In this document: positions 1 through 64,000 of the stretch, one piece after another
How positions within the stretch are numbered: position 1 is the first letter of the stretch
How the letters are laid out: the number at the start of each line of letters is the position of its first letter
Assembly (NCBI GenBank): GCA_963796955.1
Contig: CAWCNJ010000004.1
Location: 224,001-288,000, forward strand
Reading direction: 5' to 3'
Length of the DNA stretch: 64,000 nt
Source: Endomicrobiales bacterium
GTDB taxonomy: Bacteria; Elusimicrobiota; Endomicrobiia; Endomicrobiales; JALOBY01
Position numbers and translations under genes: made by a program
The notes under the pieces: generated by a model
The model's input: the letters and a program-made list of their open reading frames with translations, nothing else
Databases searched by the model: none
What the model was told of the DNA's origin: nothing

Positions 1-737
1 GCGGCGATACGCTGATGACCAACACCGGGAGCAGATATCTCCATCACCGGTTCCGGATAGGCCTGCGCTTTAAGTTCGGCCGGGCTGCCCATGGCGATAA
101 CAGAGCCCGCGCGCATCAGCGCTATCCTGCCGCATTGCTCCGCTTCGTCCATATAATGAGTTGTTACTATAACCGTTTTGCCTTTGCCTGCCAGGTTTCG
201 TATCAGTTCCCAGAATTTCGCCCTGACCGACGGGGAAACGCCCGAGGTAGGCTCGTCGAGAAAAATGATCGATGGGTCGTGCAGCAGGGTGGCCGCGAGG
301 GAAACTTGTTGTTTTATGCCGGAGGGCAGATCCCGGACCATGGTGGCTATGGGATAAATAAAACCTATGAATGAGAATAATTCTTCCATACGCTGCTTCG
401 CCAGGATCGGTTCCATACGGCGCAAGGACGCCTTAAAGGACATATTTTCCGCCACCGTAAGATCATCGTACAGCGTGAATTTTTGCGACATGTAACCGAC
501 GATAGATTTGATATCGCGGCCGTGGGCGGCACAATCCTGCCCGCCAACGCACACCGAGCCCGAGGTTGGCATAAGCAAACCGCACAGCACGCGAATAGTG
601 GTGGTCTTGCCCGCGCCGTTGGCCCCCAGAAAACCGAAGATCTCTCCCGTTGCGACAGAGAAACTCACGTTGTCAACGGCCGTGAAATCGCCGAACTTTA
701 CGGTTAATCCGTTCAGTTCTATCGCAGGACCGTTCAT
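1..737 (-). CDS. ABC transporter ATP-binding protein (3' end runs off window)
   Basis: Manual translation from ATG at 737 (ATGA overlap with the upstream stop): MNGPAIELNGLTVKFGDFTAVDNVSF...GANGAGKTT (Walker A)...FLDEPTSG (Walker B)...TTHYMDEAE. Open to position 1 and absent from the ORF track. Confidence 0.9.
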   Translation of the reverse strand, partial: MNGPAIELNGLTVKFGDFTAVDNVSFSVATGEIFGFLGANGAGKTTTIRVLCGLLMPTSGSVCVGGQDCAAHGRDIKSIVGYMSQKFTLYDDLTVAENMSFKASLRRMEPILAKQRMEELFSFIGFIYPIATMVRDLPSGIKQQVSLAATLLHDPSIIFLDEPTSGVSPSVRAKFWELIRNLAGKGKTVIVTTHYMDEAEQCGRIALMRAGSVIAMGSPAELKAQAYPEPVMEISAPGVGHQRIA

Positions 738-1453
738 GCTTTTGCCTTCTGTAGGAATATCTCGTCGAAACTGCCGGCAGCGGCATCCTTGAGCAGCGCG
801 CCCGGTTCGCCGTTGAGCAGTAGTTTTCCGTTGTCAAGAAAGTGCACTCTTGAGCAGCGTTCCGCCTCATCCATATACGCGGTTGAAACGATCACGGAAA
901 TGTTGTCGGCGATAAGCGCATAGAGCAATTCCCAGAATTCCCTGCGGCTTATGGGGTCGACCCCGTTGGTGGGTTCATCCAGAAGAAGTAATCCGGGCGA
1001 TTGCAGCAGCGTACACATCAGGGCGGTTTTTTTGTACATCCCGCCTGATAATTTTCCAACGGGTCTTTCCACAAAGCTTTCCAGCCGCGTTATGGCAAGC
1101 AGTTCCTGACGACGCTTGTGATACGCGTCCGCCGTCAACTGATAGAGATCTTTAAAGAACTCCAGGTGTTCGTTAATGGTTAGATCGGGGTACAAACTCG
1201 CTTTAGAAGGCATATAGCCTATTTTTGCGCGAATGTCGTTAAAGCGTGCAGGTGCGCCCTTAAAGGTATAATTTATTTTGCCGCTTCCTGCGTGCAGCAG
1301 CCCGGCCATGATGCGCATAAGTGTCGTCTTTCCCGCGCCATCGGGACCGATAAGCCCGTGCAGAAGTCCCGGCTCAAATGATACGGTCAGGTCGTTGAGT
1401 GCCGTGGTTTTATCGAATGTTCGATATAAATGTTCTGTTTCAATGCCTATCAA
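734..1453 (-). CDS. ABC transporter ATP-binding protein
   Basis: GPDGAGKTT, LSGGM signature, LLLDEPTNGVD, STAYMDEAE. Confidence 0.92.
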   Translation of the reverse strand: MIGIETEHLYRTFDKTTALNDLTVSFEPGLLHGLIGPDGAGKTTLMRIMAGLLHAGSGKINYTFKGAPARFNDIRAKIGYMPSKASLYPDLTINEHLEFFKDLYQLTADAYHKRRQELLAITRLESFVERPVGKLSGGMYKKTALMCTLLQSPGLLLLDEPTNGVDPISRREFWELLYALIADNISVIVSTAYMDEAERCSRVHFLDNGKLLLNGEPGALLKDAAAGSFDEIFLQKAKA

Positions 1454-2172
1454 GGCAGTTTCACCTCTACCGTCATGCCGGGTTTCATGAACCGGTCTGC
1501 ATTATTGAAATTGATCTTGACACCGTACACCAGTCTGGTGCGCTCATTGCGCGTCTGCACGTTCTTGGGGGTGAACTCGGCTTCCTCGTTGATCTTTATT
1601 ATGGTACCCGGTATGGTTTTCATGTTCGCTTCAGCCACGACGCCCTCCACCGTCATACCGGTTTTGATCTTCGCCAGACCATCATGCGCTACATATATAT
1701 ACGCCCATACGGTAGAGAGATCTTCCAGCATTAAAAGTTTTGTGCCGGGGTTCACCATCTCGCCGGGTTCATGGTACCTGGTGATCACGGTGCCTTCCAG
1801 CGGCGAAGAGATCGTACACCAGCTTAAGCGCACCATCGCGTCATCGTATTTAAATTTAAGCCGGTCGAAGGTTTCACGGTTCATCGAGCCGTCCGCCAGC
1901 AGCTGCACCGCCCGCCGGTAATCCCGCCCTGCGGCATCGGCGGCCACCCGCACGTCGTCGCCCGAGATGGAGACCAGCAGATCGCCTTTCTTTACGTTGT
2001 CGCCCTCCTGCACGGTCACCTTTTCGATGGTGCCCATCAGCCGCGATGACAACTCTACCGTCGTCGCTTCCACCGTTCCTGCATACAGGAATTGACTTCG
2101 CTTGCCGGCCACAAAAGCCACTATCCCCGCGAGCACCAGCACCGCAATAATGACCGGTATCCGTTTTTTCAT
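1450..2172 (-). CDS. HlyD-family membrane fusion protein
   Basis: N-terminal TM, lipoyl-like halves (VQEGDNVKKGD; SPLEGTV), AEFTPKNVQT motif; lies between TolC and ABC genes. Confidence 0.9.
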   Translation of the reverse strand: MKKRIPVIIAVLVLAGIVAFVAGKRSQFLYAGTVEATTVELSSRLMGTIEKVTVQEGDNVKKGDLLVSISGDDVRVAADAAGRDYRRAVQLLADGSMNRETFDRLKFKYDDAMVRLSWCTISSPLEGTVITRYHEPGEMVNPGTKLLMLEDLSTVWAYIYVAHDGLAKIKTGMTVEGVVAEANMKTIPGTIIKINEEAEFTPKNVQTRNERTRLVYGVKINFNNADRFMKPGMTVEVKLP

Positions 2173-3557
2173 TTTGTTGTTTCTCCTTCTTGTGTTGAAG
2201 CCAGTATCGCCTCGTTTATCAATAACTGTATCTGTACCCGTGCCAATTGCAGCTCGGCCTCAAGCACCTGGTAATTTGCAGTCTGTAATTCCAGATACGT
2301 AAGGGCGCCGGCCCGGTAAGACCGGTAGGATATGCCGGCAAGCTCACCGGCCTCCGATGCCGCCTGAGCCGCCATCGTCCGTTGACGCTTTAACGCTGTT
2401 AACTGGTCGTGTGCCTTTGCCCAGTCGCGGAAGAGGCCGCGCGCGATCTGTTCCCGCCTGGCCTGCGCTGAAAGCTCCTGAGAGCGATAGCCGGCAGCGC
2501 GATCTTTATCCGCATTACCTTCGAACAATGACCAGCTGAGGTTGGCGCCCAAGGTGTTCTGATTTATGGTTTCAAGCACCATGGTGTTCGGGTAATCTAA
2601 CGATGTCCGGGCGGTTAATTGCAGGCGCGGCCAGAAGGCTGCATCCGCTGCGGCCGCGGCGTAATGGGCGGATTCTATCAGTTTCTGCGCTTCCATCAGC
2701 GTCGGGTGCGCCTCCCATAATGTACCTTCGTCGTAGCGCGAGAACCGGGAAAGCAGGTCGTCTACCGGATCGATCTGGGTGATGATGTTCGGTTCAACGG
2801 TATCTTTTAATGTTAAACCGCTGACACGTTTGTCCAGGGGAATGCACGTTCCGGGCAGCGCCGGTGTGCCGCCCGTAAGCGCCGCAAGCTCGCGCAACGC
2901 GCCTGCCATATCAGCCTGGGCCCGGGTTAGCTGCTGCTGCCGTGAAAGCAGTTCCTGGTGCGCGGAAAGTTGATCGATGCGGCTTTTCGCGCCGGCCTTC
3001 ACCTGCTTGGTTATATCGTCGTACTGTGTGCCGGAAAGATTAACGGAGTTAGAAAGCACTACCAGTTGTTCGCTGGCCAGTGTAAGTTGAAAATAGAGGG
3101 TACGGCATACCAGCAGTTGCTGGCGCTTGACAGCCTCGGCTTCCTGCTCTTTTGCGTTTGCATCTGACATGGCGCTGCCGTAAGAGTTGCGTACGGCCCC
3201 GCCGTCAAAGGCTGTCCAGGCGAGTGTCGGACCGACAGAATAATTGGTGTTATCGCCAAGTTTTTGATCGATTGCCAGGGGACCGGCTTTTACATTGAGC
3301 TGGGGCACCACCGTAATGTAACGGTAACTGCCTTCTATGCTCAGGCGCGGATAGACCGGCCCGTGCAGAGCGTCGGCCCGGTAGTGCGCCGCCTTTGCGT
3401 CGTTGAGCGCTGCCTGATATTGAGAGGAATTTTCCAGCGTTAGCTTTTCCGTCTGTGCCAGAGAGACCATCACCGTCGCAGGTTCGGCCGCGTACAACGG
3501 CAGACTGATAACATTCAGCAGGGCGACCAGCACGGCTCGTTTTGAAGATGTGCGCAT
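2169..3557 (-). CDS. TolC-family outer membrane efflux protein
   Basis: Signal peptide, two OEP-like halves (YPRLSIEG; WPRLQLTA; YRAGALTYLEL), operon context. Confidence 0.88.
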   Translation of the reverse strand: MRTSSKRAVLVALLNVISLPLYAAEPATVMVSLAQTEKLTLENSSQYQAALNDAKAAHYRADALHGPVYPRLSIEGSYRYITVVPQLNVKAGPLAIDQKLGDNTNYSVGPTLAWTAFDGGAVRNSYGSAMSDANAKEQEAEAVKRQQLLVCRTLYFQLTLASEQLVVLSNSVNLSGTQYDDITKQVKAGAKSRIDQLSAHQELLSRQQQLTRAQADMAGALRELAALTGGTPALPGTCIPLDKRVSGLTLKDTVEPNIITQIDPVDDLLSRFSRYDEGTLWEAHPTLMEAQKLIESAHYAAAAADAAFWPRLQLTARTSLDYPNTMVLETINQNTLGANLSWSLFEGNADKDRAAGYRSQELSAQARREQIARGLFRDWAKAHDQLTALKRQRTMAAQAASEAGELAGISYRSYRAGALTYLELQTANYQVLEAELQLARVQIQLLINEAILASTQEGETTK

Positions 3558-3594
3558 GGTGTGCCTCTTTATGTAAGATGTCGGTCGAAGTATA

Positions 3595-3624
3595 GTTATA
3601 CAAACGTATCAATAATGGTGTCAA
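3595..3624 (-). promoter_or_regulatory. sigma70-type promoter of the efflux operon
   Basis: Minus strand TTGACA (3624-3619), 18 bp spacer, TATAAC (3600-3595). Confidence 0.55.
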
Positions 3625-3711
3625 TAGTTATTTCGACCTCGCCGGCATGGGGTAAATGTGAAAATATTGTGAACATCCTGTGAAATAAGCATGGAATTAG
3701 TCGGCTGGTTT

Positions 3712-3720
3712 TGCTATAAT
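3712..3720 (+). promoter_or_regulatory. Extended -10 element upstream of hybrid kinase
   Basis: TGcTATAAT. Confidence 0.45.
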
Positions 3721-3777
3721 AATTGGGAAGCACAGAATATCTAGTTTAATATGCGCAACTCCCCCCGGAGATACATA

Positions 3778-5187
3778 ATGGTATTGCAGAATGTTTTGTT
3801 ATCATTGCTTGGGTCTGCGTTTTTCCTGCTCTTATGCGCCGGGGCATATCTCTACGCCGGTCTGCGCCGTAAGAACGGTGCGCTGAAAGACTTAACCCTT
3901 CAACTGGAACAGAAATTAGTAGACAATACCCGGGAACTGTCGCAGACTATCAGCGACCTGAAGCGCAGCGAAAAGGCCAGAAAAGAATTTATCGCGGGCA
4001 TTACCCACGACCTGAAATCGCCGCTGGCGGTCGTTGTGGGCCACACCGAACTGATCAAGTACGCCGTTCAGCCGGGTTCCGACATGTGGAAGTTCTCTGA
4101 AAATATTTTCGCCTCGGCAAACCATCTAAGCCGCCTGGTAGACCGGCTTGTTTCCACCGCCCTGCTGGAGAGGGAAGAAAGACCCATCCTTGACCTCTAT
4201 GATTACGCGTTCTATGTCCGGACATTTTTCAATATGTTTCAGGATGCCGCCCGCAGGAAAAACATCCGTTACGAACTGGTCATAGCGCCCGAACCCATCA
4301 TTATACAGGCGGACATCACCCTGCTGGAAAGAACTCTTGCCAACCTGGTGCAGAACGCGTTTAAATTCACACCGGAAGGCGGCAGCATCACCATGCAGGT
4401 GCACAAGCAGGGCTCGCTCGTTTACACGCGGGTGATCGACACGGGCGTGGGAATCCCTGCCGACAAACTGGACCGGATCTTCGAGAGAGGTTTCCAGGCG
4501 AATGCCGATCATAAAGACCTTGGGTTCGGCCTTGGTTTGAACATTGTAAAAGAGACGCTGGTTAAACTTGGGGGCGACATAATCGCCACCTCCACTGAGG
4601 GAAAAGGCAGCACGTTCACGTTGTCGCTGCCGCTCCACGCAAACCAGCAGGCCGATGTGCAAAGGACGACGGCACGTATCCTCGGCGCCTCTACCGATCC
4701 CAAAGACAGCATTATTCCGATGCTGAAACAGGCGATCGAATCGGAATCAAAATATCCCGCCTTCAGGAACGATCCCAGGTCGTACGAAAACAAATCGCCG
4801 GAAAAACTTACGCTGATGCTTGTTGACGACACCCCGGGTCAGCTGTCGCTGACCATCGCCTCCCTGAGCAAAGACTTCAACCTGCTGATAGCGCAAAGCG
4901 GCGCCGAAGCTCTTGAAAAACTTGCGAAGCATAAAGGTAAGGTCTCAATGGTCCTCTCCGATATGAGAATGGACGGCATGTCCGGCCTTGACCTGCGCCG
5001 TGTATTAGCCGAGAACGTAAACTACAGCCACATCCCCTTCTTTATCCTGACCGCATACGCCAATGATGACGACGCGCTTAAGTCTTACAAGATAGGCGCA
5101 TTCGAATATCTCTCAAAACCCGTAAATTCTTACATATTGAAAGAACGCATCAACCTGTGGCTGAATAAGACACAGGGGCATTGCTGA
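3778..5187 (+). CDS. Hybrid histidine kinase / response regulator with a single N-terminal TM
   Basis: H-box ITHDLKSPL, N-box NLVQNAFKF, DTGVGI, GFGLGL, C-terminal REC (LVDD, LSDMRM, LTA, KP). Start set at ATG 3778 after GGAG. Confidence 0.9.
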   Translation: MVLQNVLLSLLGSAFFLLLCAGAYLYAGLRRKNGALKDLTLQLEQKLVDNTRELSQTISDLKRSEKARKEFIAGITHDLKSPLAVVVGHTELIKYAVQPGSDMWKFSENIFASANHLSRLVDRLVSTALLEREERPILDLYDYAFYVRTFFNMFQDAARRKNIRYELVIAPEPIIIQADITLLERTLANLVQNAFKFTPEGGSITMQVHKQGSLVYTRVIDTGVGIPADKLDRIFERGFQANADHKDLGFGLGLNIVKETLVKLGGDIIATSTEGKGSTFTLSLPLHANQQADVQRTTARILGASTDPKDSIIPMLKQAIESESKYPAFRNDPRSYENKSPEKLTLMLVDDTPGQLSLTIASLSKDFNLLIAQSGAEALEKLAKHKGKVSMVLSDMRMDGMSGLDLRRVLAENVNYSHIPFFILTAYANDDDALKSYKIGAFEYLSKPVNSYILKERINLWLNKTQGHC

Positions 5188-5262
5188 ACCCGAACAACCC
5201 TGATATATTCTCTTAACATTAACTGGCCCCGTTTATAATCCTGCGATGCAAGGGAGTTCGAA

Positions 5263-6807
5263 ATGGTCAATCGATCAAAGCAACGCGTAGAGATCACGGT
5301 AGACGCCGGCATGAAAGTACGTTGTCTGAACCAGCCTAACCTGGCCGGAAATGTGATACTGGTAGACGTGTCGATCAACGGTATGAGCCTGATCGCCGGA
5401 CACCCTCTCGAAAAAAAAATAGATGCCGAAATACAATTGCCGGACAGGTATGTAACCAAAGGTATAGCATGTAAGTTCTCCGTGAAAGCGGAACTTATGT
5501 GGATGAGGTATAGCGAGAATGATAAAACATATATACATGGTTATAGATTTGTAACCCTGGACGAAATAGCAGAGCGCTGCCTGGCCATGCTCATTGAGTA
5601 TGAAATAGAAGAGGACAGGAAATCACTGAAGCTGTTGATACCCAAAGAGCGGCATGACAACTATACAAGGAGCGCCATTAAGGACCGGCTCCAGTGGCTT
5701 TCACACAAAACAAAAACAGGTTTTGCGCATATTCCGCGATTCTCCGTAGATCCCGCCACTTACAAGGGTAATGTTGAAAATATGATCGGAGTCTGCCAGG
5801 TGCCACTGGGGATAGCCGGTCCATTAAAGATTAATGGACAGGAAGCACGTGGTGAATTTTATGTTCCGCTGGCAACAACAGAAGGCGCGCTCGTCATGAC
5901 CTACGATTTAGGAATGCGGCTTATCACAAAGTCTGGTGGAGCCACTACCAAGGTGATACGAGATGCAATACAAATATCTCCGATATTTCACATAGGACGC
6001 ATGTCAAAATCCGATGAGTTTAGCGAGTGGATAAATAAGAATTACGCGACGGTTAAAGATAAGTTCGAAGGGACAACACACCATGGAAAACTCATTAGTG
6101 TAGTGCCCGTTACAATAAACTCGCATGTTGTGGTCAAATTTACTATGTTCACAGGAGATGCACAAGGTCTAAATATGATAAACCGCGCCGTACGCGAGGC
6201 GTGTGAATATATCTCACAATCGACGGGTTACTCCTATATCCAGCGCGCTAATTATTCAGGTATAAAGAAAGTAAATATGGATAATATCTTTAATGGTTTG
6301 GGTAAATCTGTCGTTGCAGAAGTGACAATACCAAGGTCGATACTGAAACTATTGCGTGTGACACCTGAACAGGTGTGCGCATACTACAATAACTGCTTGC
6401 TGGCAAGTGTGTATTCGGGAATGATAGGTATGAATGCTCATGTTGCAAATGCCCTCAGTGCAATATACATTGCATGTGGCCAGGATGTCGCTGACATTCA
6501 TGTTTCTAGTATCGCATACATATCTTATGAGATGACGGAATCTGCCGACCTGTACGCCAGGCTGTATATACCTAATCTTCTCGTTGGTACTGTCGGTGGG
6601 GGGACATCGATCGGCACTCAGAGGGAATGTTTGGAAATACTGGACTGCCATGGTTCCGGAAGATCAAAGAAATTTGCCGAAATTGCCGCGGCATCAGCTT
6701 TGGCAGGTGAAATCACCGTTGTTGCTGCACTAATAAATGGCGAGTATGTTGGAGCACATGAAAAGTACGGTAGAAATAAGACCAAGCATTTGAAGGCGGT
6801 CGCTTGA
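5263..6807 (+). CDS. PilZ domain fused to class I HMG-CoA reductase-like enzyme
   Basis: N-terminal RSKQR and DVSING (PilZ RxxxR, DxSxxG); then ENMIG, LATTEG, GDAQGLNM, GQDVA, GTVGGGT, LAGE and C-terminal His (GAHEKYGR). Confidence 0.85.
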   Translation: MVNRSKQRVEITVDAGMKVRCLNQPNLAGNVILVDVSINGMSLIAGHPLEKKIDAEIQLPDRYVTKGIACKFSVKAELMWMRYSENDKTYIHGYRFVTLDEIAERCLAMLIEYEIEEDRKSLKLLIPKERHDNYTRSAIKDRLQWLSHKTKTGFAHIPRFSVDPATYKGNVENMIGVCQVPLGIAGPLKINGQEARGEFYVPLATTEGALVMTYDLGMRLITKSGGATTKVIRDAIQISPIFHIGRMSKSDEFSEWINKNYATVKDKFEGTTHHGKLISVVPVTINSHVVVKFTMFTGDAQGLNMINRAVREACEYISQSTGYSYIQRANYSGIKKVNMDNIFNGLGKSVVAEVTIPRSILKLLRVTPEQVCAYYNNCLLASVYSGMIGMNAHVANALSAIYIACGQDVADIHVSSIAYISYEMTESADLYARLYIPNLLVGTVGGGTSIGTQRECLEILDCHGSGRSKKFAEIAAASALAGEITVVAALINGEYVGAHEKYGRNKTKHLKAVA

Positions 6808-8942
6808 TAAAGTATTTCCTATTCGGTTGTTATTTAAATAGCTTGGTCAGCGCTCTAGTGGCTGTATTTGTACTTATAAAAGCGCCGTCTAAAAAAATAA
6901 ATGTGCTATGGTGCTTGTTTGGCATCAGCGTTGCACTATGGAGCCTCGGTCTGGGAAGAATGTCATGTTCAGTAGATCAACGAACCGCGACCTTCTGGCT
7001 CGAAAAAGTACATTATCTTGGCGCCATATTCATCCCGACTCTCTTTCTCCATTTCGTACTTGCGATGACGAAAATGGATAATGATAAACGTGGAAGGCTC
7101 ATAATATTATCGGCCTACATATTCTCAGTGACTATGCTTGTTGCTAACTTCAGCCATGCACTTGCTACAGTAGTTCCCAAGGAACCTTTCAATTATTACA
7201 CATACCCCGGGCCTTTATACAATGCATTTTCTGTCGGTTTTTTTGTATACATAGTTTATTCTCTTTACGTGCTGTATCACGAATATAAGCATCTTTCAGG
7301 AATAAAAAGGAACCAATTTAAATATCTGTTTTTTGGTATGGGTGTCGGATTCGCGGGTGGATCGACTGCATTCTTTCCAGTGTATAATATTCCGATCCCG
7401 CCGGTCGGTATTATATTCGCATCATTGTATATTGCGATAGTATCGTATGCCATCGTAAAATATCACCTGCTGGATATCAAGGTCGTCATCACCAGAGCGA
7501 GTATGTTTGTGGTTGTGTATGCATTCGTGATGGGCATACCTTTTTTCCTTTTATATCATATAAACTCGCAAATTTTGACATTGATAGTTGCCATGGTTTT
7601 AGCGACCATCGGTCCTATCTTGTATCGCAAGCTTCAGCAAAAATCTGAAAACCTGCTGCTTGCAAAACAGAGGGAATATCAAAAGCTGTTGCGTAATGTT
7701 TCGAAGGAAATGCTCAGGGTTCGCGATCTTGATAAGTTGCTTCCGTATATTGTGGAAAGCGTTACCAATGCGGTCAATCCGGAGTTTTCCGCTATATATC
7801 TGGCGCATGAAGGGGAATACGTTTTAAAGGCGTGGCGCAAGGTCAATCCCGAACCGGCGTACAGCTCTATTTCTGCCGGTCATCCCATGATAAAAGTGCT
7901 TAAGAACGTGGGCCCCATTGTTTTTTATGATGAAATGAAGGAGAATATATCTGAGATCGCCCTTCCGCTTCATTTATTGATCTCTCTTAATGTCGATAAC
8001 CGGCTGGTGGGCATATTGCTGCTGGGCAAGAAGATGGACGGCGATATGTACAGCAGCGATGACCTGGATGTATTCGAGATACTGGCGCGCCAGGCGGCTC
8101 TGGCCATAGATTATTGCATGTTCAATAAAGAGTTCCAGAAGAACGAACGAAAAATCTACGGCGATGAACTGCGTGCCAGCGTTACCGGCATGGCGAAAAC
8201 CGTGGCGCACCAGATGGTCAATCAACTCAGCAAGTTCTCCATGCCGGCGCAGTACCTTAATATGGAGTTCGAAAAGTTCCTTGAAGAGAATGCAAGCCTC
8301 GTAAAAGCGAACCCCAATTTGAAAGAGGCGATAAATAACGTTTTTAAAGTTTCAGGCGAAATAGAGATCAACGTGCAAAAAGCGCGTAACATGCTTGATA
8401 AGATGAGCTATTTCGTTAAATTCCAATCCGAAATAGCGCATGCGCACGATTCTTTAGATATAAAGCCGTTGATGGATATGGCCATGAATGAGGTACGTAA
8501 TAAACATTCCCTGCGCGATATACAAATTAACATTTCGATCCCGGAAGGCGCAAGAATATACGGCATAAAATCCATGGTTTATGATACCTTATACAATCTG
8601 CTGGATAATGCGTACGATGCGGTAGAACATAACGCCGAGGCCCGTTCCCAGAAAGAAATAGCTGAACCATATATTCCGTCGATAACTATTGCGCAATTGG
8701 ACCATGCGGACAGGGCGGTTATCTCCGTCACTGACAACGGCATCGGGATGAACGGCAAGATCTACGATAAGGTATGTAATCCCTTCTTTACCTCGAAGTC
8801 GTCTGCCACCGCTTCGATAGGAATCGGACTGTATATGGTTAAGTGCATGGTCGAAGAGATACATAACGGCAAATTATGGTTTGAATCTGAATACGGTGTG
8901 GGCTCGGTCTTTTATGTGTCGTTCCCTCACCGCAAGGCTTAA
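6804..8942 (+). CDS. Membrane sensor histidine kinase (HisKA_7TM-like N-terminus, GAF, HATPase)
   Basis: Multiple hydrophobic segments ending YAIVKYHLLDI; GAF (LLLGKK...YSSDDLDVF); H-box VAHQMVNQL; NLLDNAYDA, DNGIGM, PFFTSK, GIGL. TTG start overlaps the upstream stop. Confidence 0.88.
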   Translation: MIKYFLFGCYLNSLVSALVAVFVLIKAPSKKINVLWCLFGISVALWSLGLGRMSCSVDQRTATFWLEKVHYLGAIFIPTLFLHFVLAMTKMDNDKRGRLIILSAYIFSVTMLVANFSHALATVVPKEPFNYYTYPGPLYNAFSVGFFVYIVYSLYVLYHEYKHLSGIKRNQFKYLFFGMGVGFAGGSTAFFPVYNIPIPPVGIIFASLYIAIVSYAIVKYHLLDIKVVITRASMFVVVYAFVMGIPFFLLYHINSQILTLIVAMVLATIGPILYRKLQQKSENLLLAKQREYQKLLRNVSKEMLRVRDLDKLLPYIVESVTNAVNPEFSAIYLAHEGEYVLKAWRKVNPEPAYSSISAGHPMIKVLKNVGPIVFYDEMKENISEIALPLHLLISLNVDNRLVGILLLGKKMDGDMYSSDDLDVFEILARQAALAIDYCMFNKEFQKNERKIYGDELRASVTGMAKTVAHQMVNQLSKFSMPAQYLNMEFEKFLEENASLVKANPNLKEAINNVFKVSGEIEINVQKARNMLDKMSYFVKFQSEIAHAHDSLDIKPLMDMAMNEVRNKHSLRDIQINISIPEGARIYGIKSMVYDTLYNLLDNAYDAVEHNAEARSQKEIAEPYIPSITIAQLDHADRAVISVTDNGIGMNGKIYDKVCNPFFTSKSSATASIGIGLYMVKCMVEEIHNGKLWFESEYGVGSVFYVSFPHRKA

Positions 8943-8951
8943 GGAGCGCTG

Positions 8952-10119
8952 ATGAACGAAAATACTCAGATACAGGTGCTTGTTGTTGACGACGATAAAA
9001 GTTTGTGTGAAACTACCGCCGCGCTTATAAACGCCGGGAATGGGTATCATGCGGAGTACGTGCAGTCCGGTTCTGGAGCGCTGCACTATTTGGACGAACA
9101 TCCAGACACCGATATTGTTTTGCTGGACTTCAACCTGGGACCTGACCAGATGAACGGTCTGGATGCGCTTATGCAGCTAAAAAAGCAGAACAGCCGGGCG
9201 CAGGTTATCATGCTTACCATTGAAGATACGCTCACGACAGGGATAGCCTGTATGAAGGCGGGCGCCTTCGATTATCATGACCAAGCCGTTCCATATTAAA
9301 GTCTTCGACGAAAAAGCAAAGACCGCGCTGGAAAAACAGCGGGCTCACGAACTTTCTGAAAGCGAAAAGAATGCCATGATCGCCGGTATGGCGGAAGGAT
9401 TATCCCACTCTATCAATAACAGGTTGAGTGATTTCTCTCTTTCATCCAGCGTCCTGATCCTTGAGATCGAAAAGATGATGGAGTGCGGTTTTCGCGGGAT
9501 CGAAGGCAATCCCGAGGTGAAAAGATCGATGGATAATATCTTGAATGTGGCCTACGGCATCAGCAACAATGTCGTCAAGACGGCGGGCATCGTTCGCGGC
9601 ATTGCGAATTACGCACGTATGAAAACAGAAGGGCGCTCGAACGATTATTTTAGTTTTGAAGACAGCGTGGAAGCCGCTCTCAGGGTGCTGCGGGTTAAAG
9701 ACGGTATCGGGGATTTTCCACTGGAGGTATCGGTGGTCGGCGGCATGACGGGGAACATCGCGGTGTTGACCGAAATACTGATCGCGTTGCTGGAAAACGC
9801 GTATGAGGCGACTCAAGAGAAGGCGAATCTTGGTTCCGGCGGATATTCGCCGCACATAAAACTTTCCTTCTCAAAAGAAAAAGATACGATCACGCTGCAG
9901 GTTACCGACAATGGCATCGGCATAAAAGAGGATGTAACGCATAAAATTTACGCGCCGTATTTTACCACAAAAGCATCGGCAAGGAATTATATCGGCAGCA
10001 GTCTGTTCATGGTTAAAAAAATGATAACGGAAGAATACAACGGGCGGATCCTTTGCAGCTCGGAATCGATGAAGGGAACTGCTATACTTATAGAGATACC
10101 TGATAATGGGAGACATTAA
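8952..10119 (+). CDS. REC-histidine kinase hybrid, split by a +1 indel near 9276
   Basis: REC ends GAFDY then an extra C precedes MTKPF (ttcgattatCatgaccaagccg). The downstream frame has SHSINNRL, ENAYEA, DNGIGI, PYFTTK. Confidence 0.8.
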
Positions 10120-10468
10120 GTCAGTACTTATCATAGACGATGTTGAAGGGTTGAGTTATTATCTGGCCAGGACCTTTGAACGGGCCGGCGTAAAACCTTA
10201 CGAAGCCCGCGGCGGCGAGCAGGGCATACGGTTATTCAGGGAGGCCGCCCCGGACCTTGTTCTGCTGGATATGCATTTGCCCGATATGAACGGACTGGAT
10301 GTGCTGTTGAAGATCAGGGAGCTTGGTCCCGCGGCCCGAGTCATGATAATGTCCGGTGACGCCGGACTTGTCGCCCAGCTGAGGCAGACAGTCCCCGCGA
10401 TAGAATTTGTTGACAAACCGATCGACATGCGGGATCTTTTCGAAAAACTTGGACTTTCGCACAGGTAG
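10106..10468 (+). CDS. Single-domain response regulator (REC)
   Basis: IIDD, LLDMHLPDMNG, MSG, DKP. Confidence 0.9.
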   Translation: MGDIKSVLIIDDVEGLSYYLARTFERAGVKPYEARGGEQGIRLFREAAPDLVLLDMHLPDMNGLDVLLKIRELGPAARVMIMSGDAGLVAQLRQTVPAIEFVDKPIDMRDLFEKLGLSHR

Positions 10469-10499
10469 CTGGCGCAAATGAAAAATAAGGAGGCTTGCT

Positions 10500-10946
10500 A
10501 TGGATGAACACACTGAAGCCGGTCAAAACGATTTTGGAGGCAGGCGCAGCGCGCCGCGGGCCTTTGCCAACGACCTGCTTTGCAAAGTTTCGACCGTCGA
10601 TATTCCCAATAGCGTGCATGCCAATATTTTAAATATCGGCACCTACGGCCTTATGGTGGCCCTTAAACTTAAACTTGCATCGGCCATGCCGGTTATAGTG
10701 AATATTTTCCTGCCGGTGCCGTTCGGCGAAATAGCATTAAAAGGAACCGTTTCCTGGGTGGCGAAAGAACAGGAACATTATGTGTGCGGGATTGATTTCA
10801 CTGAAAATGATGAGGACGGCAATCTGGCAACGATGAGGAGATACGTGACCAACGTCATCAAGGACACGAATATTGTCGAACGCAGGAAAAGCCGCGGGCG
10901 TGGCGCAAAAGTATCGGTGGAACGAAGGGCCAAGCGCCCCCGCTGA
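10500..10946 (+). CDS. PilZ domain protein
   Basis: RRSAPR (RxxxR), NIGTYG, beta-barrel tail (GTVSWV...CGIDF); AAGGAGG RBS. Confidence 0.8.
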   Translation: MDEHTEAGQNDFGGRRSAPRAFANDLLCKVSTVDIPNSVHANILNIGTYGLMVALKLKLASAMPVIVNIFLPVPFGEIALKGTVSWVAKEQEHYVCGIDFTENDEDGNLATMRRYVTNVIKDTNIVERRKSRGRGAKVSVERRAKRPR

Positions 10947-10973
10947 CGCCTGATATCAGCCTCTGCGAGATTT

Positions 10974-11003
10974 AAGCCGCTTTCTTCACGAAGGCGGTTT
11001 TTT
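10974..11003 (+). terminator. Intrinsic terminator after signalling cluster
   Basis: CCGCTTTC-ttcac-GAAGGCGG stem followed by a T run. Confidence 0.65.
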
Positions 11004-11102
11004 CTTTTATGGAACCAGGTCAGCGTTATTATGAAAAACACGATTATGTTTTCCAACGAATTCAGCTATATTTGTGATGAAGGTTGAGTTAATGGAGGGA
11101 TC

Positions 11103-11825
11103 ATGCGTAAAATAGTCTATTCGATAATACTGCTGTTAATTTCTATAGTGCCGGTATATGCGGGCGGGACCGACCTGAGTTTGTGGGGCGGTTACGCGAC
11201 GTTCGCCATGAATGATGTTAATAATTTCCTCAAAGACAGCGTGGGGTCGGGCGGATCCGTTACAAAAGTAAGCGATGGCTATCTCTTCGGTGCTGATGCG
11301 TTGTTCCAGGTTAACGGAGCGCCCATGCTTTGGCTTGGTCCCCGCGTAGAGTACCTGGGCTGTACCCGGGGTAAGGCCTCAAATGCGACCGTGGATCTTA
11401 AGGAAGATCAGTACCTTATCCCTATCCTGGTCGGTGGAAAATATCAGCTGGCTGAAAGCGGCAAGTTCGGGCTTGATGGGAAGGCCTTCCTCGGAGTCGG
11501 TCTTGGGTATGCGACCACTAATTCTACCAGTTATTCCGGCACGGGTTTTGTAGGAGAATTGGGCGTCGGCGGAACATATAAAGCGTCAAGTGTCATCAGT
11601 ATTGGCTTGGACGTGGGCTATCGGTTCGCCGATCTCGGTTCGATGGGTTCCGGCGGGTATGGAAGCAGCAGCAGTAGCACCGGCACCGGGACGGGCACGG
11701 GGACTACGTATGCGAAAGGACTTAACAACACACCGCCTTTGGTAAACCCGGTCACCGGCTCCAATGTTAAGTATGATTTCAGCGGTATGATCTTGAATCT
11801 TGGCGTAACGTACCATTTTAAATAA
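11103..11825 (+). CDS. Outer-membrane beta-barrel protein (OmpA/OmpW-like)
   Basis: Signal peptide, alternating amphipathic strands, C-terminal GVTYHFK, internal S/G/T-rich loop. Confidence 0.7.
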   Translation: MRKIVYSIILLLISIVPVYAGGTDLSLWGGYATFAMNDVNNFLKDSVGSGGSVTKVSDGYLFGADALFQVNGAPMLWLGPRVEYLGCTRGKASNATVDLKEDQYLIPILVGGKYQLAESGKFGLDGKAFLGVGLGYATTNSTSYSGTGFVGELGVGGTYKASSVISIGLDVGYRFADLGSMGSGGYGSSSSSTGTGTGTGTTYAKGLNNTPPLVNPVTGSNVKYDFSGMILNLGVTYHFK

Positions 11826-11871
11826 GTAACAGTTCTTTTAGGTGCTCAGGGGGCGTAAGAGTTGTAGCGGC

Positions 11872-13026
11872 TTACTCTGAAAGGTCAAGGCTTGCGACGC
11901 TTTCGATGTGAGTGGTTTGGGGGAACATATCGACTGGTTGTATAGCGGTGGCCTTGTAGCCGAGGGTTTTCAGGACAACGAGATCCCTGGCCAGAGACGC
12001 AGGATCGCAGGAAACATACACGACCCTGCGAGGTTTAAGCCGTGCGATCTCCCTGAGCACCGATATTTCACAGCCCGCACGCGGCGGGTCCAGCACAACG
12101 ATATCAGCGGTTATACGGCGGGCTCTGGCAAGCGCGGGTAATATGGCCTCTGTTTTACCGGGAAAAAACTGAACGTTGGTTATATTATTGAATTTCGCAT
12201 TGCGCCTCGCATCATCTATCGCGGGGACCACCTCTTCTATCCCGAAAACTCTTTTAACCTTTCCTGCAATGTACAGTGTTATGGAACCGGTGCCGCAATA
12301 AAGGTCCAGCACTGAATCCTCTTTCGTGAACTTGCCCAGTTTTACGACCGTATCATACAGAACCTTTGTCATTTCCGGGTTAATCTGAAAAAACGATACC
12401 GGCGAGATGTTGAATTTAACATGGCCGATGGTTTCCCTCACCGTGTCGGCGCCGAACAGATTATAGGTTTGCCCGCCCAGTATCGCGTTACCGCGTTCCA
12501 TATTAATGTTAGTGAATATGCCTGCCACTCCCGCGATCGCTGAAAGCTCTTTCGCGATCAGCGCGGCCCGCGGCATTCTTTCCGAGTTTATAACGAAGCA
12601 TATAAGGGCTTTATTCTGGGCTGCAGAAACCCGGATAAGCACATGGCGTAAAATGCCGGTGTGTTTTTTTTCGTTATACAGCGGCACGCGGAATTTTGTG
12701 ATCGCGTCCCTGATAGGTGCTATTAGTTTGTTCGCCAGAGGATGCTGGGTAAGGCATTCTTCAATGCCGATAAGCTCGTGAGTGGCTTTTTTGTAAAAGC
12801 CAAGCGTAGGCTTGCCTGAAATATATTGCGCGGGATATTGCGCCTTGCAGCGGTAATGCCATGGTTCCTTCATTTCGATGACCGGTGCCACCAGGGAATC
12901 GTCGAGGCCGACCTTCTTCAGAGAATCTACAACGCTTTGTTTTTTATCCAGAAGCTGGGAGGGGTAATCCATAAGCTGCAACTGGCAGGAACCGCAATCG
13001 GCGGCGTAGCGACAGAGCGCCTTCAT
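11872..13026 (-). CDS. rlmD: 23S rRNA (uracil-C5)-methyltransferase, no TRAM domain
   Basis: CxxxxxCGSC Fe-S motif, SFFQIN, DLYCGTG, DPPRAG, YVSCDP, DMFPQTTHIE. Confidence 0.88.
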   Translation of the reverse strand: MKALCRYAADCGSCQLQLMDYPSQLLDKKQSVVDSLKKVGLDDSLVAPVIEMKEPWHYRCKAQYPAQYISGKPTLGFYKKATHELIGIEECLTQHPLANKLIAPIRDAITKFRVPLYNEKKHTGILRHVLIRVSAAQNKALICFVINSERMPRAALIAKELSAIAGVAGIFTNINMERGNAILGGQTYNLFGADTVRETIGHVKFNISPVSFFQINPEMTKVLYDTVVKLGKFTKEDSVLDLYCGTGSITLYIAGKVKRVFGIEEVVPAIDDARRNAKFNNITNVQFFPGKTEAILPALARARRITADIVVLDPPRAGCEISVLREIARLKPRRVVYVSCDPASLARDLVVLKTLGYKATAIQPVDMFPQTTHIESVASLDLSE

Positions 13027-14444
13027 GAATGCGCTTTCAAATATTCGTCAATGGCGCGCGCGGCTTTTTTGCCCATGCCCATGGCTCGTATCACCGTGTC
13101 GCCGCCTACAATGTCGCCGCCGGCGAAAACACCGGGGATCGAGGTCATGAATGTATCGTCAATCTTTAGGTGGCCGTCCGGCAGTGTTTCAAGGCCCTTG
13201 GTCAAAGAAGGCAGCACGGGATTCGGCGAAAGGCCGATAGCGATTATCGCCATATTGATATCCAGCACGAAATGAGAGTCCAGGATCTCTACGGGGCTTC
13301 TGCGCCCTGTCTTATCGGGTTCGCCCAGTTCCATTTTAAGGCATTCCATACCGACAACGAATCCTTTTTCATCACCGATCAAACGCACGGGAGCGGTTAA
13401 AGCATCCAGTTGCACGCCTTCCTCGATCGCATGTGCTATCTCTTCAACGCGGGCCGGCATCTCTTCCCTGCCCCTGCGGTACACAAGATGAACTTCGGCG
13501 GCCCCGAGCCTCTTGGCCGTGCGGGCTGCATCCATCGCGGTATTACCGCCGCCCACAACCGCCACTTTGCTACCGGTATAAACAGGTGTATCGCTTACCG
13601 GGAACTTCCAGGCTTTCATAAGATTAACGCGCACAAGGAATTCGTTCGCAGAATAGACGTTGTTAAGATTTTCGCCGGGAATGTCCAGGAATTTTGGCAA
13701 GCCGGCGCCGGTGCCCACGAAAATAGCCTTATAACCTTCGCCGAAAAGCTCCGGCACCGTCTTTGTGCGCCCTATGAGATGGTTAGGCAGTATTTTTACG
13801 CCGAGGTTTTCAAGGCTTTTCAATTCGGCGTCAAGCACGCGGCTCGGCAGACGAAATTCTGGGATGCCGTATCTTAACACACCGCCCGCGGCGTGCAGCG
13901 ATTCATACACTGTTACCGCATACCCCATTTTAGCAAGGTCTCCTGCCGCGGTAAGGCCTGCGGGGCCTGAACCTATAACAGCAACGGCGAGTTTCGAGTC
14001 TCGAGTTTCGAGTCTCGAGACTGGCAAGGGATCGTTAGTTGAATTTTCTCGAGACTCGAGATTCGAGACTGAAGTTTCTTTGCCGTGATCTGATGCGTAT
14101 CTCTCCAGCCAGCCGATCGCTATGGGATTGTTCTTTTTATTAAGGATACAGGCCTTTTCGCACTGGTTCTCCTGCGGGCAAACACGCCCGCATACGGCGG
14201 GAAGATTATTTTTTTGTTTTAAGACAGCAAGGGCTTTGTCATTATCGCCTTTTGCTATGGCATCTATGAAGCCGGGAATGTTTATTTCAACGGGGCAGCC
14301 CGAAACACAGGTGGGATTTTTGCATTGGAGACAGCGCTTCGCCTCAGCGAGCGCCTGCTCGGTCGTCAGGCCAAGGTTAACTTCTAAAAAATCTTTATTG
14401 CGTTCGTTCGCCGGGCGTTCCGGCATATGAGTTGTTTTAGCCAT
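13023..14444 (-). CDS. nfnB: NfnB/SudA-type NADPH-dependent oxidoreductase (glutamate synthase small-chain family)
   Basis: RCLQC...CP, CGRVCPQENQCE, GSGPAG, YGIPEFRLP, GGGNTAMD, FAGGD; paired with NfnA-like gene. Confidence 0.85.
   Translation of the reverse strand: MAKTTHMPERPANERNKDFLEVNLGLTTEQALAEAKRCLQCKNPTCVSGCPVEINIPGFIDAIAKGDNDKALAVLKQKNNLPAVCGRVCPQENQCEKACILNKKNNPIAIGWLERYASDHGKETSVSNLESRENSTNDPLPVSRLETRDSKLAVAVIGSGPAGLTAAGDLAKMGYAVTVYESLHAAGGVLRYGIPEFRLPSRVLDAELKSLENLGVKILPNHLIGRTKTVPELFGEGYKAIFVGTGAGLPKFLDIPGENLNNVYSANEFLVRVNLMKAWKFPVSDTPVYTGSKVAVVGGGNTAMDAARTAKRLGAAEVHLVYRRGREEMPARVEEIAHAIEEGVQLDALTAPVRLIGDEKGFVVGMECLKMELGEPDKTGRRSPVEILDSHFVLDINMAIIAIGLSPNPVLPSLTKGLETLPDGHLKIDDTFMTSIPGVFAGGDIVGGDTVIRAMGMGKKAARAIDEYLKAHS
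13988..14070. repeat. Heptamer-repeat (CGAGWYT) hairpin embedded in-frame in nfnB
   Basis: 5 heptamers at 13988-14022 and 3 at 14050-14070; 13997-14020 and 14047-14070 are inverted repeats matching at 22/24. Confidence 0.85.
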
Positions 14445-15264
14445 TTTTATTTTTCCGGTCCAGAGAAGCTTTCTCCTGGGTTTTAAATGATGCCTGGCGG
14501 GCTATCAGTTGGTTCCAGTCTACCTGGTGGCCGTCGAATTCCGGGCCGTCCACGCAGGCAAACTTGGTTTTGCCTTCTATGGAACAGCGGCACACGCCGC
14601 ACATGCCCGTGCCGTCCAGCATGATGGGGTTTAGGGAAACGATGGTTTTTATACCGTATCCCTTCGTCAAATTGGCCACTGCCCGCATCATAGGAACCGG
14701 GCCGATGGCATAGATCATGCCGACCGTTATCTTTTTGGCGAGCAGTTCCTGCAGTTGTTCGGTCACAAAACCCTTCTTACCGTAAGAGCCGTCGTCCGTC
14801 ATCACAAATACTTCGTCGCAGGCGGCTTTCATTTCAGCCTCAAGGATTATCAGTTCTTTTGTCCTGGCACCTGTGATGCCTATAACCCGGTTGCCTGTCT
14901 TACGCAGAGCATCCGCTACGGGGAGTGCCTCGGCAACGCCTACGCCGCCGCCCACGATTATTACGGTGCCGTAATTGATCAACTCGGTAGGGTGGCCAAG
15001 CGGGCCCACAATATCAGCGATATTGTCGTTTGCGTTCAAAGCTCCCAGCAATTTCGTGGTGGTACCTACTTCCTGGAATATCAGCGTTATGCTGCCAGCC
15101 GTCGTGTCTTCCCCGGCGATGGTAAGGGGAATACGCTCGCCGTTCTCGTCCACGCGCAAGACTATGAATTGGCCGGCTTTCGCGTGAGCCGCTATAACGC
15201 CCGCCTCCACTTCAAGGCGCACAACATTCTCAGACAGCCTGGTCTTCGCGATTATACGGTTCAT
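14437..15264 (-). CDS. nfnA: NfnA/SudB-type FAD/NAD-binding 2Fe-2S subunit
   Basis: [34 protein letters not shown]. Confidence 0.88.
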
Positions 15265-16625
15265 GCTTTCACTTTCGGCAAATGGTGCAGCGCATCCTGT
15301 ACCCTTTCCGCCGGGTATTCAAAATCCACCAGCTTGCCGGAAAGATAATTATCGTAGGCGGTCATATCAAAGTGGCCGTGCCCTGAGAGGTTGAACAATA
15401 TCGTGCGTTTTTCTCCACACTTTTTCGCGTCCAGCGCCTCGTCGATAGCCGCGCGGATGGCGTGCGAGGATTCCGGCGCCGGAATAATACCCTCGGATTT
15501 GGCGAACATAAGCGCCGCCTCAAAACAGGGGACCTGTTTATAGGCTTTCGCCTCAATAAGCTTCTGGTTATAGAGCGCCGAGACGATCGGTGACATGCCG
15601 TGGTATCTCAAACCGCCGGCGTGGATGCCTTCCGGCACAAAATTGTGGCCGAGCGTATACATTTTCGCTACCGGCGCCATACCGGCGGTGTCGCCGTAAT
15701 CGTAGGCATAGTGGCCCTTTGTTAATGTCGGGCAGGCGGTAGGTTCCACGGCGACCGCGCGTACTTTTTTGTGTTTACCCTGCAATTTGTCCATCAGGAA
15801 GGGGAATGCAATGCCGGCGAAATTCGAGCCGCCACCCACACAACCGATCACCACATCAGGATACGCATCCAACTTCTCCATCTGTTTTTTTGCTTCAAGG
15901 CCGATAATGGTCTGGTGCATGCAGACGTGGTTCAGAACGCTGCCAAGCGCGTATTTCGCGCCGGTCTTAACCGCCATCTCAACGGCTTCGGAAATAGCTA
16001 TGCCGAGCGAACCGGTTGAATCCGGGTCTTGTTCAAGTATTTTTTTGCCTGCGTCGGTATGGTTGGTCGGGCTTGCGTGCACTTCGGCCCCCCAAATATG
16101 CATGAGCGAACGGCGATAGGGTTTTTGCTGATAAGAAACTTTCACCATGTAGACGTCGCACTTCATTTCGAAATAATTGCAGGCAAGCGCGATAGAGCAG
16201 CCCCACTGGCCGGCGCCGGTCTCCGTCGTTATCTTTTGCACGCCCTGCATTTTGTTATAGTAGGCTTGTGGTATGGCGGTATTCGGTTTGTGCGAGCCGG
16301 CCGGGCTCACGCCTTCATACTTGTAATAGATCTCCGCCGGTGTATCCAACAGTTTTTCAAGTCTGTATGCCCGGTGCATGGGGGATGGGCGCCACAGCTT
16401 GTAGATATCCCGCACCTGCTCCGGTATGTCTATCCAGCGTTCAGTGCTTACTTCCTGCTTGATCAATTCCATAGGGAACAAAACGGCAAGATCCTCGGGT
16501 CCGATGGGGTTCAGCGTTCCGGGATGCATGACGGGCGGTAAGGCTACCGGCAGGTCAGCCTGAATATTGTACCACTGCGAGGGCATATCTTTTTCAGACA
16601 AAAGTATCTTGGTTTCTTTCACCAT
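15261..16625 (-). CDS. trpB2: TrpB2-type tryptophan synthase beta-like PLP enzyme
   Basis: GSHKPNTA (PLP Lys), [33 protein letters not shown]. Confidence 0.93.
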
Positions 16626-16652
16626 GGCCTCCTGATATTGTTTTGGTACTGC

Positions 16653-17282
16653 TTAACGGGCAGAGTTATTGTTCTCGGTGATCTCGTGGTCCAGCTCCAT
16701 GTTCCAGTACATTGTATCAACAAAGCGTTGCCAGGAGGTTTTCATCTTGGCAGGTGAGCTGAACACCAGGGACATTGGGCCGCGCCAGGCGGGTTTGGAA
16801 GGTTTTACCAGCAGCTTCATATTCGCTTCTTCGGGAAGGCAGCTGCCTTTTTTCAGGTTGCAGGGAATGCAGGAGGTAACGATATTTTCCCAGTTGGTCT
16901 TGCCGCCGCGGCTTCTAGGCAGTATGTGGTCCAGGTTAAGTTCCACGCTGCCGAGTTTTTTGCCGCAATAGCAGCAGCGGTAATGATAATGCTCATATAT
17001 GTTGCGGCGGGTAAATTTCACTTCGCTGGAGGGAAGACGGTCGTAGCAGCGCAGGGCGATGACGTCCGGTATCGCTATTTTCAGGGCCGGCGTATGCACA
17101 AAGCCGGAGGGATTTGTTTCGATGATCTTTGAAAGTTCCCGCCAGTCCTCAAAAGAATAGCAGCGATAATCTTCATCCACCACGTGAGCGTGATCCAGAT
17201 AAACCAGCGACAGCGCCCGCTGCCAGGATATTACCTGAATGGCATAAAAACTTCGATTAAGTACCAGTACGTCGCTGCCCAT
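16653..17282 (-). CDS. HNH endonuclease family protein
   Basis: VLVLN N-terminus, CCYCG, LDHILPRSRGG, WENIVTSCIPCNLKK. Confidence 0.9.
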   Translation of the reverse strand: MGSDVLVLNRSFYAIQVISWQRALSLVYLDHAHVVDEDYRCYSFEDWRELSKIIETNPSGFVHTPALKIAIPDVIALRCYDRLPSSEVKFTRRNIYEHYHYRCCYCGKKLGSVELNLDHILPRSRGGKTNWENIVTSCIPCNLKKGSCLPEEANMKLLVKPSKPAWRGPMSLVFSSPAKMKTSWQRFVDTMYWNMELDHEITENNNSAR

Positions 17283-17291
17283 AATAAAGTA

Positions 17292-17320
17292 ATTATATCC
17301 GTTTGTGCTTTTATTGTCAA
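17292..17320 (-). promoter_or_regulatory. Perfect-consensus sigma70 promoter for the HNH-trpB2-nfnAB-rlmD run
   Basis: Minus strand TTGACA (17320-17315), 17 bp spacer, TATAAT (17297-17292). Confidence 0.75.
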
Positions 17321-17344
17321 ATATGGTAGAATTTTGTAGCGATT

Positions 17345-19273
17345 ATGGAAAATAAGAATGTTGAAAAACTAATACTGGTCGGGAACGCGAACGTAGGCAA
17401 ATCGGTGATCTTTAACCGGCTTACCGGCAGCTACGCCGTTGTTTCAAATTATCCGGGGACCACGGTTGATATCAGCCGCGGCAGCGCGACCGTTAACGGG
17501 AAGACCTTTGAGGTCATTGATACTCCCGGCACCGCTTCCCTTCTGCCGGATTCCGAAGATGAGCAGGTAACCCGGGATATACTGTTCAATGAAACTGATT
17601 ATGCAGTTGTGCAGGTTGCTGACGCCAAGAACCTGAACCGTTCATTGCTCTTAACACTGGAGCTTGCCGAGCTGAAAGTTCCCATGGTGCTGGTGCTAAA
17701 CATGAGTGACGAGGCCAGGGAACGCGGTATAAAAATTAACCGTGAAAGGCTGGAAAAACTGCTCGGCATACCGGTGCTGGAAACGGTAGGGGTTACCGGT
17801 GAAGGTGTTGCGGAATTTAAAAAGCGCCTGGCACAGGCCGCCGTTGCGGCAGTAAAAGTTGATTACGCGCCTGAATTAGATCGGCTCATTAAAGCGGTTA
17901 TAGAGGCTGCTGGAAATGTGACCGCGGCGCGCTTGCTTGCAATGATGTTGCTGTCGGGCGATGAAAGTTCTTACCGCTTTGTGCCGGGGCAGGTATATCA
18001 GCAAACGCGGGAGACGGTGAGCCGGCTTCTGGGCACCTTTGCCGCCGATCCCAAATTCCTGTTCTTTGATCACCGTAACGGTGCTGCCAGCGAGATCGCG
18101 GCGCAGGTGTTAACTATAGAATCTGTCTCCGGCCGGGGTGTCTGGGCCTGGCTTGGGCAGGTAAGTCTTCTTCCGGTGCCCGGTTTCATTATAGCCGCTC
18201 TCGTGCTTGTGTTAATGTATGAGTTCGTGGGCGTATTCGGCGCCGGCTATCTGGTAGATCTGCTGGAACGAAAATTTTTCGGCGAATTAATGAACCCCTG
18301 GCTTATTACCTTTGTTAATAACACCGTGCCATGGGCGCATGTCAGGGACTTTCTTATAGGCCGTTTCGGCCTTATAACTATGGCGGTAACCTACGCGCTA
18401 GCGATGTTATGCCGATAGTCGCGACCTTCTTTTTCATGTTCGGCCTGTTTGAAGATTCCGGATATCTGCCGCGCCTCTCGGCGATAATGGACCGCTTTAT
18501 GCGCTTGATGGGACTGAACGGCAAAGCGGTGCTGCCCATGATACTGGGTCTCGGCTGCGGCACTATGGCCACGCTCTCTTCCCGCGTGCTTGAGACGAAA
18601 AAAGAACGTTTGCTGGTGATCCTGCTGCTGGCTCTGGGGGTCCCCTGTTCGGCGCAGCTGGGCGTAACGCTCGGTATACTTTCCGGAATGTCGGCCTCGG
18701 CAGCTCTGATATGGGTTATCTGCACGCTCGGCTCCATGATGGTGGTCGGGGTTGTCGCTAACCGTATATTGCCCGGCTCACGTTCCTGCTTTATTATAGA
18801 AATACCGCCGCTGCGGCGTCCTTTGATCGGGTAATGTGCTGGTAAAAATAAAGATGCGCATGCTCTGGTATCTGCAGGAGGCGAGTGCCCCTGTTGATCC
18901 TGGGCGACAGCGATCTCTTTACTGGATTCCTTTGGAACGCTGCAGATAATAGAGCGGCATTCCACGCCGCTTATTACCGGTGTGCTCGGCCTGCCCCCTG
19001 AAACCACCGGCAGCTTTATAATGGGTTTTCTCAGGCGGGACTACGGCTCGGGCGGGGCTTTACATGATGGCAAAACAGGGTTTACTTACCAACCGCCAGA
19101 TGCTGGTAAGCATAACGGTGATAACGCTTTTTGTGCCCTGCGTGGCCCAGTTCTTCATGATGATAAAAGAACGCGGATGGAAAACAGCGGCTTTGATACT
19201 GCTGTTCGTTACAGCGTATGCCTTCTCGTTCGGCGGAGTTTTGAATATGGTGCTTGCGGCGATAAAATTCTAA
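17345..19273 (+). CDS. feoB: Ferrous iron transporter B, interrupted by several indels
   Basis: GNANVGKS, NYPGTT, DTPG, NMSD; EDSGYLPR, GLGCGT, VPCSAQ, FLRRDYG, TLFVPC spread over successive frames with breaks near 18404, 18830-18920 and 19055. Confidence 0.85.
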
Positions 19274-19278
19274 AAGGG

Positions 19279-19304
19279 TCCGCCTGCGCCAAGGCTTCGG
19301 CGGA
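19279..19304. repeat. Short intergenic REP-like palindrome
   Basis: TCCGCC-TGC-GCC-AA-GGC-TTC-GGCGGA. Confidence 0.5.
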
Positions 19305-19338
19305 TTTCGCCTAATGATAAAACCAAGGGGAGTTCAAG

Positions 19339-19995
19339 ATGGATTTAATGAAAATGCATGATACCGAGGAAGCGCTGGGGGTTGTCTGGCGCAAACGCGA
19401 GCTTGGGGAACGCGGCGTTGAGACGATCCGAAAAGTTATAGAGGAAGGCGTTTGCGGCGATGTGTATGATTCCCTGCGGGAACGCGGGTATCTGACGGAA
19501 GCGGACGGCCTTATAACCCTGACCGAATCCGGAGAGACGCTCGCGCGCAGTATAACCCGCCGCCACCGCCTGGCGGAGCGGCTGCTGACGGACGTGCTTG
19601 AAATACATACCGAGGAAATAGATAAGAACGCCTGCCAGTTCGAACACGTGCTTTCCAGCGATGTTGCCGATGCAATCTGCACGCTGCTTGGACATCCGCG
19701 CATGTGTCCGCATGGAACGCCCATACCTCTTGGCCCCTGCTGTGAGAAATCTCAGTCGATAATTGAATCCATCGTATCGCCTCTGTCTGCGTTCCCGGTA
19801 GGCCAGACCGGCCATGTAGCCTACATCGTTACGTCTAACCATCCGTATCTGCACAAAGTGCTTGCCATGGGTGTTGTGCCCGGGGCGGAGATATCCCTGC
19901 ATCAGAGAATACCGTCATACGTTATCCGCGTGGGCGAAACTCAGATAGCTCTAGACAAGGAAGTGGCAGGCCAGATATACGTGCGCCGCCGCTAA
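19339..19995 (+). CDS. DtxR/MntR-family metal-dependent regulator with FeoA domain
   Basis: RRHRLAERLL, ACQFEH, CPHGTPIP, C-terminal FeoA-like MGVVPG. Confidence 0.88.
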   Translation: MDLMKMHDTEEALGVVWRKRELGERGVETIRKVIEEGVCGDVYDSLRERGYLTEADGLITLTESGETLARSITRRHRLAERLLTDVLEIHTEEIDKNACQFEHVLSSDVADAICTLLGHPRMCPHGTPIPLGPCCEKSQSIIESIVSPLSAFPVGQTGHVAYIVTSNHPYLHKVLAMGVVPGAEISLHQRIPSYVIRVGETQIALDKEVAGQIYVRRR

Positions 19996-20002
19996 ATACA
20001 TT

Positions 20003-20482
20003 ATGACCGACAGAATCAATAGTGATGCCGTAAGGGCCGCCTGGGAAGATGTTGCGCAGCTGACACCGTTGCAGCTGGAAGTCGAATTCGGCCTTTTTGA
20101 GACGGCCCAGCCCCAGATCGCGCAGGCCATCGACGAGATATGCCGACAGCTGGAGATCGAACAGGACGAACAGATAAGCGCCGCCGCGATCGCTGTCTGG
20201 AAGGTGTTCCCTCTGCATATGCCGGTTATAGAAAAAATCGAGTTTATGAAGGTTTTTGAAGAGATAGAGCACAAATACAAGGGGCTTGCAGCGATAGAGC
20301 CACAACGAAGGGATAAAATACTTGAGCTGACCGTGCCGTATGAACGCCAGCCGGCGGTCTTCGGTTTTATTCTCGGCATTGTCCATGAGCTTATCATGGC
20401 GAAAGCTGATCCAAGGAAAATAGCTTTTCTGATAGTTCTGCTGGACGCCGAAGCAACGGTTTTCGATCAGGCAGCCGGTTGA
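20003..20482 (+). CDS. Hypothetical protein
   Basis: 159-aa ORF packed between co-oriented genes; no recognised motif. Confidence 0.6.
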   Translation: MTDRINSDAVRAAWEDVAQLTPLQLEVEFGLFETAQPQIAQAIDEICRQLEIEQDEQISAAAIAVWKVFPLHMPVIEKIEFMKVFEEIEHKYKGLAAIEPQRRDKILELTVPYERQPAVFGFILGIVHELIMAKADPRKIAFLIVLLDAEATVFDQAAG

Positions 20483-20743
20483 ATGTGGTACCTATATATA
20501 GTCGAATGTTCCAATGGATCGCTTTACACAGGTATAACAACCGACGTTAAACGCCGGTTCAAAGAACATGCACTCGGAAAGGGTGCCCGCTATACCCGGG
20601 CCTTCGGCGCTGAACGAGTAGTACATACCGAACTTTTCCGAACAAGGCCGACTGCCTCGCGCCGCGAGGCTGCCGTGAAAAAATTGACCAGGAAAGAAAA
20701 ACAATCGCTTATCAAGAAAAAGAAAATAAGGCGGGGATCATGA
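20483..20743 (+). CDS. GIY-YIG nuclease family protein
   Basis: YLYIVEC...LYTGITTD..RR..EH..GKGARYT. Confidence 0.88.
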   Translation: MWYLYIVECSNGSLYTGITTDVKRRFKEHALGKGARYTRAFGAERVVHTELFRTRPTASRREAAVKKLTRKEKQSLIKKKKIRRGS

Positions 20744-22629
20744 ATATAACAAAGTACGCAGTGGTTTTGTTTTGTTGTACGGTTTGTTCTTCAATCGTCT
20801 ATGCACAACCTAAAAACGTCGCGGTGGTTCCTGAAGTTATCCTTTCAACGGCGCCAGCCGCCCCTGAGCCACAGGTAACGGTCACCAAGGATTCCTTGTT
20901 CATCATCCATCCCGGCGCAGATGCCCACATCGGCGCGGTCCCTTCCACTTTTGTGTGCGGCCATGCCGATCCCCGGGGCATGCTCACGATAAACGGCCAA
21001 CCCGTCAAAGTGGAACCTTACGGCGGATTCATGGCGATGGTACCCTTAAAACCGGGAAGCTTCACCATAAAAGCCGACCTCGTTTTTCCGACAACATCGT
21101 GCAGCTTTACCAGGCATGTTGATGTTGAGGGTCCGTATGAGCCGTTGCCCGCTAAGCCGCTTGCCATCGGCCGCGTCTGGCCGGATGCCCAGCTGGAAGT
21201 GCTGGCCGGCGATGAGATCTCCGTCGGATGCACCGCAAGCCCGGGTATGAAGGCATATATCACCATGAGCGGCGCCACGCGCAAGATCCCTCTGGTAGAA
21301 TCGGGCGATGGCGTCTACCACGGAACGCTCGTAGTACTTCCGTCGGACAATTTCAAGAAAGCAAAGATCAAAGCAACCGTTTCCACAAAAAAAGGTCAAT
21401 CAAAATCTAAAACCTCCGAAGGCTCGTTAACCTCATTTGCGATGCAGGTACCGTATATGGTCACGGTCTCCAGCCCCAATGTCGCTTTAAGGGCCGGCCC
21501 ATTGCTGTCTATGGAAGACAAGGCCGGCTATGTGCTTTATCCGCCCGTCGGCACGCTGCTGCGGGTGACCGGGCGGCGCGGCAGTGAATACCGCGTTCGT
21601 CTCAGCAAAAGCCGCGATGTCTGGGTGAGCCTTGCCGAAGTAACAGCGCTGCCGGCCGGCACGCCAATTCCGCATGTTACTGCCGGCGTGGTCACGGTTA
21701 CCGGCGACGACCGTTCCGCCAATGTGCGGGTATTCCTGGGCGCAAAATTGCCGTTCGAAGTTATCCCTGACGTGAACGGTAATTATATGGACGTTAATAT
21801 TTTTGGCGCATATTCCAACACCGACTGGATCCATTACCCGTCCAGCGGCACGGTCATTGAGCAGTTGAAATGGTATCAGGATGATGACGACACGTACCGC
21901 CTGCGCATTCAGACAAAACCCGGCAAATGCTGGGGCTACGATGCCAGATACGAAGGAGGCTCCTTTGTGCTGGAAGTGCGGGCCGCTCCGAAAATGGATG
22001 AGGCGAACGATGCCGCTCCTCTTGCGGGGCTGAGGATCGCCGTTGATGCCGGCCATTGCCCCGACACGGGCGCTATTGGCTGCACGCGCGTAGTTGAGCG
22101 CGATGTGAACATCCTTATTGCCAAAGATCTTGCCCAAATGCTGAGAGATAAAGGGGCAACGGTGATCATGACCCGCGAATCCAATGAATGTGTTGCCCTC
22201 TACGATCGCCCCAAGATCGCCTGGCAAAACCACGCAGACATCCTGATAAGCTGTCACAATAACGCGCTTGCCGACGGCGGAAACCCGCTGGTAAACAACG
22301 GGTACGGTGTTTACTACGCCAACCCCTGGAGCTTCGCTCTGGCAAAAGAGATCCACGCCGCTTACGATGACGTGATCGGCGCGAAAAGCACCTTAACGCC
22401 TCCACTTGGCGATGACGGCCTTCATTACGGCAATCTTGCCCTGCCCAGGACCCCGGAAATGGTCTCGGTGCTCACGGAATCCGCCTACATGATAGTACCG
22501 CATGAAGAATATTTGTTGACCACGGACGCCTTCCAAAAACAATGCGCCCAGGCCATGGCCACCGGCATAGAACGTTACATCAACAAACTGCGCCCGCAAA
22601 GAGTGCAGGTAAAGAGTAAGAAGCAATAA
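20740..22629 (+). CDS. N-acetylmuramoyl-L-alanine amidase (Amidase_3) with N-terminal accessory domains
   Basis: Signal peptide; IAVDAGH, ERDVN, MTR, ISCHNNA, SVLTE. Confidence 0.88.
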   Translation: MNITKYAVVLFCCTVCSSIVYAQPKNVAVVPEVILSTAPAAPEPQVTVTKDSLFIIHPGADAHIGAVPSTFVCGHADPRGMLTINGQPVKVEPYGGFMAMVPLKPGSFTIKADLVFPTTSCSFTRHVDVEGPYEPLPAKPLAIGRVWPDAQLEVLAGDEISVGCTASPGMKAYITMSGATRKIPLVESGDGVYHGTLVVLPSDNFKKAKIKATVSTKKGQSKSKTSEGSLTSFAMQVPYMVTVSSPNVALRAGPLLSMEDKAGYVLYPPVGTLLRVTGRRGSEYRVRLSKSRDVWVSLAEVTALPAGTPIPHVTAGVVTVTGDDRSANVRVFLGAKLPFEVIPDVNGNYMDVNIFGAYSNTDWIHYPSSGTVIEQLKWYQDDDDTYRLRIQTKPGKCWGYDARYEGGSFVLEVRAAPKMDEANDAAPLAGLRIAVDAGHCPDTGAIGCTRVVERDVNILIAKDLAQMLRDKGATVIMTRESNECVALYDRPKIAWQNHADILISCHNNALADGGNPLVNNGYGVYYANPWSFALAKEIHAAYDDVIGAKSTLTPPLGDDGLHYGNLALPRTPEMVSVLTESAYMIVPHEEYLLTTDAFQKQCAQAMATGIERYINKLRPQRVQVKSKKQ

Positions 22630-22638
22630 GGAGATCGC

Positions 22639-22809
22639 ATGTCCCAAAAAGGTATCATCATGACGTTTATGACCATTGGCTCCTTCATAGGCGGCTACGT
22701 CCCCTCAATGTTCGGAGCCGGCATCCTCTCCTTCTGGGGCATTTTTACCAGCGCTGCCGGCGGCATCCTCGGCATCTGGCTGGGCTACAAGATCTCCCGG
22801 GGAAGATGA
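22639..22809 (+). CDS. Small two-TM Gly-rich membrane protein (56 aa)
   Basis: AAGGAG RBS; MSQKGIIMTFMTIGSFIGGYVPSMFGAGILSFWGIFTSAAGGILGIWLGYKISRGR; shorter than any ORF in the supplied track. Confidence 0.7.
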   Translation: MSQKGIIMTFMTIGSFIGGYVPSMFGAGILSFWGIFTSAAGGILGIWLGYKISRGR

Positions 22810-22820
22810 CTATGTATCAC

Positions 22821-22849
22821 TTGCACGGTATGTGTTAATATAGTATACT
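22821..22849 (+). promoter_or_regulatory. sigma70 promoter of higBA
   Basis: TTGCAC, 17 bp spacer, TATACT. Confidence 0.6.
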
Positions 22850-22862
22850 ATGAACAGAATAT

Positions 22863-23153
22863 ATGATCATATCCTTTAAAGACAAGGCTACTGAAGATAT
22901 ATTTAATGGCAGCAATACAAAGGCGGCCAGGTCCATACCTCAGGCGATCTGGCCTGTTGTGTGCCGTAAATTGGATATGATCAATGCCGCTCACGATATA
23001 TGTGATTTGCGTGTGCCGCCAGGGAATATGCTTGAGCGCTTAAAGGGTAACCTTGCGGAGCATTACAGCATAAGAATAAATAATCAATATAGAGTGGTGT
23101 TTGTCTGGTCTCAGGGCAACGCAGGGGATGTATTGGTCACTGACTATCACTAA
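22863..23153 (+). CDS. higB: HigB/RelE-family toxin
   Basis: MIISFKDK, LRVPPGNMLERLKG, SIRINNQYR, DYH end. Confidence 0.9.
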   Translation: MIISFKDKATEDIFNGSNTKAARSIPQAIWPVVCRKLDMINAAHDICDLRVPPGNMLERLKGNLAEHYSIRINNQYRVVFVWSQGNAGDVLVTDYH

Positions 23154-23166
23154 AAAGGAGATTATA

Positions 23167-23439
23167 ATGTTACCCAAAAATAGAATGCCGTCACATCCTG
23201 GGGTGATATTGCTTCAGGAGTTCCTTATGCCGATGGGAATATCTCAAATGGAACTTGCCCGGAGAATGAAAGTACCTGTGCAAAGGGTGAATACGCTTAT
23301 AAACGGGCGCCGTGATATGTCCGCAGAAACAGCGGTTCTTCTTAGCCAAGTATTGAAAACGACCCCCGAGTTTTGGATGAACCTTCAGGTTGCCTGCGAC
23401 CTGTACGCAGCAGAAAAAGCGTTGTTGAAGGTTGCGTAG
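23167..23439 (+). CDS. higA: HigA antitoxin (XRE HTH)
   Basis: HPGVILLQEFL, SQMELA, TTPEFWMNLQ; AAAGGAG RBS before ATG 23167. Confidence 0.9.
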   Translation: MLPKNRMPSHPGVILLQEFLMPMGISQMELARRMKVPVQRVNTLINGRRDMSAETAVLLSQVLKTTPEFWMNLQVACDLYAAEKALLKVA

Positions 23440-23453
23440 GTTTGGAAAATTTC

Positions 23454-23482
23454 TTGACTTTTCTGGCGAGGATTTGTATAAT
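23454..23482 (+). promoter_or_regulatory. sigma70 promoter
   Basis: TTGACT, 17 bp spacer, TATAAT. Confidence 0.7.
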
Positions 23483-23491
23483 CTAAACATA

Positions 23492-23584
23492 ATGAGTTAT
23501 ACATTTACAAACATTATTAAACGTTCCCGCGTATGCATGGGTCTTGTATTGGCACACAAGACTGATGGAAGGGGTGCGTTTTAA
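23492..23584 (+). CDS. Putative leaderless leader peptide (30 aa)
   Basis: ATG 10 nt after the -10 box; MSYTFTNIIKRSRVCMGLVLAHKTDGRGAF; followed by a terminator. Confidence 0.4.
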   Translation: MSYTFTNIIKRSRVCMGLVLAHKTDGRGAF

Positions 23585-23619
23585 CTCATTAAGGTAGCAA
23601 AAACAACTTTTTGAATTTT

Positions 23620-23650
23620 AACCACCACCGCAAGGACAGGTGGTTTTTTT
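23620..23650 (+). terminator. Terminator/attenuator hairpin upstream of 23672 ORF
   Basis: AACCACC...ccGCAAgg...GGTGGTT plus T run. Confidence 0.7.
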
Positions 23651-23671
23651 ATTTTCTAACAGGAGGGAATC

Positions 23672-24085
23672 ATGTGCAACCAGATCAAGTTTAATGCAGT
23701 TTCAGTGCCGTTCTTTACAGAGGTTTTTGAATCAATAACAAAAAATGGTGTTTATAAGGTTATGTTCGAGCATTGGCATAGCCCGCGGATTCGCCCGCAT
23801 ACATTAGAGGCATGCCGAAGCTTCTTTGAGGACGCCGGGTTCGGGACAAGTCATATAGCTGTTGAGCGCGAATCGCGATGTTGCACCGTTGATGAGGCAT
23901 TTGATATCTACCGATCCGATGAGTACCATGGAGCAACGATAAAAGAAGGTTTTGATATCGATGTCAGCGAAGAATTCATCCAAACATTCAACAAAGAGGT
24001 CAAAGAGGAATTCTCGCGAAGGGCGAAGGACGGTAAAGTGGTGCTGGATCTTAACAGGCTGTACTATATAGGAGAAAAAACATGA
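23672..24085 (+). CDS. Hypothetical protein resembling the C-terminal half of a class I methyltransferase
   Basis: AGGAGG RBS; FEDAGF and terminal LNRLYYIGEK strand, but no SAM-binding motif I. Confidence 0.45.
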   Translation: MCNQIKFNAVSVPFFTEVFESITKNGVYKVMFEHWHSPRIRPHTLEACRSFFEDAGFGTSHIAVERESRCCTVDEAFDIYRSDEYHGATIKEGFDIDVSEEFIQTFNKEVKEEFSRRAKDGKVVLDLNRLYYIGEKT

Positions 24086-24201
24086 CGAATATATTTCAAA
24101 GGTTTCAAGAGTTCAGGTTCGCGTTAGAGAATTACAGGACATTCAGGACAATAAAGGCCGTTGTGGCGCAGTATCTGGAATACGAAAGGCTTAGCAGATA
24201 A
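24082..24201 (+). CDS. Possible 39-aa ORF coupled to upstream gene
   Basis: ATGA overlap with AGGAG upstream; MTNIFQRFQEFRFALENYRTFRTIKAVVAQYLEYERLSR. Confidence 0.3.
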   Translation: MTNIFQRFQEFRFALENYRTFRTIKAVVAQYLEYERLSR

Positions 24202-24271
24202 ACCGCAGGAGCTATTTGACTTACAGGCGGTATTAGAAGTAAAATCATCTACTGGAAATCGGAGGGAAACT

Positions 24272-24904
24272 ATGAAATACAGCACGTTACAAAAGCTTGG
24301 CGGCATCGCGCTTATCAAAGGCGCGGTATTATTGACGGTTTACGCCGTCGCCTTCATGACCTTGCTGCCTGCATCTGAAGCAAGGCACGACTTTACGCAG
24401 CTGGTACAAAACTCTAACTGGGTCTGGATAGCGCTGGTTGCGTTTGGCGGCGTTTTAGCTATGATATTCGGCTTCATCATGGTATATTCAAAGATATATG
24501 TTGAGGCCGGGATCACTGGTTTGATAGGTGTCATTTCTATAGTCTTTGCCTATATCCTGCAGGCCTGCAAAGTAACCTGGGAAATATTCCTTTACCCGGT
24601 GATCTGCGCCAGCCAGACATACGCCCCGCTGCTTAAGGACCTTGTTATCCAGCACAGTACCGGTGTGGTGATCTTCAGATACGCGGCAAGCCTTTCCATA
24701 CTTATAGGCATAGTGTTTTTTTGCATAGCGCTTATCCGGTCAACGGCATTCCCGAAAATAGCGGGTATCCTGATATTTACCGGTGCTCTCGTATACGGCA
24801 TCGGCCCGATGCTGAATGTATTTATCGCCATAGGCGGCATAGTAGTATTGTCTGTCGGCTGCTCTATAATAGGTCTTGATATGGTAAAGGCTCAGGAAGT
24901 TTAA
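24272..24904 (+). CDS. Multi-pass membrane protein
   Basis: About 6 hydrophobic segments; GGAGG RBS before ATG 24272. Confidence 0.75.
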   Translation: MKYSTLQKLGGIALIKGAVLLTVYAVAFMTLLPASEARHDFTQLVQNSNWVWIALVAFGGVLAMIFGFIMVYSKIYVEAGITGLIGVISIVFAYILQACKVTWEIFLYPVICASQTYAPLLKDLVIQHSTGVVIFRYAASLSILIGIVFFCIALIRSTAFPKIAGILIFTGALVYGIGPMLNVFIAIGGIVVLSVGCSIIGLDMVKAQEV

Positions 24905-24912
24905 GGATAATA

Positions 24913-25881
24913 ATGGAAACAATCGTAACGTCCAAACTTACAAAAAAATATGGGTCACTAACGGCTGTTAACGGCATAGACCTAACCGTCAAAAAAGGCG
25001 AGATCTTTGGCTTGCTTGGGCCTAATGGCGCGGGTAAAACTACCACGCTTATGATGCTTTCTTCCCTGCTGAAACCTACCTCTGGAACGGCCTCTATCAA
25101 TGGTTTTGACGTTTTAACGCAGGCGCGGCGCGTGAGAGAATCTATCGGTATGGTTTTCCAGGATCCAAGCTCCGACCCTGTGCTTACGGCCTATGAAAAT
25201 CTGAAGCTGCACGCGCTCTTATATGATGTGCCGATGAAATTGATAGATTCAAAGATCGACGAAGTGTTGAAGCTGGTTGACCTGGAAAAGCGTAAGAAGG
25301 ATGTGGTAAAAACCTTCTCCGGCGGAATGCGCCGCCGTATGGAGATTGCCCGGGGGCTTTTGCATCAGCCGCATGTTTTCTTTCTTGACGAGCCAACGCT
25401 GGGCCTTGATCCGCAGACCAGGGACCATATCTGGCAGTACATAAAGGATCTCGCGCAAAAAATCGAGATGACCATAGTCCTTACGACCCATTACATGGAA
25501 GAGGCTGAAAAGCTTTGCCACAGGATAGCGATCATCGATCACGGCAATATTGTGGCGCTTGATACCCCGCAAAACCTTATCCGAGGCCTTGGCGGCGATA
25601 CCGTGCTTTTGCGCGGTCGGATCGATATTGAAAAACTCAGCAAGCTCCCCTTTGTTAAGGATACACGTGAGGCGGACGGCGGCTGCAGGTTGTCCGTCGA
25701 AAATTCAGGGAAGAACCTTCAGGCGCTGCTTGGAGTCGCCGGTATCGTTGAATTTGTGGAAGTGCATTCTCCCGACCTTAATGATGTTTTCCTGCATTAT
25801 ACCGGTCGTGCCATGCGTGAAGAAGAAGGCGATGCGACCGGCTTTTTACGTGATATGAACCGGGCACGGGGGAACAAATGA
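24913..25881 (+). CDS. DrrA-type ABC transporter ATP-binding protein
   Basis: GPNGAGKTT, FSGGMRRR, LDEPTLGLD, TTHYMEEA. Confidence 0.92.
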   Translation: METIVTSKLTKKYGSLTAVNGIDLTVKKGEIFGLLGPNGAGKTTTLMMLSSLLKPTSGTASINGFDVLTQARRVRESIGMVFQDPSSDPVLTAYENLKLHALLYDVPMKLIDSKIDEVLKLVDLEKRKKDVVKTFSGGMRRRMEIARGLLHQPHVFFLDEPTLGLDPQTRDHIWQYIKDLAQKIEMTIVLTTHYMEEAEKLCHRIAIIDHGNIVALDTPQNLIRGLGGDTVLLRGRIDIEKLSKLPFVKDTREADGGCRLSVENSGKNLQALLGVAGIVEFVEVHSPDLNDVFLHYTGRAMREEEGDATGFLRDMNRARGNK

Positions 25882-26633
25882 AGATCAAAACAGCCCTCAA
25901 AGGCATTTATGCCGTCTGGTATCGCGAGTTCAAGGTCTTTACCCGCGAAAAAAGCAGGGTCATATCGGCGTTGTTCCTGCCGCTTTTCTGGTATTTTATT
26001 TTCGGCGGCGGCGTAGGCACCATCAGCAACGTGCCGGGCAATTACCGTCATTTTATTTTCCCGGGCTTCCTTGCAATGACAATAATTTTCACTGCCCTCT
26101 TTAACGGCGCCTATATTGTGTGGGATAAAAAAATAGATTTCCTGAAAGAGGTGCTTATCGCGCCGCCTTCAAGGACCACTATCTTTATCGGCAAAATGAT
26201 AGGCGGCATGACGGACGCCCTTCTGCAATCCTACATACTGCTTTTCATAGGCCTGATACTCGGCGTGCCATTAACCGTTAAAAGCATTGTGCTGAGCATG
26301 GGCATGCTTTTTATACTGGCGATGGGCCTCGTTAGCCTTGGCCTAATAATCGGTTCTTTCCTCGAAAGCCTGGAGGGGTTCGGTCTAATTTCCAGCTTCG
26401 TCATCTACCCGCTCTTCCTGCTTTCCGGAGCGCTGTATCCGCTGGACAAGCTTCCGCCCTGGATGAAAATACTGACGCACCTGGACCCCGCCACATATGC
26501 AGTCGACGGCCTTCGGCAAATTATAATCGGCGTTTCATCAATGCCGCTCATTGTAGACATAACGGTAGTTCTTGGTTTCGATGCGCTGCTGATAGTTGTG
26601 GGTACCTGGGCATTCGGTAAGTTGAAGTTATAA
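25878..26633 (+). CDS. ABC-2 type permease
   Basis: Six-TM pattern, FIFPG, LSGALYP, DPATYAVDGLR. Confidence 0.9.
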   Translation: MKIKTALKGIYAVWYREFKVFTREKSRVISALFLPLFWYFIFGGGVGTISNVPGNYRHFIFPGFLAMTIIFTALFNGAYIVWDKKIDFLKEVLIAPPSRTTIFIGKMIGGMTDALLQSYILLFIGLILGVPLTVKSIVLSMGMLFILAMGLVSLGLIIGSFLESLEGFGLISSFVIYPLFLLSGALYPLDKLPPWMKILTHLDPATYAVDGLRQIIIGVSSMPLIVDITVVLGFDALLIVVGTWAFGKLKL

Positions 26634-26647
26634 AATGGGAGGATCGT

Positions 26648-27430
26648 ATGAAGACAATTCTGTATTATTTTACCGGCACAGGCAATTCGCTGAAAGTGGC
26701 AAAAGATATCGCGGCAAAGCTTGGCGATACCCGGCTTGCAGCCATCAGAAAGCCTTTTCCCCAGAGCTTCGATGTTTCCGCCGACAGGATCGGTATAGTA
26801 TTCCCAGTCTATATGTGGGGCCTGCCTATAATTGTTAAAGAATTTGCAGTGCACTTAAATGCCTCTCCCGACAAGTATATTTTTGCCGTCGCCACCTACG
26901 GCGGCTTCCCGGCCGGCACATTAAATATGCTGGACGAAGAACTGCGCTCCCATGATATGAAACTTTCCGCCGGTTTTGGTGTGCAGATGCCCGGCAATTA
27001 TACGCCGATGTACGGCGCCATATCTGATGAAAAACAAAAAGCGATGTTCGACAAGGTTGCCGCCAAGGTAGAAGAGATAGTTGAAGTGGTAAAAAGCGGC
27101 AAGCCCTCGAAGATCGAGAACAATTTCTGGCTGGTGAATAAACTATTTACAGGTTTCATCTATAACGGCGGAAGCAAACAGATACCAACCGCCGATAAAA
27201 AATTTATCTTGCAGGACAGCTGCACCAAATGCGGCATCTGCGCCAAGGTCTGTCCGGCGGAGAACATTAAACTTGTTGAGGGCAAACCCACCTGGCTTAA
27301 CCACTGCGAGCATTGCCTTGCTTGCCTGCAATGGTGCCCTGTAGAAGCCATCCAATACGGCGAAAAGACCATAGGCCGTAAACGTTACCACCACCCGTCT
27401 GTATCTGTAGTAGATATTTTCAAGCACTAA
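26648..27430 (+). CDS. EFR1-family flavodoxin-ferredoxin fusion
   Basis: YFTGTGNS, FPVY, MPGNY, CTKCGICAKVCP, CEHCLACLQWCP. Confidence 0.88.
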   Translation: MKTILYYFTGTGNSLKVAKDIAAKLGDTRLAAIRKPFPQSFDVSADRIGIVFPVYMWGLPIIVKEFAVHLNASPDKYIFAVATYGGFPAGTLNMLDEELRSHDMKLSAGFGVQMPGNYTPMYGAISDEKQKAMFDKVAAKVEEIVEVVKSGKPSKIENNFWLVNKLFTGFIYNGGSKQIPTADKKFILQDSCTKCGICAKVCPAENIKLVEGKPTWLNHCEHCLACLQWCPVEAIQYGEKTIGRKRYHHPSVSVVDIFKH

Positions 27431-27454
27431 CAACAACTTGTACCGGAGCCATTA

Positions 27455-27992
27455 ATGAAAGCAAGGAAACTGGCGGAGCCGGAGATACACACCTCGTCGT
27501 TTGTGCACCCAACCGCTGTTATCGCCGGGAACGTGCGTATCGGTAAAAATGTTTTTGTCGGGCCCTTGGCTCGTTATCCGTGCCGATGAAAAAAACAGTT
27601 CCGTATCTATCGGCGACAATTGCAACGTCCAGGACGGCGTTATTATTCACGCGCTGGGCGGCACTGATGTGCGCATAGGCTGCCGATCCTCCCTGTCCCA
27701 CGGCGTGCTTGTGCACGGACCGTGCGCAATAGGCAACAGGTGCTTTATAGGTTTCCGCACAGTCGTTTTCCGTGCCACCGTGGCAGATGGAGTCTATGTA
27801 GGCGCGGCCGCCGTTGTACAAAATGTGACACTGCCTGCCGATCGTAAAGTTAGCGCCCAGTGCCTGGTAAACCGCGAGGGCTTCATCAGCGGCCTGAAAA
27901 AATGCGGCCCGGAAGATATATCGTTCGCTAAACAGGTAGTAAACGCAAACCTGGACCTGGTGCGCCTCTACCGCCAGGGTGAGATAAAGTGA
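27455..27992 (+). CDS. Gamma-class carbonic anhydrase family protein, +1 indel near 27572
   Basis: MKARKLAEPEIHTSSFVHPTAVIAGNVRIGKNVFVGPLA, then an extra C, then VIRADE...NVQDGVIIH...SHGVLVHGP. Confidence 0.8.
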
Positions 27993-28225
27993 TCTACCTT
28001 TTTGCCGCAGCAGCCACATTAATACTGGTATTATCCCTTGAATCCCAAAGCCCGTCCCGAAAATATCCCATAGCCATCGGCGTTACGCTCTGGCTTGGCT
28101 CCGTCGTGCTGGGGTTCGTATATTTCCATCTCTTCACCGGCTTTTGGTTCTTCTCTGCCACACTATTAATGGCAGCCGCATGGCGCTGGCTATTGCATGT
28201 GTTGTTTCCAAAGAAAAGTAAATAA
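27989..28225 (+). CDS. Small membrane protein, hypothetical
   Basis: GTGA overlap; about 3 hydrophobic segments. Confidence 0.55.
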   Translation: MIYLFAAAATLILVLSLESQSPSRKYPIAIGVTLWLGSVVLGFVYFHLFTGFWFFSATLLMAAAWRWLLHVLFPKKSK

Positions 28226-28236
28226 GGTTTGCGATC

Positions 28237-28626
28237 ATGGAAAAAATAACCCTTAAGACGCAGAAGCATTCACAATTTATTGATATTACCCGCCAGGTGC
28301 AGGGAGCTGTGGACAGGTGTGGGGTTATAGACGGTGTTTGTACGGTGTTCGTGCCGCACACAACGGCCGGCGTTACTATCAACGAGAACGCCGATCCGGA
28401 TGTGGTATCGGATATCCTAGGTTCTCTTGAAAAACTAGTGCCTTGGAAAGCCGGCTATGCCCACGATGAGGGGAACTCCGCGGCGCATATTAAGGCCGGT
28501 TTGCTTGGATTCTCGCAAAATATCATCGTTCATGGCGGAAAACTGCAGCTGGGTACCTGGCAAGGGATATATTTTGCCGAGTTTGACGGTCCCCGTTCCC
28601 GCGAATTTTGGGTAACCATAAAATAA
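28237..28626 (+). CDS. yjbQ: YjbQ/UPF0047 family protein
   Basis: PHTTAGVTINENADPDV, GNSAAHIK, LGTWQGIYFAEFDGPR. Confidence 0.92.
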   Translation: MEKITLKTQKHSQFIDITRQVQGAVDRCGVIDGVCTVFVPHTTAGVTINENADPDVVSDILGSLEKLVPWKAGYAHDEGNSAAHIKAGLLGFSQNIIVHGGKLQLGTWQGIYFAEFDGPRSREFWVTIK

Positions 28627-28640
28627 GCCTTTGCCCGTCG

Positions 28641-28670
28641 TTGACTGCGTACCTCCCTTTTTGGTAAAAT
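28641..28670 (+). promoter_or_regulatory. sigma70 promoter of aspS operon
   Basis: TTGACT, 18 bp spacer, TGgTAAAAT. Confidence 0.55.
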
Positions 28671-28752
28671 ATACCTACGAATTTCAATGTTTTGTGCCCG
28701 CCCTGGCGGACACTTTTTTGCTTTTTATTACTAGCAACGGGAGAAATGCATC

Positions 28753-30540
28753 TTGAAGAGAACTAACTATTGTGGAAGCTTGAGAACTGCCGATATCGGG
28801 AAAAAAGTCGTTGTTTGCGGGTGGGTACACTCTCGTAGAGACCACGGCGGTGTTATATTCATAGACCTTCGCGACCGCGAGGGTGTGGTACAGGTAGTTT
28901 TCAGCCCCGAGCAAAAAGAAATATTCGCCCAGGCCGAAAAGATCCGCAGTGAGTATGTGCTTGCGGTAACCGGTCTGGTGCGGGTACGCCCCGAAGGAAC
29001 AAAGAATCCTCACTTGCCTACCGGTGATATAGAGATAGCCACCGAATCGCTCGAAATAGTAAATGCCTCCGCTCCGCTTCCTTTCGAGATATCGGATTAC
29101 AAAGAGACCAACGAAGATCTTCGCCTGCAGTACCGTTATCTGGATATGCGCCGGCCGGCTATGGCGCATAACTTTATTTTTCGCCATAAAATGCTGCAGG
29201 CCGTGCGAACCTTCCTTTCCAACAGCGGATTCCTTGAAATAGAAACGCCGACGCTTATCAAGACCACTCCGGAAGGCGCGCGCGAATTCCTGGTGCCGTC
29301 GCGCCTGAACCAGGGCCACTTTTTCGCCCTGCCTCAATCGCCGCAGATCTATAAGCAGATCTTGATGGTTGCCGGCATGGACAAATATTTCCAGCTGGCC
29401 CGCTGCTACCGCGACGAAGACCTGCGCGCAGACCGCCAGCCGGAATTCACACAGGTTGATATGGAGTTGTCTTTTGTAGACGAAAATGACGTGATGGGTG
29501 TTATCGAAGGTCTTCTCGCGGCTATATTCAAGGACGCTATGGACATAACGCTTCAAACGCCGTTCCTCCGCATGCCTTACGCCGAGGCTATGCTGCGTTT
29601 CGGCTCGGATAAGCCGGACGTTCGTTTCGCTATGGAGATAACCGACCTTACCGAGGAACTGAAGAATTGCGGTTTCAAGGTGTTCGGCGATGCTGCTAAA
29701 AAAGGCGGCGCTATCCGCGGTCTGTGCGTGAAGGGCGGCGAGCAGTTCTCGCGTTCCAAGATAGATGAAATGACTAAATTCGTTGCCAACTACGGTGCCC
29801 GTGGCCTTGCCTGGATGAAGATAACAGCCCAGGGGCCGGAATCGAACATAGTTAAATTCTTCTCGGCGGAAGAGCTGTCCGCCATGCAAAAGAAAATGGA
29901 CGCCGTTGCCGGTGATATCCTGCTTTTCCTTGCCGATGATGTTTCCGTTGTTGCGCAGGGCCTTGGCGCACTTCGGTTGAACCTGGCTAAAGAACTTAAC
30001 CTGATACCGAAGGATGTCTATAATTTCCTCTGGGTCGTGGATTTCCCGATGTTCGAGTGGGATACGGAAGAAAAACGCTGGAACGCCATGCATCACCCCT
30101 TCACGGCGCCCAAGGTGGAAGACCAAGCCATGCTCGGCGATGACAAAACGATGGGCAATATCCGCGCTCGCGCCTATGATGTGGTGCTGAACGGCGTTGA
30201 ACTGGGCGGCGGCTCTATCCGCATACACACCCAGGCAGTGCAGGAAAAAATATTCCAGGCGCTTAATATTTCAGACGAGGAAGCATGTGAGAAGTTCGGC
30301 TATCTGCTTGAAGCCCTCACCTTTGGCGCACCGCCCCACGGCGGCATTGCCCTCGGTTTTGACCGCCTTTGCGCTCTGCTGCTTGGCGAAGAATCTATCC
30401 GTGAAGTGATAGCCTTCCCCAAGACACAAAAAGGTACGTGCCCGTTATCGCGCGCGCCGGGCCAGGCCAGCGAAAAACAGCTGAGGGAGCTGGGCATAAA
30501 GATGCGCACTCCTGAGAAACCGGTCATCGGGCAGGCATAA
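28753..30540 (+). CDS. aspS: Aspartate--tRNA ligase
   Basis: RRDHGGVIFIDLRD, LPQSPQ, YRDEDLRADRQPEFTQ, GGGSIRIH, PPHGGIALGFDR. Confidence 0.97.
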   Translation: MKRTNYCGSLRTADIGKKVVVCGWVHSRRDHGGVIFIDLRDREGVVQVVFSPEQKEIFAQAEKIRSEYVLAVTGLVRVRPEGTKNPHLPTGDIEIATESLEIVNASAPLPFEISDYKETNEDLRLQYRYLDMRRPAMAHNFIFRHKMLQAVRTFLSNSGFLEIETPTLIKTTPEGAREFLVPSRLNQGHFFALPQSPQIYKQILMVAGMDKYFQLARCYRDEDLRADRQPEFTQVDMELSFVDENDVMGVIEGLLAAIFKDAMDITLQTPFLRMPYAEAMLRFGSDKPDVRFAMEITDLTEELKNCGFKVFGDAAKKGGAIRGLCVKGGEQFSRSKIDEMTKFVANYGARGLAWMKITAQGPESNIVKFFSAEELSAMQKKMDAVAGDILLFLADDVSVVAQGLGALRLNLAKELNLIPKDVYNFLWVVDFPMFEWDTEEKRWNAMHHPFTAPKVEDQAMLGDDKTMGNIRARAYDVVLNGVELGGGSIRIHTQAVQEKIFQALNISDEEACEKFGYLLEALTFGAPPHGGIALGFDRLCALLLGEESIREVIAFPKTQKGTCPLSRAPGQASEKQLRELGIKMRTPEKPVIGQA

Positions 30541-30560
30541 GAGGTTTGTAAAAAAGAACT

Positions 30561-31579
30561 ATGGTAACAAAACGCATCTACCTTAAAAGTTCCGATGAAA
30601 GTGCTTCGCATCCTGGGTGAGCAGGACGCGAATATGCGCTTATTGGAAAACAAATATGGTGTGCAGATATTCGTTAAACAGGGCGGCGCGCAGGGTGATT
30701 TCTCTCTGGTCGTGCGCGGGGCCGGCATTAAGGTGGATCGCGCCGTAGGGGAGATAGAAGGCTTGCGCTCTGCACCGACGGCTCGGGTCGAGCAGGTAAA
30801 GCCTGTGCCGGCCGCCGTGCAAGCAGGGCGTTCCCTGGAACCCGCGTTCTTTGCTGTTCCCTCCAACGGCCCAATGAGCCCGGATACGATCTATGTTACC
30901 GTCCAGGGAAAGCGCATCGTGCCCAGGTCAGCTCATCAAAAGAATTATGTAGAAAGCATACTTAAACACGATATGGTGATGGCTATCGGCCCGGCCGGAA
31001 CGGGAAAAACCTTTCTCGCCGTCGCCTGCGCTCTTCGCGCCCTGCAAAACGGTAAAGGTTAACCGCATCGTTCTGACCCGTCCCGTCGTCGAAGCGGGTG
31101 AACGTCTGGGTTTTTTACCGGGCGATCTCTATGAAAAGATCAATCCGTACCTGAAACCGCTTTATGACGCCTTTTACAGCATGATAGGCCCTGAACGCTT
31201 TCGTTTTTTCCGTGAGGAAGAAACGATAGAGATCGTGCCGCTTGCGTATATGCGCGGACGTACCATTGATAACGCCTTTATTATCCTTGATGAGGCGCAA
31301 AACACTACGCCTGAACAGATAAAAATGTTCCTGACCCGCATGGGCTCTAACAGTAAAATGATAATTACCGGCGACCCGACGCAGACGGACTTGCTGGATA
31401 GAAAGCAATCGGGCCTGGTGGTCGCTGAAAAGATCCTGAACGAGATAGAGGGTATAGATTTTGTGCGTTTCGGTGAAGAGGATGTCGTCCGGCACGCGCT
31501 GGTTAGAAAGATCATTAACGCCTATGACGCCGCCGATAAAAAGTCGGCCAATGGAAAGACGCCCGGAGCTTCAAGATGA
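30561..31579 (+). CDS. phoH: PhoH-family ATPase, two +1 indels (near 30599 and 31056)
   Basis: [13 protein letters not shown] / VLRILGEQD...GPAGTGKT / [22 protein letters not shown]...YMRGRT...DEAQN...VVRH. Confidence 0.85.
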
Positions 31580-33051
31580 TAGCCGCCTTGCGCAGTTTTG
31601 TTCGCAGCATACTTCACTTTCTTCTCAGGTTGACTGAAGAGCATCATGTATCCGCCCAGACTGCCCGCGGAGCCGCAAATATTTTAAAACATGAGATAAA
31701 CCTGCCGCCGATCCTCACGGCAATGGCTAGTGTCGGGGTTTTTTTCATGGTGTTGTTGTTCGAGGTCGGCCTTTCCTGGACGAAGATCGTGGCCCTTATC
31801 CTTTTCCTGTCCATAATATATTTTTCACTGCTCGCCTACCTTAAATTCCAGCAGCCGGAGATCATCGAAGACAGTGAATCGGTCATGCTATTGGGTTTTC
31901 TTTTCACCAGCGCGGTGCTCTTTATGCAGTTGCTAAAAGACTGGCACGCGCCGTTAGCGACGCCGATAGCCGCATTCCCCATGCTCGTGGGGCTGTTGCT
32001 TTCCAAAAGGCTTGCCTTTATCACAGCCCTTGTGCTGGCTCTTTTTGTGGGAGTACTGAACGATTTCTCTCTGGAATATTTCATGGTGCATTTCTTCGGT
32101 TCCATTGTGGGAATATTCGCGCTCGCGAAGATACGCAACCGCTCCGACATCGCTTCCGCCGGCTTGAAGGTGGCGGCGCTTAACGTGGTCGTTGTCATGA
32201 TAATACATCTTTTCCGCATATGGCCGCTGCACACCCTGGAAGCGCATATCGGCTGGGCCGCGTTCAGCGGCTTTTCATCCGGCCTGATAGTGCTGGGCGC
32301 GCTGCCGTATCTGGAAAGCTTCTTTTCCCGCACCACAAATATAAAATTGCTTGAACTGGCCGATTTTAACCACCCCCTGCTTAAGCGACTTATGATAGAA
32401 ACGCCGGGAACGTATCATCATTCGCTGATCATGGCTTCCCTCGCCGAACAGGCGGCCGCGGCTATTGGCGCCAACCCGCTGCTGGCCCGCGTCGGCGCTT
32501 ATTATCACGACGTCGGCAAACTGGTTAAACCCGATTATTTTATTGAGAACCAGCAGGCTCTGGGCAACCCGCACGATCCTCTCTCGCCGAACATGTCCAG
32601 CCTTGTGGTTATGTCGCATGTCAAAGAGGGTGTGGCCCTTGCCCGTAAGTATAACGTGGATAAGGTGATCACCGATCTTATAGAACAGCATCACGGTACG
32701 TCCCTGATCCATTATTTTTATCACCGGGCGCTGGAGAAAAATTCCGATACCAGCGAGGCGAGTTTCCGTTATCCCGGCCCGCGCCCGCGGAGCAGGGAAG
32801 CTGCCATTTTGATGCTCGCTGATTCAGTGGAGGCGGCCAGCCGTTCTATAGAAGAGCCGACCCCCGAACGATACATGGATATGGTAAAGAAGATCATAAA
32901 TAATAAATTTACCGACGGGCAATTTGCAGAATGCCCCATAACGCTTAATGATCTTAACCGGCTGGCGGAAAGTCTGGTCAATACGCTCAGCGGCGTTCAT
33001 CACGCGCGGGTGGAATATAAAGAAAGTCCTGCACGCGAGGAGAGATCCTGA
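31576..33051 (+). CDS. Membrane HD-domain (7TM-HDIG, PgpH-like) phosphohydrolase
   Basis: TM block followed by [33 protein letters not shown]. Confidence 0.88.
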
Positions 33052-33461
33052 TGGTCGTTGAATTCCACCATTTTCCGCCCATAGTGCTTCCGGCCATGAC
33101 TCAGGCCGCGCAGGCAGCTCTCAAGCGGGAACGGGTAAAAAGTGTCGGCGATATAAATGTTATTATGGTCAACGACCCTGAGATAAAGAAATTGAATATC
33201 CGCTTTCGAAAAGTGCGGCGTATAACCGATATTATCTCCTTCAAATATGCCGATAAACCGTTGTCCGGCGATCTGTATATTTCCGCCGGCCGTTCACAAA
33301 AGCAGGCAAAGCGTGTCGGCAACACCTGGCAGCAGGAATTGTGCTATCTGGTGATCCATGGTGTGCTTCATCTGCGTGAATACACCGATTATACGCCGGC
33401 TGAAAAAGCTAAAATGTTCACGGTGCAGGATTCTATTTTCGCGTCATTGGAAATACGTTGA
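33051..33461 (+). CDS. ybeY: rRNA maturation endoribonuclease YbeY
   Basis: LNIRFR, TDIISF, GDLYIS, HGVLHL. Confidence 0.88.
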   Translation: MVVEFHHFPPIVLPAMTQAAQAALKRERVKSVGDINVIMVNDPEIKKLNIRFRKVRRITDIISFKYADKPLSGDLYISAGRSQKQAKRVGNTWQQELCYLVIHGVLHLREYTDYTPAEKAKMFTVQDSIFASLEIR

Positions 33462-34495
33462 TAACGATCGCCGTCTTCGTGCTTATATTTTTGTATTTCC
33501 TGTCTGCCTTCTGGGCATCATCAGAGACGGCATTGGCCTCGTTGTCCAAGTATCGCATCAAAAAAATAATCGCGCTTAACAAGGCGCTGGCTGACCCTCT
33601 CGGCGTCTGGCTGCGTTCCCCGTATTACCTGCTTATCACTATATTGGTCGGTAACACCATAACGGATCTTTTGATCTCCAATATTTCCAGCGTAGTCGTC
33701 TTGCGCGGCTTTGGTTTTCTTTTCCATCTCATACCGCGCGGGGCGGTGGAAATAATCACCTGGCTGGGGGTTACAGCCCTGATCATTGTATTCGGAGAAC
33801 TAACGCCAAAGATTTACGGCCGCCGCTATCCTGAGAGAGTAACGCTGTTCGTGCTGCCTATCCTGTCCCGGATCATCGCTATCGTGCAGCCATTCGCGCG
33901 GCCGGTGGTCGCGCTGCTTAAATTCATTTTTCCCCGGCTTGATGTGCGGCCTTTCAGCAGGTTAAGCTATTTATCATTGGAAGAGGTGCGCACCCTGATA
34001 GGGGAAGCCAACACCTCCGGCGAGCTGGGTGCGGAAACCAGCAGCATGCTTGAGCGCACCCTTAACCTGAGCGACCGCGAAGTTTCAAAGATAATGATAC
34101 CTCTTGAAAAAATGGATTCCGTGGATGCCGACCTGCCCGAGGAAAAACTTTTGGACCTGATTACGGAAATTGGCCGCAGCCGCGTGCCGCTGTACCGCGG
34201 CGATCGCCGGAACATTATCGGTTTTATTTACGCCAAAGACCTGCTGGGCGCCTGGCAGGAGCACAAGGGTATAAACGTAAATGAGTTCATCCGCCCGGTA
34301 TACAGTATCACTGCGGGTAAAAAGGTCTTTGATCTATTGAAAGAATTCCAGACCGGGAAGACGCATATAGCCTTTGTCGCGGATACGTCCGGGAAGGTGA
34401 CGGGCATTGTAACTCTGGAAGACGTCCTTGAGGCGATCCTGGGTGAGATCCTGGATGAATACGACCTTAAAAAACCTCAGGCGGCGAAAGCATGA
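33458..34495 (+). CDS. CNNM/CBS (hemolysin-family) protein
   Basis: SETALASL, FGELTPK, SRVPLY, GIVTLEDVLE. Confidence 0.88.
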   Translation: MITIAVFVLIFLYFLSAFWASSETALASLSKYRIKKIIALNKALADPLGVWLRSPYYLLITILVGNTITDLLISNISSVVVLRGFGFLFHLIPRGAVEIITWLGVTALIIVFGELTPKIYGRRYPERVTLFVLPILSRIIAIVQPFARPVVALLKFIFPRLDVRPFSRLSYLSLEEVRTLIGEANTSGELGAETSSMLERTLNLSDREVSKIMIPLEKMDSVDADLPEEKLLDLITEIGRSRVPLYRGDRRNIIGFIYAKDLLGAWQEHKGINVNEFIRPVYSITAGKKVFDLLKEFQTGKTHIAFVADTSGKVTGIVTLEDVLEAILGEILDEYDLKKPQAAKA

Positions 34496-35757
34496 CACCT
34501 TTGATACATTTTAAATTAACTGCCTTTTGGTGCAGCATAGCGGCGATAGCCTTCTTTTCCGCCGCCGAGATATCCCTGACCAGCCTCAGCACGGTCAATC
34601 TGCGTAATCTTAAAAAACGTTATCCGCATTTTGCGGGGCTGGTGACTTTCTGGGAAGAGCACCCCAACGACCTGTTGGCCGCCATTCTTATCGGCACCAA
34701 TCTCGCGATGGTCGCCATAGGTGTTGTCGGCACTTCTATCGCGCTGGATATTTCTCAGCTACTGGGTGTTTCGCACGGTAAAGTGCTGGTTATTACATCT
34801 GCCTTAGCCATCATGATAACACTGATCGTCGGCGAAATGGTGCCAAAGGTGCTCAGTCGTTACTTTGCAGAATTTATTTCCATCGTGACCCTGCCGGCGC
34901 TGACGGTCTTCAGCCGCATAGTCGCGCCGTTCTCAAAGATGCTGATAAGTGCTTCAGAGCGTATTATTCACTTTCTCGGCGGCAGCAAGGTGGCAAAAGA
35001 AACCCCGTTCATCCAACAGGACGAACTGAAGGTTTTGCTGACCATGGACGATACCATACCGCTCTCCGGCACCGCCCGTCATATCCTCGGCAAAATGCTG
35101 GATTTCGGCACGACCAGGATCAGCCGCGTCATGGTGCCAAGGTCCGAGATACAGGCGGTGAACATTGAACAACCCCCGGAACTGGTGATAGCGCAAATAA
35201 TCGAAAAGGGCTATTCCCGCGTTCCTGTGTACAAAGGCAACCTGGACAATATCGTCGGCATTATTTTCAGCCGCGACCTTGCCCTGGCCCTGCGCGGCGG
35301 CTCACTGTTCTTAATAGACGATCTTATCCGCCCGGCGTATTTTGTACCCGAGACCGCGATGATAGACCACATCTTACGTGATTTCAAGGCCGGCCACTAC
35401 CACATGGCCCTGATCGTGGATGAATTCGGCGCGACGATCGGCCTTGCCACTATTGAAGACCTGGTTGAAGAAATAGTCGGCGAAATATGGGATGAATACG
35501 ACATCCAGGCTAAAACCATATTTCCTCTGCCGGACGGTTCATGGATGGTAAAAGCCACCGAGTCCCTGGTTAAAGTAGATCAAGAACTGAAACTTAACCT
35601 GCCGCCCAACGATTTTAACACCGTCAATGGCTGGGTACTGGATCTTTTCGGCCGCATCCCGAAAATAGGCGAGAAGACCTCCTGTAACTCAACAGAAGTA
35701 GAAGTAGTCGAAGCCGATAAACGCAAAGTCATCAGGGTAAAAATCAAGAAAACCTGA
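34492..35757 (+). CDS. CNNM/CBS/CorC (hemolysin-family) protein
   Basis: FFSAAEISL, GEMVPK, YSRVPVY, VDEFG, TIEDLVEEIVGEI, CorC tail. Confidence 0.9.
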   Translation: MTPLIHFKLTAFWCSIAAIAFFSAAEISLTSLSTVNLRNLKKRYPHFAGLVTFWEEHPNDLLAAILIGTNLAMVAIGVVGTSIALDISQLLGVSHGKVLVITSALAIMITLIVGEMVPKVLSRYFAEFISIVTLPALTVFSRIVAPFSKMLISASERIIHFLGGSKVAKETPFIQQDELKVLLTMDDTIPLSGTARHILGKMLDFGTTRISRVMVPRSEIQAVNIEQPPELVIAQIIEKGYSRVPVYKGNLDNIVGIIFSRDLALALRGGSLFLIDDLIRPAYFVPETAMIDHILRDFKAGHYHMALIVDEFGATIGLATIEDLVEEIVGEIWDEYDIQAKTIFPLPDGSWMVKATESLVKVDQELKLNLPPNDFNTVNGWVLDLFGRIPKIGEKTSCNSTEVEVVEADKRKVIRVKIKKT

Positions 35758-35800
35758 AGTGCCATTTTGGCACATCAAGTGTGATACAAAAGAGTTATTT

Positions 35801-36487
35801 ATGTACTACAATATTAACGCTCTTGTTTTGAACGCAAAAGTTGCCGCGGAGGCGGATAAGGCGCTTTTGCTTTATACGCGGGAGTGGGGAAAAATATCAG
35901 TTGTTGCGCCGGGCGCCAAGAAAATAATTGCTAAGATGGGCGGGGCGACGGAGCCGGTAATGGAATCTCAGTTCATGGTTTATACAAAAAGCACTGCGGC
36001 GCGGCCCAAGCTTACCGGCGCCCGGATAGTTAACGGTTTTCTGGAGTTGCGCGGGAGCTGGAAGCGCATGGCCGCAGCTATGTGCTGCGCCGAGGTCGTG
36101 GACGTTTTGTCGCCGTATAACGCCGATAACGAACAGAAATATGACCTGCTGGCCCGCACCTGGCAGCTTTTAGGAACGGCAGAAAACCCGGCCCGCATAT
36201 TCGCGGCTTTTGCTCTTCGTTTCCTGAAGCTTTCGGGATATAGTTTTGTCGAATTCATCAAACAGGAAAATGTAGGCTTAAGCGTTAAAGAGTCGGGAGC
36301 TATATACCACTGCGCTACGCAACGCGGTGAAGATATTGATTCCTGTGAGGAATTCGACAGCCATATTGAACGCCGTATGCTGATGCATATATCGAACTAT
36401 ATCTGCACGCACAGCAACAGGCAGTTAAATTCCAAATCTTTTCTGCGTGCGATGTTGGACGATACGGAACCGGCGTATAGTTTATAG
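35801..36487 (+). CDS. recO: DNA repair protein RecO
   Basis: EADKALLLYTREWGKI N-terminal OB pattern; position before glyQ. Confidence 0.8.
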   Translation: MYYNINALVLNAKVAAEADKALLLYTREWGKISVVAPGAKKIIAKMGGATEPVMESQFMVYTKSTAARPKLTGARIVNGFLELRGSWKRMAAAMCCAEVVDVLSPYNADNEQKYDLLARTWQLLGTAENPARIFAAFALRFLKLSGYSFVEFIKQENVGLSVKESGAIYHCATQRGEDIDSCEEFDSHIERRMLMHISNYICTHSNRQLNSKSFLRAMLDDTEPAYSL

Positions 36488-36502
36488 TGCCGCTATAGTT
36501 AC

Positions 36503-36521
36503 AATCCCGCTTAGCGGGATT
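36503..36521. repeat. Short perfect inverted repeat between recO and glyQ
   Basis: AATCCCGC-TTA-GCGGGATT. Confidence 0.55.
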
Positions 36522-36559
36522 TCACGGTGAGACAATAACAAAGACAAGGGGTGTTCAAC

Positions 36560-37417
36560 ATGAATTTTCAAGACATTATCATGACTCTGGAGAAATTCTG
36601 GGCAAGGCAGGGGTGCCTTATCTGGCAGCCGTATGACCTGGAAAAAGGCGCAGGCACTTTTAACCCGGCCACATTTCTGCGGGCGCTTGGGCCGGATCCA
36701 TGGTCTGCAGCTTATGTTGAACCTTCCCGTCGGCCGACGGATGGGCGCTATGGGGAGAATCCGAACAGGTTGCAGCATTATTACCAGTATCAGGTAATTA
36801 TGAAACCGGCCCCTTCCGATATACAGGCGTTATATCTGCAAAGCCTTAAGGCTATCGGCCTTGATCCGAAACGTCACGACATCCGTTTTGTAGAAGACGA
36901 TTGGGAATCGCCGACGCTGGGAGCCTGGGGCCTTGGCTGGGAAGTATGGCTGGACGGCATGGAAGTGTCGCAGTTCACGTATTTTCAGCAGGTGGGCGGT
37001 ATAGACCTGAACCCGATATCTGTCGAGATCACGTACGGTCTTGAACGTCTTACGATGTATTCGCAAAAGAAAGACAATGTGTATGACATCGCCTGGAACC
37101 CTGAAACTTCCTATGGTAAAGTTCACCTTGAAGATGAAAAACAGTGGTCAAAATATAATTTTGAGATCGCGGACGTTGAAATGCTGAAACGTCATTTTGC
37201 CGACTGGGAAAGAGAGGCGAACCGCTTGCTTGAGGCAAAACTTGTTTTGCCGGCTTACGACGCGGTAATGAAGTGCTCCCACCTGTTCAATATGCTTGAT
37301 GCGCGCGGTGCCATCTCTGTGACCGAGCGTACGCATTACATCGCGAAGGTACGCGGCGTGGCAAGAAAAGTAGCTGAACAATATGTGTCTACCATTGCTT
37401 CCCCAGAGGTGAAATAA
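36560..37417 (+). CDS. glyQ: Glycine--tRNA ligase alpha subunit
   Basis: [40 protein letters not shown]. Confidence 0.97.
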
Positions 37418-37418
37418 T

Positions 37419-39512
37419 ATGGCAAAACACGCGTTGCTGGAAATAGGAACGGAAGAATTACCCGCCGCATATATTGAGCCTGCGCTTAAACAGTTAAGCG
37501 AGCTGACACAGAAAAACCTGGCTTCCATCGGTCTTAAGTACGAAGGCATAAAGACCTACGCGACTCCCCGCCGCATAGCTTTGCTGATAGAAGGTCTTAC
37601 GGAAAAGAGTGAAGACCGCAGGGAAGAATGCAACGGTCCCGCGGTGCGCGTCGGTAAAGACGCCCAGGGCAATTTTACCCAGGCGGCCATCGGTTTTGCT
37701 TCGCGTTTCGGCATTGAACCGAAGGCTCTTGAAGTTAAAGTTACCGACAAGGGTGAATATTTTTGCTACACGAAAAAGATCCCCGGGGAAAAAGCTGAAA
37801 AAGTCCTGATAACGCTTTTCCCTCAACTGATAACACAGCTTTATTTCCCCAAGACCATGAAGTGGGAACCGTCTGATTTTCGCTTCCCGCGGCCTATACG
37901 CACTATCATTGCCATGTTCGGCGAAAAGGTGCTTAAGTTCACATTGGCCGGTGTTAAATCCGCCAATTGGACAACGGGTCTGCATACTATCTCATCGAAA
38001 AAGATAGTCATAAAGTCGCCCGAAAAATATGTAACCACGCTGCGCAATAATTGCATTATCGCCGATGCCGCGGAACGCCGCGAGATCATCAAAAAGATAG
38101 TCGAACAGGCGGCTAAACGCGCTAAAGGTACGGTCATACCCGATGAGGATTTAATTGACGAAGTGAACTATCTTGTTGAACATCCCGTAGCCGTTCTTGC
38201 GGAATTTGACGAGAAATTCCTCAAGCTGCCGCCGGAAGTGCTTATTACCTGTTTGAGGAAAAAGCAGAAGTGTTTCGCTATCAACGACGAAAAAGGCACG
38301 CTGACTAATCATTTTATCGGCATACGTAACGGTATGTCGGAACATCAGGATGTGGTGCGCGAAGGTTATGAACGTGTTAACACGGCACGCCTTGCCGACT
38401 CCGAGTTCTTCTACCTTAACGACCGTAAAACACCTCTGAGCGACAAAGCTGAGAAGCTTAAAGGCGTGGTTTTTCAGCAGAAACTTGGCTCTATCCATGA
38501 TAAGATCACTCGTATCCGCACGATCGCTGAGCAGGTGAATAGCACGCTCAAGGGAACTGAAGATGCCGCTGAGACCGCACATCTGGGTAAGACGATAACA
38601 ATATCCAAGGCCGATCTTGTAACTGAAATGGTTTTTGAATACGCGGAATTACAGGGCGTGATGGGCCGCATTTACGCCAAAGCCGGCGGGGAACCCGCCG
38701 AAGTCTATAAAAGCGTTGAAGAGCATTACTGGCCGCTTACAGCGGACGGGAAGCTTCCTACAACCGCTACCGCTATAGTGATCTCTATAGCCGACAAAAT
38801 GGACACGTTGGCTGGCGATTTCGCGGCCGGCCTTTTGCCAAGCGGCTCCGCCGACCCATACGGGCTGCGCCGCGCCGCGGTAGGCGTAATAAGGATAATA
38901 AGGGAGTGCAAACTACCCCTTGCGCTGTCAAAGCTCGTGGAAACAGCCTTCGCCGTTCAGCCTGAGAACGTAAAGAGCAACACCGCCGCCCCTGGTCAAC
39001 TAAATGACTTTTTCCGTCAACGTCTTGAGAACATTTATCAGACGGAAGGCTACCGTTTCGACGAGGTTCGCGCCGTGCTTGCCAACGGCTTTGAGAGCCT
39101 TGCCGATGTTACCGCTAAACTGGAAGCCCTGAAAGCGATGCGTTCATTAGAAGACTTCACGAAGCTCGCCGCCGCATTCAAGCGGGCCTCGAATATAATC
39201 AAACAGTCAGAAAAATCTAAATGCGTTATTCCGGCAATTGTTGACGAACAACTTTTTGCTGAAGAAGCGGAGAAGAACTTATTTACAGATGTGAAAAAGA
39301 TAGAAGACGAGGTCAAAACAATGCTCGGCAAAGCCGCTTACGCCGATGCATTACGAAAAATGGTGCAAATAAAACCATCCGTAGACGGTTTTTTCGAGAA
39401 AGTAATGGTAATGGCAGAAGACGAAAAAATTAAAGCCAACCGTCTGGCATTGATAAGCTATCTGATAGGCGTTTTTAAGTCGATGTTAGACTTTTCTCAA
39501 CTACAGGGATAA
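37419..39512 (+). CDS. glyS: Glycine--tRNA ligase beta subunit
   Basis: LLEIGTEELP, TPRR, ARLADSEFF, ELQGVMG, GSADPYGLRR. Confidence 0.96.
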   Translation: MAKHALLEIGTEELPAAYIEPALKQLSELTQKNLASIGLKYEGIKTYATPRRIALLIEGLTEKSEDRREECNGPAVRVGKDAQGNFTQAAIGFASRFGIEPKALEVKVTDKGEYFCYTKKIPGEKAEKVLITLFPQLITQLYFPKTMKWEPSDFRFPRPIRTIIAMFGEKVLKFTLAGVKSANWTTGLHTISSKKIVIKSPEKYVTTLRNNCIIADAAERREIIKKIVEQAAKRAKGTVIPDEDLIDEVNYLVEHPVAVLAEFDEKFLKLPPEVLITCLRKKQKCFAINDEKGTLTNHFIGIRNGMSEHQDVVREGYERVNTARLADSEFFYLNDRKTPLSDKAEKLKGVVFQQKLGSIHDKITRIRTIAEQVNSTLKGTEDAAETAHLGKTITISKADLVTEMVFEYAELQGVMGRIYAKAGGEPAEVYKSVEEHYWPLTADGKLPTTATAIVISIADKMDTLAGDFAAGLLPSGSADPYGLRRAAVGVIRIIRECKLPLALSKLVETAFAVQPENVKSNTAAPGQLNDFFRQRLENIYQTEGYRFDEVRAVLANGFESLADVTAKLEALKAMRSLEDFTKLAAAFKRASNIIKQSEKSKCVIPAIVDEQLFAEEAEKNLFTDVKKIEDEVKTMLGKAAYADALRKMVQIKPSVDGFFEKVMVMAEDEKIKANRLALISYLIGVFKSMLDFSQLQG

Positions 39513-39532
39513 ACAAAATAAAGGAGTTTGTA

Positions 39533-40522
39533 ATGAAATTCAGTGGCGATGAAGGCAAAAGAATTGATAAGTGGGTTGGTTTCAGACCGGAGATAAAAAT
39601 ACTTGATTGTACTGTACGCGATGGCGGCCTGATAAACGATTGCAAGTGGGACAATGCTTTTGTTAAGGCTATATATGCCACCTGCCTTGCCTCGGGCGTT
39701 AATTATATGGAGATGGGCTACAAGGGCTCAAAAAAGATCCTTTCCCCGACCGCATATGGCAAATGGAAATTCTGCGAAGAAGATGATCTTCGCCGCATAA
39801 TCGGTGAGAAAACCACCGACCTGAAAATATCTGTTATGGCCGATGTGGGGCGTACCGATTACCATACCGATATAATCCCGAAAAAAGACAGCGTGATAGA
39901 TACTATCCGCGTTGCCGCCTACATTCACCAGATACCGGCTGCCATAGACATGATAAATGACGCCCACCAGAAGGGATATGAAACAATAATGCAGTTGATG
40001 TCTGTTTCAGTTGTGCAGGAGCATGAGCTGGACGCCTTTTTGATGGAAATTGCCAAGACCCCGGTCAGCGCCGTATACCTCGTCGACAGCTTCGGTTCCC
40101 TGTATACAGAACAAGTGCGCTACCTTATAACAAAATACCTTAGCGCCCTTAAGGAATCAGGCAAAGAAGTCGGCATACACGCTCACAATAATCAGCAGCT
40201 GGCTTACGCTAACACTATTGAGGCGGTAGTTGCAGGAGCCAACCGCCTGGACGCCACGATATCGGGCCTTGGCCGTGGCGCTGGCAATTGCCCGTTGGAA
40301 CTTATAATCGGTTTCCTTCATAACCCGCGCTTTAACCTTCGTCCGGTACTTGAATGCATAGAAGAAATCATGCTGCCTATGAAAGATAAGCTCGATTGGG
40401 GTTTCTCCATTCCCTACATGATAACGGGCCTGCTGAATATGCACCCCCGTACCGCCATGGACCTTCGGGCCGGGCCTGACAAAGACAAATATGTCAAATT
40501 CTACGACAGGACTATCGAATAA
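39533..40522 (+). CDS. DRE-TIM (HMGL-like) aldolase catalytic-domain protein
   Basis: LDCTVRDGG, VDSFG, GIHAHNN, GLGRGAGN. Confidence 0.85.
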   Translation: MKFSGDEGKRIDKWVGFRPEIKILDCTVRDGGLINDCKWDNAFVKAIYATCLASGVNYMEMGYKGSKKILSPTAYGKWKFCEEDDLRRIIGEKTTDLKISVMADVGRTDYHTDIIPKKDSVIDTIRVAAYIHQIPAAIDMINDAHQKGYETIMQLMSVSVVQEHELDAFLMEIAKTPVSAVYLVDSFGSLYTEQVRYLITKYLSALKESGKEVGIHAHNNQQLAYANTIEAVVAGANRLDATISGLGRGAGNCPLELIIGFLHNPRFNLRPVLECIEEIMLPMKDKLDWGFSIPYMITGLLNMHPRTAMDLRAGPDKDKYVKFYDRTIE

Positions 40523-40538
40523 CAGGAAATATTTTCCA

Positions 40539-41141
40539 ATGACCAGAATTCTGGCAGTGATCACGGCATTGTGCATGTCGTTGTCATTTTCAGGGTGCGC
40601 TACCATGCTTTATATGAAAGGCAAGCCCACTGACTGGAAACTGGAAACTTGGGTAGAAACGGTTCCTTTAAAGTCCGGTACTCAGTATCTTAAAGCAAAC
40701 CTTATTACTACCCGGTCAGACAGGTATGTGTATGCCGCTAATGATATTGCCTTTATCGGAGCCTTGTTCATGGAATTTACACCGCTGGGCTTTGCCGCCC
40801 CTTTGTTTGGCTATCCGGATATCATCGATCAGGACATTGTCGGCGAACTGGCCGTAAAAATATCACGGCCTATTAACAGGGTCGAGGTGAGCGGTGGAAC
40901 ACAAAGGAGCGATTCGATATCCTTTGATTTTCCTACTAACGGCATTTCCAGCGGCGTGCACAGGGTTCGTATGAGCCTTGCCCAGGGGAAATCGACGGTG
41001 GTGGTGCCTGCCCAGGTTGATTTTAATGTTTTCTATGATAAAAAGAATTGTTCCTGCGAAGCCAACCCTCCGGTCGTTTCAGATGACGGTATGATACCCG
41101 TAAAAGTTGAAGTTCTGAATTCACAAGAATTTCACAAATAA
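40539..41141 (+). CDS. Putative lipoprotein
   Basis: MTRILAVITALCMSLSFSGC lipobox-type signal. Confidence 0.65.
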   Translation: MTRILAVITALCMSLSFSGCATMLYMKGKPTDWKLETWVETVPLKSGTQYLKANLITTRSDRYVYAANDIAFIGALFMEFTPLGFAAPLFGYPDIIDQDIVGELAVKISRPINRVEVSGGTQRSDSISFDFPTNGISSGVHRVRMSLAQGKSTVVVPAQVDFNVFYDKKNCSCEANPPVVSDDGMIPVKVEVLNSQEFHK

Positions 41142-41238
41142 TCATTGAATATCACACAACTATCTACTAATATATAGTGACAACCGACACTTACCCCCTG
41201 TAACTGCGATAACCCTGTTCATAAGGATCTGGCTGAAA

Positions 41239-41736
41239 ATGAAAAAGAGTATCATTTTCATTGTTCTCACATGTTTTTTTATGTCACAGTTACCTGTCTT
41301 TGCGCAACAGGCGGGTACGGTTTTTAAGCGCTCGTCCACGCTTTCTGCCCTATTCGATCCATTCTGTCTTGTAAATAATGCCTCGCAGGATGATGTTCCC
41401 TTAACCTCGCAATACCGTGTTCCTCCAAAATCCGGTCATGATCCGGTTGAAAATACCGCTCTGATCCAGGAATTCAGCTCGCTCGTTCGCATGACTTCTC
41501 AGGTAGGATCTGCTTATAATAGTTCGAAGTTTTGTCTATGGAATTTGTTCGCGCTTTCGGATCCATCACCCCCGAATACTCCATGGAGTGTAGATAATGG
41601 GGGATTATGTCTTATACTGCTAGCCTACATAGTGCTCCTTCACCGGAGTAATTTGCCCTGGCGTATCATGAACGCTCAGGCCTCAGTTAGTTATGTCCCG
41701 ACCCTACGACTTACTCAGGGCCGGGTTTTTTTATGA
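41239..41736 (+). CDS. Signal-peptide-bearing leader ORF directly upstream of the giant gene
   Basis: Signal peptide MKKSIIFIVLTCFFMSQLPVFA, late hydrophobic segment followed by HRSNLPW; stop overlaps the giant-gene ATG (ATGA). Confidence 0.6.
   Translation: MKKSIIFIVLTCFFMSQLPVFAQQAGTVFKRSSTLSALFDPFCLVNNASQDDVPLTSQYRVPPKSGHDPVENTALIQEFSSLVRMTSQVGSAYNSSKFCLWNLFALSDPSPPNTPWSVDNGGLCLILLAYIVLLHRSNLPWRIMNAQASVSYVPTLRLTQGRVFL
41697..41732 (+). terminator. Terminator-like hairpin plus U7 immediately before the giant-gene ATG
   Basis: CCCGACCCT-11 nt-AGGGCCGGG then TTTTTTT, ATG at 41733. Confidence 0.65.
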
Positions 41737-44700
41737 ATAAAATAATTTCCATTATCATCCTGGCTTGTTTTACTCTTACTTCGGTGGGCGGGCAAGCGCT
41801 GAATGCCGCCGCTGCCGAACTGCGCGCGCCGGCAGCTTCCAGGCCGATAGCGCCGCTTTTCGATGTGGTCATTCCGCAGGAATTTGGGCGTATCACAGAC
41901 GGCGCCCTGGCATCATCCGGACAAAAACAAATTGTTATCAATATTCAGGACCTGCATTGCAACCCGGAAGTACAGAGAAATATCTCCAGCATCCTTGAAC
42001 AGCTGGAAAAGCGATACGGGCTTTCCGCAGTTTATGTGGAAGGCGGTTACGGCAATATTGACACATCCTGGCTGTGCAACATGTCGAACGAGGCAACTAA
42101 GAAGAACATCGCTAATGCACTGGTAAGCGGCGGGCGGCTTACCGGAAGCGAATATTATTCGGTCACGGCCAACAAACCTCATTTGTTAAAAGGTCTGGAA
42201 GATGAAGCTGTCCATAAAGCAAACATCGTGCGGCTTGGCGAGATAATTAAACGAAAAGAAAGTGTCGGGCGTATATTAAAAGAAATGGAACATGAGCTTT
42301 CGTACATGGAAGCGAACGACTGCTGTCGCCAAAGCCGGAAATTCAACGAAACTGTGCAGCAGCATACCGCCGGCCGACTGTCGACCGAGAATTACTACCG
42401 GCTACTGCAGGGGTATGTCGAAAAAGTCTCCGGCAAACCAAAGAACTACCATGCTTTAGGAAACATTCGCATGGCAGACTTCCCAACATTAAAGGCATAC
42501 ATCGAACTTACGCACATTGCCAAGGACCTGAAGTACAAAAATATATCCCGTCAGCTGCGCCCTTTTATGCAGGTCGTAAAATCCAACATTTCGTTCATGG
42601 AATACAACGATCTTTCCGATAAAACCGATAACTTTTCAAGAACGAACGAGCTCTATTTTTATCTCGGCGCCATAGCTCAAAACCCTCGCATTGCGCAGCA
42701 GTGCCGGCCCCGCTACCCGGAGCTCTACACTTTTTTTGACTACACCGCCAGGAACAGACAGATAAACCCGCTAAGCCTCATCACAGAGGAAAAGCGTTTG
42801 ACCGAAGCATTACGCATAGCCTTCGCCCAAAACACCCCTGACCTGGAGGTTTCCTACCTCGCTGATTTCATGGTGTATTTTAAACAATACCTCTCCGGCA
42901 GTATAGCCGCCGACGATTATCAATATGTAAGCAGGCAGCTACCGGCATTCGTGAAAACATGGAAAGATCATTCGATCACCGGCCGCATCGACACCCTTTC
43001 AGATGACCTTGACCGGGTAAAAGAGTATTACGATACCAATTGCCGGCGAAATGAATGTTTCTTGACAAACGCGAACATCGCACGGAGCCCATGTTCATCA
43101 CTTGCCTGCATCCAGGATGTCCCTCCTGATGCATTGTCTCGTGCGTTGAAATCCTCACAACTTACCGTCATGGTTACCGGCGGCTTTCACTCTGAAGGAT
43201 TGAAAGCTCTGCTGCAAAACAAGGGCATAGCCTACATAACGATCACGCCCAATGTGACATTAGATACCGACCCCGCAAAGCAACTATACGAAATGCTCGC
43301 GCAACAGCAAGCTAAAACCTTCGCCAAACAATCCCTGGCCCTCGCCCTCGGCTCCACCAATGCCAAAGTCATTACCTCCGGCAACGACAAGTTCGTGGTA
43401 GAACTGAACGACGATCAGGTAACGTTGATAAGAAAAGGAGAGGGTTTTGTCATCTCCGGGTCATCGGTCCGCCGCGGCGGAAACTCAGCGCGCAGTTCTG
43501 CCGTAACGAGCGGCGTTAAAGAAGCCCTTGCCATCACGAATAAATTTCTCCACACAGAAAGCCTCATGTTAAACCCCGCTCTCAGTGCTGAACTTATTTA
43601 TCAGCTGGTAAAAACCTTCTCGCTCTGGTCCGCCCGTGAGGGGATCTACACCGGCAACGGGTTAATATGGTCCATTGCCACGGATCCTGCAGTGCAGGAT
43701 ATTATTAACACCAGGGAGGGAGTCACTCTCGAAGATTTGAACCAGCTCCCGGATATCATCCAGCGGCTCACAGCCGGCCATGCATCACAACCAACAATTG
43801 ATGCCCAGGTTGTTGTCTGTGCATTAGCGATATTACAAGAAAAAACTGCTCATGGGGCCACTGGGGTCGGGTCTCACAGCGAACAGAAAATTTCTTCGGC
43901 TGATAAGGGAGGTTCTTACGTAGACTTTAAAATTGGGTCACGTAAGTTCAGGATAATGCACGCGGACGGGGTAGTAAAAAGTAATTATTATGGGGACTTT
44001 ATGGTTGAAAGTGCCCCGATGATTGTTGAGGACCTTAAAAGAAGAGGAAACAAACTGAAACGGGTTTTTGAAGTGGGTTCCGGCAAAGGTGCAATGATAA
44101 CAGCTTTCGGGCTGCTTACCGGCGATGATACAAAACTGATAGGCATAGATATAAACGATAAGGCTGTCGCTTTAATTAAACAAAACGTCACGCTCAACGG
44201 TTTGGAAAACAAGGTAAAGGTTAAGAAAGGTAACGTAATAGATGACTGGGACACCGAGGGGCCGGTGGATCTGATTCTTGCGGACTTTCCTATGATCCCG
44301 GTTGACCCGGTAAAATACAAAAGCCAACTGGATGAACAGGCTTTTAAAGAGATTAACGGCGGCGCCGATGGAAGATATTATACGGATATGATAATTCGCA
44401 GGGCTTCGAGATATCTTGCAGATGATGGAGCAATTGCCATTGTCCAGCCGGATTTTAACGGAGTCGAAAAAACCTTGAAACTGCTCAACGAAAATGGTTT
44501 TGAAGCACATGTGATAGCTAAAAAAAAGCAGTACCTGGATGAAACCACTTTTACTAGAAATAACAAGGACTATATAGAAGGATTGGGTAACGATTATCGT
44601 TTTGCCACAGACGAAACTGGTCGATTGTACTTCAATATAGTAATAATTGAAGGCATAAAAATAAAAACTGGGGCATCTGGGGCCGGGACTCAATCGATAA

Positions 44701-47700
44701 GTGGGGCCAAGTCTCAACCGTTGATAGATAAAGATACAGGGGAGACCTTTAACTATAAGCCTCATCAGAAAGCTTTTAGTAGTATAAAAGTCGGTGGTCA
44801 TAAACCGAAGCTAAGCGGAACAGTGGTGTCTGTTCTGTATCCGTCAACGACAATAGATGGGATGAAGGTAAAAACTTTTAAAAGTGATGGTCCTTCCGGA
44901 AGCATGAGAATTGCACAAGGTGTATATGATTTCGCGATTTACGATGCTGATAGTGACGAATATTTGGTCAGCGATGGGTTCTGGCAAAATTTCCGGAATG
45001 CGGGTGAGCATGGCGCTTTGCTGCGTTTTGCAAGGAAGAAGCAACGGTGGGAGGCCGCTAATAAAGAAGCAGTTATAGGATACGGGGAACAACTTAAGTA
45101 TGAAATAGATGCGATCAGGCGCAGCAAAACAAATATTGATTCGTGGACCGACGATGAAAAAGGGCTGATTCCCGAGGCTGCTATGATGGAGAGATGTAGA
45201 CGTCTGCTTGGAAATTCTGTGGTAACCGCTACATCTGAAAACCGGAGCACGAATGCTAAACTCGTTGACATGCCACGCACCAGTAATGCTCAATTCGTTG
45301 CCGGTTTGCAACAACGTATATCGAATCGCACTTCATTAACCGTTAATGAAGGCGAAAAAATTATTCGTGAATTATTGGCATTGCGTACCGATAGCAGCGT
45401 ACGAAGGAATAAAATTGATCAACTTATAGAATCAGTTTTGAAGATCATGGTCCGTGAAGGTGAACAACAACCTCTTTTTGCTCCTATACCGTATGCACAC
45501 AAGATCGCATTTCGTGATGATCTTTTGGATAGGTTTGGATTGTTATTTGCGCTTATTTCAGAGACTGACAGCAATGGAACATACGCATGTAGCGGCTCAT
45601 TTATTAAAATGGTCATGGACAGGCCCTCTATTGATGGGAAAATACGTGTGCTGCTGACACTACGAAAAAAGGTGCTGAGCGGTGAGCTCCATAAGATTTC
45701 GGAAAGCATAAGTCTGATCCGTAGTCTGCGCGCGCTTGAGTCCGGCCGTCCCATTACAAGTATCTATCTTACTAGTATGATAGAACAGGTTTTAAAGGAT
45801 ACAGTCCGAGATGATGGGGTAAGGCTTTTTGCCGATGGACAAAGAACGGTAGCTACCGCGGGTTTATATGCAAACAAGATTGCTTTGCGCGGGGATGTTG
45901 ACAAAAGGATCGATCTGTTGTTTATGCTCATAAGTGAGCCGGATGGAAAAGGTGGTTATGAATTCAGCGATTCGTTCATTGATATCGCCATGAATGACGC
46001 TTCGCTGGACAGCAAGACACGTGCATTGTTGTCATTAAGGAAAAAGATCGCTAACAGCGGCTCGTTTGAGGTCTCTGAAAGCATGGGGTTGATCCGAGAA
46101 CTGCTTGCGCAGGTGTGCGAACGGCCAATTTCAAAAGTTTATCTTACCCCGCTTATCGAACAAGTTTTAAAGCGAACTGTCCGCAGTGATGGGGCAATGG
46201 TATTTTCTGCGGATATATACCCTCTCCACATAGCACGAAAAAAGGATTTATCGGACAAGATAGATATTCTGCACTACCTATTGAACGCAAGGGATGAGCA
46301 CGGCGTATATACTTATAATCAAAGTAAAATACTTCAAATGCTTAACAGGGATACTGCCGAGTTAAAAGATGCCATGACAAAACAAATTACATCATTTGCC
46401 ATGATCTCTCAATTGAAAAAAGAAGTTCAGAGCCGGGATACAATTGATGTGACGGCTGCCGAGAAGTACATTCGGCGCGCATTGTCGGTTGTTGACGGCA
46501 AAAGTATTGTTAGACCGAGGGTTACGCCAATATTAATGGAGATTCTGGACAGATTGGCGCGCGACGGTGAAAAAGTATTCGCCGGCAGCCGGTATTACAG
46601 CCGCCATCTCGCGGGTAACATTGAGTTGCAGAACTTAGACAACTTTGTACGGTTGGTCTCAGAAAAAAAGCGGGGAGGGGGGTATCAACAAGCCGAGGGA
46701 ACCAGCAAGTATACAGGTTCATACATATACAAGATAATGATGCATATTCCTGACGGCAGCAGGATCAATCAATTGCGGGACCTGGAGCAGGAGGCAACGG
46801 AGTCGGCAACATTAACTGTCGGCGAAGGGATGAACCTTGTTCGCCGTATTCTGGGTATGGTTGATGGGCGTAACATAAATCGTAAACAGGTCAGCCGGGT
46901 TTTAGAAACTATATTTGCGAAGATAGAACGTAATGAAGTCATGCTGCCTCGATACGCCAGGTTGCTAAGTGGAAAGTACGATATAGCGGATGTTCTAGAT
47001 GCTATTCAAACGATGTTGTCACTAAAGGACCTATCCGGACGTTATGTGTTCAGTAACTCCTTTATTACAACGAACTTAATAAAGGATGATATTGCTTTAA
47101 GGCAGGTCATTGCGGAGAGATATCATAAAACAATTACCGCTCAGCTGCAGCAGATAAGCGATATATCAGTCGAAAATGGTAATAGTGCGATCCATAGCCT
47201 TCTGCTATCAGTCGTTGGTACGATTATTAGTCGGGACCAGATTGAGCCATACGTTGAAAGTATTCTCTCAAAGATGATGCGTGATGGTCAGCGAATATTG
47301 CTTGCACAGAACAGCCAGGTCTTTGCACAAAGAGCCGATCTGTTGGATGTTCTTGATATATATGAAAAGATAGCCTCTGCGCGCGATGTAAATAATGAAT
47401 ATATATTTAGTAAGGATGAAATCAACGGCCTTCTTACTGAAAGACAGGGTTCTGCACCAGAAGATTTGAAACGAGAGTACTGTCAACGTGTGATCGCAGT
47501 TACAGAACGTCAGATCCCTACTCTGCACCCGGTTGATATGCAGCTGGGGATGCAGATTGTTTCTCAAATTGCAGACTCATATGAAATGTACCCACAGAAA
47601 TTTGAATGGGGACATCTCAAACTGGTGATAAAGGATATTCTTGCCCATATCACTCGGAACAATGAGCTCGTTTTTGTTGATGCTCAGCAGCTAAATGAAA

Positions 47701-50700
47701 TTGTAGGTAACCGTGGTTTCAGGAAAAAAATACCTTCTCTCATGGCACAATTATCTGATAAGACGGGAAACGAATATAGCTACTCCGCCACGGAAATATG
47801 GGCAAACCTATTCGCGAGAAAAGGTCATGTACCATCCATGGTATCTCTGGACGCGCAGCGGGGCGAGTATGGCGATTATACTATGTACGATCGGGTGCAT
47901 GAATCAGATGAAATATCGATGGAGGACAGCGCGGCCCTTGCGGAAGCGGTACTCGTTTTTGCCCGTCAGAGAGGAGTGAACCCCTATGAACCAGATCAAC
48001 TGGCAAAATTGCTAGATGATTTGATTCAAGAAGGCACAATTACTGATCGATCCGTCCGTAAAGGGAATCAATCCCTGGGAGTCGTCATAAAAACATCACT
48101 AGATCTTACTCTTGCCGAAGATGGTGTAAAGCAGTTAGTCGCTGGTAATGTACAGAAAGCGGCAACGTTGATAGCTCAAGCGATAGCGAAGAAAAATCCG
48201 TTCGTGCCGTTTGCGGAGCGGACGGTGTTGAACAATGATCCCAAGATCGCGCCGAAGCTTGAGGCACTGAAAGCCAGATTGCGTCAGATGCCGGAGTTCC
48301 CGCAGAAGATGATCGATAAGATCCGGGTGTATGACCGCGCCGGGCCGGATAAGCCCTGGATGTTGACGGCGGAAGGCAGTATCGGCTTTGCCACTGTTGA
48401 GCTCGGCGGTAATGACGGCGAAACCATTACCAGCATTCCCATATCCGCCGGCCTGCTGGATGAGAACCTGTTCAGCCTGGACGAACAAGCAACCGCTATC
48501 ATGCATGAACCGTTCGCCCTTAATTGGCGCAAGCTTAATCGGATGGGCGGAAAACTGCCTGCTACTGATGAAGGGTATCATCTCTATTTAAAAGCTAAGG
48601 TCAATTCCGGCATAGCGACCGATGATGAAAAACGTGAAGCAGCGCTGCTTGCGAAAGTAGATCCGCTGCTGCACGAGGTTGTCAACAATCTTCCGTTCGA
48701 GCTTACCGGGGAGATCACCGAATTTTTCCCCGGGATTCAGCTTGCGGGACACGTGGCTCTCAATGATATTCTAGGACTTCAAACCCAGGCCAAAAGGGCC
48801 GCAAGATTTAACGGTCTTTCTGTTACCGGGGAAAATACAAGAAAAGCAAAACAGGTGATCTCTGCCGCTATAGGCGGTTTTAAAGGCAGTGGCAGATTCT
48901 CGTTCATTATGATCGGCAGCGGCGGCCGCGGTGAGATGTGTTACAAATCCGATATTGATTACATATTGCTTCATGATGATAAAATGACACCCAAAGAATT
49001 AGAGGAAATAGCCTCGCGTGCCGGGGCGGCTGTGAAAAAAGCCGGATTTAACCCGGTTTCGGCTTTTAAGGTGGGCACCATCAGCACCATAATGGATAAC
49101 GCTGAGATCAGCAATATAGATAAATGGGTAATGTATGATATGGCATACGTTTGCGGGGATCAGGAGTTGTACGGTGATCTAGAGTCATCTTTTAAGGCAT
49201 CCCTCGCGAATAAAACACAGGATGACCGGGACAGGTTCGCGCTCAAATGGTATTTGCTGGAAAAAAGACTGCAGAATTTACATAGCGACGATCCTGCACA
49301 GCCCAACGTCAAAAATAGCAAGGGTTCCCTGAAAGATATTCAGCATATAGAACTTATGGCAAAAATGCTCTACGGCATTAGCGGCACTGATATAACGGAG
49401 ATCGCTTCAGGCATGGTCGACAAAGGCGTTTTAACCCTGGCTGAAGCTGATTCTCTTGTCGGATCCGCAAAATATATTTTTGCGGTTAGAAATCAGCTGC
49501 ATCTGCTTGCAGATGAGGAGGCCGATGTTTTAACTGAGCCGGTTCAAAAGCAGTTAGCCCAGATATTCGGATACGTGAACGGCGCCGATTTTTTAGGTGA
49601 ATACAAAGTAAAGGCCGGCGCGTTATATGAAATTGCTGAAAAATTAAGGAATAGCATGATCAAGGAAGTGGGGGAACGCAGGGGCCATTCCTGGGCAGGT
49701 ATGTTAAATATGGCGCTGCAGCCCGGGCAATCCAGAGAGAATTATTCGAGTCTGCTTGCTAACGGAGACGATATAATCTGGCTGGCTATTGCCTGTAATT
49801 GCAAGCATGGCGATGTTCTTGAACAACTTTTAGAGCGAATAATGGCCGGGAAACTGGATTGGAGTCTCCTGTTCGGTTTAGCAAAGTCTCCGAATTCAAC
49901 GCCGGCGATATTCAAACGGTTGCTCGAGTTCAAAGACAAAGGCAACGGTTACCGGATGGTCGTGCGGGATGTCGGTTTGAACCGGTCTACCCCGGTGGAA
50001 ATGTTGCTGACCATCACAAAAGAAAACGGGTATGATTATATGGCGGTAGATTTTGCCGAGGCGAACTTAAAGGCACGACCCCAGGAAAGAAATGCCTTTC
50101 TTGAAAAAGAATATCAGCTGGCGATGGTTGAACCGCTGGCTAAAGCACGGGCGCTTGGGAAAGCGGATATCGTAATAGGTATACCGTACTACATGGAGCA
50201 AGACACTATAGAGAATGTATTCCGTAAAATACTGGATGGCCTGAACAGGGATTATCCCGGTAAAAAATGCGTTATTTTGTGCGCCGGGAACCCGGATAAC
50301 CAGCGTACACGGGACATACAGGCTTTGATAAACAAGATCGGTCTTAAGGGGCAGACCCAGGCGATCGCTTATCTGGTGCCTATAGCGGGGAAGGGCATGG
50401 CCTTAAGGTCAATGATGGAGATGGCTGAAACCATGGATAGCGATGTCTGTGGTTTTATCGATGCTGATGAACGTGCCATAACAGAAGATTGGGCGCCCAG
50501 TTTGGCCGCGCCCGTGCTTTCGGGACAGTATGATTATGTGTCGCCCCGGTATACGCGCCACCACCACACGGCAACTATAACTAATCATTTCGGGTTTCCT
50601 CTCGTCAGCACGGTATACGGCAAGCAAGTGCGCCAGCCCATGGGCGGTGAATTTGCGATGTCAAAGGAAATGATAAAGGTTTTCCTGAAAGATCCCGACA

Positions 50701-52196
50701 TCTGGTATACCAATGTCGGAGGCTATGGCGTTGATAACTGGCTTACCATAACCGCTATTACTAATTTTAAACAGGCAAGGATATGTGAGGTCGATCTGGG
50801 TACCAAGATACATAATTTAAGTTCTTTCGAAAAACGCGGGTCCATGTTCAAACAGGTCGCAGGTCAGCTGTTTGCCACGTTCAAGCAGACTGCGCTATAC
50901 TGGATGGAAATTATGGACGCTATGCCAAACCAGATAGTAGGGAGTTTCCTGGGCATCCAGCCTGCCGCTAACAATGCCGACTACCGGATCTGGATCGATA
51001 AGGCCAGGGAAAACTATAAAAAATGCAACGGCGTACTTTCAAAAGTGTTGGGGCCCGACGAAGGCAAGGCCATAGCGGCAATGTTCTTATCCGAAAACCC
51101 AGAGGATATAGAATTGTCGAGTGAAAAATGGATAGGATATGTCTATGATTTTATAATCGCCTACGCTTTCAAGGGACTGGGTGATACAAAAGAATTTTGG
51201 AACGCCCTGGAGGCATTGTGGGAAGTGCGCGCAGGTACTTTTATAAGGCAAACGCAGGATTTACCGTTCCAAGACGCTGAAAAACTGGTGAATGCTCAAA
51301 CGGCTGCCTTTATCGCCCGCAAACCCGATTTTGTCAGTAAATGGAAACAAAGCGAACTCGAATTAAAAGCCAGGCGGCCACGGCTGGAAATTATTAACCC
51401 GGAGCTGAAGGCAGATGTTAAAGTCGTCGTATTTGATTGGGACGGAACCATAATGAACCTGATCCCGGAGTGGAAAGACACATTGCGGGATGTCCTGACA
51501 AAAGAGTTAGGCGCGCAGGTGGCAGATTTCCCGACAAGTCACGGATCTGTGGGCGCTATAGGCTGGGCGCTCAGGGAAGCGGCAAGGCTTGGTATTGTAT
51601 CAAAAAAACGCGAGGTGGATTTTACAGCGCAATACGTTGCGGCTATGAATCGTCTTGTCGAAGGAATGAAGGATTCAGAGCTGCTCATAACAGGCGCTCA
51701 GGAGGTTGTAGCCTCGATACATGCGACCGGCGCGAAACTGATAGTGCTTTCCGCGGGGTATCATAAAGAAAAAGCGCCGCTCGTTAAACGTTTCGGTTTG
51801 GACACCTATTTTGATGAAGTTATCGCCAGACGCCCCGGTATTCTCAAAGAACAGAACACAAATAAATTCAAAATAGATAAACTTGTAGAAATAAAGCGAA
51901 AGTACGGTTTAACCGGCGCGCAAGTAGCTATCGTCGGTGATAACGTGATAGATATAAGAGCGGCAAAAGCAGCGGGCGCCATAGCCGTCGGTATAGCTGC
52001 CAACGATGTGATCAGGGAAAAGCTCATCAATGAAGGGGCCGATGTAATCATTAACGGCGATTATGAAGATGTAAAAACCCGGCTCGCCGATATTCTACAT
52101 TGCAATGGTTTGCAAAACCGGGACGTAAAAAGAATTTTAAAGCAACCCATGAAGACATGTCTTCGGGTGTACCCGCCCAATCCCTCGGGATCGTGA
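41733..52196 (+). CDS. Giant multidomain protein, part 1 (signal peptide, TIKI/EreA-like domain, methyltransferase, helical repeats, HE-module, GlnD-like NTase, GT-A glycosyltransferase, HAD hydrolase)
   Basis: 3487-aa ORF with motifs IQDLH/VEGG/GGFH; EVGSGKG; GSGGRGE..KSDID; FIDADE..RQPMGGEF; FDWDGT..VGDN. Confidence 0.85.
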   Translation: MNKIISIIILACFTLTSVGGQALNAAAAELRAPAASRPIAPLFDVVIPQEFGRITDGALASSGQKQIVINIQDLHCNPEVQRNISSILEQLEKRYGLSAVYVEGGYGNIDTSWLCNMSNEATKKNIANALVSGGRLTGSEYYSVTANKPHLLKGLEDEAVHKANIVRLGEIIKRKESVGRILKEMEHELSYMEANDCCRQSRKFNETVQQHTAGRLSTENYYRLLQGYVEKVSGKPKNYHALGNIRMADFPTLKAYIELTHIAKDLKYKNISRQLRPFMQVVKSNISFMEYNDLSDKTDNFSRTNELYFYLGAIAQNPRIAQQCRPRYPELYTFFDYTARNRQINPLSLITEEKRLTEALRIAFAQNTPDLEVSYLADFMVYFKQYLSGSIAADDYQYVSRQLPAFVKTWKDHSITGRIDTLSDDLDRVKEYYDTNCRRNECFLTNANIARSPCSSLACIQDVPPDALSRALKSSQLTVMVTGGFHSEGLKALLQNKGIAYITITPNVTLDTDPAKQLYEMLAQQQAKTFAKQSLALALGSTNAKVITSGNDKFVVELNDDQVTLIRKGEGFVISGSSVRRGGNSARSSAVTSGVKEALAITNKFLHTESLMLNPALSAELIYQLVKTFSLWSAREGIYTGNGLIWSIATDPAVQDIINTREGVTLEDLNQLPDIIQRLTAGHASQPTIDAQVVVCALAILQEKTAHGATGVGSHSEQKISSADKGGSYVDFKIGSRKFRIMHADGVVKSNYYGDFMVESAPMIVEDLKRRGNKLKRVFEVGSGKGAMITAFGLLTGDDTKLIGIDINDKAVALIKQNVTLNGLENKVKVKKGNVIDDWDTEGPVDLILADFPMIPVDPVKYKSQLDEQAFKEINGGADGRYYTDMIIRRASRYLADDGAIAIVQPDFNGVEKTLKLLNENGFEAHVIAKKKQYLDETTFTRNNKDYIEGLGNDYRFATDETGRLYFNIVIIEGIKIKTGASGAGTQSISGAKSQPLIDKDTGETFNYKPHQKAFSSIKVGGHKPKLSGTVVSVLYPSTTIDGMKVKTFKSDGPSGSMRIAQGVYDFAIYDADSDEYLVSDGFWQNFRNAGEHGALLRFARKKQRWEAANKEAVIGYGEQLKYEIDAIRRSKTNIDSWTDDEKGLIPEAAMMERCRRLLGNSVVTATSENRSTNAKLVDMPRTSNAQFVAGLQQRISNRTSLTVNEGEKIIRELLALRTDSSVRRNKIDQLIESVLKIMVREGEQQPLFAPIPYAHKIAFRDDLLDRFGLLFALISETDSNGTYACSGSFIKMVMDRPSIDGKIRVLLTLRKKVLSGELHKISESISLIRSLRALESGRPITSIYLTSMIEQVLKDTVRDDGVRLFADGQRTVATAGLYANKIALRGDVDKRIDLLFMLISEPDGKGGYEFSDSFIDIAMNDASLDSKTRALLSLRKKIANSGSFEVSESMGLIRELLAQVCERPISKVYLTPLIEQVLKRTVRSDGAMVFSADIYPLHIARKKDLSDKIDILHYLLNARDEHGVYTYNQSKILQMLNRDTAELKDAMTKQITSFAMISQLKKEVQSRDTIDVTAAEKYIRRALSVVDGKSIVRPRVTPILMEILDRLARDGEKVFAGSRYYSRHLAGNIELQNLDNFVRLVSEKKRGGGYQQAEGTSKYTGSYIYKIMMHIPDGSRINQLRDLEQEATESATLTVGEGMNLVRRILGMVDGRNINRKQVSRVLETIFAKIERNEVMLPRYARLLSGKYDIADVLDAIQTMLSLKDLSGRYVFSNSFITTNLIKDDIALRQVIAERYHKTITAQLQQISDISVENGNSAIHSLLLSVVGTIISRDQIEPYVESILSKMMRDGQRILLAQNSQVFAQRADLLDVLDIYEKIASARDVNNEYIFSKDEINGLLTERQGSAPEDLKREYCQRVIAVTERQIPTLHPVDMQLGMQIVSQIADSYEMYPQKFEWGHLKLVIKDILAHITRNNELVFVDAQQLNEIVGNRGFRKKIPSLMAQLSDKTGNEYSYSATEIWANLFARKGHVPSMVSLDAQRGEYGDYTMYDRVHESDEISMEDSAALAEAVLVFARQRGVNPYEPDQLAKLLDDLIQEGTITDRSVRKGNQSLGVVIKTSLDLTLAEDGVKQLVAGNVQKAATLIAQAIAKKNPFVPFAERTVLNNDPKIAPKLEALKARLRQMPEFPQKMIDKIRVYDRAGPDKPWMLTAEGSIGFATVELGGNDGETITSIPISAGLLDENLFSLDEQATAIMHEPFALNWRKLNRMGGKLPATDEGYHLYLKAKVNSGIATDDEKREAALLAKVDPLLHEVVNNLPFELTGEITEFFPGIQLAGHVALNDILGLQTQAKRAARFNGLSVTGENTRKAKQVISAAIGGFKGSGRFSFIMIGSGGRGEMCYKSDIDYILLHDDKMTPKELEEIASRAGAAVKKAGFNPVSAFKVGTISTIMDNAEISNIDKWVMYDMAYVCGDQELYGDLESSFKASLANKTQDDRDRFALKWYLLEKRLQNLHSDDPAQPNVKNSKGSLKDIQHIELMAKMLYGISGTDITEIASGMVDKGVLTLAEADSLVGSAKYIFAVRNQLHLLADEEADVLTEPVQKQLAQIFGYVNGADFLGEYKVKAGALYEIAEKLRNSMIKEVGERRGHSWAGMLNMALQPGQSRENYSSLLANGDDIIWLAIACNCKHGDVLEQLLERIMAGKLDWSLLFGLAKSPNSTPAIFKRLLEFKDKGNGYRMVVRDVGLNRSTPVEMLLTITKENGYDYMAVDFAEANLKARPQERNAFLEKEYQLAMVEPLAKARALGKADIVIGIPYYMEQDTIENVFRKILDGLNRDYPGKKCVILCAGNPDNQRTRDIQALINKIGLKGQTQAIAYLVPIAGKGMALRSMMEMAETMDSDVCGFIDADERAITEDWAPSLAAPVLSGQYDYVSPRYTRHHHTATITNHFGFPLVSTVYGKQVRQPMGGEFAMSKEMIKVFLKDPDIWYTNVGGYGVDNWLTITAITNFKQARICEVDLGTKIHNLSSFEKRGSMFKQVAGQLFATFKQTALYWMEIMDAMPNQIVGSFLGIQPAANNADYRIWIDKARENYKKCNGVLSKVLGPDEGKAIAAMFLSENPEDIELSSEKWIGYVYDFIIAYAFKGLGDTKEFWNALEALWEVRAGTFIRQTQDLPFQDAEKLVNAQTAAFIARKPDFVSKWKQSELELKARRPRLEIINPELKADVKVVVFDWDGTIMNLIPEWKDTLRDVLTKELGAQVADFPTSHGSVGAIGWALREAARLGIVSKKREVDFTAQYVAAMNRLVEGMKDSELLITGAQEVVASIHATGAKLIVLSAGYHKEKAPLVKRFGLDTYFDEVIARRPGILKEQNTNKFKIDKLVEIKRKYGLTGAQVAIVGDNVIDIRAAKAAGAIAVGIAANDVIREKLINEGADVIINGDYEDVKTRLADILHCNGLQNRDVKRILKQPMKTCLRVYPPNPSGS
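48069..48776 (+). repeat. Internal HE-module copy 1 (~235 aa)
   Basis: QSLGVVIKTSL...DRAGP...EGSIGF...AIMHEP...PATDEGYH...EFFPG. Confidence 0.9.
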
Positions 52197-52898
52197 TCGA
52201 AACCTCACTGGAGCTGGCGCTTTGCGCCGAAGGTGTGAAGCATTTCGTTGCCGGTAACGTGCAAAAAGCGGCCGGGTTGTTAGCGCGGGCAATAGCAGAG
52301 AAAAATCCATTCGTGCCGTTTGCTCAAAGAAGGTTAATGAACACTCAACGTCGAGGTCGCACCCAAACTTGAGGCGCTGAAAGCCAAATTGCGACAGACA
52401 CCGGGCTTCCCGTCGGAGCTGATCGATAAAATCCAGGTTTATGACCGCGCCGGGCCGGAGAATGACGAATGCTGGATGTACACGGGCGAAGGTAGTATTG
52501 GCTTTACCACCATTGAGCTTGGGGAAAAAGACGGCGAAACCATTACCGCCATTCCCATCTCTGCCGGCCTGCTGGACGGGAATATCTTTAGCCTGGAGGA
52601 ACAGGCCGCCGCTATAACACACGAACCGCATGCCCTAACCTGGCGCAAGGCCAATCGGATCAAAGGTAAACTACCCGCCACCGATGAAGGTTATCATAAA
52701 TATCTGGGGAAGAAAGCAGAGGCTGATAAAGCGACTGAAGAAGAAAAACTTGAAGCCGCCCTGATGGATAGGGTCAAGCCAATGCTTGATCGCGAAGTAA
52801 CCAGCCTGCCTTTTGTTATTTCAAAAGAAATAGCGGAATACTTTCCCGGAGTTGAACTCGCAGAAGGAGCTGTAAGTTCGTTGGGCGAAATATTAGGG
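52178..52898 (+). repeat. Internal HE-module copy 2 (spans the frame break)
   Basis: QSLGIVIETSL (52100 frame) continuing into DRAGP...AITHEP...PATDEGYH...EYFPG (52389 frame); DNA similar to copy 1. Confidence 0.9.
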
Positions 52899-55800
52899 TC
52901 AACCCAGTCGCAATCTCGCGACATGGAAAATGTCTCTGGGGTAGATAATACCGTGAGCCCGGCGAATAGTACAAAACTCAAGTCTGACGCCGGTAGCATT
53001 CTGGTGCATACCGGCGCGGCGGGGGCCACAGCTGACCGGGTGGTGCGCATGATTCGCGCTGCACTTTCTGCAGGAGGGATAGTGCTGGATGAGGGAACAG
53101 AGCTGGCTCTTACTGCGGGGATCTCTGCCGGAGTTGTAAGCGCTTCGTCCGATGTTACCGGTATCGGACAGGGGCGTTTGCTATGGTGGGATGGCTGTGA
53201 ACGTCCGTTCGAGCAGGAAATAAAAGAAGCGACCGGACTTGACGTTTCCGTGACAACCGTGCAGGGTACGGGGCCCGCAGATATGATGTTCGTTGAGAAA
53301 GGCGTGTGGGGGTTTCTGACGTATGACCCGAGAAACAAGACGGTCGTGGTTTCTGATGGTATATGGAGGCCATTCCTTGCCCCCGGCGTCGGCGAGTTTG
53401 AGGACGAGGAACGGCTGTCTATGTTCACGCTTGCAGCGGGAAGCGACAGGGCGCTGAACGAGCCGGCCTCGCAGGAACAGGCCGAACTGCTGGGGTATTT
53501 ATCTAAAAAACTGTCCCACAGAGAACTTTTTGACGATGCGGAAATGAAGCATATCGGCGATGGCGGCGCCGGTGCAAAAGAGCTCTATGATCGGCTGATG
53601 GTTGCCCGGGGCAAGGAAGCCATAGATGTTCTTGACCAGTTATTGCGTGCAGCGGGCATCACAAAAAAAGCATTTGAGTACTGGTATGATGCTATCAGGG
53701 AATCAGTGCATTCCGGCGATACCACGCATAAAGCTGAGGTCGAGGTACTGGATAGAATAGAAAAGGCGGCAAGCCTCTCTCAGTTCAGTACGTTCGACGA
53801 TAGTCTTCAAGGAAAGGTTACGGCGCTGGTCAACGGAGCGCTCGATGTCGTAGCCAGGGGGACCTTAACGACCGGTCTTATAACATCAATAGCCGGCCTC
53901 GCTGACGCGAAGACAACGGTGCATATGCCCGTGCCCTGTGTGGTGGAACTGAGCGCATCCGGGGTCAAGCTGTCGCGCGCGGTCAGGATGCTTGATATGG
54001 GTCTTCCATTTAAACCGAAGGAGCAGAAAAGTTGGATGCTGCGGCGGCAGGAATCGGGTCTTGTTCAAAGGTCAGCACAACGCAGGCTGAAACTTGGCGC
54101 TCCTTCAATTCCCGCACAGGAAAAAAGAGATGCCCAGCCGCCGCAAAAAGAAGCGCTGCTTTTGGAGCCTGCGCAGCAAATGCCTGAAACCGGCCTTATT
54201 CCCGGCGCTCCTCAACAGGAAACACCGGCGCTGAAAATGCAGAAGGATGGCCTTCCCTTAGAAAATACAAAGCGGAAAGCTGAAACGGGACAGATGAAAA
54301 AAGCCGAGCCTATCGGTGAGCCAGTGGTGATCAACAGCTGGCTGGATGACGGCAGGCTTGTGCTTGCCGGTAACGGCGAATGCTTTTTCGGGTATCTGGA
54401 CCAAGAGGGACGCTGCGCTCTTCAAGGTTCGCCATACATAAAGATCCAGGGGGCGTTCGGATTAAACAACACGAACGGCGAGATCCCTGTATTGCATGGT
54501 GATGTCTTTGCGGGAGCCGCGGCTGAGGTATATAACTTTGACGAGATGCAAGGCGGATACCGCAGGGAGCCGGTATTTGGCGATGACCAATTCTATTCAT
54601 GGGGGTACTACCCGCGCCGGATAAGCTGCGCGATGAATGGAAAATATCGAGGCAAATTCGCGGTTTGCGGCCCTCATGGGACTCTTAACGTTGAAGTATG
54701 GTGGCAGGGCCAGCGGCGGCTTGAGCCAATAAAATTGACGTATTTTGGCGGGCCGCAGGTTATGACTGACTTTTACGCGCTGGAATGGTCGCACGACGGC
54801 AAAAGGCTTGCGGTCTGCGGTGACAAAGGAGAAGTGTGGATACTGGAACGGAATGAAGACAGAACGTGGAAGTTTATGAAGCTTGAGGCGCAGGACGAGT
54901 CGGGAAAAGCCATTGGCGAGTTCGCCCGCACGCGGATAACCCAAAGCCATTGGTCGCCGGACGGGCGCCTGCTTGTCTCGGGTGAAATGAAAGGCGACAA
55001 ATCCCGCGCATGGATACTGGACTTAAGAAACACCGCTGGTTATCAGGTAAAAGCGCATTTGCTTACCAATACGCACGGTCAACCTCTGTGCAGTGTGAGT
55101 GATGCGGCATGGTCGGGCGATAACCGGCTTGCGATAGGAGGAAGCACGGACCGCGATGGAGCGCACTCTGTATATGTTTATGCCCCTGGCGAGACAACGT
55201 ATGAAGTTCAACAGGTGGCGCTTCCAGGCGCGGATAAAGCTGAACAAGTCCGTTCACTTGCTTTTTCAAAAAGCAACAGGCTTGGCGTTGTGGGGTATCA
55301 TGATGTTGTAATAGAAAATGTGCCGGACAAAGTATGGGTCCTGAATCTTAAGGGCGACGGGGTTTTTGCAAACACCGTAAAACTGGAAGGCGTTAATATA
55401 AGGATAGCCAATCTTTCCTGGTCGCCGGACGGACGGTGGCTATGCGGTTCAGGCAGCGCCTCCGCGGCAAATATATGGGAGGTCGGCCCGCTTGCTGAGC
55501 TTGCCGCACAGGGCCGTCTCGAAAACACGGGAACGGCCGGTGACAGGCATGAACTGTTGGCAAATAGGGTAGCCGGGGCAGCTGGGGTCGGATCTCAAGT
55601 ATTGGTAACTGCGCAAACTGAGACGAATGAATCCGCTGCTACAAGTGTTAAACCTAATAACCTAAGAATGCCCCCTACTGCCGATTCCACAGATCCGCAG
55701 ATATCAATTGCAGATGAGCAATTACTGCAGAAGTATTTGGCAAAACTGGGGAAGGGCCCTCGCTTGTTGTTTGAATTCCCGAATATGCCTTTACTGGATC

Positions 55801-58800
55801 GGCAGCTTAATAAAACTGAATTCAATGAATGGAAAAAACAAAGGCAGGCGGTATGGTCCCAAATTTATGTTGTTGTAACTTCTTTGCCATGCAAGATAAT
55901 GGATGCTAAGCTCGGCTACGGCGACCGGATCCGCTATGTGTTAAATGAAACTTTTCATAACTCATGCGATGCCATTTTCTCAAATTATGACGCTCGTGTG
56001 TTGAAGAATTCAGGTGTGCCGGTTCGGCCGGCAAACTACGTCGGAAAGATATGGGTTGACGTTTCTGTGGTCGGAAACAATCTAGTTTTCAAGGTAATGG
56101 ACAATGGTTTAGGTATATATGCCGCAAATACCAATCAAAAGAAAAACCTAAGAAAAGCGCTTGCCTCGGTGTACTTTGGCGACCTTGGGGAAGGGCTCGA
56201 TAATATCAGTAAGTACGTAGCTGATAAATCACTAAGTTATGAGCAAAAGCTTGCCTTCAGCCAAGAAGATCGTAAGGTGAGTGAGACGGTTATAACTGTT
56301 CCTTTAGCAAATGTGACATTTGTTCAAGAATCTCTCGCCAGATTACCATCTTTGCAGGCAGCTGAAGAAGATTATTTGCAGGAGCCGATTGGGACCAAAT
56401 CCAGCCTTTCGACAAACGTGGACATGCGGGATGACAAAAACGGGAAACACGAACAATCTCTTGGGGTAGTGATTAAATCCTCGGCGGAGCTTGCGCTTTC
56501 TGCTGAAGGGGTAAGGCAGTTAGTAGCGGGCAGTGTTCAGGGTGCGGCGAGTTTGATAGCGCTGGAAATTGCGAAACAGCATCCGAAACCATACAAGTCG
56601 TTTACTGATCCCGAGCGAGTGGCGGATAGCAGTCCGGAGGTTGTCGCGAAATTGAATAAGCTTATAGATGCGCTGCGCGATCGCGGTGTCAGTGAGGATA
56701 TCATTGCCAAAATACAGGTTTATCCGCGCGACGGGCCTGAAGGGTATATTTGGACCGATGAAGGCAGTATCGGTTTTGCCGGCGCGTTGTTCGATGGAAC
56801 GCCGCAGCATAACCTTACACTGCTGCCGGTTTCCGAAGGGCTTTTCACGCGCTATCCCAATGTGGAAGATCAAGTTATCGCTATTCTCCATGAGCCGTAT
56901 GCCGCCGATTGGCGACGCGCTAATGGCTGGCCCGCAACCGATGAAGAATACCACAAAGAACTGCTCGGTGGCCTCAGTAAAGGTACCTTGCCCTCCGAGA
57001 AAATCCGCGAGGCTGAACTGATCAAAGATGTTGAAGATCTGCTGAATAAAGTTATTCCTGCCCTGCCGTTCAATGTTACCGAAGATATCGCGGAATACTT
57101 CCCCGGAGCTAAGTCAGCGATAAACACCGAAAAATCAATAACCGAGTTGCTTAAGTTAGTTAAGTCTGACACCAGGTCCATTGGTGTGGATACAGGAGCC
57201 TATCCCGTGATACCCGGATATCGCATCACCGGGAAGGCGGGTTCCGGGACGACTGCGATAGTATACAGCGCTACAGAGAGCGCCACTGGTCTGAAAGTCG
57301 CTGCAAAAGTCGCCCGTTCGACATGTTTAGAGAAGAGTAAACCGCAGCTCGAAACAGAATCGAAGTTCTTCGCGATGTCTACGAGCGGGCGTTTTCCACG
57401 CTTGATCACACATGGTGTTACGAAACTCGGCGAGCCCTATGAGATCATGGGATTTGTTGCTGGTAAAACTCTTGAGAAATGGATATACGATAATAGAAAA
57501 GCAACCGGTACTGCATATTCTATCCGTTGTCTTTCGATTATTTTCCAGATAGTGCAGGCGTTGCAGGAGGCTCATGTTCAGCACAATGTTATATACCGGG
57601 ACCTGAAGCCTTCTAACGTTATGGTTGAAGATATTCCCGGCGGAGCTGTTAAAGTTACGCTTGTTGATGCCGGCCTCGTTACTGCCGTGGGTGAACCTCA
57701 GGACGGCAGCGGTACATACGCTTTTTCCGCGCCGGAACAACAGCCGGGGAGCATCGCCGATCTCCGTTTCGACTTCTTCCCGGCAGGCTTGCTCCTGTTC
57801 CGCCTGCTTATACATAATGATTGGGCCCTTTCTGATCTCCGGAAGAACATGGACCTGGTCAGGCTGGACGAAGGACTGAAGCGGGAGTTAACGAATATCA
57901 TAGAAAAGGCCGTCGCACAACAGCCGAAAGACCGTTATCACAACGACAAGGAATTCCTGGACGAGGTAGATCAAGCTTTGGCCTTGGCGAGGCGAATTGA
58001 GTCTGCTGAAACGGCGTGGGCCGATCGTTACCGTTTTGAACACCCGGTTCTGTCGCATCTGCCTATTCTTGGTACTTATTTAATGCGCCGCATTGTCGCC
58101 AACTCAGTTAATCCCGTATCTTCACAAAAAACAACGCGATTAACAACCGGTGAAACGGTTAAGAATTATATAGTTAAGCACTCCGCTATGCGTTTTATTT
58201 ATACCCATAATATCCTTTGGCTAGGCAGAGGTTTTGTAATTGCATGTGTCTCAATTTCGCGCAGCGAGCTTGGGGCGTCGGTGGCGGAGCTTGGGATGTT
58301 CGCCGAGGCTATCGCGGCAAGGCTTACGAATGATAATACCGCGTATAATAAGCTGGTATTAGCCCACAAACCCGAAGGCATGAGTGAAGAAGATTGGCTG
58401 CAAAGTGCTGCGAAGGAAAAAGTGGAAAGCGGTTTTCTTGCCCTGGAAGCTAAGCTATTGCGCAACTTCCCGGGAGTAACGCCGGCAGCTGTTCTAACCA
58501 ACAAAATCGTCCACGCCTGGATAGTGGAAACCCACCGGAAACACAACCTGGCCGTGCTGATGAACTTTAAACTGCACATTATTAATCTAGGCAGAATTTT
58601 AACCTTGCGCAAACCCCTCCCCTACGGCTTGCTGACGACAAATGGGGAAGATAAGTCAAATGCCGTAGCGCAAGACCTGGCCCCATTGGTACTGCCAAAA
58701 GAGCCGGAAATATCTGCACGTATGTCTAATTTAAAGAAAGCGCGTGTGCTGAGCGAATATATACTGTTATTGAGCGACTTGTTTTATCAAGTGTGTCCGG

Positions 58801-61538
58801 ATGGGAAATCGGTATATGTGGAGAAAGTGGTTAGAAATACGTCCATATCGGTAATGACAAATTTCTCTCAGTGGATCGGCCATGGAGTGTTTGATCATTC
58901 GAAATTAATTCAGATACTTAGCTATTACGAGACAGATGGATACAAAATATTTGAACACGATGATCTGGAATCGCTTTATAAAGATATTCGTGACCATGTA
59001 CAAGCAATATCAGATTATGCGCAAGACGATAGTTTCCTTAAAAATTATTCCATCCCTGATGTTAGCAAATATACCAAGGAAAACCCAATGTCGCGTTCGC
59101 AGGCTGTGATGTACTTCCTGAACGAAGCCTTCGGCGGTAGTTCGCCGGAAGCCGCCCAGCGCTACGCGCGGTTCAAACGAATAGTCGCTCAGATGGAAAA
59201 AGTAGAACCCGACTTTGAAAAATACATCCAGGCCGTCATAGCCGATTACAACAACTGGAAGGCCGCCCAAACTGCCGCGACTAGTCAAAAAGACAAGTCT
59301 GACACCGAAATATCAACGCTATCCAATGTTTCATATAGCAGCGTAATGCATGTTTCATTGTTCGATAAGGCGTTGAAGGATCTTGAATTTGTTTATAGCG
59401 ATAGCGTTGAGCGGGCAGTGAAGGATGGGTTGGATCGTACCGCTACGGAAAAAGGCAATCCCGATGAAGTGACTGTGGCGAACGTGCGGTTTTTTAAAGT
59501 ATGGTCCGGCGTACATCGTATTTGGGTCTGTGCGAGGGAACAACATACCGGAATGCGGGCGGTGCTGGACGAGCTTGGGATCGAATACTGGTTAAAGTAC
59601 GATGACAAAGCCCAGATCGTGATCTCGCAGCACAGTTTAAAGGCGCTCTCTATAACGAATCCTGAAAGGATCGCCAGGGAGTTGGATTCTGCGCTGGACC
59701 GTAAGGCCGCTGACGATAAAACGCCCAATTCAGTTGTGTTGTGCGGTGTCAGGTTCTTCAGAGTCCAGGCCGGCAAATGGCCCAGGTGGGCTGCTGAGCG
59801 TAAAGAGCACGACGCTTTTATTAAGCTCGGTACAAACCCGGGAAGCCCCGTGCAGTTTATCGTAAAAGAAAATAGGCAGCCAGAGAATGAAGCCGTATCA
59901 CTGGATTTTCATAATGTCCCAGCGGCGAAGCTTCGCGAGATCATTCAATCGTATCACGCTGTTACCACGGATGATAACGGCGGATTACATACCAATATCT
60001 ATCTGCTGGATGCCCCGACTCCTGATATGGAAAGCTGGGATTGGCACAACACGGGTATGGTCGTGAACGGTAACCCGGTATGGTTCAGCGCGAAAGCGAA
60101 TGCGCTGGTGCTGTTTTCCGAAGGAGCGCAAAGCTCGGAAGTTGCAGCGCGTATCGCAATGACAATGACGGATAGGAATGGCGTGAAAGAAGGCCGGCTG
60201 ATCCGTCAGGCATTTGAGCGTCTGGGCCGGGAGCAGGAGATCGATCTGAGCGCCCGGGGCTATCAGGTGGGCATCCGCATAGATCACTCCGCGCCGGGGG
60301 AAACCGTGAATTATATCAACGGTGAAATGGTGGTGAGTGCGGGCTATTTCGAGGCGGGCGGAAAGACGACACCCGGCAGGATTTCCCTAAAGCTTGGCGG
60401 ATTAGAAAAATTTCGCAAAGCTGAAAGCAAGGCGTTGCAGCAGGAAATATATATCGGCATGGATGATGTAAACGACTTTAACGGATTGCTGGAAGAACTG
60501 GCTTTGTTCGACCGGGCAGGCAGCGGGCAGATGGTAGTAAAGGCTGCCGTATTTGACGGGAAGAGTGAAACGCAGATACGCGCTGTCACAGATCTTGCCC
60601 GTAGGGCTGGTATTAAAATAATGATCAACACTGTCCAGGGTTGTCAGCGCGATTGGCAGTCGCTTGGTTTTGCAGGATATTATGACGGACGCAAAATGTA
60701 TGATTTCACGGCGAAACCAGAGGGGGACAGTGCGGATGAAATAGGCGATTTCAAAACGCCGGATGTATTAAAAAGCAAGCTTGCCGGATCAAACGCGGCT
60801 TATAAGATAGTTACATGGAGCAACTTGAAGGGGTTGCTTGCCGAGCGATCCATTGTTGAGCGTGTTGCGATAGGTGAAATACTGAAAACTTCCGTGTTGG
60901 GCCTGTATAGGGCCGAGACGACGCTGACAGAGAACTATGTCCGGGACGTGGGGTATAATTTGGAACGGGATGCATTGCCCACGGTGATAAACGACTCCGC
61001 GCTGGCTGATGCGGTGAAGAGCGGTTCCGTTGAAGAGATACAGGAAGCGCTTCAAATAAACGGGCAGGAACATGTTGTCAACGCATATCTTGCTAAACTG
61101 GCCGGAGACATTGGCGGGAAGAATCAGCAGAAGCTAAAGGAACTTCAACTGGCGTTCTTAACCGCGGTCGTTGAAAAAGCTCTGTCTAAATCAAAACTTG
61201 ATAGCGTCGGTAAGACCGATGGCCTTGCGGATCAGGGTTTTGAGATAACTCTTGGCCAAAAACTGCTGAAGCAAAAGCAGGATAATACTGCCGGGCCTGT
61301 TGATGTAAAAACGCTTACGATGTTTGCAGGTCTGGAAAAAGAAAAATTAGCGGGTGAATTCTTCCGCTCTCTTTCAACGAAAGTAACTGAATTAAACGCT
61401 CGCAAAGATCCTGAGGCAATAAACACCGTAATAGAACTAATAGCCGCCCGCGCTGAAACGAAAATACGTTTTGATAAGGATTCTCTGCAGACCAAGTTCG
61501 ATGCCGAAGCCGTAACCGCCGTCCTTGAAGCCGGATAA
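52389..61538 (+). CDS. Giant multidomain protein, part 2 (HE-module, WD40 propeller, HATPase-like, HE-module, Ser/Thr kinase, unknown C-terminal domains); probably continuous with 41733
   Basis: 3049-aa ORF beginning in the middle of a repeat, same frame as part 1; WSxDG repeats; NSCDA..DNGLG; YRDLKPSN..APE. Confidence 0.85.
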   Translation: MRQTPGFPSELIDKIQVYDRAGPENDECWMYTGEGSIGFTTIELGEKDGETITAIPISAGLLDGNIFSLEEQAAAITHEPHALTWRKANRIKGKLPATDEGYHKYLGKKAEADKATEEEKLEAALMDRVKPMLDREVTSLPFVISKEIAEYFPGVELAEGAVSSLGEILGSTQSQSRDMENVSGVDNTVSPANSTKLKSDAGSILVHTGAAGATADRVVRMIRAALSAGGIVLDEGTELALTAGISAGVVSASSDVTGIGQGRLLWWDGCERPFEQEIKEATGLDVSVTTVQGTGPADMMFVEKGVWGFLTYDPRNKTVVVSDGIWRPFLAPGVGEFEDEERLSMFTLAAGSDRALNEPASQEQAELLGYLSKKLSHRELFDDAEMKHIGDGGAGAKELYDRLMVARGKEAIDVLDQLLRAAGITKKAFEYWYDAIRESVHSGDTTHKAEVEVLDRIEKAASLSQFSTFDDSLQGKVTALVNGALDVVARGTLTTGLITSIAGLADAKTTVHMPVPCVVELSASGVKLSRAVRMLDMGLPFKPKEQKSWMLRRQESGLVQRSAQRRLKLGAPSIPAQEKRDAQPPQKEALLLEPAQQMPETGLIPGAPQQETPALKMQKDGLPLENTKRKAETGQMKKAEPIGEPVVINSWLDDGRLVLAGNGECFFGYLDQEGRCALQGSPYIKIQGAFGLNNTNGEIPVLHGDVFAGAAAEVYNFDEMQGGYRREPVFGDDQFYSWGYYPRRISCAMNGKYRGKFAVCGPHGTLNVEVWWQGQRRLEPIKLTYFGGPQVMTDFYALEWSHDGKRLAVCGDKGEVWILERNEDRTWKFMKLEAQDESGKAIGEFARTRITQSHWSPDGRLLVSGEMKGDKSRAWILDLRNTAGYQVKAHLLTNTHGQPLCSVSDAAWSGDNRLAIGGSTDRDGAHSVYVYAPGETTYEVQQVALPGADKAEQVRSLAFSKSNRLGVVGYHDVVIENVPDKVWVLNLKGDGVFANTVKLEGVNIRIANLSWSPDGRWLCGSGSASAANIWEVGPLAELAAQGRLENTGTAGDRHELLANRVAGAAGVGSQVLVTAQTETNESAATSVKPNNLRMPPTADSTDPQISIADEQLLQKYLAKLGKGPRLLFEFPNMPLLDRQLNKTEFNEWKKQRQAVWSQIYVVVTSLPCKIMDAKLGYGDRIRYVLNETFHNSCDAIFSNYDARVLKNSGVPVRPANYVGKIWVDVSVVGNNLVFKVMDNGLGIYAANTNQKKNLRKALASVYFGDLGEGLDNISKYVADKSLSYEQKLAFSQEDRKVSETVITVPLANVTFVQESLARLPSLQAAEEDYLQEPIGTKSSLSTNVDMRDDKNGKHEQSLGVVIKSSAELALSAEGVRQLVAGSVQGAASLIALEIAKQHPKPYKSFTDPERVADSSPEVVAKLNKLIDALRDRGVSEDIIAKIQVYPRDGPEGYIWTDEGSIGFAGALFDGTPQHNLTLLPVSEGLFTRYPNVEDQVIAILHEPYAADWRRANGWPATDEEYHKELLGGLSKGTLPSEKIREAELIKDVEDLLNKVIPALPFNVTEDIAEYFPGAKSAINTEKSITELLKLVKSDTRSIGVDTGAYPVIPGYRITGKAGSGTTAIVYSATESATGLKVAAKVARSTCLEKSKPQLETESKFFAMSTSGRFPRLITHGVTKLGEPYEIMGFVAGKTLEKWIYDNRKATGTAYSIRCLSIIFQIVQALQEAHVQHNVIYRDLKPSNVMVEDIPGGAVKVTLVDAGLVTAVGEPQDGSGTYAFSAPEQQPGSIADLRFDFFPAGLLLFRLLIHNDWALSDLRKNMDLVRLDEGLKRELTNIIEKAVAQQPKDRYHNDKEFLDEVDQALALARRIESAETAWADRYRFEHPVLSHLPILGTYLMRRIVANSVNPVSSQKTTRLTTGETVKNYIVKHSAMRFIYTHNILWLGRGFVIACVSISRSELGASVAELGMFAEAIAARLTNDNTAYNKLVLAHKPEGMSEEDWLQSAAKEKVESGFLALEAKLLRNFPGVTPAAVLTNKIVHAWIVETHRKHNLAVLMNFKLHIINLGRILTLRKPLPYGLLTTNGEDKSNAVAQDLAPLVLPKEPEISARMSNLKKARVLSEYILLLSDLFYQVCPDGKSVYVEKVVRNTSISVMTNFSQWIGHGVFDHSKLIQILSYYETDGYKIFEHDDLESLYKDIRDHVQAISDYAQDDSFLKNYSIPDVSKYTKENPMSRSQAVMYFLNEAFGGSSPEAAQRYARFKRIVAQMEKVEPDFEKYIQAVIADYNNWKAAQTAATSQKDKSDTEISTLSNVSYSSVMHVSLFDKALKDLEFVYSDSVERAVKDGLDRTATEKGNPDEVTVANVRFFKVWSGVHRIWVCAREQHTGMRAVLDELGIEYWLKYDDKAQIVISQHSLKALSITNPERIARELDSALDRKAADDKTPNSVVLCGVRFFRVQAGKWPRWAAERKEHDAFIKLGTNPGSPVQFIVKENRQPENEAVSLDFHNVPAAKLREIIQSYHAVTTDDNGGLHTNIYLLDAPTPDMESWDWHNTGMVVNGNPVWFSAKANALVLFSEGAQSSEVAARIAMTMTDRNGVKEGRLIRQAFERLGREQEIDLSARGYQVGIRIDHSAPGETVNYINGEMVVSAGYFEAGGKTTPGRISLKLGGLEKFRKAESKALQQEIYIGMDDVNDFNGLLEELALFDRAGSGQMVVKAAVFDGKSETQIRAVTDLARRAGIKIMINTVQGCQRDWQSLGFAGYYDGRKMYDFTAKPEGDSADEIGDFKTPDVLKSKLAGSNAAYKIVTWSNLKGLLAERSIVERVAIGEILKTSVLGLYRAETTLTENYVRDVGYNLERDALPTVINDSALADAVKSGSVEEIQEALQINGQEHVVNAYLAKLAGDIGGKNQQKLKELQLAFLTAVVEKALSKSKLDSVGKTDGLADQGFEITLGQKLLKQKQDNTAGPVDVKTLTMFAGLEKEKLAGEFFRSLSTKVTELNARKDPEAINTVIELIAARAETKIRFDKDSLQTKFDAEAVTAVLEAG
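56454..57152 (+). repeat. Internal HE-module copy 3 (more divergent)
   Basis: QSLGVVIKSSA...PRDGP...EGSIGF...AILHEP...PATDEEYH...EYFPG. Confidence 0.9.
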
Positions 61539-61566
61539 TGCACTATCCCGCCTGCTGTCTGTTCGC

Positions 61567-61605
61567 AAAAAAAACCACGAAAGTTTCTTTTCGTGGTTTT
61601 TTTTT
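61567..61605. terminator. Bidirectional intrinsic terminator
   Basis: A8-CCACGAAA-gtttct-TTTCGTGG-T9 between convergent genes. Confidence 0.88.
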
Positions 61606-61619
61606 GTTCGTTACTATGT

Positions 61620-62099
61620 TTATTTTTTGTGTTTTTTTCCGGTCAGGTCAATGATCAGCGGCACTTCGCCGCAATCGGGGAAATGGGGGCAATTAATGCA
61701 CTCGCCCCAGACTTTGTGGGGAAGTTCGTCGCGGGATATTTGCTTGTAGCCTAGTTTCTCAAAGAAGCCCGGTCTGTAGGTGAGGCAGAAAACCTTGTGA
61801 ATACCGAGCATCAGGGAATTTTTTTGACAGGCTATCACCATTTTAGTGCCCACGCCTTTGCCTCTTACGCTTTGATCGACGGCCAGGGCTTTTACTTCGG
61901 CAAGATCTTCCCATGATACATGCAGGGCGCAGCAGCCGACCATTTTTTTCCCCTCGACAGCGACGATATATTCCTGCAGATTTTCGTAAATAGAGTTCAG
62001 AGACCTCGGCAGCATTTCCCGTTCTTTGGCGTAATGGTTGATAAGAGCATGCATCGCTTTAACGTCCTGCGCTGTGGCGGGCCGTATTTTAATGTTCAT
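61620..62099 (-). CDS. argA: GNAT N-acetyltransferase, short ArgA (N-acetylglutamate synthase) type
   Basis: MLPRSL, LAEVKALAV, RGKGVG, FFEKLGY, LPHKVWGEC. Confidence 0.78.
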   Translation of the reverse strand: MNIKIRPATAQDVKAMHALINHYAKEREMLPRSLNSIYENLQEYIVAVEGKKMVGCCALHVSWEDLAEVKALAVDQSVRGKGVGTKMVIACQKNSLMLGIHKVFCLTYRPGFFEKLGYKQISRDELPHKVWGECINCPHFPDCGEVPLIIDLTGKKHKK

Positions 62100-62113
62100 A
62101 TTTATCCTTTGAA

Positions 62114-62653
62114 TTATTTGTGAGCGTAGCCAAGTTCAAGGGCGCGCTGGTTGAGTGGTATCAGTTTCGGTTTGTCCGCGAGCACTGTCTCGCAGGCCTT
62201 CTGGGCTGAAGCGAGTTTCAGCAACTTTGTGGAGTTTAGGTACGCGCCGATGGCTATCAGATTAGCGACCCGTGTATCTCCGAGCTGTTTGTCGGCTATT
62301 TCGCTGGCCGGTATCTCGGTGCATACTATACCTTTCGGTATATTTAATTCACTTCGTCGTACAAGAGAAGAGTTAAGGATCATTGTTCCATTAGCGGTCA
62401 GGCGTTCCATGAACCGTTTAGTGGCTATCTCATTGAGTGCTATCAATGCGTTCGGGCGAAAGGAAACCGGCGAGCCGATCTCTTCATCGGCGATCATGAT
62501 GGTAGAGTTGGCCGAGCCGCCGCGCATTTCAGCGCCATAGGCCGGGAACCAGGAAGTTTCTTTGCCTTCTTCCAGCGCGGCTTGGGCGAGCAAAAGCCCG
62601 GAAAACAATACGCCCTGCCCGCCAAAACCAGCTATTATTATTTCGTTTTTCAT
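62114..62653 (-). CDS. 2-oxoacid:ferredoxin oxidoreductase gamma subunit
   Basis: AGFGGQG, YGAEMRGG. Confidence 0.9.
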   Translation of the reverse strand: MKNEIIIAGFGGQGVLFSGLLLAQAALEEGKETSWFPAYGAEMRGGSANSTIMIADEEIGSPVSFRPNALIALNEIATKRFMERLTANGTMILNSSLVRRSELNIPKGIVCTEIPASEIADKQLGDTRVANLIAIGAYLNSTKLLKLASAQKACETVLADKPKLIPLNQRALELGYAHK

Positions 62654-63405
62654 TTGTATTCTATAACCTTTGAATTGTCTTTGTATATGCCAAGCGGATA
62701 ATATTTCATGAATGTTTCATCTATCCATTTCACTGATTCCGCCGGGGTCATACCCCAGTTCACGGGACATTGTGAAAGCACTTCCACCAGTGAAAAGCCC
62801 TTTCCGCTTATCTGTATCTCAAAAGCTTTTTTAATCGCTCTTTTCGCGGCTAAAATGTTCTTAGGGTTGTTTACCGCTACCCGTTCCAGATAGGTAACAC
62901 CGCTAAGAGACTGAAGCAGTTCGCAAACCTTGAGGGGGAAGCCGTCCCGGTTAGCATCCCGGCCGAACGGCGATGTAACTGATTTCTGCCCGATAAGCGT
63001 TGTCGGCGCCATCTGTCCGCCGGTCATGCCGTAAATACCGTTGTTCACGAAGATCACTGTTATGTTCTCTCCACGGTTGGCGGCATGTACTGTTTCAGCG
63101 GTGCCGATAGCGGCTAGGTCGCCGTCTCCCTGATAGGTGAAAACCACCTTGTCCGGGTTAGTGCGCTTTATCCCGGTAGCCACAGCAGGCGGCCTGCCAT
63201 GCGGCGCTTCTGTCACGTCGAAATTGAAATATTCGTACGCAAATACCGCGCAGCCTACCGGTGCCACGGCTATTACTTTTTCACGCACGCAAAGCTCGTC
63301 GATAACTTCGGCAACCAGCCGGTGTGTTATACCATGTCCGCAGCCGCCGCAGTAGAGGTGCTGAACGTCTTTAAGCGCATCCGGTTTGCCGTAAATTTTA
63401 TTCAT
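62650..63405 (-). CDS. 2-oxoacid:ferredoxin oxidoreductase beta (TPP-binding) subunit
   Basis: YCGGCGHG, HGR, QGDGD, NNGIYGMTGGQMAPTT. Confidence 0.92.
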   Translation of the reverse strand: MNKIYGKPDALKDVQHLYCGGCGHGITHRLVAEVIDELCVREKVIAVAPVGCAVFAYEYFNFDVTEAPHGRPPAVATGIKRTNPDKVVFTYQGDGDLAAIGTAETVHAANRGENITVIFVNNGIYGMTGGQMAPTTLIGQKSVTSPFGRDANRDGFPLKVCELLQSLSGVTYLERVAVNNPKNILAAKRAIKKAFEIQISGKGFSLVEVLSQCPVNWGMTPAESVKWIDETFMKYYPLGIYKDNSKVIEYK

Positions 63406-63406
63406 A

Positions 63407-64000
63407 TTATTTTGCCTGTAATCGTTTTATTATTTCTTCTTCATCGACAACTCCGCCGCCGGCCCTGCCGTAAAACTCCACGGGGGACTTACCATTGACG
63501 GCCAAGCGCACATCTTCTACCATCTGGCCGGCGTTCATCTCTACCACTAAAAACTTTTTCGAGGCTGATGCCGCCTTTGAGATCACTTCGCTGGGGAACG
63601 GCCAAAGTGTAATAGGCCTTACAAGTCCGGCCTTAATGCCAAGTTCCCTTGCCCTGCGGACCGCTGATTTGGCAATGCGCCCGGCAATGCCAAAGGCAAC
63701 AACTATCTGGTCTGCTTCTTCAAGGAACTCAGTTTCAACTCTTATTTCATCTTTAGTTATCGCGGCGTATTTCTTTTGTAGTTTAAGGTTGTGGTTCTCC
63801 AGCTCTCCTTCCATCATAAGAAGGGAGTGCAGCGATCTCGGCTCTCTGCCCTTACAGCCGTCCAGTACCCAATCGCGGTCTTCGCTGCCGTTGGCGCTTG
63901 CAGGGCAGTGGTCTTTAATTTCTATCGGTTCCATCATCTGGCCTACTATCCCGTCGCTCAGTATCATTACCGGGTTACGGTACTTTTCTGAAAGCGCGAA
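63407..64000 (-). CDS. 2-oxoacid:ferredoxin oxidoreductase alpha subunit (VorB-like), 5' part off window
   Basis: Frame open to the window edge (FALSEKYRNPVMILSDG); GQMMEP, RPITLWPFP, VEMNAGQM. Confidence 0.88.
   Translation of the reverse strand, partial: FALSEKYRNPVMILSDGIVGQMMEPIEIKDHCPASANGSEDRDWVLDGCKGREPRSLHSLLMMEGELENHNLKLQKKYAAITKDEIRVETEFLEEADQIVVAFGIAGRIAKSAVRRARELGIKAGLVRPITLWPFPSEVISKAASASKKFLVVEMNAGQMVEDVRLAVNGKSPVEFYGRAGGGVVDEEEIIKRLQAK

Follow-up and report, generated by a model that had tools for sequence, protein, structure and literature searches.

In alpha-hydroxyketone sensing by the CqsA/CqsS and LqsA/LqsS systems, an enzyme that consumes acyl thioesters is encoded beside a membrane histidine kinase. 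The phcBSRQ operon of Ralstonia brings together the genes for a fatty-acyl signal enzyme, a membrane kinase and receiver or hybrid proteins, and the DSF system of Xanthomonas (RpfF/RpfC/RpfG) pairs a fatty-acid-derived cue with a membrane kinase and is connected to c-di-GMP. The enzyme of phcBSRQ, PhcB, is a methyltransferase, and the signals are 3-OH fatty acid methyl esters. FcrA, a fatty acyl-CoA reductase with the class I HMG-CoA reductase (HMGR) fold, makes alcohols of C14 or longer, and the main text of its description proposes ether-lipid roles for it outside wax synthesis (Grossi et al. 2025, PMC11948995).

We have analysed a locus in an Endomicrobiales bacterium (assembly GCA_963796955.1) in which a PilZ-bearing, FcrA-like reductase adjoins a membrane sensor kinase. 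The window, meaning the whole stretch analysed, comprises 64,000 nt of the forward strand of contig CAWCNJ010000004.1 (positions 224,001-288,000). The locus has in common with the Cqs and Lqs systems an acyl-thioester enzyme beside a membrane kinase. However, CqsA and LqsA are PLP-dependent oxoamine synthases whereas the window enzyme is an HMGR-fold NADPH reductase, and so does not belong to their family; it additionally carries a PilZ domain, and its sensor combines HisKA_7TM and GAF domains. The likeness to phcBSRQ likewise lies in gene grouping, with receiver or hybrid genes next to those for a fatty-acyl signal enzyme and a membrane kinase; the comparison with PhcS is one of gene layout, and PhcB methylates whereas the window enzyme is predicted to reduce. 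The present cassettes would resemble the Rpf system in using a cue derived from fatty acids, in having a membrane kinase and in their connection to c-di-GMP; HD-GYP outputs are encoded at two related loci (L006 and L098). They differ in enzyme fold and sensor domain, and in that c-di-GMP is here predicted to act on the synthase.

Results

The reductase gene (5263-6807, 514 aa; recognized from Pfam domains and a structure model) is followed on the same strand by the sensor kinase gene (6804-8942, 712 aa). The TGA stop of the first (6805-6807) lies within a 4 nt overlap with the TTG start of the second (6804-6806), as the sequence-only reading had noted and ORF analysis bears out, and the two genes are translationally coupled. 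The neighbors are signaling genes, again as first read and now supported by Pfam matches. A kinase-receiver hybrid (3751-5187) ends 75 nt upstream of the reductase; it is part of the present locus and not a constant member of the cassette. Downstream are a receiver domain ORF (8952-9299) and a soluble histidine kinase ORF (9277-10119, 29.5% identical to the kinase part of the sensor), which probably represent one receiver-kinase hybrid that a frameshift near 9277 has divided, then a single-domain response regulator (10106-10468) and a stand-alone PilZ protein (10500-10946). All are on the forward strand, and the last gene is followed by a terminator-like hairpin (10974-11000). A promoter scan of the locus returned weak matches only (9 of 12).

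The PilZ domain of the reductase (aa 4-111, 5272-5595; E 1.4e-6, passing the Pfam cut-off) precedes the HMGR-fold catalytic domain (aa 138-504, 5674-6774; E 3.5e-104). It has both motifs of c-di-GMP-binding PilZ folds, RxxxR (RSKQR, aa 4-8) and D/NxS/GxxG (DVSING, aa 35-40), confirming the fusion described from the sequence, and six GGDEF matches are present in the host genome. The reductase may be under c-di-GMP control. The fusion is not a chance one, since the identical pair of Pfam domains recurs in 35 of the 120 best homologues; 23 of these 35 have both PilZ motifs. PilZ is nonetheless an optional module of the enzyme family: 62 of the 120 have no N-terminal extension, and others have a receiver or thioesterase domain in its place.

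The AlphaFold2 model of the reductase (pLDDT 93) matches archaeal and human HMGR, with 38% identity to the archaeal enzyme. In human numbering, the catalytic residues E559, K691, D767 and H866 are kept as E207, K335, D408 and H499, and the NADPH loop DAQGLNM is intact. By contrast, the HMG-binding residues R590, S684, D690, K735 and L862, all of which are retained in a Streptomyces mevalonate-cluster control (L170), are replaced by I238, R328, I334, N377 and Y495; gap placement may shift the K735 position by one, with no adjacent lysine. CoA-binding R568 is lost in the window enzyme and in most rows of one enzyme subclade (clade B, n = 28), but kept in 148 of 148 rows outside the clade. Among the 28 clade-B rows, none has lost the catalytic Glu or Lys, 27 have the Asp (the other has a gap), and six have Phe in place of the His. 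Judged by its substrate pocket, the reductase is not a mevalonate enzyme. The observation that the window has no HMG-CoA synthase gene extends to the genome, in which none was found (81% complete), and to four other carriers of the cassette that are 98-100% complete, and the MEP pathway genes for DXR and IspG are present. The GHMP kinases of the carriers (10 of 11 classified) are IspE, ThrB and HddA-like; the window's own genome is uninformative on this point, as even IspE was not found there.

The pocket residues have features in common with FcrA. The two enzymes share the class I HMGR fold, the four catalytic residues, an aromatic residue at L862 (here Y495), replacement of S684 (R328) and K735 (N377), variable N-terminal domains and mevalonate-free hosts. 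At S684, FcrA of N. pharaonis has Glu where the window enzyme has Arg, and the window enzyme differs further in having also lost R590, D690 and R568, in its PilZ or receiver fusions, in its dedicated sensor gene and in the lack of a recognized wax synthase in carriers (WS/DGAT in 0 of 31 sensor-clade genomes, mostly incomplete assemblies, compared with 10 of 10 hand-picked controls). In a tree built without the characterized FcrA sequences, the window enzyme groups with non-mevalonate bacterial homologues, some of them beside WS/DGAT genes, and apart from a single Streptomyces outgroup. An actinobacterial branch nested within the sensor clade shares I238/R328 and has WS/DGAT as an adjoining gene at two loci (L045 and L108), so fatty-acyl reduction is compatible with a pocket of this kind. 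By analogy, the reductase probably makes a fatty alcohol. The sequence-only reading had proposed a small alcohol or aldehyde: the acyl-reductase type holds, but a long-chain lipid is the likelier product because the enzyme type is that of FcrA. The main text of the FcrA description mentions no PilZ domain, kinase or signal, its Fig. 4B on domain fusions and its supplement, which may show a PilZ fusion, being set aside (PMC11948995).

The sensor comprises a HisKA_7TM domain (aa 13-225, 6840-7478), predicted to form a seven-helix bundle and a candidate ligand-binding part, a Pfam-matched GAF domain (aa 308-436, 7725-8111), and a kinase region running from the putative phospho-acceptor His469 through HATPase_c (aa 592-710; 8208-8933). 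Although Pfam HisKA has no match in the protein, every one of 27 aligned relatives shares His469, and the N, G1, F and G2 ATP boxes are present. His469 is followed by Gln, giving an atypical H-Q box that is also found at L177, L005, L219 and L222; most aligned relatives have Glu. Gln instead of an acidic residue at this position can impair autokinase activity. The best NCBIfam match of the sensor, over its full length (aa 31-708), is PrsK of the PEP-CTERM system (TIGR02916). The match scores 60 bits, where the cut-off is 300, and is in keeping with a membrane-GAF-kinase arrangement like that of PrsK; neither PrsR nor an exosortase was recognized among the scanned neighbors. The model of the 7TM domain resembles GPCRs. 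Foldseek returned GPCRs throughout but none at E 0.001 or better (best 1.4e-3), and the resemblance comes from VIA-align, which gave Z 16.9 with an rmsd of 4.0 over 216 residues, the fiftieth-ranked match still reaching Z 11.8. Since helical bundles score highly by arrangement, the resemblance shows neither function nor ancestry. A search of the ESM Atlas returned HisKA_7TM clusters only, plus one unnamed cluster. In the literature searched, HisKA_7TM is named only as a sensor domain (PMC5847659).

The layout of enzyme plus membrane kinase is conserved, and it is found in several phyla of mostly uncultured bacteria. When the neighbors of homologues were tabulated, one enzyme clade stood out: 36 of its 53 rows had a 7TM sensor gene downstream of the enzyme, against 0 of 148 rows outside it (26 of which end near a contig edge). 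In subclade B the two genes are coupled in 26 of 28 rows, and in subclade A, with actinobacterial rows set aside, in 10 of 13; the sensor is missing at one clade-B locus (L221), at two clade-A loci (L096 and L097) and in all 12 actinobacterial rows, three of them at contig ends. Enzyme distances correlate with 7TM distances (rho 0.64, 19 pairs; rho 0.48 for 14 de-duplicated pairs, reached in 4 of 1000 shuffles, and in 55 of 1000 when nine distant pairs are used) but not with HATPase (0.12-0.13) or GAF distances (0.09-0.18). This covariation could reflect physical linkage, as the 7TM part lies nearest the enzyme gene. The 7TM domains coupled to FcrA-like enzymes do not form one clade, at least nine label changes being needed on the tree. 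Nor is the wider HMGR-like family a signaling family: its other branches occur beside genes of the FabF/ACP and desaturase-like kinds, in DUF3419 clusters or in CoA metabolism.

The slot beside the sensor is also filled by unrelated enzymes; among the loci examined, this applies to 11 of 20 in Nitrospirota and 21 of 27 in the window's own phylum. These include LuxD-methyltransferase, oxoamine synthase (L308, L334 and L340), KAS III and acyl-ACP reductase; CqsA-like and PhcB-like types are among them, and some, including PilZ-methyltransferases, carry PilZ. Of the 35 coupled loci, six have a FadL gene within 3.5 kb, as against none of the 148 outside; the window's own copy has no FadL neighbor. 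ACP genes adjoin 5 of the 35 coupled loci (outside the clade, ACP adjoins 12 of 148 and FabF 43 of 148), and ACP, FabF or FabG-like genes are found at L084, L098, L217, L232 and L233. Together with the loss of R568, these neighbors indicate an endogenous acyl-ACP substrate.

Discussion

On balance we favor, by a modest preference, the reading of the locus as a synthase-receptor cassette for a lipid signal, with product and ligand predicted from sequence. Like FcrA, the enzyme would use NADPH to convert a long-chain acyl thioester (acyl-ACP or acyl-CoA) into a fatty alcohol, and the alcohol would partition into the membrane and bind the GPCR-like 7TM domain of the sensor. The kinase would then pass the signal to the receiver and hybrid proteins encoded downstream; in relatives an HD-GYP domain may serve as output in their place. 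Binding of c-di-GMP to PilZ may gate synthesis and close a feedback loop, a role that phosphorylation of the receiver domain may take in other members, and FadL channels at some loci may let the lipid through the outer membrane as a cell-to-cell cue. More tentatively, and as something short of probable, the cassettes may form an undescribed modular family of lipid-signaling systems in Elusimicrobiota, Omnitrophota and Nitrospirota, with GPCR-fold 7TM receptors and interchangeable, co-varying lipid synthases. The present locus would be one dialect, in which the HMGR fold is repurposed for a fatty-alcohol cell-to-cell signal whose synthesis is gated by c-di-GMP. The two conditions under which the sequence-only reading would fall were checked and came out in its favor: homologues co-occur with sensors of this kind, and the genome has MEP genes and no recognized HMG-CoA synthase. 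The claim that no such system is described stands for the enzyme-sensor pairing, of which we found no description in the literature searched (a search that covered few subscription papers, with one query dominated by hits to the author name Pilz), but not for the enzyme type, which is described as FcrA.

The strongest competing explanation, although we consider it fairly unlikely, is internal control of lipid composition, in which the fatty alcohol serves a membrane lipid such as an ether lipid and the sensor monitors lipid or membrane state, with feedback by c-di-GMP or phosphorylation. The ether-lipid roles proposed for FcrA, the poor diffusion of long-chain alcohols and the 29 of 35 coupled loci lacking FadL fit such a role, as does a separate oxoamine-synthase/reductase lipid cluster in the genome (L310). 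It accords less well with the patchy distribution of the cassette, which occurs in 5 of 401 genomes of the phylum and was not found in a genome from the same family that is 99% complete, with a slot occupied by enzymes of very different products, or with direct neighbors that are signaling and not lipid-assembly genes.

Processing of an incoming lipid seems improbable. Here a fatty acid would come in through FadL, from the environment or from a host or prey, and the reductase would make the true ligand or remove the signal. The FadL genes adjoining coupled loci, the FadL gene ahead of the second 7TM kinase in the genome (a kinase that lacks an adjacent enzyme) and the action of Natronomonas FcrA on imported fatty acids are in its favor; the ACP, FabF and FabG-like neighbors, the loss of R568 and the biosynthetic type of the condensing enzymes in the same slot argue against it. 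Less probable still is that the enzyme acts as a co-sensor, binding acyl thioester, NADPH or c-di-GMP and contacting the kinase directly, with catalysis secondary. Translational coupling, the catalytic His lost in six clade-B rows and the ability of PilZ domains to bind signaling proteins, as with MapZ and CheR (10.1101/814665), would suit this model, but structurally unrelated enzymes in one slot fit a diffusible product better than a single docking surface, the other catalytic residues are nearly invariant, and over half of the best homologues lack an N-terminal domain. A complex prediction for the enzyme and the cytoplasmic part of the kinase scored 0.00, which is evidence neither way. That the enzyme is an ordinary HMG-CoA reductase making mevalonate, with signaling genes adjoining by chance, is barely credible: the genome has no other PF00368 match, and the enzyme resembles archaeal HMGR and is automatically annotated as HMG-CoA reductase, but its HMG-binding residues are gone, it scores 307 bits against a TIGR00533 cut-off of 442, the genome has MEP genes, HMG-CoA synthase was not found in any of the five own-phylum carriers, and none of their classified GHMP kinases reaches the mevalonate kinase cut-off.

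If the lipid-signal cassette is what we propose, fatty alcohols would join the chemistry of bacterial signals, c-di-GMP control would act on a signal synthase, and FcrA enzymes without a wax synthase would gain a role left open by their describers. The sensor would be a kinase receptor from bacteria whose fold is GPCR-like and which may bind lipid, and the cognate enzyme beside it offers a direct route to the first ligand of HisKA_7TM. The cassettes would also make communication in phyla that are mostly uncultured accessible to experiment.

Organization of the reductase-sensor cassette

The reductase gene (5263-6807) encodes a 514-residue protein with a PilZ domain (residues 4-111), in which both motifs were found, followed by an HMG-CoA_red domain (residues 138-504). 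It shares a TTGA overlap with the gene for the 712-residue sensor (6804-8942), which carries HisKA_7TM, GAF and HATPase_c domains. Upstream on the same strand is a gene for a kinase-receiver hybrid; downstream follow genes for a receiver, a soluble kinase, another receiver and a lone PilZ protein. The Pfam domains, the overlap and these flanking genes bear out the sequence-only reading of a PilZ-HMGR fusion overlapping a membrane kinase among signaling genes. GC content is 0.42 at 6001-8000 versus about 0.5 in the rest.

The receiver ORF at 8952-9299 stops, within a typical receiver end motif, where the kinase ORF at 9277-10119 begins in another frame; the two are probably a single hybrid gene that a one-base frameshift, either genuine or an assembly error, has divided in two. 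Beyond a terminator-like hairpin lies an outer-membrane beta-barrel-like gene (11103-11825) with a paralogue elsewhere in the genome. A divergent minus-strand operon (3-3557) is judged from sequence to encode two ABC ATPases together with membrane-fusion-like and outer-membrane efflux-like proteins, and is possibly an exporter near the cassette. The window also holds two giant ORFs, one at 41733-52196 (3487 residues, with methyltransferase, GlnD-like nucleotidyltransferase, glycosyltransferase-like and HAD domains) and one at 52389-61538 (3049 residues).

The reductase is not a mevalonate-pathway enzyme

In alignments with human and archaeal HMGR, reductase residues E207, K335, D408 and H499 correspond to the catalytic E559, K691, D767 and H866 (human numbering). 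The HMG-pocket residues R590, S684, D690, K735 and L862 are replaced by I238, R328, I334, N377 and Y495, whereas a control HMGR from a Streptomyces mevalonate cluster retains all five in the same alignment. In HMGR, R590 and D690 bind HMG and R568 binds CoA. For the remaining diagnostic residues (the catalytic ones, S684, K735 and L862) we follow PMC11948995, whose Lys795 we take to mean K735.

The genome, of 2.1 Mb and 81% complete, contains the MEP genes DXR and IspG and a single PF00368 match, with no match to HMG-CoA synthase. GHMP kinases of every kind went unfound, even IspE, so the lack of a mevalonate kinase match is uninformative. Four other carriers in the phylum, each 98-100% complete, likewise gave no HMG-CoA synthase, in a search that failed to detect the enzyme in two archaeal control genomes. 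Ten of the 11 GHMP kinases in these carriers could be classified (four IspE, four ThrB and two HddA-like). The window enzyme is not a mevalonate HMGR.

PMC11948995 describes FcrA as an HMGR homologue that uses NADPH to reduce acyl-CoA of C14 or longer to the alcohol. Its catalytic residues are retained, the residue at the L862 position is bulky, and it is frequently found where wax synthase is missing. The window protein fits these FcrA diagnostics in its catalytic residues and in the bulky residue at the L862 position, but its pocket signature is its own. R568, present in all 148 rows outside the sensor-linked clade described below, is lost in the window protein and also missing from an actinobacterial branch adjoining wax synthase. 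Taken with ACP and FabF neighbors, this loss hints at acyl-ACP as the donor, with that actinobacterial branch as a caveat.

Pairing of enzyme and sensor is conserved within one clade

Homologous loci comprised 80 from genomes and 80 from metagenomes (the best 80 of about 590 each), six from plasmids and those from three phylum searches, which gave regions from 5/401 own-phylum, 19/401 Omnitrophota and 14/401 Nitrospirota genomes, two of the last 14 being PilZ matches only. Duplicates (L004, L019) were removed and fragments shorter than 200 residues excluded. In a FastTree phylogeny of 202 enzyme domains, a downstream 7TM gene is confined to a single 53-row clade (support 0.91). It is present in 26 of the 28 rows of subclade B (one of the others is at a contig end, one lacks it), in 10 of 13 non-actinobacterial rows of subclade A (one a duplicate; of the rest, one is at a contig end and two lack it), in none of the 12 actinobacterial rows of subclade A and in 0/148 rows outside the clade, 26 of which are near a contig end. 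The sensor starts within 300 nt of the enzyme in 34 of 36 coupled rows. Although the 7TM profile was derived from the enzyme-neighbor sensors themselves, Pfam independently identified HisKA_7TM in nearly all scanned neighbor sensors, with L238 under threshold in that scan. Tabulation of homologue neighborhoods thus upheld the expected co-occurrence with such kinases; the pairing is conserved and clade-specific.

Sensor outputs differ, including simple kinases, hybrid kinases, HD-GYP proteins (L006, L098) and split genes. Among the top 120 homologues, N-terminal modules are PilZ (35), receiver (2), thioesterase (2) or none (62). WS/DGAT was found in 0/31 sensor-clade genomes versus 10/10 controls, the latter chosen as likely positives. 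FadL genes lie within 3.5 kb in 6/35 distinct coupled loci versus 0/148 outside. At six loci (L223, L224, L227, L230, L179, L098) two to four HisKA_7TM genes surround the reductase, as though a set of related ligands were being read. Two reductase copies (L233, L232) are broken by stops or split ORFs and still adjoin ACP and 7TM genes. A large sister branch in Acidobacteriota (L008, L021, L034, L089, L134 and others) lies beside FabF, ACP and a desaturase-like flavoprotein without a sensor, an apparent biosynthetic cluster.

Other enzymes occupy the same position

7TM carriers make up 50/151 Nitrospirota and 51/201 own-phylum genomes. The check for other enzymes in place of the reductase came out positive: unrelated enzymes immediately precede the 7TM kinase at 11 of 20 high-scoring Nitrospirota loci lacking the reductase (absent at nine) and lie upstream of it at 21 of 27 own-phylum loci, fractions that do not apply to HisKA_7TM generally since loci were picked by similarity to coupled receptors. 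The Nitrospirota occupants are PilZ-LuxD-type acyltransferase-methyltransferases (five loci, four scanned), PilZ plus methyltransferase-like (three, one by PilZ match only), and, at one locus each, a member of the aldehyde-dehydrogenase family, an acyl-ACP-reductase-like protein and an oxoamine synthase accompanied by two FadL genes; further occupants are a PilZ-diiron oxidase (L248) and a PilZ-KAS III (L249). Those of the own phylum are ALDH-like (eight loci; five scanned, three by near-identity), radical SAM (seven, five with a B12 domain), aminotransferase/oxoamine-synthase type (two) and, once each, acyl-ACP-reductase-like, thioesterase, methyltransferase and flavin oxidoreductase. Some of these occupants are not clearly enzymes of lipid metabolism.

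The ALDH-family gene is conserved: it stands directly ahead of the 7TM kinase at L331-L333, L338, L339 and L341-L343, within the taxonomic order to which the window belongs, and also at L297 in Nitrospirota (44% identity). Elsewhere in the window's genome (L310, contig C8, 7047-10475), an NAD-dependent reductase, an oxoamine-synthase-like enzyme and a GNAT-like gene are consecutive, a gene row similar to a sphingolipid-type cluster.

The 7TM domain is the part of the sensor tied to the enzyme

Across the 19 of 35 coupled loci with a full kinase in the kinase alignment, distances between enzymes track those between 7TM domains (rho 0.64) but hardly those between GAF (0.18) or HATPase (0.12) domains, although the HATPase is just as diverged. 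After removal of near-copies the enzyme-7TM rho is 0.48 (14 pairs; 4 of 1000 shuffles), with 55 of 1000 shuffles for nine pairs; part of this correlation could come from linkage alone, and kin are not independent. The 7TM domain is the sensor part tied to the enzyme. Coupled 7TM domains are distributed over several groups (9 changes versus 27 shuffled), which speaks against a single ligand-receptor lineage.

An AlphaFold2 model of sensor residues 1-250 (pLDDT 92) is a seven-helix bundle that resembles GPCRs most closely (Z 16.9 to ADGRL3), with Foldseek on this model narrowly below significance; likeness of fold does not demonstrate function. Sensors at six Nitrospirota loci (L235, L236, L248, L249, L290, L291) carry 7TM domains in tandem pairs; the second members form one group and the first are spread over different groups, mostly by partner enzyme, with L248 as an exception. 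Another HisKA_7TM kinase of the genome (L164, contig C4, 6557-10371, outside the window), of the PAS type, lies after a FadL-family gene, has no adjoining enzyme and is a candidate listen-only receptor.

Interpretation

The cassette has the layout of known autoinducer systems. The enzyme class is already known as FcrA. Literature searches gave no description of an FcrA-type enzyme under PilZ or receiver control with a dedicated HisKA_7TM sensor; Fig. 4B and the supplement of the FcrA paper and bioRxiv supplements may bear on the PilZ fusion, and a PilZ survey (10.1101/814665) has no match for the terms HMG, reductase or acyl.

With many unrelated enzymes beside one receptor type, a diffusible product is the simplest account. 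That the pair instead serves internal lipid control is rather unlikely. Processing of an imported lipid by the enzyme is less credible again. We doubt strongly that the enzyme is a direct co-sensor, and a genuine HMGR may be dismissed almost entirely.

The window kinase has His-Gln where His-Glu is usual, six subclade B enzymes have Phe for the catalytic His, and the downstream receiver-kinase looks frameshifted. The enzyme-sensor pairing is real and conserved. We lean towards a signaling mechanism, each functional step of which we infer, in which the reductase would synthesize a fatty alcohol that would be bound within the 7TM bundle of the sensor, the sensor would signal onward by phosphorelay, and c-di-GMP, acting through PilZ, would gate synthesis.
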